Positions 1 to 64,000 of a stretch of 64,000 nt of DNA are shown here, in pieces (positions within the stretch are counted from its first letter, which is position 1; the number at the start of each line of letters is the position of its first letter). The notes beneath the pieces were generated by a model. That model was not told the origin of the DNA, did no database searches, and saw only the letters and a list, made by a program, of their open reading frames with translations. Position numbers and translations under genes: made by a program. The stretch comes from Geosiphon pyriformis uo1. Taxonomy: Eukaryota; Fungi; Glomeromycota. The DNA is taken from contig JAAOMT010000046.1 of NCBI GenBank assembly GCA_016748015.1, positions 372,001 through 436,000 of the forward strand, written 5' to 3'.

Positions 1-948
1 TGAGAGTGGCCAAGTGTACAAAACTTGTAAGCTCAACCAAAAATGCAGCTTTTAAAGACATTTAAAAAGCAAATTCTACACAAAACAGCTTTATATTGTC
101 TTTTGACACTGATTTTGCACCTAAAAAACCATGTACTAACTGAAAAACAGTCTTAACATGAGCCAATTTAATCTTAAAAGTAGCATCAGGCACCAGAGTG
201 GAGGCCATCCATCCAGCAAATCTTTGACAACTAGTAATAGTTTCTCAAGCACCACCAGAAGTAGCACCAGAAACTAGAGGAGGAGATAATTCAGCTTCCA
301 TTTGATCAGCCCAGTTCTCAAAAACAGGTGACCCAACAGGAAGAAATTGTTTTGCTTCTAAAACCAATAATGATCTACTAGAAGACACCACATTTGGCAA
401 CACAGCCAGTAAATAATCTTGGCCCATCTTGGATAATGTACTGGATAATACTATAGAGATTTTATTTAAAATCTCATTGGGAACCACAAAGGGGTTTGGT
501 GTAACAATAGCAGAGACAAGTGACTACTCTCACTTTTCTGAACTTTTGGTTTTTTTAACCATTTTTTTTGAAGAAGTAGTACTAGCAGCACCAAAAAGTG
601 AATCTATGGAGGAAAAAACCAGCTTATTTACTGGTTTATTATTAAAAATTTTTGGGCTCTTAGTTAGAGTGGAGGCAATACTGGGACTAATCCAAATGTG
701 TTTCTTTAAGAGAACTTTGACTGGTGAGAAACCAGCCAAAGATAATGAAGATGCTTTAGTGGCTACCAAAGGCAGCTTTTTACAATTACTGGATAAAGAG
801 AAGGCTTCTAAAACATTCTGTCTAGTTGCTTCTATAACAGAAAAAGCTCCTCTGGTTGAAATTTTATTAGATATCTCAGGACAGATATCAGGTACAGCTT
901 TTTTACTCTTTGCTCTGGTTGTGGTCATAAAATTAAGGAGACAAAGAG
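1..948 (-). mobile_element. 5' part of ORF1-only LINE-related element (family A), running off the window start
   Basis: ORFs 530..928 (MTTTRAKSKKAVPDI) and 245..487 are near-identical to 29590..29988 and 49514..49699. It has the same short leader (cttgtctccttaattttATG). Confidence 0.8.
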
Positions 949-959
949 TTTTTTCTTCA

Positions 960-3040
960 TTTAAACAATATTAATAATAACAACAAAAAAAGTAAAAAAA
1001 TTTTTGATAACAATAATTTTAAAAAAGTTCTGATTTTATTATAAATATAAATACAATTTTTAAAAGAATTTAGATAATACTATTAAGAGTATAATAATAT
1101 AATAATTCTAAAGATAAAATAATTTATGGTTTTTTTATAAAAATAAAACTATTTTTTTGAGTATTTTTGTTAAAGTTTAAGTTAATAAGTTAAGTTAAAT
1201 TGTTTTTATAGTAAGTAAAAATTTATTTTAATATATTTATAGATTTTTGTATAAATTTTTTCTAGTGTATTTACAAAATTATAAAATTAATAATAATTAG
1301 TGTGTTTTTAAAATGCTTTATAAAAATTGGTTTTTACAGATTTTGGGTTAATTGTTTTTTTTAAATTGTATTTAATTTTCTTATTAATATAAAAATTAAA
1401 AACTAATTTTAAAAAAAAATAATTGGTAATTAATTTTAAGTCTTTTTAAAAACATTTGTATAATAGTATTATAAATTTTAAATGGTTGGTTTTTGTAAAT
1501 TTAAATTTTGTTATTTTTGTTAATTAGTATAATAATACTTTTGTTTTTTGTGAATTATATTTTACAAAGTGCACTAAGTAATTTTTAGAATTATAAAATT
1601 TTTTATAACTTAATGCTTAGTATAATTTAATAATAAATTTAAAAGTTTTTTTAAAGATTTTAAGTTGGAGTTTTTTGTACAATAAACAAAAATTCAATAT
1701 AATAATTAATAACACTTAATGTCTAACTTTTTTAGCATATTAATCAGTTTATTTTAGTGTTTTTTACTTTTTTATTAAGCAATTTTAGTTTTTTTAACTA
1801 TTTTTTTAGTGTTTTTATTAAACAATTTTTGATATTATAATCTTAATACTTTTAATTAATTAATTAATAATCATAAAACAAAACAAAGAAAAAATAAAAA
1901 TAAAAATAAAAATAAAATATAAATTAATATTTTATTAATAGCTATAACTAAGAACTATTGTTTCAATATTATTAATAATAGTATATTAATATTATTGGTA
2001 TTAATAACAAAATAATTGAATTTTAATAAAATAAGTCGAAATTTATAAAGTTGTGTTTAGATAATATGCTGTAATAATTATTTAAATTAATAATAGTTTT
2101 AGTATCTATTGTTTAATTATAAAAATTTATTTGTAAAGATAAAATTAGACTTGTTTTAATTAAATTTGTTTTTAATACTTTTATTATATATACATAAATT
2201 TTTATAATATAAAATTTTTGAAATTCTACAATTTTTTTAAGTTATTATTAAAATTTTTAGAATTTTTATTAGTATTTTTAGAATTTTTAATATTATATAT
2301 TTTAATAATTTTATACTTTGTTAAATTATAAATTAATAAAAAAAATATAGTTATTAAATTAAAAAATTCATATTATTTTGTTAAAATAAAAAAAATTAAT
2401 ACAATACAAATATGTTTTATTAATAATATTATGAATTAAAATAATAAATTAATGAATAACAAAAAAAATAAGATTATATAATAATAAAATTAATTAAAAA
2501 GTAATTTAATTTTAAGATACAAATTAAATTAATAAAAATTTAATATGTAAAATTATTTTTATAAATATTTCAATTATTTTTTTTCAAAAGTAATAAAAAA
2601 ATCTAAAAGTACAAAAATATTTCATATTGTTAATAAAAATAATACATTAATATAATTTTATATTTTATATTAGTACTTTTAAAATTTAATATTAAATAAT
2701 TGTATTTTTTAAGAAATATTTATTTAATAATTTTTTAAAATTAACAATTATACAACTTAGAAAAAAAATATATAAATACTAAAAAGTAATTTTTTTATTT
2801 ACAAATATTTAGATATTTAAAAAAAATTAAGAAAAAAAATAAACAATATAGAAAAATTAAATATTTAAAAATAATTTTGATTTTTTTATGTTTTTTTATA
2901 GTTAAAAAATTTATTACTTATATAACTATTTAAAATAGTCAATAATTAAGTTAATAGTTAGATTATTGTTTAGATTAATAATCAAATTAATAATTAAATC
3001 AATAATTAAATCAATAAACAAATTAATAACCAAATTATTA
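960..3040. repeat. Extremely AT-rich decayed TE relic DNA, including an inverted decayed copy of the 18048-18689 LTR family at ~2880-3030
   Basis: 2890-2990 aligns with the reverse complement of 18140-18220 with C/G replaced by T/A. 1980-2300 resembles the reverse complement of a Gypsy LTR. Confidence 0.55.
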
Positions 3041-3049
3041 AAAATAAAA

Positions 3050-6000
3050 TTTCTTTCTCTTATATCCAAAAACTCTTAAAAAGTACACTTATTGGATAGA
3101 AATTTTAATTATTTAGTACAATAAATCTAAACTTTTTTTGCTTGATTATAAGATTATTATTGGTTTTAGTATTATTATTATAGAAAATTTTATTAAGAAG
3201 TCTATCAAAAATTCCAGTTTTAGCAGCAATAGTGAACAAGTACTTTTTAGAAAAAAGAGGAAAAATAGTGCTTTAAAAGACAGTATTAATGACAAGATAG
3301 TTTTTCTTAATGTTTTAAGTAGTTGCTCTTAAAGCTCTAAGACTGGTAATATTATTAAGTCTAATAGTATTGATATGGAAAAGAAGTATTTAGTAAAAAA
3401 ACCAGTATTAATTATAGTAAAAGAAATATCTTTAATAGGAAGGACTTCAACTAATACTAAAAAGTTCATAAATAAAAACTAAACAAGTATTAGAAACATC
3501 TTTAAGTAAAATCAATTTTTTGAGTAATAATAATAATAATATTTTATTAAATGCTCTGCTTTCTTTTTTTTTTCTTTGAAAAATTTGGTTAATGGTTTTA
3601 TTAGAAAATCATTTATTTTGGATATTAGTCTAAATAATGTTGTTAAAAAGTCTTCTTTAGACAAATTTACAATAGTTAAAAAATTATTTTCCAAACTCAA
3701 TGGTTTTGAAAGAATGTTTATTACTTCAAAATTTGTTAAGATTATTAAAACAACATTTATTTTAGAATCAAGTTTGGCACAGATTTTTGATAAGATTAAA
3801 GATATAAAAATTTTGGTAAATACTAATCTTAAAAAATCTGCTGAACATTAAGATTGGGCTGTAGTAGTTAAAAAAATTCCAATTGAGATATTGGCTAAAA
3901 CCGTATGTATTGTACTGTTTGAGTTTAGATTAATTAAGTCAATTATAATACAATTGGTAGGATTGTAACAGAAGACTGTAATAAAATTTGAGCAGTCTAA
4001 TTATGTTAATTTGGTCACAGCAAAATAATCTATTCTGATCAAAAAAAATGCTATACAAGTTGCTAAAGCCAATTTAAACAAAAAAATATAGGATGTACAA
4101 GATTGTTATAAAGCATTATTCTATATACTGCTAATGGAAACTAATGCTCATAATATTTGAGACTTTATTGGGTTAATAAGTAGAAAAACATGTGCAATTA
4201 ATTATTATCCAGTTATATATATCCAAATTAGATATGTAGTCATTTGTTTTGATTTTGTTAAGTCTTTAAATATTGTTATAAAAATTTCACTAGTATTAAA
4301 AAATGCAAATTTATACTGATTTTATTTGAATTTTGCCAAGTATACAAAATATGAAAATTTAAAACATATTTTATTGGATTGTATTATAGATAGAAAAGTT
4401 CTTTCTGATGATCTGTCTTATAAGATTTTTTTAGATGCTGTTACAGATAATTATTTGGAGTTTCAAATCAAATAACAAACCCATAATTTGGTGCTTAATA
4501 GCTGATTTTATTGGTAATATCTGAAGGTTTTGGTTGAGTTTTTTGTATAATAGACAGAAATTCAAGTGTTGTTTTATCTGTAGCTTTCCAGAATTGCAAT
4601 TCCATCAAATTTTTTCTTCAATATGGTGGCCAGTTTATTCTGGCAGTTGTGCCTTTTTGATAAGTTATTCTCAATCTTTGAGTGTTCTACTCTTGTTTTA
4701 TGGGTCTTTTATTAGGTTATCCTTGATGTTAATAACTTAGAACTTAATTTTTAATCAATTAATATACAATAATAAACAACAATAAACAAAAGTGAAAGAA
4801 AATAAAGAAATAAGCCAAGGCAAAAAAGAGTTAATATTCTGTAAATAGCTGTAATCAAGAGTTATTATTCCAATATAATCAAGTATTAAATACTATCAAT
4901 ATGAAGTATTGATAGTGGAAAGAGTAATTTAGATGGTAAATAATTATTTATTGATATTGATAATTCTAACTAAGATGTTATTACTGAGAAATTTAGTATC
5001 AATTCTGTTTTTTTTATTTCTAATGCTCTTGCTATATATACATAATTTGGGTTTTACAAAATTACTTACATTTTTGAGTAATGTGCTATACTTTTTCAAG
5101 CAATGCTTATATTGTTAAGCAATATGCTTATGTGTTAGCTACTATTTGCTTATTGGTCTATCTGTTTTTTCTACTATTTTCTTGTATGTTTTTTCTATGA
5201 GTAACAATGTCGATAAAAGCAGACTTGCTGCCATTTATGTTAAGTATTTAGCATCTGTTACTTGTTTTGTCTTTTTTAATAATTTTTGAATTAAGATTGT
5301 TAATAAAACTTTGTTTTTTTTTTTATGTAAAATAATTCAGCAAATTTTGGCTCCTCTTTGGAAATAAAGTTTCTTTTACTTATGCCAGTAAAATTAAATA
5401 ATAAGTTAGCTGCTTTTGAACACAGTCTTGTTAGTTTTATAAAACAAGTTAATAAGCTAACTAAGAGGTTAAATATACTCAAATTAATAGTTTTTTAGCT
5501 TAATTCTAGATGTTAGCTATTAATAATCTTTTTATTACAAAATTAAAAGATGAATACAATAATAAGTAAGGGTTTGAATATAACCACTTGTAATAAAACT
5601 GTAGCAGAAGCAGTATCTTTAGATTTTTCAGTAGTTTATAAGTTAGAAAACAGTTTAAAGTGTCTTTTAGATACAGTTTTAGACTTTTTAACCAAGATAG
5701 ACAAATTTGGTTTGGTTTTGAAATCTTTTTTATCTTAATAACCAGCAATAATAGTAACTGAATTTTTTATTTTTTGCATTAATTGGTTTTGTATAATATC
5801 AGTCTGGCACCCAAATTCTCATATGTGTGCTGGTTTTATTAACAAGGTGTTTTCAGATTTGTGCACATATTTTATAAAGACTATACATAAAAAATTATTG
5901 GTTACTGTTAAAAAGAAACTTTATAATAGAAGTTATTCTAAGTTTTGTGTCTAATATATAATAAAATAGAATTTTCTGATCATGTTTTTATTTGTTTGAG

Positions 6001-6625
6001 TAATGCTAACTCTTATGGAAATATAGTTTAAAAGATAGTTTTTTGTTAAAAAGCTTTGGTTAGTACTGGTATACTTCTGGTTTTAGTAGTTATTTGTGAT
6101 TTTTAGTCGAGTTTGTCAAATGTTAAATTGTATAAACTTTTTGGTAAAGATTTTGTTTTGAAATTCTGGTATAAAAAGGCAGTAGTAGTTTTTAAGAATA
6201 AAAAAAAGACTGCTTTAATAGTGGTTGACTTTGTTTGTAAATTTGTTGAATAATATAAGACAGTAATATAAACTTTTAGATTTAAGTTTAGAGTAAATAT
6301 AAAATATAGCAGCTTGATTTGTGATTTAGATATAGTTTTAAAGCTGTCAAACTTCTTATTATTTTAGTTATCAAATAGTATGATTTGTTTGTTTGGAGTT
6401 AATAAGACATTTGCAGTTAGTTTTGGTTTTTATAAGCCTTGTTTGTTTTTTTTAAGCTTAAGTAGTAATGTTTTGGTTCAAATAAGTATATAATATGATC
6501 TTAATTGATTTGAATAATCAGTTATATATAGAAAACACATGAATTACATCTAGTTAGAAACTTTTAGTTTGTTTCTGTGTACTAGTTAATAATGAGACTA
6601 TACTTATTAAATCAAATAATTAAAT
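3050..6625 (+). mobile_element. Internally deleted LINE (ORF1 + only the ORF2 C-terminal Zn region + 3' tail), degenerate, interrupted by a solo LTR
   Basis: ORF1 fragments (IRKSFILDISL, SKFVKIIKTTF, VNTNLKKS) are homologous to 57501..58367. After the ORF1 end (~5738) the sequence jumps to the WHP..HMCAGF...LHKKL...SDHVFIC region of ORF2. LINE 3' tail at ~6490-6625. Confidence 0.75.
4439..5206 (-). mobile_element. Solo LTR of the Gypsy-2 (40219-49513) family
   Basis: TGTTAC...GTAACA termini. The reverse complement matches LTRs 40219-41094 and 48635-49513. TSD ATGC (4435-4438) / ATGT (5207-5210). Confidence 0.88.
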
Positions 6626-9600
6626 TAAATTATTAATTAAATTAATAATTACTTTCTAAAAATAAAGTAGTTAAGTTTATAGTTAATATATATAATAATT
6701 AATAAAAATTATAGTTTTTAATTATAAAATATTAAATATTACAAATTAATAAAATAAAATCTGTTTTAAAAACCAACTTTTTTTATAATTAATATTATTT
6801 TAAAATTTACAAATTTTAATTTATATTTTAAAATAGATTAATTAATTTTAAATATAAACAGAAAATATTTTTTATTATATTACTTTAATTTTAATTTTTT
6901 TTTATATTATTAAATAACTTATAATTAAGATTTTTTGTAAAAAAATTGGCTTTTATTATAAAATAATTATTTAAAATAATTGGCATAAAATTAATTATTT
7001 TATTATAAGTTTAATAACACAAATAATTCAAAATATAAAAAATATTTTTGAAATAATTAACTTATTAAAAATTTAATAATCTTTATTAACAACAAATTTA
7101 ACACAAACTTAATATTAACAATAGTAAAAAAAATAAAAAATCTCTAATAATACTAATTTTAAATTTTTTAATTTATATTTTGCTAAATTAAAATTCAGTT
7201 TTGCCAACTTTATAAAACAAATTAATAAAAAAATTAAATGTATTTAAACCAATAGTTTTTTAGTTTTGTTTTAAATATAATCTATTAATAATTTTTTAAG
7301 AAAAAAATATAGTAATAAAAAAAGTTTAAGTGTATTTTTTAATAATAAAACTATTAAATTTTTAAAATTAAACAAATTAAAAAAATAAAGATAAACATTA
7401 AAAAACTTTATTTTTTTTTATTTATTTTAATAAATATGGCTTAATTACTATTTAACATACAAAAACAAACTAAATAAATTTAATTAAATATAATTCACAT
7501 ATTTACTACATATAACTGGCCATTTGAACCAGTTAAGATAATATTATGCACTTATATAAATCTTTATATTATTATCAATATCTAAAAAAAGAACAAGTTT
7601 TATGTAAACCAAAATTAACAGCAAATAACTTAATAATACCAAGCAAACAAACAACTCTTATTGACAAAAAACTAGACACACCACAAAAAACAGCAGAAAT
7701 TACTTTTATGTAACTAACTAGACTATTTTTTCCATGTTTACTCTAAACTTTGTTCTAAATAATCACAACTTATTTTAATGTTTTTAGCCAAATAGCAAGC
7801 AAAATTACCTATTATTAATACAGCTCTTTTTCTGTTGCCAAAAATTAAAACTGTTTTTTTTGTTTAGTTCTTGAAAACAAAATTTTTGTACAAAATTGCA
7901 TAAATACCAACATCTGAAATTTCTAAAAAGAAAGTACACAATACTAAAAACAATAATAAAAAGCAACTTTTTACCAAAAACTTTTACAAATTAATATAAT
8001 TTAATAGAATTTCAGAATACATAACAGTTTTTTTGAGCAAATAAAAACATAATTAAGTAATTTGATATTATCACACATTAAACACAATATATCTAAATAA
8101 TTTTTATTATAAAGTCTCTTTCTAACAACAATTAACAGTTTTTTATAAACTACTTTAATCAAATATGTGTAAAAAACAGCTAAAATCTTGTTAATAAATC
8201 CTAACAATATATAAAAATCCGGATGTTAGACTGTAGTAATACTATTTTAGTCTATGTTTTGAATTATTGAATTATCTATAATCTTTGTTTTAGGCTTAGC
8301 TTTCTATTGAGCATAATAAACAGTTTAATAAATATTATACATAAAATAACAAACATTTTTTGATACAACCAGACCATCAGCCATAACAAATCTTTTATGA
8401 ATTCTGACTGGAAGAGCAAAATAAAAATATATAGCATTATAAACAAGAGCATTAGTACAATTATTGCTGTGTTCTCTAAATAACTTTTGATTTTTATTCA
8501 TTTAACAGAGATATTTTTTGACTTAATTAAATTGGCTATATAATGTTTCTCTATTCAATACTTGTTTTAAAAATCAGGCAAAAAAAATTTAAACTTTAAC
8601 ACATATGTATTTATAACAGTTTGGCTGTCTATATGTAAAACTACTAAACAAAAAAAAATACACTCTAATATTAAGACAATTGTCTGCAATTTTGATATTA
8701 TTAAAGACAAAAGCCCATATACTTTAACATTTATATCTATCTCAACATTAGAAAAATAAGCCACTATTTTACTAATTACTTTTGCAATACTCAAATACTT
8801 TAATAAATTATCAGTATAAATATTAAACACACCTATTCATAGCTTATACAAATAATTTTAAACATCCAAAAACTTTTTTGTGCAAAAAAAATTCGAATAA
8901 TCAAAGACAAAAGAAGTTTTATCAGATTTAACAAAGATATTATTCATATATAATGAAGTTTTTTTAAACTATAATAATATTGGGCCTTTAAAATTCAACT
9001 TTTTTTAATAACAAAAAATCTTTTAATTCATAACCAAACTATGTTTATTCAATAATCTATTATTAAAAACTATGCTAAAACACTTTAAAAAACAGACTAT
9101 ATTATAATAATAAAAAATTTCCAAAATTTTGAATATTAAAAAACAACTAGAACTATAAAATATGTTGAACAAATTATTGGTCAGAGAAATTTTGTTATCC
9201 AAAAAAAATTTTATTATGTTTACCAAATAATTATTTATAGAATTGACTTTTAACTTAATTGGAAATTGCAATAGGTTTATAAGTATTCAATTTAGAATTT
9301 ACAAATCTAGAAAGTAGTGTTTGAATAACTGGCTAAAAATCTTAACTGTATTAGAAAATTTAGCTACAAAAACTGTTTTGCTTTCTGTATACATCTAAAT
9401 AAAAAACTTTAATTCATATAAAAACAGATGATATAAAGCTTTATTAAAAAAATCTTTTAACAAATTGGCCTTAGATCTAAATTTTTTATGTAATATAATA
9501 TCTTATTGTTAACATACACTTTTAGAAATAAAACTAAATTACATCTAATAATATACAATAAGCTATAAAACTGCTAAAACCAAGTAAAAAAACTGTTTAT

Positions 9601-10384
9601 TTAACAATATTTTTTTGAAAACCAGATTTAAAAAAACTTAATATCTAAATATACTTTAATAAGGCTTGGCTTAAACATATTTTTTATTAACAAAAAAATT
9701 TCTAAATACTAATAAGATTTTTCATGTTTAACAATAAAAATTGGTTAATTACTAATGCTTAAAGTGATATTCAATGCTCTTTGGTTAATAAGAATTGCTA
9801 TTATTTTGTTATTATTAATAGAAATATTATTGATTCTAAAAAACTTATTGGCAATGTCCAAAATATATTGTGTTAATATCTGACTATTTTTTATCTAAAT
9901 TATATTATCAACAAAAGCATTAACTATAAAAAAAAACTTTTTCTTATTATTTTTATTCTGCCTATTTTTATCACAAAGTTAGTATTAATTTTATATTTAC
10001 ACAAATTTTTATGTTTCTTTACTTTATACAACAAAAAATTGTAAAAGATTTTTCAAAAAGGTAAAGAGAACATCTTATTTTAATCCAGTTTATTTTGTAT
10101 TTTGTAATCATCTAAAAGACCAAAATTAATCATTATTCTATTAATTTTGCCTATGTGTATGTTTCCAAAAAACCTAATAAACTTGGTGTATATCCTAATA
10201 CACTTCAAACTAATTTCCAAATAATATTATTTAACTAAATCATATGTTTTGCATATATTTTGCAAAATTAATCAAAGATTTTGTTCTTTTTTTAATGTAT
10301 TTTTTACTATTAAACCAACAATAAACACAAGAAACTAAGTCGAAATATCTTTTAAAACCAAGAAATTGTTATCTTAAAAGACAT

Positions 10385-11262
10385 AATTACTTATAAAAAT
10401 TTAAAAATTCTTAATAAAAATATAAAAATAGCCAATTAAAGATAGGCATAATAAGAAAAAAATTTCAGAATTTCTTTCAAAAAATTGCAGAATTCCAAAA
10501 ATTTTAAGATTTCTTTCAAAGAATTACAAGATTTCAGAAATTTCAGAATTTTTGGCTAGAAGAATTAAAAAAATCTAAGAATTATATATATATAATGAGA
10601 ATGTTAGAAAAAAAAAAAACAGAATTCAGTTTAGAAAAAAATTAATTATTCAATATACACAATTCATTAATTATTTTATATTTTTTTCTTTAAAAAATAG
10701 TTTTCTATAACTTGAAGTGAAATTAAATCACATATTAATAAAATATTAATCATTACTTAAATCCATGTTATTATTGCTTAATTAAAGAAATATTAATCAC
10801 TTCTATTTTATTAACACTTTATGTTAATAAAATTCAATACTTAATTATACTGGACCAATAGCTCTTGATCATAGCTATTAACAGAATACTAAATTTTTTA
10901 TTTTTTTTATTTTTTTATTTTTTTCTCTTTTGTTTGTTGTTTATTGATTGATTAAAGAATTAATGCATAGAGTTATTAATGTCAAAAAAAATTGATAAAA
11001 GACCCAAAAATAAAGATAAAAACTTGGAATTTAAGAATAGTTTACTAAAAAAAACTGGTCATCAAGCTGAAAAAAAAATTCACAGAATATACTTCCAGGA
11101 AGATACTAAAACAACTATTAAATCTCTGTTTATTATACAAAAAACTCAACTAAAACTTTTAGATCATGAAAATCTTCAGATATTATCAACAATCACTGGC
11201 TATTGAGCACTAAGTTACAAGTTTGTTATTTGTACCAACACTTCAAATAATCATTTGTAATA
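10385..11262 (+). repeat. Gypsy-0 5' LTR
   Basis: Direct repeat of 20111-21012; ends TGTAATA, followed by tttggtgc PBS. Confidence 0.85.
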
Positions 11263-14200
11263 TTTGGTGCTTTTTGTGAGGTATAATCCAACAGAAAACC
11301 AGCACCAAAAACAATCATCTGAAACAGTGACAAAATCAGAAAAAATAGAGACAAACTACTTGGGATTTGCAAAAACTTTATTTTAACACTATTAAATTCA
11401 CTTAGGATTAACAAGTAACTATTGGCCAGCAGAATCAACTTTCAACTTTTACATCAATAAAAAGATTAAGTTTTATTTAAAAAACCAAGGAAATTTGGAA
11501 GCAGTACTTAACAATTTTTATAGTAAATTACTCTAAAGTATTATGTTTCTGCAAAATTATTTGTTCACTCCAATAATTACAGAAATCAACAGAAAAATTG
11601 AGAAGCATACCAAACAGCAATTTCTTATTATCTTTGCAGATAACAAAAAAAGAAAGTTATAAACACCAGGAGAAATACCAAAGAGAATACAACCATTTAC
11701 TTAGAAGAAACCAAAAGTTATTTTACTCATTCACTTATCATAATATCATATATTAGAAAGTATCATACACATACTATTAGGATCTGTATTATAATCAACT
11801 GTGAGAACACCATTATCTTAAGTTTTGTTTTAAAGCCAACAAAAAAAGCCAATTTATTAGGAACTTATAGCAATTTCTTTGAAGGATTTAAATTATAATC
11901 AACAATTTTATCAGGACTTTAATTACTGCCACCTCAACCAAATTTTAGAGCCACTAGTTCTTAGAAAAGAACTAATTTAGAAGAAAAAAAAGATAAAAAT
12001 CAAGAAGTTAATTATCAAAATTCAATTCTAAAAAACTCAAGAATCCAAAATCTGATTATTCAGGCTTAGCAAAACCAGAACAATTCAAATTCCACTTTTA
12101 TTGTTTTCCAAAACTTATCTCTAATAATTATAATTGATCCACTACCAGTTGTATCAATTGCCAAACAACAGCAACAGCTGCAATCACAACTTTAACAACA
12201 ACTACAACACCCACTTTAACTACAACAGCCAATCTTAGCTTCAATGGCATATACCAATTATCAAATTAGAAAAATTTACTAGTAAAGAAGATAATGCCCA
12301 AGCATAGCTAAATAACATGGCTAAAGCCATTATGACCAATAGATAAGACAATGTCAGAGCCCTACAAACTATTCTATATTTTTACAGGATATTGCTAATT
12401 TGTGATATCAGAGCTTAATCAACAAATCCATAACTTTTGATGTATTTAAAACTGAATTTTTAAGATATTTTAGTAATAATAACAACATTAATTATTTGGC
12501 TACTGCTTTTACCATCATTAAGCAAAGAGACACTAAAGTCATTACTATTTATTTAGGATGCTTCCATAGAAATCTGTGCCAAAATACAAGCAATTGACAT
12601 AAATTACTTCACAGTACCACAAATTTTGAATCAGTTTATTTGCAGTCTGTACAACAGTCTCCTATAATACATACATCCATTATATTTCTAAACACTCTAA
12701 GACACAGTTACATATGTCTAAGATTTTAAATTGACCAAGTTAAAAGCCAACTATGCCCAAGCCACTAATCTAGTAATAAATAAATTATCTGATTTAAACT
12801 TCAAGTTAAAACAATTTAGTGATTCTATTAACCAGAAATTAGAAAAATACTTAGTTAACAATTAAGCAATATATTAATCTCTGCAATAATATGACAATTC
12901 AGAAAACTTTAATCAATTCTAAAATCAGTTACACCTCTTATTCTTATCAACCAATTAATCATGGCAGCAAAAAATGCATATCTGCTACAATTGTGATAAA
13001 CAAAGTTATTTAAAAACCAATTGCCATGTTAAATTTAATAACCAATAATTGGGAAATCAATATTGAAATCCTAATTGCCAGTTCCAAACTCTGAACTACA
13101 GTTCAAATTAAGACCACTTTTAGTCTCATTACACCCAAGTGATATAATCACCAATATATGCACTTCCTTTCTATTAAACTCCAGCTCTAGTTATCTATCA
13201 ATCACAGTAACCACAGATAATTTATCAAATTTCAATATTAGCACTGCCACCCAACTCAGCTCAAATATTATCTAGATGTCAAAAACCAAGAATTACTCAC
13301 ACTCAACAAAATTGGAAATTAACAATAATTATGCACTAATCAATCTTCAGTTTATTATCACAAACAACAGAATTATGCCAGTAGAGTTTGGAAAATAGGA
13401 ACACCCAAAACCTGAATTTTCAGAACTATTTAAATTTTTTAGTCACCCCAGAAACCAGCTTATCCAATAACTTAAAAAGCCCAAAAACACAACTTACTAG
13501 GAATATTTTATTAACAACTATTACTAAAAATGAATTACTTACAGTCATATTTCTATTTAAGATAAAAGAATCAACAATATTACTTTTATTCAGTAAAGTT
13601 ATTTTTGATACCAAACTCATTACAGCAATATATACAACTGCCAAAGTTGATAGTCACCATATTCAGCTAATTTTTAATAATAATTCAGCAAATAACATTA
13701 TTACTTGACAACTTATAGACCAATTAGGTTGTCAAATTAATTGTGCTACCAGTGTCAGAATTATCATCACTAATAGAATAACAAAAACACCTATTAGTGA
13801 AATTGATGACTTTTTGGTTGAAATCAATAACATTACAGCACTAATCAAAGTGTTAATGATAAAAGCCACACAGTACTAAGCTTTATTTGGTAATGATTGG
13901 CTATTCAAAACCAATGCTGTGCTTAATTAAAATACTCAAGAGCTACAGCTCAGTAAAGATGATCTGCAAACTTGAGTATCTATTACCTGTGGCCACTTTA
14001 AACCATTCACTACTTTTTAACTGCCAATAATTAAATAAAAAAAAAAAGGAAAAATTTATCTGAGAAGCATATTAGATTTTATAGGCTGAAGAAAATCATA
14101 ACAAGCTACTATCAATCCTATTATAAGATAACAAAAAGAAAAAAAAAAAGAAGAACAAACCACAAGTTACTACCAACATCAGCAAAACCACTAATAGTTG

Positions 14201-17200
14201 ACATATACTGTACTCAGTAAACACAAAAAAGAAACTATTCTATATTTTTTTCAAATATATCAACTACAAAAAAAAGCTTTTATTCATAAGAGCTTGGATA
14301 GTGCCAAATAAGAACTACTAAATACATATCTGTTATTATTGCAAATCATGCCATTAAAAACGTTTTGGTTATCTAAAATGACAAAGAAAATGGAACAATA
14401 AACTATGTCTTACTTGTGAAAAAACACTATTTGACAAAAAAATATTTCTGGTCAAGAGGAAATGTGTGACACATCATGTTAATACATGATTTTTATTAGT
14501 AATTAGGTAAGCTAAGAAACACTTTTTAACACTACATAGAACCAAGTACTCTTTTGCTTAAATAGCTATCTACACAACAAAGACAAAATCTGGTAAATGG
14601 TAAGTGCCAAAGTTAAAAACATTTTGTCTAGTAAAATATTGGTAATTAAGAACAATCTTTCAGAACTGGTTAAGATCATTTTTATATCCAACCCAGACAT
14701 ATTTTTTGATATCTTAAGCAATTCAAAACAATTTTATGAAAGACTTAGCACCCACTAAAAAAGAGCAAGAGCAGCGTTTAAAATAGTTAAATACAAGACT
14801 TTGTAAACATTGCCTAATTTCCAATGACTTTAAATATTGTGATAATTGTGATTTTATCTATAATCTACCACTATACATGATCTATTCAATTTCTAAAAAA
14901 GAAAAACCAATCAATAAATGTGTAGTAGAATTGAAATCAAAATTTAATCCTGATTTAGACTTTAACAATAATAACAACAACAGCTCTAATTCTGTTTACT
15001 ATGGCAACAACAATGATAATTCAAACTCTAATTACAATTCCAAACAATATATTGTGTTTTCAGATCTTTCTATGAAGCAGAAACTAAAATGGTTCAGCAA
15101 TAACAATAAAGCTATTATGTCAGAATATATACATAATACTAATATAAAATTTAATCTTAGATATTCAGGAAAAACTGCCATCAGATTGAAATCACATTTG
15201 CACACCAATATAGATCTAAAAATAGCACTGAAAATTTTAGCAACAACAATAATTCAACTAATCTTTAAATTTAATTTAGTAAAAAAGAGAATTAATATCA
15301 AAAGAAGAATAATTAATGCAGAATATGTAAGAAATATCATTGTAATACTACAAAATAACTTGAAAAAAAGATATATAATTAAACTAAATGAAAAGATAAC
15401 ACAGACAATATTCTTGTCTTTGGTTAAAATAGCTTAATTAATATTAGTAGAAACAAAGAAAAAATTAAGAATCACAGCCAGAGAAAAAAATGGATTTAAA
15501 TCAATGAGTAGAATAAACATATTAGTTAATATGGCAGAAAAGGAACCAATTAATAAGAAAAAAATTATCTCCATCAATTAATCAGTTTTTATTCTACTAT
15601 ACAACTAGTATATGTTAGTAATAGAGAGAAAAGTGAAAGACCAGTCTCAGATTTTTAAAGCAGAACCAACTATTTGTAAATCAAAGAAGATTGGAATTAC
15701 CAATTTTAACATACTGGCCAAGAACTATAAACACATTAAAATTTCTATCTACAATACAACTAAAGACATCATCAAAATACCAAACAGAACTATTATTAGA
15801 TATTTAAGCATAAAAGTTAAAAACCAACTACCAAACATCATTCCAGATTTTTTATAACTGTGTAGATATGTAAATATTATATTACAAACAATATACAAAG
15901 GAAAAAATGTTATTTGCTTTAACTAAAACAATTGGAACAAATGAACTTAAAAAACTTAAACCCATTCTAATATATACAATTTAAGATGCTACTCAACAAT
16001 TTTACTAATATATTTGTCAGTAAAAATAAATTTGACAGAACAGACATTATCTAACACCAAATCAAAACTGGAGATACAATGTTAATAAAACAATAAGCAT
16101 ACAAAATACTACTAGCAAGCCATGAAATCATCTAACAAGAAATCAATAGAATATTGAACAATAAGTTAATTTAACTATTTATAAATCTATGGTCATTACC
16201 AATAGTACTAATCTGAAAAAAAAATAAAAAAATCCACTTTTGTGTAGATTACAAAAAAATTAACAGTATTATCCATGGAGACAGCTATCTACTTTCATGA
16301 ATTTAGAAGTTATTTAATGCTTTTGAAGAAAAGAAATAGTTTTCTATATTAGACTTAGACAGTGGTTACTGACAAGTAGCCATAAAATCAAAAGATAAGA
16401 AGAAGACTATATTTACAACCAAAAAGAAAAATTTTGAATTTGATATTATGCCATTTAGTTTAACCAATATTCCAGCCATCTTTTAATAACTTATGGAAAT
16501 TGTATATACTGAATTACTATGGAAATCAGTAGTAGTCTACTTAGATAACACCAATGTGTTTTCCAAAACATTCAATAACTATTTCTACTATCTACAATAA
16601 GTGTTTAAAAAACTAAGAAGAGCTGGACTAAAGTTAAATACTACCAAGTATTTTTTTGGCAAAACAGAATTCAAGTTTTTAGAACATATCATAAGCAAAA
16701 ATGGCATAAAAATGGATCCAAATAAGATTAAAATAATTAAGAACTTTTTAGTATCAATTAACTTGACAGAACTAAGAGCATTCTTGAAATTCATGGAATA
16801 CTATTATTATTTTATCCAGAACTTTTCCAAATTGGCTTAACCATTTTAACAGTTCTAAGCAAAGAATATAAAATATGAATGAATAAAAATCTAACAAAGA
16901 GCTTTTGACATCTTGAGAAAAAAGCTTATTTAAGCACCAGTACTAATCTATTTAGATCATAACAAGCTATTTATTATTATTATTAATGCATTAGGTCAAG
17001 CATTAAGAGCTATACTGTCTCAAAAAAAATCAGATAGAAGACAACATTCAATAACATATGCCAACAGAAGTTTAAATCCAGCTGAAAAGAACTATAAAAC
17101 TTCAGCATTAGAATACTTGGCTATCTATTAAGTTGTCATTAAATAAAAGAAATATTTAAGTTAAAAGTTTAATGCATACACTAATCACAAAGGATTGACA

Positions 17201-18047
17201 TTAATTCAGAAGCAAAAATTTAGAGATAACTGCCATACAAGATAGAAAATAAAACTATTACCATTCAATTATATAGTACATTATAAAAAGAGAAAAAAAA
17301 ATAAAAATGCTAACAGTTTGTTATAAATAAAACAAATCTAAAAACAGTTCAACCCAAAAATATAACAAAAAAATGAACACACAAAAATATTAATAACTTC
17401 AACATTTTATCAATACTCAACAGTTTAAAAAGAAATTATCTCAGAAAAAACAAAACAACATAAAACAACAAGCAAAATATTTTATTACTTACCAAAATAT
17501 ATTATACCAAAAAAACAGAAAATACTCAAATCAGCCAATTAGAGTAATTACAGAACCAGAAAAAAAAACAATACTGTTCAACATGTATTCAAATCTAACA
17601 GCAGAACATTTTTATAAAGAAACAACAATAAAAAAACTAAGAAAAAATATTATTGGCCATTCATATATCCAGACATTATCTAATATGTTCAAAATTGTAA
17701 TACTTATTAAAAAAAGAGAAACAAGATTTAGTAAACTGTTAAAACCAATCAAAGTAAAACAACTATTTGATTAAATTGAAATTAACTTAGTCAGATCATT
17801 AACAATAATCAGCAGAAGTAATTGTTATATAACAGTAGCTATGGATTATCTCAAAAAATAGCCAGAAGTAAAAACAATCCAAAGAGCAGATACAAAATTT
17901 ATAGCCGAATTTGTTCACCAAGATTTAATTTACCAACATAGATGTTTAAAAAAATTATTATTAAATCAAGAAACTCACTTTGTGAACAGAACATTAACAG
18001 AATTAAGTCAAAGATTTAGAATCAAAAAACCATTATTATTATTATAC

Positions 18048-18689
18048 TGTTACAGTTGAAACCCATAATTTTTATTAGTTATCATATGTATTAGTTACTG
18101 ATGTCATATAATTAGCCACTCTATTTTTAGATAGTGATTATTGACCTGATCAATGACCTGACTGTTGACCATTTTCAATAGCTATATAAGTGATGAGTTT
18201 CTTAGCTGTAGAAAATCATCTCTTAAACAAGAATCAAATAAATAAAAATAACAACTTTCATTTTAATCACCCTCTTATCACCAATTTCCCTTTCTCTACC
18301 TTTAAGTATCTGAACATCTTAGGATAAAAGATTACTTGTTGGCCTTTTCCTGTTTGAATAATTGTAGTATTTGAAGACTATTTGTATAAACATAACTGAA
18401 GAACACAAGTTGATACCTGATATTGAATTCTAAGAGCACTGATGTAAGACATAGAATTATACCAGTGGTGATCAATTGTTGACAGTATGGACTATCCCTC
18501 TACCTTCAGATTCCCCAATTACCTTTGAAAAAAATAGTGACTGAGATATTTTATGAGACTGATCTCACACATTGAATCCATACTCATTCAATTCACTCTT
18601 TAAAGTTGAATTCCCCTTTGATTATTTCCATCACTTTACAATCCTGTTCTCTCTTGCTATCCATTAGCTTGTTACTCCAACCCATAACA
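18048..18689 (+). mobile_element. Solo LTR (642 bp, separate family) inserted in the Gypsy-0 integrase
   Basis: TGTTAC...ATAACA termini and a perfect 4-bp TSD ATAC (18044-18047 / 18690-18693). It splits the PYHPQTNG motif. Internal TATATAA (~18183) and AATAAA suggest + orientation. Confidence 0.88.
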
Positions 18690-20110
18690 ATACTATCTAT
18701 AGACAAATGGCTTAGTTGAGAAATTCAACAAAACATTATGTAAAATAATAACCAAGATCAGCCAAAAAAACCAGAATAAATGGGATTTGTTTATATTATC
18801 AGTATTATTTGCTTATTGAACAATGAAACAAGATACCACATAAACAACACCATTTGAATTTGTTTATAATAGAACAACAACAATATTAGTTGAGATAGAT
18901 ATCAACATATATTCAACAAAACCAATAACAAAAGTTAACTTTCAAAGAATATTGTTAAGAAAAACATATAAGTTAATAAAAACTTTGGAAAACAAAAGGC
19001 AAACAACAACTGATAATATACAAAAATCATAAGCAAAACAAAAAAAATAACATGATAACCAATTACCAAATAAATAAGTTGAATTTAGAATTGGAGACAA
19101 AGTACTATTACATTATACCAAAGCAAAAAAACAATAAAATAGAAAATTTGACTCCAAATGGAATAGACCATTTTACATTAAAAAAATTCTAGGAAATAGA
19201 GCTTATAAACTAAAATAAAACAACAAAATCTTAGCTAAAGCAGCACATAGAAATTAATTGAAAACATATCACAATATAGCATTATTATCTACCAGTAATA
19301 TTTTACAACTAAGAGTACAACAAATACTAGTCCAACCAGATGAAATTTCACAAGATTTAGAACCAATCATAATCATCAATACAAATATGTCAAATTAATA
19401 TAACAAAAAAGTATATAAAAAACCAATATATAATAAAAACAAAAGCAAAAAAATAGAAATTACCAATAATATCTATTCACTTACATAATAATTGTTTCAA
19501 CTAATCTAAAACTAACAACAAAACATAAAAATTACAATCAATTAACAAACCATTCAGTACAAAGATAGAAAAAAAAAGCCAAACCACTAACACAAAATAC
19601 ACCAAAAATTAAAAAACATAGTAAATAATATACTAGCAAAAGTAAAATTATCAATAGAAACACCAAGAACAATAACACTATATAAAAAATTAACAAAAGA
19701 GAACTGGATATAATAAACACAACAATTTCCAAGAAACTTTTACTATTATTACTTGAAACAAAATCTTAATATTCAGAACTTATATATGGATAAAACAAAA
19801 CAATTGTTTGATATAACAATATTGTATCAACTTAAACAATTTGTAAAAAACAACAACTTATTCACATAGACATAAGTCATATATTAGTTATAAGCAGGAT
19901 TTTAAAATTAACCAAAAATACTACTGTATTTAACAATGAACACAGTAATCATTAATCAATTAAGAAAAATTACCAATATCCAATTTGAAAAATTATAGAT
20001 CAAAATTTCTCAAATAATTTTCAAAAAAAAAGTCAGGAAGTTAATTCAAAAAGAAGAATTAGAAAAGTTAAGAAATTTCAATAGAGCTCAATATTAAAAG
20101 AAAAAAATAA

Positions 20111-21012
20111 TATTACTTATAGAAATTTATAAATTCTTAATAAAAATATAAAAGTAGCCAATTAGAGATAGATATAGTAAAAAAAAATTTCAGGATTTCT
20201 CTCAAGAAATTGCAGAATTTCAGAAATTTCAGGGTTTTCTTTAAAGAATTACAAAATTCCAGAAATTCTGGAATTTTTGGCTAAAAAAATTAAAAAAATC
20301 CAAGAAATTTTATATAATAGTAATTATGTATATATAACGAAAGTATTAGAAAAAAAAAAACAGAATTTAGTTTAAAAAAAATTAATTATCTAATATACAC
20401 AACCCATTAATTATTTCATACTTTTTTCTTTAAAAGATAGTTTTCTATAACTTAAAGTGAAATCAAATCACATATCAATAAAATATTAATTACTACTTGA
20501 ATCTATGTTATTACCACTTGATTAAAGAAATATTAACCACTTCCATTCTATCAACACTTTATGTTGATAGAATCTAATACTTAACTATATTAAACCAATA
20601 GCTCTTAATTATAACTATTAATGAAATACTAATTTCTTATTTTTTTTCATTTTCTTTTATTTTTTTCATTTTTTTCATTTTTATTTATTGTTTACTAATT
20701 GATTAAAAGATTAACATATACAGTTATTGACATCAAAAAAGACCAGTAAAAAATTCAGGAATAAGAATAGAAACTTAGAATTTGAGAATAACTTACCAGA
20801 AAAAACCAGCCATTAAGCTGAGAAAAAAATTCATAGAATATAACTTCAGAAAAGTACTAAAACAATTATTGAATCTCTGTTTATTATACAAAGAACTCAA
20901 CCAAACCTTTAAATTACAAAAATTTTCAGATATTACTAATAATTACTAGTCATTAAACACCAAGTTACAGGTTTGTTATATATACTAATACTCTAAATAA
21001 TTATTTGTAATA
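20111..21012 (+). repeat. Gypsy-0 3' LTR
   Basis: Direct repeat of 10385-11262, preceded by a decayed PPT. Confidence 0.85.
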
Positions 21013-24000
21013 ATATTAAACTGACTATAAACCAATAATATAATCTAACAGAATTTTTAACAAAATTTTTCTAGCTATCTTAATAAGTGCAATAGGCAGT
21101 GTATTTGTAAAAATGTTATCTTAATTATAAGATTTAAAAATCATCAAAATTTACATTTTTTTCTAAAGATTTAAAATGTTGTCAAAAGCCAAGCAAAAAT
21201 TTAATAGATTTAAAAAACATCTTATTATTATGTTGCTACAATGTTTTTAAAGTTTATTAAATATTTTAGATAAATTAATGATTTATTATCAAGCAAATTA
21301 TCAATTACAGAACCAGTTTATCTATATTAATCTTATTTATTATACTAGAAAAAGCATTTTTTTTCATATAACTCAATAGTGCATATTATTAAGATTACAA
21401 ATTAGGCAATACTATAAATATTTTTTGCTTTTTTATTTAATTTATTATAATTTTATTAACTTTAAGCTTTATTTTATCTGGCTTCAGAAATAACTTCTTT
21501 TTAACTACTAAATAATTCAGAATTATTTTATAAAAAAACTGTTCCAACTCACTTCTTATTATGCTTTTTTTATCAGAACTAAAATTTTTTATTTATTTCT
21601 CAATTATTTTATTAATAGATGTATTTTTGACTATTACTAATTCATAATACTTGGATTTTTTATAACTTTTCTTGATTTTTAAACAATGTTTAACAATATT
21701 TGTATATTTTAAATTATTATTAATTATGCCAGCAACTTTAGAAGCTTTAACTTTATTAAAAGCTAATCAGATTTTAAAAAACTAATTAAACTTAGATCCA
21801 ACATCTAAACACAAACTTTTAATCATTTTGGCAATTAACAATTCAAGTTTAAAAAACTTCAAAAAGTGTTTGTTCTTTAAACAATTAAACATATTAAGTT
21901 AATGTTTAAAAAAAACTTTATTAGCCAAATTCATTATTATTTTTCTTAATATCTCTTATATTACATTTAAATTTCTAAAAATTTTTGTATTTATAAACTT
22001 ATCTATTATTGCCAATAATTTATCAAAAAAACATTTTTCAAAATACACTTACTTAATTTTATTTGCATTTTTTATTTTAAATTTTTAGCAATTTTTATTA
22101 ACTTATTTGTACATATTATTTAAATAGATATTTAAAAAGTTTTCTAAACCAATCAAAACCAAAACTGTTTTGTAATCAGTATTAAAAAAGTTAAATATAA
22201 GGTCAACTTATGACCAGTAATTATAGATAACAAACTTTTGTTTACAAAAATATAATCTATAAGTTTTTCAATACTTTTAAAGTTGTTTTAAGTAAAAGTT
22301 TTTTCAATAAGTGTTTATTAAATAAATTAACCAGACCCAAATACAAACAAAACCTAAAATTCACATTTTTCTTAAATCTATTTTTATTGAAAACCCTATC
22401 CAAAACCACAAAAGTATTAAAATTAACTGCTTTAGTAATAAAAAAGTTGATTTTCAATGTTTAATCAAATCTAGTTTTAGCAAAAACATTAATATACAAA
22501 CTTAAAATTATAACTAAGAGTTTACTTTTAAACAAAAGCTGTACTAAAATAATTTAATCAGAAATTTTTTCTATTTTTGAAATATGTTAAACTAAAAAAC
22601 TCTTTATAATAATTGTTATTTTAGTACCAAGAAAACTTTTGTTCAAACCAAATATAAAAATTTAAATTCTATTAAACTTGTTTATAATTTATGGTTTAAT
22701 ATTAGATTTTAATTTTGTTTCTATAATAATAGAAATTATATTACTCAAATTTACATGTTAACAAATAATATTATCTTGCTTAATAGAAACATTAATACCT
22801 TAAACATTATATATAGCAATTTTTCAGATTAAATTAATTATTAAAATACAAAGTGACTCAAATTTAAACCAATATTGTTTACTTTAGCCAACAGATTTAT
22901 AATCAAACTAGACAAAATATTTATATTCTTTTCTAATTTTGAAATAATTAATTAATAAAAAAAACTGCTCTTACAACAATTCTGTTACTAATAACTGTAT
23001 CTAAACTTTCACTTATTATTGTATTTGCTTCTTAATTTTGTAATAAAAGAATTACTAATAGCTAACATTCAAAGTTAAGTTAAAAAACTATTAGTTTAAG
23101 TATATCTAATCTTTTAACCAACTTGTTAACTTGTTCTGAGAGATTAACAAAACTGTATTTAAGAATGACAAATCTATTATTCATTTTTATAAACACTAAT
23201 AAAAAGATTTTATATCTAAAAACAAATTAATACCAAAAAAAACCAAAAAAACCACACAAAAAAAACCACTAGCAATTTGTGCTTATGTTTTATTATCAAA
23301 AAAAACTTAATAAGCAATTAATGTTTATGTTTTATTATCAAAAAAAACTTAATAAACAACTAATGTTTATTTTTTTTATATATGCCAGCTAAATATATTT
23401 GATTTTGAAAAATAAACAGCTTTTTAATGTAACCATCTGAATTTTTATTAGTTAAACATATACCAAAAACATAACCAAATTGTATATACTAAGTACAAAC
23501 AACTAATAACAAGCCAACCCAATACAAATTTACATCTTTAAAAACTAGAGTAAAACTAATGACAGCTCTTTTTAATGTTTTATTAGCAAAATAAACAATT
23601 ACACACTTGTTATGTTCATACATGCTTAAATTACAACCAATAAAGCAAGTTTTTTTATTATATAATGCCAAAAAATTAAAAAGATTATAAAAAACAGTAT
23701 TAACAAATAAAATATATAATAAAATTCAATATTAATTCTTAGACATTTATGTTTATTTGTTATTAACAGTCTTTATTACATGCATAAAATTTTTTTTTAT
23801 AAAAACTAACCACTTAGCTACAATTAAATTAGCAATATTAGTAAATTCAAATTCAATCAGAGTTTTTTTACCAAAGACTAATAAACTGTATTTTAATTAA
23901 CACAATTCTACTAAACTTAAAAAAAACTAATTCTACAGCTGATTTAAAAAAATCAACTGAAATTTTCTTGATAATTATTTTTTAATCTGTACAAGTGTTT

Positions 24001-26029
24001 ACTTTTCTAATATTATTATTGACAAAAATTTTCTTACTAATAGTTCTCTCTTTAGTCTTATTCAAACTTAATTTAGAAGTAAATAATAATCTAATAATAC
24101 CAAAAAATTTTGAAAAAGTAAACATTTTTCTAAAATTATTAACATTAGCTTATTATTAAAAGTTTTTTCAGATACAACAAAAAACTCAATATTTAATATA
24201 AAAAATTTAACCAAGTCAAAATTTTATTTTTTCAATACACGTAATTTAACCAATAGTAGTTGTTAAAAACCAACAAATTTAGAAAATAAAAGTGTTAAAA
24301 TATCTTTACTATTGCTTAATTTATCAAAGAAAAGATTTTTCAATAAGCAATCTAAAATATACATTCTAATATATATTTTTTTAAGTGTGGCTTTATCTAT
24401 GTTCTTATTAATTTCTGAATCATTTAACTTAGTATAATTAGTTTCCTTAATAACTGTATTTTTTATGTTTTTTACATCTAAAATTTTATTAATACTACTT
24501 ATTTTGTTGATAATTTTGCTACTTTAAAATTTAATAAGCTTAATATTAATAACTTTTATATTAGCAAAACTTAAAAAACCAACAAAAATATTAACCAAAT
24601 TACTATTAACATTAGATTTTTTTGGCTTTTTGTAAAAAACATTGTAAGAATACATACTCTTAATATGTTTTTTCTTTGTGCCAAAACAGATTTTCAATTT
24701 AGTTGAACCAAAAGCAAAACTATTCACAGAAAAGTCTAATAGTTTTATTGTTATAAACAATAATATATTAAAAGAAATAACTGCAAAAATAAAGAGAAAA
24801 AGATAAGAAAAAAATTATTTTTTTAGTAATTTTAAACTCTTGTTATAACCAGAAAATTTATGAAAACAAAAAATACTATTAAATAAATTTAAAAATATAA
24901 TTTTAATTATTATAAAAATTAAATTAAAAACAATATATAAAATAAAGTAAAAATAAAATTTCAGAAAATAAAAATATTTTATTTTAAGTAAAAAGAATAA
25001 TTATTTTAAATTAAAAATTGCTTTAATAATTTTATTAAACATATTTACAAAGTTACAAATATTAATAAACAATTTTTTAATTATATTAATTAATTTGTAT
25101 ACAAAGACTTTTTGAAAAAAAAATAGTTATGTTTATAAGTATATATATTATTATTAATAAAACTATTAAGAAAAGTTTTTGTTATTTTAGAAAATAATTT
25201 TAATAAAAATAATTTAAAAAACAGTTTATTTGTTAAAAAATATAAGAATTTAAATATGTATAATGCTTTATTAAATAGTTAGTTTAATAAAAACCAACAT
25301 AATTTAACTTTATATACTTAAAGTTAATGATTTTGTTTTTAATATTATTTTTTCTAAATTGTGTTAAGCTTTAACTTGTGTAATGTGCCAGATTGCTATT
25401 ATTTCTTTTCAAAAGTAATTAAACAGATCAGCAAATGAGAACTTAATAAGTAGCAATTTCAACAAGCTTTTTGCAAAAATCTCCTGCTTAAGGCGTTTTA
25501 TATCGAACCATATTTTAAATATGTTGACAAATGGTGTATTCTAGAAAAGGGCTTCAAAGAGTGTTATAATCGAGTTATGAATGATGCTTTCCAATATCTA
25601 GCTCGGTAAGCTAATCAACGCCCGAATCTCTAGTCCAAATAATCCACCTGAGTTTTCTCGTTTGATCAAATATTTAAAGTATAGGAAGAGGCGCGATTTT
25701 TGTTAATCAATGAGCTGAAGGGTTAAGTAGATTTCAAGCGGAAAAATAGTCCATTAATGATATTCGTACTCAGAGATAAGTGTAGAGAAGATTATATTTT
25801 TATAATACAATGGTTATCAACCAACTCCCAATTCTTGTGTGAATTGGAATCATAATTAACATTATTGTTCCATATAAAGTGTCTAGAGGAAAACACAATG
25901 GTTCAATATTTTCAAATAGGAAAGGGCAGAAAAAAGCCCCCTGTTACGAGTCAAAAGAGAAAGATGAAAAGTGAGAGCTTCCAGTGTGTCGGAATCCTGT
26001 ACTTGCCATAGAAACGTGATCTGAATGAT

Positions 26030-28126
26030 TTAAATAGAATTTCCGAAGTTGAAACCCCCTTGCGGTTTGCTCATCTCGGTTTGAAAGGCGAACTGACCGG
26101 TGGACGTATCCATCTGCGGTGCTAGACTGGCATCCTCTTCTGTATCCTCTGAAAAATATTCATCAATAATATGATAAGCTTTCTTATAAATTTCCACATT
26201 ATCGTGAGTTTGAAGATTGTGGATTTTCTCCATGCCGGCAGCTTCTTCGATGTACAAAGAAAATTGGTTTATCCCATCAACCTTCTCCAACTCCCCAACT
26301 TTGAGAATATTTTCAATTCCATCAAGAGCCACCTGAATTATCTTGTTATCCATGCAAGTCAATAGATCACATAATGGTTTTATGCAACCTTGACTCACAA
26401 GATATCTAATCTGTTCAGGCTTGTTTATTCCCCCAGATGTTGCGTTAGATATTGCCCAACATGCCTCTTTGCGCGTCTTGAAATCAGCGTGGTGCAGGAT
26501 ATTAATAAGTGGGGGTATAATATTAGCGTCTATAACAGCCTGTATTTGAGCACAGTTCCCCGCGGTGATATTAGAGATGGTCCAGCATGCTTCTTTACGA
26601 AGGCCATCTTTTGGACTTGACAAAAGGCCTAAAAGAGCGTTGAGGACGCCACAGTTGATAATAACTTGTGTTTGCACATCATCACCGGTGACAATGTTTC
26701 CCACTGTGCGCAAGGCCGGAGTCTGAACTGATGTGGATGAATGCCTATCCAAAATTTGATATTATTACTCTATGTTATATTTTGTATTGAGTTTTTTGTA
26801 GAGAACATACATTAATAACTCAACCAAGCGACGGCAGACCCCAGATTCAATAACCGCCTGTATTTTTTCATTTGGGCCGTCAGACAAGTAGGAAAGTGCC
26901 CAGCAAGCATCTATAAGAACTTCATCATCAATTGAATAGATGAGCTTCGCAAGGACAGGAAGAGCTGGAGCGATCTATATAAAATTTAAATTAGTTGATG
27001 CACCACAATAAATTGGAATCTATGAAATATTTAATATTTTATTACCATATCCCATGCTGGTGGAGGATCTTTGCCTCGGCAGAAGTTTGATAATGTCCAT
27101 GTAGCATTTCGCAACATGGAGAGTTTGTGATGCTCATTCAAGATTGCTAGCAATGGACGAAGGGCACCGGCATGTAAAACATAATCCCTACAAGAAGGGC
27201 TATCTCCAGCAATGTTTCCAAGAGCCCATACTCCCTTTCATATTTGGCACGAGATGAATTTAAATTCGAATTATTATAATGAGGAAATAACGCAATGAAC
27301 CTTTCTTCCTGGAAGGACGAAAGTCTCTATATAATAGCTACCTGTTCTTTTACATCAGGAACTTGACTACTTAACAATTCAACGAATATAGGCACGGCAC
27401 CAGAGTCAATTACAACTTGTGTCTGTACCGAAGATCCTGAAGCAATATTTGTAAGAGCCCAGGCAGCCTCGAACTATAAAAAATATCAACAATTAAGAAG
27501 ATTTCTAGACAAAGTGGTTAGGGAATATTCGATTTCATTAATTGAAACTTGCCTGAACCAGAGAGTGAGGAGACTTCAAAAACTCAACAAACCGAGCTAC
27601 AACTCCACATTCAATGACTTGTTCGATTGGAGGATTTCTCTCTTTTGATAATAACTTCCTGAATCTTGTTGTCGCCTGTAACTGTTCTTCTAGATTGTCT
27701 GACAAGATCCCCTCTATCATTGCTGGGAGTTGTTCTTGTAACTAACCAAAATTGAAAGCTCGGTTACATAAAATTACTCGAAAGGATAACCAAATAGGTG
27801 GAAGTTTATATAATAGGACGTCAACAAAGTTTGGTAGGTGTAGGATGGGAGAGCTTTTCTTATAATATCTCTGCTCCGAAAGAAAGAGCTTTCGCTTGCG
27901 ACTTGAGAAAAAAACCAACCTGGGCGTTAATCGCAGCCACAATAGATTCATCGTCGGAGTCAGGCGAAGCTGGGATGTTAAAGTTTCGGCGCTTGGCAAG
28001 TGATTCTTCGCGATTTTTACGCCGGATCTCAATCTGTTGTTCTTCGCGGCGCCGTCGTAGTTCATCAGATTTTAGAATACCTTTTGATTTAAAGGCGTTT
28101 TTTCGATGTTCTGGAATTTTTTCCAT
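26030..28126 (-). CDS. SRP1: Importin subunit alpha (karyopherin alpha), 531 aa. Exons 28126-27920, 27741-27553, 27473-27342, 27234-27046, 26974-26811, 26744-26030
   Basis: IBB domain ([27 protein letters not shown]) and ARM repeats ([63 protein letters not shown]). The exons sum to 1596 nt in one open frame with 4 GT-AG introns and 1 GC-AG intron. Confidence 0.97.
27474..27552 (-). other. GC-AG intron (intron 2 of importin alpha, 79 nt)
   Basis: CAG|GCAAGT donor and TTTATAG|TTC acceptor restore the conserved VQ-FEAAW. Confidence 0.8.
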
Positions 28127-28328
28127 GTAAAAAATGTCTGAAAATTACAAGGCAACTGATGAAGCAGCTAGTCACTTTGATTTATTATGAAAAAATTTGT
28201 TACACACCAGCAGGAAGCCCGATTTCTGCCCATCATGAAATCCTATTTCCTTGATAAAAAATTTTCAGTTTCAACACTGAAAGCGACTTGTTTTATTCTA
28301 GTCAAGAATTTTGAGTTATAAAAACCAA

Positions 28329-28393
28329 CGTTACACGACTTCATTTTGATCATAGTGAAAATACGCGAAGGCTTAAGAATTGCCGTTACACGA
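28329..28393 (-). promoter_or_regulatory. Candidate promoter element: two copies of CGTTACACGA upstream of importin alpha
   Basis: Exact 10-mer at 28329-28338 and 28384-28393, ~200-270 nt upstream of the ATG, inside the CpG-retaining island. Confidence 0.35.
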
Positions 28394-29029
28394 GTCCATG
28401 TAATGAAGTAAAATCGTTCATTTTTTTTCAATTTATAAAATGTTAACTATATACAACTTTTTTTTAACATAACATAAAAAAAAACATTTTTTTTTACATT
28501 TTTATGACCACATCTAAAGCAAAGAGTAACTCCTATTTTTTCTTTGGTTTTTAATAGTAAAAAGCCCTTTAACAATAAAAACAATGCTTTTTTTAAGTAA
28601 TAAAAATTGAGAACACTCTTTTTGTCTTTAATTAGAAGTAATTTTTTTTTTAAAATTCTTTAAAGCAGTTTACTAAAAGTTGTTTTAGTGTTGGTATTAC
28701 CACTGCTAAAGTCTAAGAGCTTTTAACCAAAAATCAGTAGTCAAGTTAATGTTTTTTGTTTTGGCTTTTTTTATTATCAAAATTACTGGATCTAATTTTT
28801 TTAAAATACCAAAAAAAACTGTATTTTTTAAAATATTTTTATTGTTTTAAAGTTTGTTTTTTCTTTTTAAAATATATAATGTTGATTTTTTCTTAGTTTT
28901 GTTTTATTAATATTAATTGTAATATTTAATCTTATTATTATAATTGAAAATCATAATTTTTAAAATTATATATATTAATTATTTGATATTATATAATTAG
29001 TTATTTTATTTTTAAATAATAATTATTAA

Positions 29030-29135
29030 TCTGATTATTAAACTAATTATTAATTTAATTGTTAACTTATTTATTAATTTTTTTTAATAATTATATAAGT
29101 AATGAATTTTTTAGCTATAAAAAATAATAAAACTT
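29030..29135 (+). repeat. Decayed fragment of the 18048-18689 LTR family
   Basis: aataattatataagtaatgaattttttagctataaaaaat matches aatagctatataagtgatgagtttcttagctgtagaaaat. Confidence 0.55.
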
Positions 29136-30154
29136 AAATAAAAAATACAATAAAATATATTTAATACTTTTTTTTATATTATTTATTTATTTATTTTTTC
29201 AAATTTTTTATTTTTAAATATTTATAAATAAAAAATTACTTGTTAATATTTATATATATATTTTTTCTTAATTTTTATTATTAAAATTAATTTAAAAAGC
29301 TATTTATTTGCTTTGTAATTTAATAATAAAAAAATGATTAAAAAATTTGTTATTAATTTTAAAAATTACTAAATAAAACATAAAATAACAGTAACAATAT
29401 TTTTATTATTATTTATTAACTTATTACTTAAATTTATAATATTATTTTGATTGTAAACAATATTTTTTTTGTTTTAAAATATTAATTAATACCTTAAATA
29501 ATTATTAATAATTAAATTAAATAATAATTAATTATTATTATTATTATTATTACTATTAATACAAAAAAACTTCTTGTCTCCTTAATTTTATGACCACAAT
29601 TAGAGCAAAAAGTAAAAAAGCTGTACCTGATATCTTTCTTAAGATATCTAATAAAATTTCAACCAAAGAAGCTCTTTCTGTTGTGGAAACAACTAGACAA
29701 AACGTTTTAGAAGTCTTCTCTTTATCTAATAATTATGAAAAACTGTCTTTGGTAGCTACTAAAGCAATTTTTTCATCTTTGGTTGGTTTTTCACCAGTTA
29801 AAGTTCCCTCAAAGAGACACACTTGGGTTAGTCTTAATGTTGTCTCTACTCCAACTAAGAGCCTAAAAGTTTTTAATAATAGATTTGTAAACAAGCTGGT
29901 TTTCCCTTTTTTTGCTTCAATATCTAGTGCTGCTAGCACTACCTTTTCAAAAAAAATGGTCAAAAAAACCAAAAGTTCAGAAAAGTAAAAGCAGTTATTT
30001 GCCTCTGCTATTGTTACACCGAACCTCTTTGTGGTTTCCAATGAAATCTTAGGTGAGATTTCTATAGTATTATCTGGCACATTATCCAAAATAGGCCAGA
30101 ATTAACCATTGGCTGTACTGCCTAATGTAGTATCTTTTGACAGATTGTTATCAG

Positions 30155-31166
30155 TGTTACCAATAGAATTTTAGCTATTAATTAGCATGAAATTACTCTT
30201 ATAATTCCTATAATTAATTAGTATATTAATATTATTTCAAATTATCATTTATTATTTAATCAATTATTACATATCACGATTCAATTAAAATAATCTAATT
30301 AGTATAACAGAAAGTAGGATGATCAAATTACACAATACTCTGAACTTTGTAACATTCTAAAATTCACTGAAATTTACAGAAATTCGCCGAAATTTATAAG
30401 AAATTTGCCGAAATTTACAGAAATTTGCTGAAATTATGAATAGTTCACCCAAATTAATCAATAGTTCAGCGAAATAACTTGTAGTTCATCAAAATGTATC
30501 TTTAGTTTGCCAAAATTTGAACAAAGAGAAAAAGTACAAGTTCATAGACTAGTACTACAACAAGTTGTATAAAAGAAGAGCTTTTCTCTTCAAGAAAATG
30601 TATCTTACTTTAGATTTTATCATTAGAACTATTTCTACACACAAAAAAAAATAAATATCAAATAATTCAAAAAACCAAATTTTTTAATTATTGCACTTGG
30701 AAAATCCCCAAAACCCAACTAACATTTTGAAATTAATTAGCTACCAATTTCAGTAAACTGTTAGTAACTTCAGACCTAGATAGAAAACGTTTCCCTTGAC
30801 AGAATTTAATTTCTTTTACTTTTCTTTTACTTTTATTTTATTTTTTTATTATAATCATTAAGGTAACCTACAGACGAGATTTCTGTAGAAGAGTTGACTT
30901 TCACAGCAAAGTAACTACACATTTTAGTGAGCTTCCAGACGAGCAATTCTTGGGAAAGAGTTGACATTTACTACAACATAACTACATAAAGTAACTGGCA
31001 TGAAATTGGCCATTCCACTTATAAGCCCAGCAAGTTCAAATTATAGAAGATAATTTGAAGATAAATTCAGTTATTGAAGGTTCAACTACTTCTAAAAAAA
31101 ATGTGAATTTGCAACCAACAGACATTTACAATATTCAAGAAAAGAGACCAAAAACCTTCAGTAACA
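30155..31166 (+). repeat. Gypsy-1 5' LTR (1012 bp)
   Basis: Direct repeat of 39107-40077, with 41 extra bp of GAAATT tandem repeat. Confidence 0.93.
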
Positions 31167-31168
31167 TT

Positions 31169-31180
31169 TGGTGCTCTCCC
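31169..31180 (+). promoter_or_regulatory. Primer binding site (TGGTGCTCTCCC)
   Basis: TGG (complement of tRNA CCA) 2 nt after the LTR end. The same TGGTGCT occurs at 11265 and 41097. The tRNA species is not identified. Confidence 0.8.
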
Positions 31181-31211
31181 ACAGAAATAACACAGCAACA
31201 ACAAATTCAAA

Positions 31212-33771
31212 GTGGTGACCACAACAGACACAGCAACTCTAGAGTATTACCAGTCAATTTACACCTACTGTAAGCAAAGATTCAATATTCCAGACGGAAT
31301 TGAAGTTGTCAAGAAATCAGTATACCAATACATTGAAAATCACATTAACAATTATCTTTTTGGAAACTACAACATTTCAGAAATTAGAAGCAACCTCTAC
31401 AATAATTTAGTACACTATTCACAATTGGGAACAGAAGACCTGAACAGTGAAACACTTGCTACTTATTTCCAAAAACTTAATTTTAATATTATTGAGTATT
31501 GTGAAAAAAAATACCCAGTACAGTCTAAATACTCTTTTGACTTTGAATCAGAAACAGAAACAAGCAACAAAGACAAACAAAGATTAAAGCAATACTCAAG
31601 AACCACTCCAAACACTCCAACACTACAAAAGACAACTGCCAAACACTTGCAAACACCTGAACAAAGAACCAATGTCAAATTACCACTTTCTATTACACCA
31701 TTTCCAATTTCACTTGTTTGATCACAAACACCAAGTTCACCACTTAACCATTTCTTCAGACCAGAAGATTTTCAGTCACCTAGAAATCCTACTCAACAAC
31801 AGAAACCAATATCAATAAGTGCCAATATTATTGATTACTTATAGGAAAACGAAAGTAATCACTCAAAAAGCTTGGAAAGTGAAGAAACTAAATCAGAACC
31901 AGAAGAAATTACAGAAAACAAAGAAGAAATGACAACTGTTTACATTGCAAAAATCCCAGAATTCACTGGTAAAGACAATGATACCAGTCCTCAAGAATGG
32001 CTTGACAAAGTTCAAAAAGCAGAAGATCTAAATGGTTGGATTGCAATAAGAATGCTCAAAGCAATTCCTTACTTTTTCCAAGGAACAGCAGAAGAATGAT
32101 TTGAAAACTTAGAAGAACCATTTGAAAACTGGCAAGCATTCAAAGATGCTTTTTTACAACAATTTACTGACAATAATACCTCTATCACTCTCAGAAACTG
32201 CTTTTACAATATTAAACAAGAAACATCTGAAACTGTTATGACCTATCTTGGAAGATTTAACAAACTTCTCAGATGAATCCAACAATTGGAAACCAATGAT
32301 TACTATTCTGATGCTCAAATTCTGGATTAGTTTATAGCAGGGTTAAAAGACAAACTGATTAAGAAAGTTTGTCCACATGCTCTAGCAGACTTAGCAACTG
32401 CTATTAAACATGCAAAGAGCTATAAAATGGCAATAGAAGAAGCAAATCACACCAAGCTTGTAAACTTTGCAATTGGAGAAACCAGCTCAGCAGCTGAAAA
32501 GAAGATAGACCAACTCACAAAAAAGGCTGAAAGCTACTTCACAAACCAACAACAATAGCAACAATAACCACAAAGATATTAACCCTCACAATGACACAAC
32601 CAAAACAATTTTGGATCACCATCCAACAACCAACCTTAAAATTGTCATTATTGTGGAATTTCAGGACACTGGAAACAAGATTGTAGAAAATTACAAAGAG
32701 ACCAACAAAACAGGAGTAATCAACATTACTCTTCACTACAACAATCCTATTACCAATCTCCACTACCAACCTATTATTTACCAAAACCACAAAATTAAAA
32801 CAGTTACTATCCACTAGCTCTACAACCAATGCAGCAACAATATCAGCAACCTTTACCAATTCAGCCATATCAGATACCACCCACTCAACAATATCAAGTA
32901 CCAGCAAGAAAATTGGTTTAACATAACCAATTTACACCCCAAAATCAATTGCAGAGTAACCACAACAGAATCAATTCAAATAACCAGTCAAAATTCTGGT
33001 CAGCAAAGACCCAATCACTATCACACTCAATCCAGTTATCTTACAATACCAGAGGAATCGGATTTTCAACAAACTGCACTTTTTGAAGGTGAAGTTGCAG
33101 CACCAAAATCAAACTCTTCCAACCACACCATTCCACCAGCTCAAATTGCCCAAAATGCCAATCTGTTAGATATATTTCCATTTGAATTTGAAGCAAATGA
33201 ATCACCATTTCTGCTTAGTAATGCAGCAGTCAATGAACAGAAAGCAATTACTGTTATGTACACAGAAGCTACAGTAGAAAAAAAACCTATTTGCTTAATC
33301 TTAGATAGTGAATTGGCTGGAAGTATCATCACTTACCAGCTGATACAACAACTCAAACGAAACATAGACAGACCAGCTCAAACAGTTATTATCACAGCTG
33401 ATAGTATGAAGAAGACTCCAGTAGGAAAAATTGATGATTTCTTCTTTTCAATTGATGGAATCACCATTCCAGTTAAAGTTCTTGTTATGGATGTACCCCA
33501 ATACCAAGCTCTAGTCAAAAATGATTGGCTTTTCAAGGCCAATGCAAACCTGAACTGGGAAACTCAAGAACTTAAAATCTCATACCAAGGACAATATACC
33601 ATAGTACCTGCAATCTGTGATACCTTTAACAAACGATCAGAAAAAGCCCCAGTATTTGAATTTGAAGAGGAGAAAGAAATGCCACTTACTAAAACCTACA
33701 TGGCTCTTGGATCAACATCCAATTGGGCTGAAGAAACAGAACAGGAGATTTTTGAAGAATCAAGAGGATAA
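31212..33771 (+). pseudogene. Gypsy-1 Gag (N-terminal extension, capsid, CCHC knuckle) + aspartic protease
   Basis: IAKIPEFTGKDNDTSPQEWL capsid motif; CHYCGISGHWKQDC knuckle at ~32643; CLILDS(G>E)..GSIIT...ALV.NDWL protease. Confidence 0.88.
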
Positions 33772-33819
33772 AAAAAAGTTAGATATTCTACACCAGAACC
33801 ACGGAAACAACCACCCTAT

Positions 33820-34440
33820 ATTCCACTCAAATGCAAAGATTACAACAAAAAACTTTTATCAATGAGAACATGTATTTTTCCAGAAGAGGAATATGAAACT
33901 TGTACCTGTTACTTTTGCAAAGCATGCCATAGAAAACGATTTGGATCTCCAAAAAGAAGTGAAAAATGGGACAACATACCTTGCCTTACATGTGAAGAAA
34001 TGCTATCAGAAGAATGCAATTGGATTGATGTAGCAATGAAAAAAGGAGTATGTGATCAAATCTGTCAATATGCTCTATCAATTTTGGAAAAAGTCAGAAG
34101 AGGAACACCATTTGATGCAACATACAACAGTGCTCTCAATAAACTTTACTACTACCCTCATGATGCTGAAATGATTTTTAACCTAGCAATGGCATTGATC
34201 AATAGAGCCACCCAAGAAGATGTCTGCCAAATGAAAGAAGCTGAATATATTGAGTATACTATAGAATTAGCTGGATTTGATTATGAAGATGAAGTAGAAA
34301 CCTACCACCAAATTGCAAGCCACACATATCCGACCAAAGAAGCTCAAATTCAACAATTAAAGCAAATGAACATTCAATTGTGTGAAGAATGTGTTATGCC
34401 TTGTGATGACCAATGGTGTTTAGAATGTTATGCTCTTAGC
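33820..34440 (+). pseudogene. Cys-rich domain of unknown function between protease and dUTPase
   Basis: YFCKAC, WDNIPCLTC, GVCDQICQY and CEECVMPCDDQWCLEC. Homologous in Gypsy-0 (~14250-14870) and Gypsy-2 (~44260-44890). Confidence 0.75.
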
Positions 34441-34559
34441 ATTCCTCTGCCAGATGAGAATAATGAAAAGGAAATCGAATTTGGAGTATCTGAACTAGTA
34501 GAAGAACTACCAACTATCTCCATCTATCTTTTTGAAAAGCAACCACCTCTACAACTTAA

Positions 34560-34976
34560 ATATTTTGACAACCATGGCCAAGGAATCAGACCAGAAAAAG
34601 CACACGAAATTGATGCTGGATATGACCTAAGATACTCAGGAAAAGATACTTTGGTTCTTCAACCAAAGTCCTTGACAAAAATCAATCTTAAAATTGCTCT
34701 TAAAATTCCACCAGAAGCATCAAATTGCCTCCAGATCATCATTGTCAAGCAAAAGAATCAATATTAGAGAAGGAGTTATAGATGCAGGATATATTGAAGA
34801 CATTACCATCATGTTACAGAATGAGACAGACAAACCATTCAAAATTGAACATGCTGAAAAAATTGCTCAAGCAATTTACTTACCCTTAATCAACATTTTG
34901 GGATTACAATCAGTAAACAACAGAGAACAATTGGAAAAAAGTGAAAGAGGAACTCAAGATTTTGGTTCAACTGGAC
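34560..34976 (+). pseudogene. dut: dUTPase domain (Gypsy-1)
   Basis: All five motifs are recognisable: DAGYDL, IASRSSL, GVIDAGY, EKIAQAI, ERGTQDFGSTG. Frameshift at ~34720. Confidence 0.92.
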
Positions 34977-35419
34977 AATTTACAGTTCCAGTAAACATAG
35001 CTCTTAATACACAAAATGAATCTCACCAGATTTTTCAACTTTCTCAGCCAATTACTATTTCACCTTTTGGAGAACATCACAAAATTTACACTTGCTCAAA
35101 ACCCACCACTACACAACAAATTTTTGAATCCAATAAACAAATCTGTTTGAAGCATGAAATCTCAATTCCAAACGTTTATATTCCCAAAGGAATGAAAAAA
35201 TTCCAAGTTACATTCTACAATCCCAATAATTACCCTATTGTCTTATTAAACAAACTAGAGATTGAAATCATACACAGCAATATTTTTTAAGATGAAAACC
35301 CTCAAATTGTCTCTAATTTCATCGAAATTGTAAGGCACATTCTACTTCCAAATCCAAATATCATTCTTACTACTGAAAACTACCATTTTTTGGAAGAAAA
35401 ACTCTCTCAAATCAACATG

Positions 35420-36823
35420 AGTCTCTTAGAACCTCAACAACAAAGACAATTGAAACAATTGATAGCTGAATTTGCAGATATATTTGCAAAAGACAACAAT
35501 GACTTGGGAAAAACGGACATTGTTCAACATTAGATCCATACAGGAGATGCTCCACCAAAACGTCAACAAGCTTATCGAATGCCACCTGCTAGCCACCAAT
35601 TTATCAGAGAAGAGGTCCAAAGAATGCTCAATAACGGATTGATTTAACCATTAAGAAGTCCTTGGGCCTTACCAGTAATTTTAGTTAAAAAGAAAAACAG
35701 AAAAATCAGATTCTGTGTTGATTATAGACAACTGAATAGTGTTACAATTGGAGATGCCTACTCTTTTCCAAAAATTGATGACATGTTAGATGCTCTAGGA
35801 AAAGCCAAGTTCTTCTCAACTTTAGACTTGGAAAGTGGATACTGGCAAGTCAAAATGAACCCAAAAGACCGACCCAAAACAGCATTTACCACCCAGAGAG
35901 AAAACTATAAGTTTAATGTTATGCCTTTTGAACTCTGCAATGTACCAGCAACATTTCAGCAACTCATAGATGTTGTATATGAAGGACTCTTGTGGCAATC
36001 AATAGTTGTCTATCTTGATGACACTGATGTATACTCACCAAGCTTTGAGACTCATCTCATTTACCTGCAAAAAGTTTTTCAATGATTATGGAAAACAGGA
36101 TTAAAGTTAAACATTGAGAAATGTCACTTTGGAAAAACAAGCTTGATCTTTCTTAAACACATAGTTAGTAAAGATGGAGTCAAACCAAATCCAGGAACAA
36201 TCAGTGCTGTCAAAAACTTTCAAACTCCCAGAAATACTACAAAACTAAGAAGATTTGTAGAATTAGCCTCTTACTATTGAAAATTCATAAAAGAATTTTC
36301 AGAAATTGCCAAACCACTCAATTATCTTATCAACAAAAACGTATCATACAAATGGACTAAAGAACAACAAAAAGCTTTTGAAACTCTCAAAACAAAATTG
36401 ACAACAGCCCCAGTTCTTGCTTACCCAGACTTCAACAAACAATTCCAATTAGCCACTGATGCTTCACACATAGTATTTGGTGCCATCTTATTACAATTGA
36501 ATGAAAATGGCCAGGAATAAGTTATTGCCTATGCCAGCAGAACTCTCAAGCCAACAGAACTCAAATATGGCTCAACTGAATTGGAAGCCACTGCAGTCAT
36601 CTGGGCTCTCAAACACTTTCAACAATACCTGAAAAATGGAAAAGAATTTGACATAATAACTGACAATATTGGCCTCAAATGGCTTAATAAAAAGAAAATT
36701 GAACAAAGTGACAAACAGTCTTGATGGAATGACTTCCTAGCAGACTACAGATACATTGTACATCACAAACCAGGAAAACTACACACCAATGTTGATAGCC
36801 TCTCAAGAATGAGACAATATTAA
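35420..36823 (+). pseudogene. Reverse transcriptase + RNase H (Gypsy-1)
   Basis: SPWA.PV, RFCVDYRQLN, LDLESGYWQ, KTAFTT, VVYLDD, LATDAS, IAYASRTL, ELEA.AVIWAL, HKPGKLHTNVDSLSR. Confidence 0.95.
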
Positions 36824-36890
36824 TACCAACATCAATACCAACAAAACACCAACAAACTTAATAGCAGAACAAATAACAAGATCAACAACA

Positions 36891-38274
36891 ATGAATCCAG
36901 AAAACTACAACAACATCAAAAACTATTTAGAGACTCTTACCATGCTGGAAAATTGGTCTCCAAGTGAAAAACATCGATTACAACACCAATCCAAACAATA
37001 TTTTATACACCATAACAAAATATATTACAAAAATTGTAAAAACCCAAACCAACTACTCAGATTAGTACAGGAAAATGAAAAAGAAACAATTCTATACAAC
37101 ATGCACACAGATCTTTCTTCAGCACACTTGGGAAAAGATGGAACAATTCAAAGAACTCTTGAACATTATTTTTGGTCTCACATGCAAAAAAACATTTGAC
37201 AATATGTAGAATCTTGTGATAGTTGTCAAAAAAGAGGAGGAATTCACTCCATGGAACCTTTAAATCCAATCAAAGTTGGACAACCTTTTAACAGAGTTGG
37301 AATTGATTTAGTCGGACCATTACTTATCACAACCCAAGAAAATTGTTATATTGCAGTTGCAGTGGATTATCTTACCAAATGGCCTGAAGCTAGAGCTATC
37401 CAAAGAGCAGATGCAAAATCAGTAGCAAATTTCATCTATGAAGACATTATCTGTAAACATGGATGCCCAATTGAACTCTTATCTGATCAAGAAACACATT
37501 TTGTGAACAACTTGATACAAGAAATTTGTGAACAGTTCAATGTCAAAAAACCTCTATCATTACCTTATCACCCTCAAACAAATGGATTTGTAGAATGTTT
37601 CAATAGAACATTGTGTGAATCTTTAGCCAAAGTTTCAACAGACTTTGAACAGGAATGGGATATTTTTATTCCATTAGTATTACTAGCATACAGAATGCTA
37701 AAACAAAATACTATGAAACACACACTATTTGATCTTATTTATGGAAGGACAGCAACATTACCAATTAATTTCACAGTAGAAACATACTCAGTGCAACCAA
37801 TTAATGAAGAAAACTTTCAAGAAACACTTCAAAGAAGAGCCTACACTCTTCTTAGTACACTGGAAGGAAAAAAAAAATAGCAGTAATTCATATTGAACAT
37901 TCCCAAGCTCAACAAAAAGAAAGACATGACAACAAATTACCACCTATTACCAGCAAATTTAAAGTTGGAAATAAAGTTCTCTTACACAGAACTAAGACTG
38001 AAAAACAATAGAGTGGGAAATTTGAAAACAAATGAGATGGACCATTTTATATTCACGAAATTCTAGGCAATGGATCATACAAGTAAGACTTGATAACAAA
38101 ATACTACCAAAAGTTGCACATAAAGACAGATTGAAACACTATCATTCCAGAAACAATCCTGAACCATTAATTCCACAAATTGGTACACATTTTCCTTTAA
38201 TTAATCCTAAAGATATTCCCCGAAATTTAGAACCAATAATTATAATAGAACAACAACCAAACTTGAATACTTAA
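36891..38274 (+). pseudogene. Integrase (HHCC, DDE core, GPF module; no chromodomain visible)
   Basis: MH...HLG, SCDSCQK, VGIDLVGPL, VDYLTKWPEARAI, LLSDQ.THF, PYHPQTNG.VE.FNRTL, DGPFYIHEILGNGSYK. Confidence 0.93.
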
Positions 38275-38419
38275 ATTTTACAATAATTCTCTAATAAAAA
38301 CACAAAAACAAAAAAAGTAAATAAATTACAAAAACACCCAAACCCAAAAACAAATAAAAACCTCATATCCCAAAAATAATTTTCTTTATTTTCTCTTTTC
38401 ATAATTAGTCAATTTTATT

Positions 38420-39100
38420 ATGATTATTCCCCGAAATATTCAACAAATATCCCAAAAGTTAATGTTAGTCTTGAAAACACTTCCTGACTTATCCATAATG
38501 ATTAATGGAAGTCAAATTAATTACATTTAGAAAGAAACCACAGCCTCAGTAGCAAATCATTCACAGAACTATCACTTCTATAGAAGAAAAACAAGAAGTC
38601 ACTCTGAAAATAGATTACCAAGACTTTTGAAGTAAGCACTAGAAGAAAATCTTTTAATTGCCCTTATTGACATTCCACCAAATGCTACAATGCAACAAAA
38701 ACTTCTACTACTTCTCAATGAACAAAACAATGAACACACCCCTATCTATAAATACTTTCACATTGGAAAGACACTTTAGGAACGAAAAATGGAACTTGAA
38801 GCAACAAATCTCACTCCTAAAGCTATACAAAAACAAATCCACAATGAATTAAAACAGCAGCTGGACCAACAAACACTTGCTACAAACTTAGAGCAGCTTT
38901 TAGACTCTATGATTTGTTTAATACTTGTGAAAATGTTCTACAAAATCCAATACTACAACCAATGAAAGTCTAATACATTGGCAAACTCACAGAACTGAAA
39001 TTTCAACAATTTTCAGACCAGATTACTTCAATTATTTTGGATCACTATCTCAATATTACAGATAGTGCTTGGACTTCAACAGAGCTCAGTCTTGAGAAGG
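38420..39100 (+). pseudogene. Extra 3' ORF (ORF3) of unknown function, Gypsy-1
   Basis: MIIPRNIQQISQKLMLVLKTLPDLSIMINGSQINY aligns with the equivalent region of Gypsy-0 (~19452) and Gypsy-2 (47987). Confidence 0.6.
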
Positions 39101-39106
39101 AGATTA

Positions 39107-40077
39107 TGTTACCAGTAGAATTTTAGCTATTAATTAGCATGAAATTACCCTTATAATTCCTATAATTAATTAGTATATTAATATCATTTCAAATTATCAT
39201 TTATTATTTAATCAATTATCACATATCATGATTCAATTAAAATAATCTAATTAGTATAACAGAAAGTAGGATGATCAAATTACACAATACTCTGAACTTT
39301 GTAACATTCTAAAATTCACTGAAATTTACAGAAATTTGCCGAAATTATGAATAGTTCACCCAAATTAATCAATAGTTCAGCAAAATAACTTGTAGTTCAT
39401 CAAAATGTATCTTTAGTTTACCAAAATTTGAGCAAAAAGAAAAAGTGCAAGTTCATAGACTAGTACTACAACAAGTTGTATAAAAGAAGAGCTTTTCTCT
39501 TCAAGAAAATGTATCTTACTTTAGATTTTATTACTAGAACCATTCCTACACACAAAAAAAAATAAATATCAAATAATTCGAAAAACCAAATTTTTTAATT
39601 ATTGCACTTGGAAAATCCCCAAAACCCAACTAACATTTTGAAATTAATTAGCTACCAATTTCAGTAAACTGTTAGTAACTCCAGGCCTGGATAGAAAACG
39701 TTTCCCTTGACAAAATTCAATTTCTTTTACTTTTTTTTTACTTTTTTTTTATTTTCTTATTATAATTATTAGAATAGCCTACAGACGAGATTCCTGTAGA
39801 AGAGTTGACTTTTACAGCAAAGTAACTACACATTTTAGTAAGCTTCCAGATAAGCAATTCCTGGAAAAGAGTTGATGTTTACTACAACATAACTACATAA
39901 AGTAACTGGTATGGAATTGGCCATTTTACTTATAAGCCCAGCAAGTTCAAATTATAGAAGATAATTTGAAAATAAATTCAGTTTTTGGAGATTTAACTAC
40001 TTCTAAAAAAAACGTGAATTTGCAACCAACAGACATTTACAATATTTAAGAAAAGAGACCAAAAACCTTTGGTAACA
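39107..40077 (+). repeat. Gypsy-1 3' LTR (971 bp)
   Basis: Preceded by PPT GAGAAGGAGATTA (39094-39106). Confidence 0.93.
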
Positions 40078-40218
40078 CCAGTTTTAGAAGCAAAACAATT
40101 ACCTCTTGTGGTGTTACCTGTTCTTGAAAACTGGGCTAACCAAATGAAAACTGAATTATCTTCTCTTCTGGTTTTTGGTGCTGCCACTGGTAATGCTTGA
40201 GAAACTATTACTAATTGC

Positions 40219-41094
40219 TGTTACTCATAAAGAAAACAGATATAGAAAAATAGGAGACAATAGAAAAATAGTAGTTAGCATGTGAGCACATTGTTCAGCA
40301 ATGTGGAGCAATGTCAGAAAGTATGGCACATTGCTTAGCAATGTGGAGCAATATCAAAAATCATGGCATATCGCTCAGCAATGTAAAGCAATGTCAAGAA
40401 AATACAGCACATTGCTTAGCAATGTGAGCATTGCTTGAGAAATTATAGCACATCATTTGGGAATGTGAGCAATTTCATAAAACTCAAATTATGTATATAT
40501 AATGGTAGCATTAGAAGTAGAAAAGACAGACTTCTTAGTTTAGATTTGATCTAAGCAACCTTCTATTCACAAATATCAATAAATAATTATTCACTATCTT
40601 AATCCACTCTCCACTATCAACACTTCATGTTGATAGTAAGTGATACTTAACTACATGAGAACAATAGCTCTTGATTACAGCTATTGATGGGATACTAACT
40701 TGTAATTGCTTTCATTTATTTTTTTATTTTTTTATTTTATTTTCTTTGTTTTGTCATTTCATTGGTTTTACTAACTGATTAAAAATTAAGTGCTGAATTA
40801 TTGACATCAAGAATAGCCTGGTAAAAGACCCCAAAAGAAGGATATAGGAATTAAGAATTTAAGGATAGCTTACCAGAAGGGCATTTCTGCCAAGATTACT
40901 GGCCACCATGCTGAGAAAAAAATTCGATGGAATTGCAATTCCAGGAGGCTATGGAAAAGACAACACTTGAATCTCTGTCCATTATACAAAAGATTTCACA
41001 ATAAAACCTTCAAATATCGACACCAGAATACCAACCCAGCACCAAGTTACAGATTTGTTATTTGACTTGAGATTTCAAATAATCATCTGTAATA
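40219..41094 (+). repeat. Gypsy-2 5' LTR with ~38-bp palindromic tandem repeats
   Basis: Direct repeat of 48635-49513. Confidence 0.92.
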
Positions 41095-41157
41095 TTTGGT
41101 GCTCCCTGTAAGATATAATCCTACAAAGAACCAGCACCAACTACACTCATCTCAAAA

Positions 41158-44100
41158 GTGGCAGAATCAGAAAGTATAGAAGCAAACCATTTAGGATTTG
41201 CAAAATCTTTATTTCAACACTACTGTCAACACTTAAGATTAAACCAAAATCATATATTAGTGAAATCAGTCTTCAATTTCTACATCAATGAGAGAATTGC
41301 ATATTTGTTAGGAACACCAGTAAACACTGAATCAGCAAGAGAAACTTTTTATCATGAATTAATCCAAAACACCAGCCTACCAACAAATTATAATTTTGCA
41401 TCCATTATTACTGAAATTAATAAAGAAATTGAACATCACATACAACAAAAATATCCAATCACTTATGCTAGTAAAGGCAAAGGAAAATTACAAATACCAG
41501 CAGTAACACCAAAACAAATACAACCATCTACTTAGAAGAAAACCAGAGTTGAATCACCAACAAATCCATCATACTACTATATATCTGGAAGCACCATCAA
41601 CATCACATTAACAAGCACATCTATATTACATGTAACATCAACCTTTAAATAATTCCCATTTCAGAATAAACAAAGGAAAGAAGATCTTTTAGGACCATAT
41701 GGCATGTATTTTGAAGAATTTAAGTCCCAATTACCAATGCCATCAAGACTTCAATCTCCACCACCCCAACCAGATTTCGGAACCACGAGTCCCTGGGAAG
41801 TAATGAAATCGGAGAAAAAACAAAAAAAAGAGAAAGAAAAATCTGAAGATCAAGAATTTACTTACCAAAATCTGATCCCAGAGAACCCAAACATTGAAAC
41901 CTCGAATTTCCAGACTCAGCAAAATCTAAATTTAGAAAATCCGGAAATTGAAACTCCGAATTTTCAAATGCAGCCAAATTAGAACGACCAAAACCCCGAC
42001 TTAATTAATTAACAAAACTTATCTCCTGGAATCATCATTAATCAGCCATTAGCCAAACCCATATGACAGCCATTCCAACAACTGCTTCAACAAATTCATT
42101 AGCCATCTGTACCACAACAACAAATGGCATACACACCAATCACAAAGCTCAATAAATTCACTAGTGAAGAAGACAATGCCCAAGTCTGGCTAAATAATGT
42201 AGCTAAAGCAATTACAGCCAATAACTGGGATGATGCTAGAGCCATACAAACAATTCCCTACTTTCTTTAAGACACTGCCAATGCATAGTACCAAAGCCTT
42301 GCCATCAAACCCCAAAATTTTAATGAATTTAAAACCGAATTCTTGAGGTACTTTAGTAACAATAATAGGATCAACAAGTTAGCCAACATCTTCACCACAA
42401 TCAAACAAGAAGAAACTGAAGCAGTTACTACTTACTTGGGATGGTTCTACAGGAACTTATGCCAAATTTAAGTGATCCAAGCTGACTATTTTACAGTGCC
42501 ACAAATTTTAAACCAGTTCATCTGTGGGTTGTACAGTAGCATCCTCTAATGTGTACGCCCAATGCACCCACAAACTCTCTAGGATGCAGTAACCAATACA
42601 CGAGATTTTAAAGCAGCTAAACTAGAAGCCAATTATGCTCAAGCTATAAACCTGGTCATGAATGGATTATCTGAATTGGATTCCAAATTGAAACAATTCA
42701 GTGATTCAATTAATCAGAAATTGGAAGAATACTTAGTTGACAATTGCACAATATATTAATTACTACAATGATGCAATAATTCTGAAAACATGGATTGTTT
42801 TCAGAATCAGTCGCATTCAACATCCTTGACCAATCAACAGTGGCAGCAAGAAATACATATTTGCCACTATTGTGGTAGACAAGAACATTTGCAATTTGAA
42901 TGTCAAAAAAGGATAAGTGACCAGAGATCAGTTAATCAGTATTAAAACTCTGATTGCTGACTACAAACTCAGAATTATGTCAGTAATCAATCAAACCCAG
43001 CTTTATATCAACAAAATTATCTACTTATGATACAGTTGATATATCAAACACCAATGATGCAGCAATTATATTCACCTCCAGTCTATCAGCCTTCAGCAGC
43101 AATTTATCAACCACAGTCCCAACCCAATTATCAGCTGCAGTCTCAGATAAATTATCTGCCTCAACAACATCAAAAACTGCCACAGAACTTACCTCAAAAC
43201 AGAACTCAAAGACCAAGATTAACACAGCAAAGCTGGAGATTATCGATGGTAGTCCATTAACTGATCCCCAGTTCCATAGCACAACCATCAGGATCTCAAC
43301 CATAGAATTCAGGCACCAGGTATGCCCAAAACCCGAATTTTCAGAACTATTTAAGTTTCCTGGTTACCCCAGAAGATGCCCCACCCAATAATCTAGAAAC
43401 CAACCAAAAACAATCACTCACCAACAACATATCTCCAGCCACCGTCACCAACAATAAATCACTAGCAGTGATTTTTTCATTTGAACTTGAAGAAACTACA
43501 CCAGTTCCATTATTCAGTAGAGTCACTTTTGACACCAAACCAATCACCGTTATGTACACTGATGCCAAAGTCGATGGCCACTCCATCAAACTAATCCTAG
43601 ATAGTGGATTAGCTGGCAGCATTATTACAAAGCAACTCATAGACCAATTAGGTCGCCAAGTTGATTGCGCTGCCAGCACCAGAATCATAACCACCAATAA
43701 AGCAACCAAAACTCCCATTGGTGAGATCAATGACTTTTCTATAAAAGTCAACAGCATCATTGTACCAATCAAAGTATTAGTCATGAAAGCCACCCAATAC
43801 CAAACACTCATTGGTAATGATTGACTATCTAAAACCAACACATCACTTGATTGGAATATGCAGGAGCTTCAAATCAGCCAGAACAAACAACACACATGTG
43901 TACCAGCCATGTGTGGCTACTTTATGATTACCAACTTGACAGCACCACTCATAGAGTTCGAAGAAAAAAAAAAAAACCTACCTGGGAAGCTTATTAAGTA
44001 TCCTGGGCTGATGAAGAACACAATGAGCTGCTACCAGTACCTTTGTGAAACGACAATAACAGGAAAAAAAAGAAAAGAGAAGAACTTATCTAAAACACTG

Positions 44101-47100
44101 ACCAAAACTGGGAAACCCATAATGATCAGGACAAATTATCAACAACCTAGGAATGGGAAAAGGATAAAATAAAAGAAAAAGGGAAAGAAGAAAATTCCAT
44201 ATCAACCCCTATTCACTCTACATATACATACACAACACCACAATTAAGCTATCATTGTCCAAAACTCATATGTGTTAATTGCAACAAGAATTGTTGTTAA
44301 TGGGTGCGTGTTGTGGCAATGATGAGAAATACTCAACAACAACCAAATTCTATTGCTGTGTGTGCATCATAGAATGCTTTGGATGTTCAAAACAAAAAGA
44401 GAAATGGGACAATGAATCATGCTTGGCTTGTAGTGAAACTCTTCTTGATGAAGGAATGTGGAATGACATTCCTGGGTGAAGAGAAATGTGCGACAAATTG
44501 TGTTAATACATGATTCTCATAAGCGACTGGATAAGAAAAAGAATGCCCATAGATGCTGCCTGGAGACAAGCCATTAAATGTCTAAACGGATGTCCACACA
44601 ACGATGATAAAATCTGGCAAATGGCACTTGCCAAAATCGAAGGAACAACCCCAAAAAAATAAAGACAATCAAAGATAATCCACCTAAACCCATAGAACTT
44701 GACTGGAACCCAAAACCAGTCATAAATCTACTAGATCCAGAACAATTCCACAAACACTACCAGGAATTAACACTCACTAGAGAGGAACAAGAACAAAGGT
44801 TAGAAAAAATTAATACTTGATTATGTGATCATTGTTTAATTCCCTGTAACTTCGAATATTGTAATAAGTGTGATTTCATTTACAATCCACCATCACACAT
44901 AATCTACATAATCCCAGAGAAAGAAAAACCAATCAGCAGCTGTGTATCAGAATTAGAATCAGTTTTCAATCCCAATTTAGACTCCGACAATAATGATAAT
45001 GAAAATAATGGTTCCAGCTCCATTCAAAATGGCAATAACAATAACAACAATTCCAATTGAGATTCAAACTCTAATTCAAATTATGAACAATATATCATGC
45101 TTTCTGACTTCACTAAGGAGCAGAAACTAAAATGGTTCAGCAATAATGATGAAAGTATTATGCCAGAATGTGCACATAATACTAATGCAGAGTTTAATCT
45201 AAGATATCCAGGGAAAGATTCCATCAAATTGGAACCATATTCGTGCACTTGCATCAATCTGAAAATAGCACTAGAAATTCCAGCAACAACAATGGTTCAA
45301 CTAGCATTCAGGAGTAGTTTAGTGAAAAAGGAAATTAACATTAGAAGAGAAATAATTGATGCAGAATACATAGGAAATATTATTGCTATGCTACAAAATA
45401 ATTTAGAAAAGGCATATACCATAGATCCTAACAAAAAGATAACACAGGCAATATTCCTATCTCTGGTGAAAATAGCTCAATTAGTGTCAGTGGAAAACAG
45501 GAAGGAATTAGGAATTACAGCTAGAGGAATATAGGGATTTGGATCAACAGATAGAATAGATATACCAGTCAATATGGCAGAGAAAAAAATTGTTGACAAA
45601 AAAAAAATTATCTCAACCCATCAAGCAATTTTCATTCTATCATATGACCAGTATATGTTAGCCATAAAAAGAAAAGTAAAGAATCAAGCTCAATTGTTTG
45701 AAACAGAAGCCACCATTTGTGAATCAGGAGAGATTGGACTTATCAATCTTTACATCTTAGCCAACAGCCCAAAAAATATTAAAATTTTCATCCACAACAC
45801 AACTGAAAACATCATTGAAATACTAAAAAAAACCATCATTGGATATTTAACCACTGAAGTTAAGAATCAACCACCAAACCACATTCCAGATTTTTCACAA
45901 CTGTGTAGATATGTAGACATCACATCACAAACCATCTACAGACAAAGTAAATGCTATCTGCTCCAACCAGAACAATTGGAACAGATAAACATGGGAAATC
46001 TAAACCCACTCCAACAGATGCAACTAAAGATGTTACTCAGCAACTTCAATAACATTTTTGCTAGCAAAAATAAATTTGGCCACACCAACATCATCCAGCA
46101 TCAAATTAAAACTAGAGATGCAATGCCAATTAAACAAAGAACATACAGAGTACCACCAGCTAGCCATGAGATCATTTATCAAGAAATCAATTGGATGCTT
46201 GACAATGGGCTAATTCAGCCATCAATGAGTCCATGGTCATCACCAATGGTACTAGTCTAGAAAAAAAATGGAAAAATTTGCTTTTGTGTAGATTACCAGA
46301 AATTGAATGAAGTAACCAAAAGAAACAACTACCCAACTCCAAAGATTCAAGAACTATTTGATGCTTTTGGAGAAAACAAATGGTTCTCGACACTGGATCT
46401 AGATAGTGACTACTGGCAAGTAGTCATGAATTCAGCTGACAAAGAAAAGACTGCATTTACAACAAGAGAAAGGAATTTTGAATTTGAAGTCATGTCATTT
46501 GGCTTGATGAACGCTCTAGCAACATTCCAATGGCTCATGGAAATTGTATATACTGGACTACTATGGAAATCAGTAGTTATATACTTAGACAACACCAATG
46601 TATTTTCAAAAACATTTGATGATTATCTGCATCACCTCCAGCAAATGTTTGAAAGACTAAGAAAAGTCAGATTGAAACTAAATGCAATAAAGTGTTTCTT
46701 TGGAAAAACTGAACTCAAGTTTTTGGGACATATTGTAAGCAAAGATGGTATCAAAATGGATCCAGATAAGATTGCAATAGTAAAGAACTTTCTAGTACCA
46801 ACAAACTTGCCAGAACTAAGGGCATTTTTGGGATTCACAGACTATTATTACCACTTCATCAAGAACTTTTCCAAACTAGCTCAGCCACTTTACTAGCTAC
46901 AAACTAAGAATATAAAGTATGAATGGACTGAAGCTCAACAAAAAGCATTTGACACATTGAAAAGAAAGCTTATTCAAGCTTCAGTGTTGATGTATCTAGA
47001 CCACAGCAAACCATTTATTATTACTATGGATGCATTAGGTCAAGCATTGAGAGTAGTACTATCACAGAAAAGACCAGATAGAAGAAAACATCCAGTAGCT

Positions 47101-47927
47101 TATGTCAGTAGAAGCTTAAGTCCAGCCAAAAAGAACTATTATCAAATCAAGGAACTCACTTTGTAAACAGAACACTGGCAGAATTAAGTTAAAGATTTGG
47201 AATTAAAAGACCATTATCATTGCCATATCATCCACAAACCAATAAACTAGTTGAAAAATTCAATAGAACATTGTGTGAAGCAATCGCTAAAATCAGTCAA
47301 GAAAACCAAGACAAATGGGATTTGTTCATATCATCAGTATTATTTGCTTATCGGACAATAAAGCAAGATACCACACAAGCAACACCATTTGAACTAGTAT
47401 ACAGTAGAACAGCAACATTACCAGTTGAGATAAAGGTCAATACATATCCAACTGAACCAATAACAGAAGATAATTTTCAAGAAACATTGTTGAAAAGAAC
47501 ATATAACTTAATGAAAACACTAGAAAACAGATGACAAAAAGCAGCTGACAACATACAAAAGTAACAAGAGAAACAAAAAGAGAGACATGATAACCAACTA
47601 CCAAACAAACCAGTTGAATTCAAGATTGGAGACAAAGTACTTCTACATCATACTAAAGCGGAAAAACAATAAAGTAGAAAATTTGATTCCAAATGGGATG
47701 GACCATTTCACATTAAAAAAATTCTTGGAAATGGAGCTTACAAATTAAGATGAAACAACAAAATCTTAGCCAAAGCAGCACATGGTGATTGACTAAAACA
47801 ATATTACCAGATAGCATTATCATCTACTAATAACATTCCACAACTAGAAGTACAAAGAATACTAGTTCAACCAGATGAAATTCCACGAGATCTGAAACCA
47901 ATCATAGTTATTGAACTAAACACATAA
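41158..47927 (+). pseudogene. Gypsy-2 gag-pol (Gag, PR, Cys-rich, dUTPase, RT, truncated RH/IN)
   Basis: ORF fragments at 41158, 41704, 43027, 43468, 43858, 45097, 45574, 46303 and 46957 all lie in one reading frame. Confidence 0.88.
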
Positions 47928-47986
47928 AATCAAACAATCAGAGAGTATATAAAGACACAGTATATGCGATAAAAGCAATTAAGAAA

Positions 47987-48634
47987 ATAGAAATACCAGA
48001 TCACATTCACACTATAGCTCAACAACTGTTCCAGGCCTTAAGTCAACAACAGTTAGACATGAAAATTATCATTAACAACCAAACAATTTGCTATCAAAAC
48101 ACTAAAAAAAAGACAAAGAACACACCATATCAGTGGGTACCAAAGAATAATAAAAACTGGTCAGATAACATAATAGAAAAAGTAAAAAACATGTTTGAGA
48201 AAATACCTATTATAGCACCAACAAAAGAACTTATAAAAGAAAATTGGAGCAATGAACAGAACAACTTCTAATATCATATTATTACTACCAGTTAGGTCGA
48301 AAGTTGAATATTCAGGAGTTATATATTGACAAATCTAAGAGAATATTCAACCAAGACATAATACAACAAATTGAAGAATTTATCAGAAAGAAAATGAATT
48401 CAATACTACATGTTAGAACAATGTACCAACTACACAACATATTTCGAAACTATCCAGAAATACTGTTACATTCTGACATGGAAACCATAACCATTAACCA
48501 ATAGGGAAAAATGAATAATACACAAGTGGAAGACGTGAAAAACAGAGTCAAACAAACAATACTTGAAAAAAAAGTATTAGAATTAATTCAAAACAAAAAT
48601 TCAATGAAGCTCAATATTAAAAAGAAGGAGATAA
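47987..48634 (+). pseudogene. Extra 3' ORF (ORF3), Gypsy-2, preceded by GTATATAAA (47945-47953)
   Basis: (M>I)EIPDHIHTIAQQLFQALSQQQLDMKIIINNQTICYQN is in frame with ORF 48059..48271, continues as 48304..48504 and runs up to the PPT. Confidence 0.65.
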
Positions 48635-49513
48635 TGTTACTCATAGAAAAAAAACAGATATAGAAAAATAGGAGACTAATAGGAAAATAGTAGTTAGCAT
48701 GTGAGCACATTGTTCAGCAATGTGGAGCAATATCAGAAAGTATAGCACATTGTTTAGCAATGTGGAGCAATATTAGAAATCATAGCACATCACTCAGCAA
48801 TGTGGAGCAATGTCAAGAAAATACAGCACATTGTTTAGCAATGTGAGTATTGCTTGAAAAATTATAGCACATCACTTGGGAATGTGAACAATTTTGTAGA
48901 ACCCAAATTATGTATATATAGTGGTAGCATTAGAAATAGAAAAGACAGATCTCTCAGTTTAGATTTGATCTAAGCAACCTTCCATTTACAAATATCAATA
49001 AATAATTATTCATCATCTTAATCTACTCTCCACTATCAACACTTCATGTTGATAGTAAGTGATACTTAATCACATAAAAACAATAGCTCTTGATCATAAC
49101 TATTGACAGGATACTAACTTGCAATTGCTTTCATTTATTTCTTTATTTTTATTTTTTATTTTCTTTGTTTTGTTATTTTATTGGTTTTACTAACTGATTA
49201 AAAATTAAGTGCTGAGTTATTAACGTCAAGGATAGTCTGGTAAAAGACCCCAAAGGAAGGGTATAAGAATTTAGAATTTAAGAATAGCTTACCAGAAGGG
49301 TATTTCTGTCAAGATTACCAGCCACTATGCTGAGAAAAAAATTCAATGGAATTGCGATTCTGGAAGGCTATGGAAAAGACAATACTTAAATCTTTGTTTA
49401 TTATACAAAGGACTCCACAACAAAACCTTCAGATATTGACACCAGAATACCAACCCAGCACCAAGTTATGGATTTGTTATTTGACTTGAGACCTCAAATA
49501 ATCATCTGTAACA
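48635..49513 (+). repeat. Gypsy-2 3' LTR
   Basis: TGTTAC...GTAACA. Confidence 0.92.
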
Positions 49514-51807
49514 GTGATTCTAACTGAGATCTTAGATGAAATTTCTACTGTTTTATTTGACATGTCATCTAAGATAAGCCAAGATCTATTACTGGCTGTA
49601 TTGCCAAATGTGGTGTTTTTCAGCAGATTCTTGCCAGTTCTGAAAGCAAAACATTCATTTTTTATTGGGTTATCTATTCTTGGAAACTGGGCTGATTAGA
49701 TGAAAACTGAATTATTTTCTCTGGTTTTTAATACTGCTACTAGTGATGCTTAGAAAATTATTACTAGTTGTCAAAGATTTACTGGATGGGTGGTCTCTAC
49801 TTTAGTGTCTGGTGTTACTTTCAAAATCAAATTGGCTTATGTTAAAGCTGTTTTTTAGTCTATATATGGTTTTTTAGATACAAAGTCTGTTTTAAAAGAC
49901 AATGTGAAGCTCTTTTGCATAAAATTTGCTTCTCAAAGTTTTTTAGATGCTGCATTTCTGGTTGAGTTCACAAACTTTGTTTACTTTATTACTCTCAAAA
50001 TTGCCAAATCTTTGGTAGTTTCTGAGTTTGGTTTTTTTTCTTCTGCTATTATGCTACATAACATGCTTTTGGGTATGTTTGCTGTTAATATTAAATCAGC
50101 TCTTGGTGTTTTTAGTGAAGTTTCTTATGTTGTGCTAAAGCCTGCTGGTATTTGGTAATATGTGGTCATTTATTTTAAAAAATTAAATACTGCTGCTTTT
50201 GCTTTTACTTACTGGTTAATTTTGGTGAACAAAAATAGGGTTCAAATTTTTTTTCTTATTAATCAAAATAAGATGATTTTGTTTTGTGATTGGTTCAAAG
50301 CCAAGTTGGTTAATCTTCTTTCTGGCTGTATTGTTTTTAAGATTAGTGATATGATCTCTCAGATTGGTGGCCAGGCTTGTTTTATTTTTTGTTCACCTAA
50401 TTTTGGTTGTTGTTTCTAATTTGCTCTGGTTACATTTGGTTCTTAAGTTGATTTAGACTTTGCAGTTGCCAAGACTAGTATCTTGAGAAAGTGCCATATT
50501 TGGTGAAAAACTTCTGGTTGTTGACACTGCTTTAGGTATCAAAAAGTGGATTATTTGGTTGTGAACTGCAAAGTTTTTTCACTTTCTCCTCTCAAGGTTC
50601 CTAAGGTGTTTAAAACATGTTTTGTGAATAGTGTTTTTTATGCAAAGACTTTGTTTTCTTGGGTTTTTCTGAGTTTCTTTTCTTGGCAGCTTCTACTTCT
50701 TCTTCTATAATTGTTGATAATTTTTTGGTGTCTTTTTTAAAATCTGATTTGGTCAAGCTTTCTGCTTTGGTTAAATTTATTGTTAAATTAGTTGGTTCTT
50801 TGATCAAATTGTTCAAACAATTTATTAATGGAGATTTGGTCTTAAGCAATAAACTTGGCCTTAAAGTCAATGAGATTCTAGTACATATAGTTTCTTTTAG
50901 TAAAGTTGTTGATAAATTGGGGAGAGAGATAGTTTTTTTAAAAAAAAAGTACTATATAGAGAATGTTGATATGTTTGGTAATTCAAAGCACTCAGTTGGT
51001 TTGGATGATAAGATGTTTTCTAATTTGATGTCTTTTTGGGAACATAAATCTATTAATGTTAAAGCTAATGTTTTGAAGACAGCTAAATAGCTGGTTGGAT
51101 TGGTTTTTTGCAGTGCTACTTTGTTTTTTATCATTCAAAAAATGTTATCTTTGAGTAAGTTTTCTTTTAATACATCAATATAATATAGCCTGAACTGGCT
51201 CAAGTAGCTGGTTACATGTAGAAAGCACATAAACCATATTTAATTTAAGACTCTACATAGTTATATTGTATTAGATAGTAATTGGATCTTGCTTATTAAA
51301 CTTTAATAAAAAAAAATTTATTATTAATTTAAAAAAATTTACTAGCAAAAAAACAACATTTAAGCTTAACTTAATAATATAGAAAAAATTATTATTGTTA
51401 ATAATTAAGACAATATTAAAGCTTTTTAAGTAATATTATACTTTTTTTAAAATACTATAAACTTATAATACCAAGGTTTATCTAAAAACCACCCAATTTT
51501 AATGATTTTAAAACAGTATTTTTCTAATATTTTAGCAATTACAATAGTATTATCTAATTGTAAAAATATTAAACACAATTAAACAAAAAAATAATAAAGT
51601 TATTATTATTTATTTAAGATAATTTTATTATTATTTATATTAAATTTAGATAATTAATATTAATTATTTTTTTATTTTTTTTATTAAGCTTTTATAAGTG
51701 CAGCCCAACTACTACCTAAGTACATAGAATTAACAAGACTTTAAATTAAGTGTGGCTTATATGTTGTCAACATATAACTGGCCACTTGGGCCAAGTCAAG
51801 GCAACAC

Positions 51808-54800
51808 TATGTATTCAAACTTTTTAGCACAGGAAAGTCATGCAAAAAACCAAAATACAAGCTCACTAAACTAGGATATAAACCAAAACAAATGTGTATG
51901 CCCAACCTGATACTAAAATCAAAAACCATTTTACAAGATTACACGGACACCAAACTAGATACAGTCAGAAACTCAAAGCCATCTCTTAGCAAAAGGCCAT
52001 GTTTTTTATAATACACTCTCAATTTGGCAGTCAATATCCAAATAAAAAATTGATAACTTTCCATAAACTCACAGACCAGATTAATAACCAACAAACTTCT
52101 GCTGGATTCAGGGCCTAACAAACGCCTTGTGTTAGCCACTCATTCTTTCAACACAAAACCCTTGGCCAGAGTCATATACAAACTATTTGACAGTTCAACA
52201 TCATGCAAAGAGCAAGTCACAGCATAATTAACATCACCAATTTCAGGCAAGCCAGTCCACATTTTAATTGTGTTAGAAATCAACTTTCTTTTGGAATTAA
52301 CATTCCAGATGCACAAGAATGTATGGTCAGAATCTTTAATCAAACCACAATGGATGCACACCACACTAGGATAACTTGGTCTGTACCATTTTTTCTTCAC
52401 AGCCATAGGCAGCCTATGATGGAGAGCTTTCATAAAATAAGATCTCAGTATCACAGTAACAAAGCTAAAAAAACCAGAGCAGATACTACTATTGGAGTGC
52501 CAAACTCGAAAGATTTGGTGTATATCAAATTGTTTGACAAGATTTAAATCAATGACACCACCCATACACTTGGACTCTCAGCCAACAAAATTAACAGTAT
52601 TAAATAGATGCTGTATAAACCGACAAGCATTTCCAGAAACAGGTTGGCCTTTCACAGCAAAAAATTGACATGCCACACTGACTGGCAGCACAAACTTAGA
52701 TTTAGTGGCAGCATTAGTAAAAAAGTTGGCATACTCATTACCAACAACCCCAGAGTAACTCTTGACTTTATTCCAGCAAACCAAAAGTTTTTTAGAAGCA
52801 ATAGTGAAACAAATGTGTTCTTTCTCAATCCAACATTTATTGCAAAAATCGGGACCAATAGAATTGACCAACAAAGCACACATGTTCAAGGAAGTTTGGC
52901 TATTCATAAACAACATAACTGAGCTTGAAACTGGAATGCATTCTTAAGCAAGAGCAATGGCCTGAAGTTCTGCCAGAGTCAAAGAAAGTAAGCCATATAT
53001 TCTAACCTCCACACTCAAGTCAATGTCCAAGAAGTGCGCAGTAATATCACCATAAGCACCTGCAGAATCCAAACCCTTGACTGACCCATCTGTGTACACA
53101 CTTATAATACCAGACTCATTCTCAACAAGACAACCATTAATAAAGCCAAAATTGCATAAGTGTATGTCTAAAATAGAATGGTGGATTAACACACCAACAC
53201 CAGCTAGACCACCACTTGAAATAAATAAGATTAAAGAGATGAACCAACCAGAAACCTAACCTCTGGGATTCAGTCTTTTTCATTTGTGAAAAGTGCTTTA
53301 AGTGAAGCACATGTTATTACAATCCAGAAGCTAATTTGTAAACACAATTCTGAATTTTCTCAAAAAGGCAACCATGTTTAAGTATTACATCATGCCTAAA
53401 ACATTAGCAACAAGAACACCAACACCAAACTGGAAAACATTAAGAATATTATTGACCAATGAAGACCCACATAATGCATGTGTGTTGGTCATGCTGATTA
53501 GAAAACAATTAATTGGATTAATTGACAATTTAAACGGAAAACTAAGGAGTTGCCAAGGCATCCAGCTGACAGTCTGTAAATCCATGGTTTTGTGCTTGAA
53601 CAACTTGCTGAGAATGCTACCAAAATTGGTGAAACTAACCACACTGGCTAATAGATTTTTGGCTTGCAACTGGCCAAAAGACTTGAGACCATACAGCTCA
53701 GGATAATATATAGTCTCATTGGAGAAATTTTTAGGTAAGTTGGCCTTGAGTTTCAGCTCTTTTCTAAGCAGTCCGTTCTATTTCTTACACACATGCATCA
53801 AAACATAGCTGAATTGGATTCTGTAACTAACAATGGCTAAAGCACAGCAGACACCAGATACAAAAATTGCTTGTCTAAAATGGCCTTTCTCAATATTAGA
53901 TTGGTAAAAAATCGAACATCTGAGTGTGTTTTGGCAAGACTGGGTATAGAGAAACCATCTGTAGACAAAAAAATGTCTAAGTATCTATGTGGTTTCTTTT
54001 TTTTGCTATCAAAATGGCAGATCCACTAATAAACAGCTGAAAATTCTCTACTCTCATGTTGATGAGTATGGTGACCATTTTATTTATGTTGATAAAGATG
54101 TCATTAATCCCAAAAAACTCACTTGCTATATTCAAAATGTTCTGAGTAGTAATTATACTATTTTCGATTCATATTGTGTCATCTATAAAAGCCCCAGCAG
54201 TCAGAAAGGATGTCAAGCCATCTTTAAAATCCGGCTTGCTGGATTTAGTAAAAAATTTTGAATTCAACCTATATCCAAATAAATTACCACAATGCTTAAT
54301 CTCACAGAGCAAAGGATCATAAAAGATCTTCCACAACAAAAATGAGAAAACTTCTTCTTGATCAAAACAATTATGGACAATATAACTATCTGTGAGTCCA
54401 AAGTCAGTCATAACTCAATTGAATCTGCTATTGTGTAGACTGCCAAAAAACCTAATAAAGCAGAGACACATCTTGATTTTAGCCAGACTATTACACAGAT
54501 GAAACCACTCAACAGAATCATACATCTTATACATATCCTGAAAAACCAGCCATAGCTCTCTATTTTTTTCCAAAGCATCCTCAACAATTAAACCAATAGC
54601 AAAAATTGGGGTTTGTATAGATGTATCTTTCAAAACTAAGAAATTGTTACCTTGCAGAACATCAAACTTACTACAAGCTACAGAGATTCTGTCAGACAAT
54701 ATTTTAGACAATATCTTTCAAGATGTTTCAATCAAAGCAATTGGTCTGGTGTTAGTAAGAGTCTCTTCCCAATTATATGGTTTCAGAATCATAGATACCT

Positions 54801-56493
54801 ATGCACATCTCCAATAAACAGACACTGCACCTAACACCAAACACATATTAAAAATATCTAACAAACCACCCAAGACCTACACATCACCATGTTTCCAAAG
54901 CTTGTTAGGAATGCCAGACAAACCAGCAGCTTTATCATCAGGCAAACACTTAACCACTTAAAGAAATTCATCAGACCCTATATTGCACATAACTTTTGAG
55001 AATGCATCATTGTTAACATAACTTAGGGGAGCATATTGGGCAGTCCAGCAAGCAAACAGAACATTAGAGATTGCATGCTTTCTCATCTAATCTTTTATGA
55101 TAGTGTCGACTGCAAATTTAACTTCACCAGACTCCAAAACCAAATCATTATTAACCACCAAATGGTTGAGAACCATCTTACAAAAAGGCCATTCCAAAAC
55201 ACTTTTAATCATGCGGCCCTTGTCAGTACAAAAATTTTCCATGTACTTGTTAACCACTTTTCTAATAGCAACATTCCTGGCATTCCTGGATTCAAAATAC
55301 TTGGACCTACAGTATCTTTTTTTAACACCAAACAAATGGCCAAGAATTGCATTATGACCAGCACCATTATCAACCATGGCGTGAAATTTGGAGGCTTCCT
55401 CAAAATCAACAACAGACCAGGTGTCAATGAAGTGGTTAGCTATTGGATTCCAATGCAAACTCAAATCCTTTACTAGTTTGGAGATTAACAATTCTAGCTT
55501 AAAGAACTTTGAAGAAATCTTATTCCTTGAACACTCAAAATCATTAAACCAGAACTTAGAAAACACTCAATCAGCAGAGCAAACTACTATCTCCTTAAGA
55601 ATGTCCCACATCTTATCTAAATTACCATTATTTTTTGCAACATCAAAGTCCACAGATTTCAACTAAAACTCACTAGAAGAATACTCTCTAAATTGCAACT
55701 ATTGATTATCACTAGCTGACTTAATTTTGAACTTCCATTTGTTCCTGTTGGTCTGCTTATACAAGCTGTTCAAATTGATATTTACAAGACCACCCAAACC
55801 AACTAAGACCAAGACCACCTTATGATCAAATTCAAAAAATTCAGAAGCAGAACTAACAGCACACTCAGCGACCACAGAAGCCAAACTTGCACTAACAAAA
55901 ACAAAGTCTATGGTCTTTTCAACCCCTCTAAAATTGCTCCATATGGAAGTCTTAATCAAAGAAGATCTACTGAATGAGTTAACCAAACCCAAATCTGAAC
56001 AGAACCTGAAACATGTACTTCTTCTTGAACCACTCTCATTGAAATTCCCACCAATAACCAAGAAAGTACTAGAGTTGACAGTCTTAGCAATAAATGCACT
56101 AATCTTTAAGGCCTGACTGAATCTAGCTCCAGCTGAAGCACTAGCATATAAACCCAAAATTGAAACTAAAAGCTTGCCTTTGAACAAAAGCCACACCAAA
56201 ATAACCCTATCTGGAATTTTCTTAATTTTGCATATATAACAGGCCAGATTATTGTCTATAATTATTGCTACTCTGACACCAAGAAAGCCCTTATTCAAAC
56301 CCGTCAAAAATATTCTTACTCCATCAAACTTATTGGCTATTTATGGCTTAGTATTAGACCTTAACTTCGTCTCTGTAATAATAGAAACCACATTCTCAGA
56401 TTCTTTATGCCAATAAACAACATCTTCCTGCTTGGTAGGAACATTGATACTCTGAACATTATAGGTAGCTATCTTCCAGATCAAACCACTCAT
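51808..56493 (-). pseudogene. LINE ORF2 (AP endonuclease-RT-RNase H-Zn)
   Basis: KIATYNV, ITETKL, IGGNFNE, TIDFVFVS, DHKVV; KAAGLSGIPN, LVFQDMYKMYDSV, AFIDDTI; VYTDGS, AELQAIALA, KVKSYSGVVGNEYAN; CIHCGLIKDSDHTFLC. Confidence 0.92.
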
Positions 56494-58367
56494 TGAGAAG
56501 AAGAAGAGACCAATGAACCTGAACCAGCACAGATCAGCTCTAACTTCACTAAAACTGAACCAATAAAGATCTCAAGAGCTACTAACTTAGATTCCAAACA
56601 GCTTATCTTAGTGATTAGAATCTTGGAACTACTAGGACCCAAAACTGAGACTTTATTAGTAATAAAAGAGAGAGAAGAGTCTACCACCTCAAATTCATTC
56701 ATAACTGTATCTATAACTAAACCCAAATCAGAAATTGCAGAGCCAATTGAAGCCTAAGAGGGAAGAACAGAAACCAGAGACACTAATTTCACATTGTTGA
56801 GCTTACACACAATACCAGAAACTTGATCTGTCAAAAGTTCAAGAGAATGCTCCAAAGATACCAAATGTGCACCCAAAGAAGAATTACCAATAAGAAAAGG
56901 AGGAAAAAAACCACCCAAGATAGAAGCACCAGAGCAAAGAGAACCAGCACCAAAGCCAGTAACCAAACCATGAGTAAGTGAGGCCATCAAAACCATTTGA
57001 GCCCATGACTGGCTACCAAAAGCAGCAGGATGAGAGATAGAAATGTTTTTCTTAGTATACAATCTGGTCAATTGAAGTCAGTCTATACCAAAAGTATTTC
57101 TTCTAAAAAATTTTGGGGTTGACAACACAAAAACATCAGAGGCATTACACTCCAAAGATAAGTGGCCAAATTTCCCATATCTCTCATACTGAACCAAGTT
57201 CAACCTAGCCCAAAAAAGTTTTATGCCACCAAAAATTGGTTCAGTATGAAATGCAGACTCAAAACCACTTTCAGACTCAAAGTCAACAATGGCACAGCAA
57301 GTTCGATTGCCAGTTTTTAGTGAATAATTAATTACACACATTTTCTCACTAGTCCTATCCAATAGAGTACAAAGATCATGTGTGGTTGTTCCCACTGGCA
57401 AAATAAACAAAAGCACCCTAAACCAGTCTTTAAAAGCCCAAGTCTCACAATCTTCTATGGCCATGGCTATATGCACAGAATCTTTCCCAATCAAAAATAA
57501 CTATTTAGATGCTAGCTGTATAGCCTGGCCCAAATTGGTGAACTCTACCACAGCCTTTTGCCATATGCCAATTAGTTGCACCTTGATTAACTTGATATCA
57601 CCAAATTCAGAGACTGTGGCAACAATTATTTCTTTAGGTGTATTCATGGGAATTTTCTTGATGATCACAGCCTGATCTGAGCAAAAATCCTGTTTTCTGA
57701 GATTGGTGTTTACAATGATTCCATTTTTTTTGGCCAATGATGAGGCCCATTTCATGTTTTCTATCAAAGTGAAGATAGATTTGATAATTCCTTCAAATTT
57801 TGAGAAGATAGTGGCCCCCCCAAAACCATTGACTGTTGAAAAAATTTTCCTGATAAACTGAGTCTTTGCTGTAGCAGACTTGCCCTCCACTGCCAAAAAG
57901 TTGATATTTAGAGCAAATGATTTCCTAACAAAAACTTCCACAGAAGTTTTCATAATTTTAGGATCTATCCATTTCTTTTCCAAAGATATACTGAGGGGAG
58001 ATGGAAGGAGTTCTACTTTTTCTTCTATTTCATAATTGGGGGATCCAAAAGGGAAACCAAAGACCATGCTGGAATCCACACTTTTTGCTCTAGGAGTATT
58101 GGCTGCCGAGCCTAAAAGTGACCCACTGTTGATGTTTTCCATGACTGTATTGTCTTCACTACAACTAGACTCACTATCTATGTTCGAATATATGTCATCA
58201 GAACCAAGTTTGACTAAAGAAATGTTTTTTTCATCACCTGAATGTTTAACATTACCAAGAACCACTTTTTTCTTTTGGGAGAAAGAACTACTAGCAGGAC
58301 CATAGAGAGTGCTCTTAGGTGCTTTTTTCTTAGACATATCACTGCCAGAAGCAGCCTTTAAATCCAT
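56490..58367 (-). pseudogene. LINE ORF1 (RRM-like domains, CCHC knuckle, coiled coil)
   Basis: AVIIKKIPMNTPKEII...EFGDIKLIKVQLIGIWQKAVVEF, a decayed knuckle QYERYGKFGHLSLEC, and LVSLEHSLELLTDQV. Confidence 0.85.
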
Positions 58368-58499
58368 GATGAAAAGGTTATTAGTTAAAGAAATGTTAAT
58401 ATAAATTTAACAGGAAAAAATAAAAAAACTTCTTTTTTAGAAAATGTGCTCTTTAAAGATTATTTGGAAGTAAGAAAGAAAGAAGTTTTTTTTTTTTAA

Positions 58500-61400
58500 T
58501 TATTATATTATATTTTAAATTCTAAATTAATTTATCAAAAAATTGTACAATAATATTTTTTAATAAATATATTTATTATATTTAACAGATTTTTAAATAA
58601 TAATTACATTGGCCAAAAATTTTAAATCAGCTAAACTTAAAATTAATTATGTTTAAATTACTAAATAGATTATTTAATTTAAATATTAAGTTAAAATAGT
58701 TTAATAAGAACATTAATCAAAAATTAAAGAAATATTTAGCTAATAATCAAACTGTATATTAATCTTTATAATATTATAAAAATAGTTAAAACAATAATTG
58801 TTTTTAAATTTAACAAAAAACTTAAATTTTGTTATTATTATTATAAATAAAATTATGTTAAAATTAATTATTGTTTATAATTATCTAACCAATAATCAAA
58901 AAATCAATATTAAAATTCTGATTATTAATTTTAAATACCAAATTACAGATTTAAAAACTCATAAAAACAATATTAGACATTTTAATATTGTTTAATAATG
59001 TTATAATTATAATTTTAACAACTAATTTGCATATTTTATTTTCAATTATAGTTTTATATATTAATTACAATTATAAAAACCAGTACTATAATTATAATAA
59101 TTACATTTACAATTTTTAGCTTTAGCATAAAATTCAAAATTAAGAACTATTTAACAAAATTAATAATTAATAATAATTATTTATTAGCCAATTTCTAATA
59201 ATACTAGTTAACAACTAGAAAATTATATCAAAAATTTGGAAAATATGCAGTTATAATTCCCAAATTTTCAAAACTATTTAAGCTTTTTTGTTATAACTAA
59301 AAATCAACAATCCAATAATAATAACAATAAGAATATTATTTTATCTATTATTATTATTATTAAAGACAATATTTTTGTTATTATTTTTTTTTAACTTAAA
59401 TTTAAGTTTATAAAATATTATTTAATAAAGCAGTTTTAAACTTTAACAAACTTATTACTATTATATATACAGATATCAAAGTTAATAATTAATTTATTAA
59501 ACTTATTTTTGATAATAATTTAACAGATAATATTATTATATGACAATTTATAAACTATTTAATTATGTTGCCAATATACATATTATTACTATTAATAAAA
59601 CTATAAAAACTCTAATTAACAAAATTAACAACTTTTTTTAAAATTAATAATTGTTGTTAAGATTTTTAATATTAATTTTAAATCTATATTGGTAAGTAAA
59701 TAAAGGTTTAAAATTATAAAAATATGTTTTAAATATCTAAAATCAAATTTAATATTTGTTTTATGTATTTTTTTAATTATGTCTTTATTATTTTTACTGA
59801 ATTATTTAAGTTTTTGTTTTTTTAATAAATTAAAAAGTATGATGTATTATTTAGTTTTAAAAGTAGTATTTAAATTTTTATTAAATTTGAAAGTAGTATT
59901 TAGATTAAAATTAAGGCTTAATTTTAATTTACTTATTTTACTAATTGGTTTATTAATTTTAAAAATTGAATAAATAATATGTGATAATAGATTGTAAACA
60001 AGATTATAATTATTGCAATATTTGAATTAGCATAAAATAAGACAGTATTTACAAAGTTAAGTATTAAGATTAACAAGTTTTTATTCTTGCTTTTTTTTTT
60101 GTTAATATTAGTAATTAGTAGTATTTATTAAATTTTACTAAATTATTAAATAAAACAAAAAATAAGTCTGGAATAAAATTTTTAATAGGTGTATTTTTAA
60201 TCACATAAAATTTTTCTTTTATAATACTATTATATTTGGTAGTTATTATTCTTTAGATTTTATTTTTATTATATAAACAACTATTTAAGCAAAAAAAAAT
60301 ACAATTATAAACTGCTTATAATAATATATTTTTTTTTATCTAATTATAAATAAAAATTATATATTAACATAATTTATTACATGTTTTTTCTTTTTTTAAA
60401 ATGTTATTTTATATTTCTAAAAAAAATTTTTTAAATTAGACAAAACTTATTATCTTATTTTTTTGTTATTTTAAATAGCCAAATTGCTTTAAAATATATA
60501 AGTAACAATATAATTTTATTATTATTGAATATTTTTTATTATTATTATAATAAGTATTTATAAACAAAAAATTTTTTTATAATTAATACAAATAAGTTTT
60601 GGCTATTAGTAGTATAGATTTTTTAGTATATTATATAATTATTAAGTAATTGCTATAATGTTTTTTTTAATAGAATAATACATAAATAGAAATAATAATT
60701 TATGGTTTTTTTGTTTTTTTTTAAGTTAGCACAATTAATAAGTTGGTTCTAAAATTATTAATCCAAGAAACTTAATATGTTTTTAAAATATATATATATA
60801 TTTTTAAGTTAATAAGTAGTGTTTTGTTGTTAATCTTAAAATGTTTACATATTGCTAATATTTATATATAATGTCTTTAATAATTTAATTAAAGCTTTTA
60901 AATATTCTAGTTGAATATAATATTGGTCTTGAATAGTTAGTTATTATTAACAAGAGCTTAATATTATATAGCTTTTATAATAAAAACTTTAATTAATATT
61001 ATAATATTATTAACTTTAAATAAAAAGTTATTAATTTTGTTTATTGAAATTTTTATGGTTTTATTAACTATAATAATATATGTATTAGTAATATAATTAA
61101 TTTGGCAATCTAATTAATTTATATATTATTATGTAATAATACTGTTTGTTAAACTAATATTAAAAATAAGCTTAATAAATTAACTATTAATTTAGTATTT
61201 GTATATATAGTAATAATAAGCTAAATTAAGTTTAAAATAACTTTATTAAACAATAATTTTTTGTTTTCCAATTTAAATAGAAAGATAACAATAAAAATAC
61301 TATTTTTAATAATAAAATTATGTTATAATTATTGATATTATTATTAAAAAATAAAATTTTAATTATAACAAAAAGACTTAAATAGTTTTGGAAATTTAAA

Positions 61401-62170
61401 AAAATAAATTGCATATTTTCTAAATTATAGTATAATTTTTAGATTTTAGATTAACTATATTAAGAACTAATTAAAATATAATTATTATTAATCTCTAATT
61501 CTTTTGAATAATTTTAAGTCTTGAATTTTGTAATTAAGTTAAGAATAGAAGTTGAAATTAATATTATAATACTAATTTTTAAGCTAATAATTAATAGACA
61601 ATAAGTAGCTGTAATTAAAAATAAAAAATATATATTTGTTATAATTAGAATTTTTATAATATTATTAATGAATAATATTATAATAGTCTGGTATTATTTT
61701 AATTAAATTTTAAATTTATAGTTCAGAATTTGAATTTTTTAATAAAAGTTTTAATATTAATTTTTTAATTTTTAAATAATTTTGTTTGTAATAATAATAA
61801 TAGATTTAAGTTTTTTGTTATTATTAATTTGATAATAATAATAATCAGAATTAATTCTAAACATAATTATTGTTTTATTAATTTTACAATATTACAGAGG
61901 CTAATAGATAGCTTAATTATTAATTAAGTATTTCTCAATTTTTTTATTATTATTACTAAGCTGTTTTAATTTAGTATTTAATTTAAATAATTTATTTATA
62001 ACTAAATTCATAATTTAAACATAATTAGCCTTAAGTTTAACTGATTTAAAATTTCAAACCAATATAATTGCTGTTCAGAGATTAGTTAAATGTGTTAAAT
62101 ATATATATAACAAGATATTATTATATAATTTTTTAATAAACTGGTTCAAAATTTGTGATATTATATTATA
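58500..62170. mobile_element. Two convergent, nearly all-AT relics of the same dUTPase-Gypsy group: + strand ~58500-59655 (gag-PR) and - strand ~59660-62170 (gag-PR-Cys-dUT start)
   Basis: PNFQNYLS motif at ~59260 (+) and ~61385 (-; ORF 61232..61414 'NFQNYLSLFV'). Decayed protease, CxxC and FDLRY segments align to Gypsy-0/2. Confidence 0.7.
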
Positions 62171-62784
62171 ATTAATTTAATTACTTAAATTTAATATAAA
62201 CAATAATAATAAAAGTATCTCAAAAAGCTTTAGTATTATTTTAATTATGTACAATAATAGTTTTTTTATATTATTTGGTCAAACTTAAATATTGTTTTCT
62301 TTGTTAATAAATTTTTTTAATTTGGCAATTAATACATATGCTATTAATATTACAAATAGAAAAAATAAATAAATTAATAAAAATTTTAGATATATAAATA
62401 ATACTAATAGTAAATTTGCTAATATAATTAAAATTATCAAAGTTTGAACAAATTTTAAAGTTTAATTTGCCAAAGTTTAAGATACAATCTGATTTATAAT
62501 TGGGTTTTTTTGATTTTTTTCTTTTGATTTGGTGTTTTTTTAATTGTAATTATAACTAAGATTAAGTTTTAATAGCAAAGATTATAATAATAGTAATATA
62601 AATAGTTTTGACCAAAATTCTTTAAAGAATTTTTCATATTTTTTTACTAAGTAATTGTTTTTAGAGTAATTTTGAAAAATAAATTTTGGCTTGGCTGTAA
62701 ATATTAACACAGTTTTTAATAAAATCTAAATAGTATTATCAGCTATATAATAATAAAATAGTTTAATAATAAAATAATTTAAAG

Positions 62785-64000
62785 TTTTTTTTTTTTTTTT
62801 TTTTATTGTTTAATGAATAAGGCCCAAATGCTATCTAGTACAATACATCAAACTAAGTGATCTAAACTAGGCACAAATCATGCACTTTTTACATGTGACC
62901 AGCTACTTAGACCAATTAGAGCAACACTATAAATCTAACAGAACAAACACTACACTATTAACGCCAACAAAAAAGCAACAATGTTTGCAAAAACCAAAAC
63001 AGATACTAAGAGCCTTAGCAATCCTAAGTAACTTCACAACCCAATCTAAGAATAAACATGACAAACCATGAACTATAGGAAAAGCAGAAACATGATGGGA
63101 AATCAAACTACTCTTCTCCATAAAAGCCCTGTATTTAGCCCTAACCAACCAAATTTCAGCACAGTAAGCAGCACTTATATTCTGAACAAAATTAACAATA
63201 AAATTCTCCACAAACTTAGCATCATCAAAAATAGACAAGGCTTCCAAAAATCATTTCTTAAACAAGAAGCCCTTGCTCACAGTAGTATATAATACATTAT
63301 CAGAAGCACACAATGAAAGCACCTGCAAGATCCGAGAAAAAGAAAAATCCAGACTAAACACAATATGCCAAACAGCCAGATGAGATACAATCAGGTTTTT
63401 ATGGACACCAAAGTTGAACAAACACACAAACAAATGATCAAAACTTTCCATCTTTCCATAGTGAAAACACAAAACACTTGAATAGGCTCTATTATACAAA
63501 TGCTTTTACATAACAACCAACAGATGGTAGTAGAGTGTCTTCAAAAAATATGAATGCAAATTAGCCATAGACTTATAGATAAATTCAGTCACCAAGTATG
63601 AGTCAGGGTGCCAAATTAAAGCAGTGTGAATCTAATCCACATCACTGATCAAGTTTTTATCAACAACATCAGAACATCAGAACCAGGCCCAACTTCCCAA
63701 TGGGCACAATTCACAGATCTGAAAACTTTATAGACAATATGTCGAATGTTACTAGACACTGCCATTTCATTAGTCTTAAAGTACTTTTCTTTTATTAAAA
63801 CAGGAAGCACCAAATCAAAACCAGCAGCCAAACCAGCCAACACATCAATATGTTCATTATCCAAAACACCTGAATGTTTTTTAATCTTGTACCAAAAAAT
63901 GTCAAGTCTTTTCTTCCTAATAAAATTAACAATACCATGCTGCTCTATTCAATAACAATTGTGAAAGACTAGAGAAGCCAAAGCCAATTCAGCAACACAA
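62785..64000 (-). mobile_element. 3' end of another LINE (RNase H end, Zn region, 3' tail, 20-nt poly-A), running off the window end
   Basis: DNEHIDVLA, WHPDSYL, VLCFHYGKMESFDHLFVC, EIWLVRAKYRAFMEK; poly-T at 62785-62804. Confidence 0.9.

Follow-up and report, generated by a model that had tools for sequence, protein, structure and literature searches.

Textbook LTR retroelements deliver integrase to the particle within the Gag-Pol polyprotein, and chromovirus insertions typically show a 5-bp target-site duplication (TSD). In the accessible portion of PMC2864245, the described fungal Gypsy elements have either one Gag-Pol ORF or separate Gag and Pol ORFs, and some of them, namely PosPlaTy3-5 from Postia, elements from Phanerochaete and Tmt1 from Tuber, carry a dUTPase in Pol, which in PosPlaTy3-5 lies between the protease (PR) and the reverse transcriptase (RT). 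The dUTPase tree in that portion comprises chromodomain elements, its text describes no split integrase, and the Ylt1-like and SN_1006 clades are listed there from asco- and basidiomycetes. Likewise, the bdelloid rotifer elements Juno, Vesta and TelKA, as presented in the accessible part of PMC5408684, have a dUTPase between PR and RT, an ORF3 and no chromodomain, and Juno has an extra zinc knuckle ahead of RT; hence the combination of dUTPase, zinc motif, ORF3 and no chromodomain is already known. In these rotifer elements the integrase is described within pol, and ORF3 encodes an env, GDSL, DEDDy or membrane protein. Ginger1 transposons, according to the available part of PMC2836005, encode a Gypsy-type integrase on its own, composed of H2C2, core and a C-terminal module, and have TGTNR ends and a 4-bp TSD, but possess terminal inverted repeats and no RT. 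Troyka, a distinct Gypsy-like LTR lineage of animals, has CG...CG ends, a 3-bp TSD and mostly a single Gag-Pol that includes integrase, as far as the accessible text of PMC12440569 extends.

We analyzed a stretch of 64,000 nucleotides (the window) from Geosiphon pyriformis, in whose genome LTR elements account for 41.2% (PMC11952901). The element at positions 30155-40077 (copy B; all features below are on the forward strand) had been proposed, with copies at 10385-21012 (A) and 40219-49513 (C), to represent a distinct lineage defined by its full set of accessory domains. We found that B is indeed an LTR retrotransposon of the Ty3/Gypsy type, though a decayed one, and that it belongs to a distinct fungal Gypsy lineage, apparently non-chromoviral and undescribed, with defining characters different from those claimed: the lineage-wide ones are a separately encoded integrase, in any frame, and a conserved ORF3. 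As an overall account we consider it probable that B is a dead element of a lineage with a separate integrase gene between the stop codon of Gag-PR-RT-RNase H and a small ORF3, with integrase likely arising from ribosome restart on one shared RNA.

In common with Ty3/Gypsy elements (Metaviridae), B has TG...CA LTR ends, a tRNA primer site, a polypurine tract, a TSD, the Gag-PR-RT-RNase H-integrase order, and the Ty3-type capsid, RNase H and integrase Pfam families. The usual Ty3/Gypsy state, with integrase as the C-terminal domain of Pol, is absent; because the RT-RNase H region nests among Gypsy-type rows in our tree, we read the split integrase as a variant within this superfamily. The integrase thus lies outside Pol, in contrast to the fungal and rotifer elements above; unlike the fungal elements in the dUTPase tree, B lacks a chromodomain and has in addition a Cys-rich block and ORF3, and unlike those of the rotifers its ORF3 has no match among Pfam families. 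Compared to Ginger1, the window has direct LTRs with RT upstream of the integrase, RT also being upstream in 46 related loci, and neither the ends nor the TSD of Troyka are seen.

Ends, domain order and decay of the window copies

The LTRs of B (5' LTR, 30155-31166; 3' LTR, 39107-40077) have the predicted TGTTAC...GTAACA ends, which in A have decayed to AATTAC...GTAATA. The primer-binding site (31169-31184) begins with TGGTGCT, as proposed, and relatives begin with the same bases; a polypurine tract (39094-39103) lies ahead of the 3' LTR. The 4-bp TSD was likewise borne out, with B flanked by TCAG (30151-30154) and CCAG (40078-40081), and two paralogs of the host LINE whose site is empty contain the 4-mer a single time. 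Compared at k=4, A, B and a solo LTR (4439-5206) have flanks matching at 3/4 positions and an insert at 18048-18689 has flanks matching at 4/4, and for the same four insertions the match is at most 2 at k=3, 5 or 6. This TSD length in four insertions and the lack of a chromodomain at the integrase C-terminus both depart from the chromoviral pattern.

Pfam recovers capsid, knuckle, protease, dUTPase, RT and RNase H in B, in agreement with the predicted Gag-PR-Cys-rich-dUTPase-RT-RNase H order. The stop-broken Gag (31191-32950) has a long N-terminal region that belongs to no known family, a capsid at 32064-32348 (PF03732, E 8e-13) and a CCHC knuckle at 32640-32690 (PF00098, E 0.006, below its cut-off). 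It is followed by a decayed aspartic protease (33232-33576; E 0.001 in B, 3e-8 in C) and, further downstream, by RT and RNase H (35684-36748). The frame change between Gag and PR in B is due to decay, since C and intact relatives have both in one frame. The two LTRs of B align with 920 matches and 51 mismatches, 49 of these transitions, and across the window copies transitions constitute 95-96% of LTR mismatches; CpG is at 0.11 of expected and the copies are full of stops. C-to-T decay is currently destroying the copies of the Geosiphon branch.

The claim that three elements share one layout did not survive. A is heavily decayed and C, though bearing the same accessory domains, lacks the final part of RNase H and the initial half of integrase, the remainder joining at about 47139, so that the RNase H/integrase junction can be read in A and B only. 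Furthermore, C has no TSD (flanks TTGC/GTGA, 2/4 match), its two flanks deriving from two different LINE copies, and the RT-RNase H tree places A and C in one family and B in another, making two families, not three.

The RNase H/integrase junction and translation of the integrase

In B, Gag-Pol is closed after RNase H by a conserved stop codon (36821-36823), followed by an A/C-rich, ATG-free spacer of 67 nt (36824-36890; 4% G) that varies among copies, and then by an integrase gene with its own ATG (36891-38274). Pfam matches identify H2C2, core and an SH3-like end, interrupted by two frameshifts and stops from decay; the gene terminates shortly past the SH3-like module, and there is no Chromo match in B or in the integrases of four relatives, as had been predicted. 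In A the stop (17339-17341) and the integrase ATG (17373) are separated by 31 nt. The original prediction of a +1 integrase is accurate regarding the frame in both A and B, but the integrase sits past a stop and a spacer and starts at its own ATG.

When 1,577 contigs from run X1 were aligned to 36700-37000, the stop showed no variant at 8% or more and no listed indel, the latter being weak evidence, since the contig alignment over the whole element failed to list the known dUTPase frameshift of B; contig depth collapses across the spacer, the least conserved part among copies. The best 5 of 99 RT-RNase H homologs terminate 2-15 residues past the last RNase H motif, and stand-alone integrases have their initial Met in the same alignment column in at least 90% of 27 rows, hand-picked from 150. 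In the metagenome loci, which were collected with stand-alone integrases as bait and are hence biased towards split elements, the Pol stop precedes or overlaps a separate integrase ATG in all 46 that hold both sides of the junction. The frame offsets +1, 0 and -1 occur 23, 12 and 11 times, respectively, with spacings of -20 to +943 nt; no single frameshift or readthrough can link Pol and integrase in 22 of the 46, and the integrase frame is closed past the Pol stop in 22 of the 30 non-overlapping loci. Intact relatives have unbroken ORFs, e.g. L013 with 1,612, 424 and 143 aa. We are therefore confident that the integrase is a separate gene and not the product of a frameshift design.

Stop-start translational coupling is known from SART1 (UAAUG), LINE-1 ORF2 and the fungal victoriviruses, which resemble the present elements in that the stop and the start of a downstream enzyme gene overlap or lie close together; these are non-LTR elements or dsRNA viruses, and none of them involves an LTR integrase. 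Here, the start overlaps the stop in 16 of the 46 loci (-1, -4, -8, -11, -14, -20), ATG is absent from 20 of the 23 spacers of at most 110 nt, and a purine occupies -3 in 56 of 65 integrase starts. Judging by these sequence features, we lean towards ribosome restart as the route to integrase. The genomic RNA would be polycistronic, and ribosomes, once done with Gag-Pol, would re-initiate at an integrase AUG that overlaps the stop or lies close by, perhaps assisted by a hairpin in one set of relatives. Such re-initiation would uncouple the integrase dose from Gag-Pol, and free integrase would then need to reach the particle through binding to RNA or Gag and not within the polyprotein. Ordinary re-initiation fails after long ORFs, and the absence of a recognizable helper element from the spacer of B counts against restart.

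Integrase, along with ORF3, might instead be expressed from its own subgenomic RNA, spliced or from an internal promoter, like env-like ORF3s or foamy-virus Pol. We regard this as rather unlikely: spacers of up to several hundred bases, a few rich in ATGs and several T-rich, the good start context, and the typical expression of LTR-element ORF3s via spliced messages (accessible part of PMC5408684) would be in keeping with it, but the 16 overlapping starts have no space for non-coding sequence, inspection by eye of 65 upstream stretches revealed no conserved acceptor AG ahead of the ATG, and scanning that begins at the stop would be expected to go with short ATG-free spacers.

In 22 loci the integrase ATG is preceded, at a distance of no more than about 35 nt, by a covarying hairpin whose loop letters are invariant, with 99.3% of cells paired as against 27-56% in slid controls, compensatory changes in 6 of 8 pairs, and a covariation reached in 0 of 500 shuffles. 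Direct recruitment of ribosomes by this hairpin, or by an A-rich unstructured spacer such as the A/C-rich, G-poor one of B, would allow internal initiation independent of Pol translation. We deem this improbable: the hairpin is absent from the window, its motif is missing by search pattern in 58 of 80 loci (many of these being cut off upstream), overlapping junctions require no such element, and the hairpin could alternatively serve as a binding site for integrase or Gag. An Rfam search of 10 loci, eight of them carrying the hairpin, gave no match with an E value of up to 1. Compared by eye with IRE, K-loop, hammerhead, twister, SECIS and T-loop motifs, the hairpin fits none of them completely; the TGNAA on its 5' side is reminiscent of a T-loop.

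The programmed +1 frameshift favored by the original prediction, fusing RT-RNase H to integrase at least in the Geosiphon families, has in our view only a slim chance of being correct. The integrase frame opens 8 nt ahead of the Pol stop in both A and B, which would permit a +1 shift at the stop in these two copies, +1 is the commonest offset among relatives, and a shift or readthrough is formally possible in 24 of the 46. However, relatives use all three frames, nearly half of them with the integrase frame closed, the Met is conserved, the poorly conserved spacer differs in length between A and B, and no shift heptamer of the Ty1/Ty3 type was seen. Finally, although the stop-riddled, transition-dominated and CpG-depleted copies might suggest that a mutation-made stop and an indel broke the junction, such decay is extremely improbable and is refuted by the same stop in intact relatives such as L013, its position also being common to A, B and the family's contigs.

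ORF3, dUTPase and the Cys-rich block

The predicted extra 3' ORF is real, with a conserved ORF3 family present in 32 of the 80 loci and in 24 of the 37 with room for it; relative to the integrase stop, the ORF3 ATG is at -59 to +41 nt in 19 of the 32 members. The decayed ORF3 of B (38420-39070, bounds approximate) is likely a member of this small all-alpha family, which it matches at 38705-38836 and 38863-39027, although weakly: the two colinear pieces score 11 and 6 bits in B, and the match is not significant in A or C. Of the proposed structure predictions on accessory domains, that of ORF3 was confident (pLDDT 91), giving an all-alpha, soluble protein. The best hit in a fold search had Z 5.2 (rmsd 3.4, 69 aligned), Foldseek found no match in PDB or BFVD, and 11 members scanned had no Pfam match; the modeled protein is thus without an assigned fold, which would not prove a new one. 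The description as retrovirus-like complexity was overstated: ORF3 has no env match, none of its 32 members contains a transmembrane stretch (19-residue hydropathy peaks at 1.53), and an env-like third ORF of the retrovirus or errantivirus type, with signal and transmembrane segments, is thus not seen here.

The trimeric-type dUTPase of B (34552-34975; PF00692, E 2e-13) is mutated and frameshifted near 34710-34720, and its homolog P0001 provides a full-length match including motifs 1-5, its residues 294-432 aligning to solved dUTPases through the C-terminal motif (E 2e-15). Ahead of it lies a Cys/His-rich block (33772-34551), likely with several zinc sites, found in Geosiphon only. Its structure model had low confidence (pLDDT 51), making fold searches with it uninformative; the best VIA Z was 5.5 and Foldseek gave no match at E 0.001 or below. 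All 120 homologs with dUTPase and a large Cys-rich block among the matches listed are of Geosiphon origin, and tblastn of the 80 related loci gave no match to either. The dUTPase is an add-on of a kind already published between PR and RT of fungal and rotifer Gypsy elements (accessible parts of PMC2864245 and PMC5408684), and not a lineage-wide character. The Geosiphon branch appears to have gained it, likely limiting uracil in cDNA, along with the putatively zinc-binding block between PR and RT.

Extent and implications of the lineage

The split-integrase elements form one RT-RNase H branch with support 98/93, delimited on a first tree (SH-aLRT 92) ahead of the careful one; its members fall on one side of a split in 100% of 200 bootstrap trees. 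The branch reaches Rhizophagus and Paraglomus and contains one truly fused protein, P0356, and two plant rows, P0137 and P0180, taken as chromoviral by their motifs, lie outside it in this tree, built without curated references. For integrase P0280, the best three clusters in the Atlas are mostly from Mucoromycota (392-451 aa), and scans of viral contigs yielded 1, 0 and 2 weak loci only. Our literature search turned up no publication that describes a Gypsy lineage of this kind, its integrase being a gene of its own; such a description could exist in Repbase, GyDB, Dfam, subscription papers or supplements, which were beyond the scope of this search.

A lineage making its integrase separately requires other means to translate, dose and package it, and its many natural junctions, with overlaps, short spacers and the hairpin, offer material for studying how fungal ribosomes re-initiate past a long ORF. 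It also bears on the origin of the integrase-only Ginger1 transposons, left open in the accessible part of PMC2836005. More tentatively, and with considerable doubt on our part, it might constitute an undescribed genus-level Metaviridae lineage that predominates among the LTR elements of arbuscular-mycorrhizal fungi and their relatives, with a tricistronic RNA (Gag-Pol without integrase, integrase and ORF3), stop-restart translation, a new RNA element of ~38 nt, integrase packaged in trans, an accessory protein of new fold, and the position of a missing step from Gypsy to Ginger1. The lineage accounts for some annotation noise, as genes annotated as stand-alone 'DDE integrase' in Rhizophagus, along with many 'hypothetical proteins' of Geosiphon, are pieces of these elements. 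Two of the integrase matches, P0271 and P0272, have tails that by eye resemble Ulp1 protease.

A separate integrase gene downstream of Pol

In both element B (30155-40077), a decayed Ty3/Gypsy LTR retrotransposon, and the related copy A (10385..21012, plus strand), Pol stops five codons past the last RNase H motif, and the integrase ATG follows 67 nt (B) or 31 nt (A) after that stop. Among 1,577 contigs aligned to 36700-37000, the Pol stop has no listed variant at 8% or more, and in the spacer contig depth drops more than 10-fold, with other subfamilies ending loosely there. Of 99 RT-RH homologs, the best five stop 2-15 residues past the same motif, and most distant RT-RH homologs with the motif continue beyond the RNase H end. 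A search with B's integrase against 1.84 billion representatives recovered many stand-alone integrase proteins, and the first Met is common to 27 stand-alone rows hand-picked for short length or N-terminal match. An integrase profile search restricted to proteins of 108-793 aa recovered 2,359 proteins; lengths among the 120 listed fall in the range 392-453 aa, the species-named ones coming from Rhizophagus irregularis (5) and R. clarus (1). Paraglomus brasilianum contributes one further stand-alone integrase. Two short integrases from another cluster are assigned to an archaeal metagenome bin; we read this as mis-binning.

The DNA context of relatives was analyzed in the best 80 of 577 metagenome loci. 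Of these, 46 span the junction from the RNase H end to the integrase start; the remaining 34 are truncated or have a long tail that runs off the contig. Every one of the 46 has a stop and then a separate integrase ATG. The two genes overlap in 16, are separated by 2-110 nt in 23 and by more in seven, some of the longer spacers probably being damaged tails. The +1 integrase of the original prediction is paralleled by a +1 offset in 23 of these relatives, but the integrase has its own ATG after the stop and occurs in all three frames (offset 0 in 12, -1 in 11). In 22 of the 30 non-overlapping loci the integrase frame is closed by a stop after the Pol stop, and therefore neither a single frameshift nor a readthrough could join the two proteins. 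Judged from sequence, fusion is formally possible, if unneeded, in the other 24 loci, and likewise in A and B, where the integrase frame is open for 8 nt. Intact relatives have the order LTR - primer site - Gag-PR-RT-RH - stop - integrase - ORF3 - LTR, one of them (L013) with ORFs of 1,612, 424 and 143 aa. The separate integrase gene is a character of the lineage.

In a first RT-RH tree of 126 rows, with no curated named-clade references among them, a single branch (SH-aLRT 92) gathers every one of the 27 split rows, seven proteins that end after RNase H, and copy C (40219..49513, plus strand); one of 58 fused proteins also falls inside it. Three more rows ending after RNase H fall outside and are probably fragments. 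In a careful tree of 58 rows, from which near-duplicates were removed and for which the group was taken from the first tree, the split branch has support of 98/93. The fused protein within it, P0356, is a genuine short-linker fusion, and therefore the split either is reversible or does not extend to every member. One sub-branch has a tail of 240-590 aa after RNase H, with no Pfam match (L013:4348-5163, L028, L039, L053, L055, L069, L070:4945-6702).

We infer that ribosomes would finish Gag-Pol and restart at the integrase ATG, based on the start/stop overlaps, the short spacers, 20 of 23 of which are free of ATG, and the start context, with a purine at -3 in 56 of 65 integrase starts. SART1, LINE-1 ORF2 and the victoriviruses are precedents for such restart. 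The main rival is synthesis of the integrase from a subgenomic RNA. A free integrase would have to be packaged through RNA or Gag binding, as is foamy-virus Pol.

ORF3 and the hairpin before the integrase

A family of small third genes (ORF3), mostly encoding 138-266 aa, lies 3' of the integrase in 32 of the 80 loci, or 24 of the 37 where room exists, and its start often falls between -59 and +41 nt relative to the integrase stop (19/32). None of the 11 members scanned matched Pfam. The predicted model is all-alpha and confident (pLDDT 91), and fold searches with it returned no match. B's 3' region contains the two best matches to the ORF3 profile in the whole window, colinear and weak (11 and 6 bits); in C there is a suggestive likeness by eye only, and in A ORF3 is undetectable. 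As ORF3 is tightly coupled behind the integrase gene, it might tentatively be read as a soluble accessory factor working with integrase or Gag, anti-silencing being an alternative role. The retrovirus-like complexity originally claimed is an overstatement, with no transmembrane stretch found in ORF3: what is unexpected is an integrase standing alone, together with a coupled ORF3 and an RNA motif, rather than the dUTPase or a likeness to retroviruses.

In 22 loci, including some near-duplicates (L012:295-332, L013:5193-5230, L028:4464-4501, L036:3763-3800 and 18 more), this motif of ~38 nt sits no more than about 35 nt from the integrase ATG, on its 5' side; it was found neither elsewhere in the loci nor anywhere in the window. 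It forms a hairpin with invariant letters in its loop, CA-NN-GTGA, and a 5' part reading GTGNAAGC-NN-AAG. Across 19 distinct copies 99.3% of cells are paired, against 27-56% in slid controls, and six of eight pairs changed on both sides, a scoring that favours structure since the structure was derived from the same sequences. It has no match in Rfam. Both sub-branches have the hairpin, chiefly in elements whose Pol carries a long tail; of the hairpin-bearing elements whose Pol end is known, most fall in the long-tail sub-branch. It is a candidate site for integrase packaging.

The protease-RT interval and known elements

B's dUTPase, Cys-rich block and Gag N-terminal region match none of the 80 loci by tblastn, and no dUTPase was detected by Pfam in the long relatives scanned; the homolog P0001 has a full-length dUTPase. 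In the available text of PMC2864245 a dUTPase in this placement is published for PosPlaTy3-5, and in that of PMC5408684 rotifer elements combine it with an extra zinc knuckle and ORF3, without a chromodomain. A search with the Cys-rich stretch recovered 407 proteins, all 120 listed being Geosiphon pyriformis hypothetical proteins 56-89% identical to it, on which ground the host is taken to be this species or one very close to it. The 35 homologs compared keep about 20 Cys/His columns, and a lost Cys or His is mostly replaced by Tyr, as expected from decay; the block is predicted to bind zinc, its model being of poor quality and without a match in fold searches. In the same slot 7 of 18 relatives have, by eye, a smaller C-x-C...C-x2-C motif, a putative counterpart of the Geosiphon block. 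A stretch of ~170 aa between dUTPase and RT (34976-35500), common to A, B and C, looks by eye like a putative second, degenerate dUTPase-like beta domain.

In five of 18 relatives (L007, L008, L041, L044, L070) the PR-RT interval has a single in-frame stop, always TGA then CTA. This is a known readthrough context and hints that a sub-branch uses programmed readthrough downstream of the protease. L033 is a sixth locus with stops in the interval, three in all, which are due to damage.

The fungal Gypsy surveys, in their accessible parts, describe elements of one or two ORFs, namely chromoviruses and the Ylt1-like and SN_1006 clades (PMC2864245; PMC3248453). Troyka, as presented in the available text, differs in its LTR ends and TSD (PMC12440569). 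Ginger1 is alike in having TGTNR ends, a 4-bp TSD and an integrase of Gypsy type that stands alone; the portion available of PMC2836005 leaves open which lineage it came from. Two stand-alone integrases among the top matches (P0271, P0272) have tails that look like Ulp1 protease, a trait of Ginger1 transposases. The layout is absent from the descriptions in the accessible parts of 10.1101/2021.03.30.436303 and 10.64898/2026.05.21.726589, and a literature search, with Repbase, GyDB and paywalled papers outside it, found no description of it.

Copies, decay and surroundings

The window (GC 27%) is crowded with decayed transposons; LTR elements make up 41.2% of the G. pyriformis genome, according to the available text of PMC11952901. 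B's family is large, since 72,829 contigs of one DNA run align to the element. Copies A, B and C decay by transitions, which account for 136/142, 49/51 and 79/82 of their LTR mismatches, respectively, in every C context and with a majority at CpG. Element B is real but dead: its two LTRs, primer site, purine tract, capsid, CCHC, protease, dUTPase, RT, RNase H and integrase are all present as anticipated, and there is no chromodomain. Its 4-bp TSD is confirmed by two empty paralogs of the host LINE fragment, with exactly four bases duplicated; three more insertions, TGTTA-ended or with decayed ends, fit four bases and not 3, 5 or 6. B's change of frame between Gag and PR results from damage, because C and intact relatives have both in one frame. 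The proposal that all three elements share one layout was not confirmed, as C lacks the RNase H/integrase junction and a TSD, and A is heavily decayed; in the RT-RH tree A and C form one family and B another.

B and C are separated by 141 bp, each inserted in the 5' region of a LINE from a single family (29532-30154, 40078-40218, 49514-49997, 1-986), and C's two flanks come from different LINE copies, by recombination, local duplication or an assembly join. A decayed non-LTR (LINE-like) element at 52143-58406 (minus strand) has a first ORF of ~300 aa without a Pfam family, and pieces related to its 5' part are dispersed across the window. A 642-bp insertion within A's integrase (18048-18689), bounded by TGTTA...TAACA and flanked by a 4-bp TSD without mismatch, is likely a solo LTR of another family, and an A/C-family solo LTR at 4439-5206 (minus strand) has a 4-bp TSD with one C/T mismatch. 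Long, very AT-rich inverted self-matches of about 65-72% identity (5800-8233 and 58496-62175) may be read as decayed palindromes or inverted element remnants. Armadillo repeats at 26033-26761 (minus strand), the last of importin-alpha type (PF00514, PF16186), lie in a 40% GC island and probably mark the sole host gene of the window.
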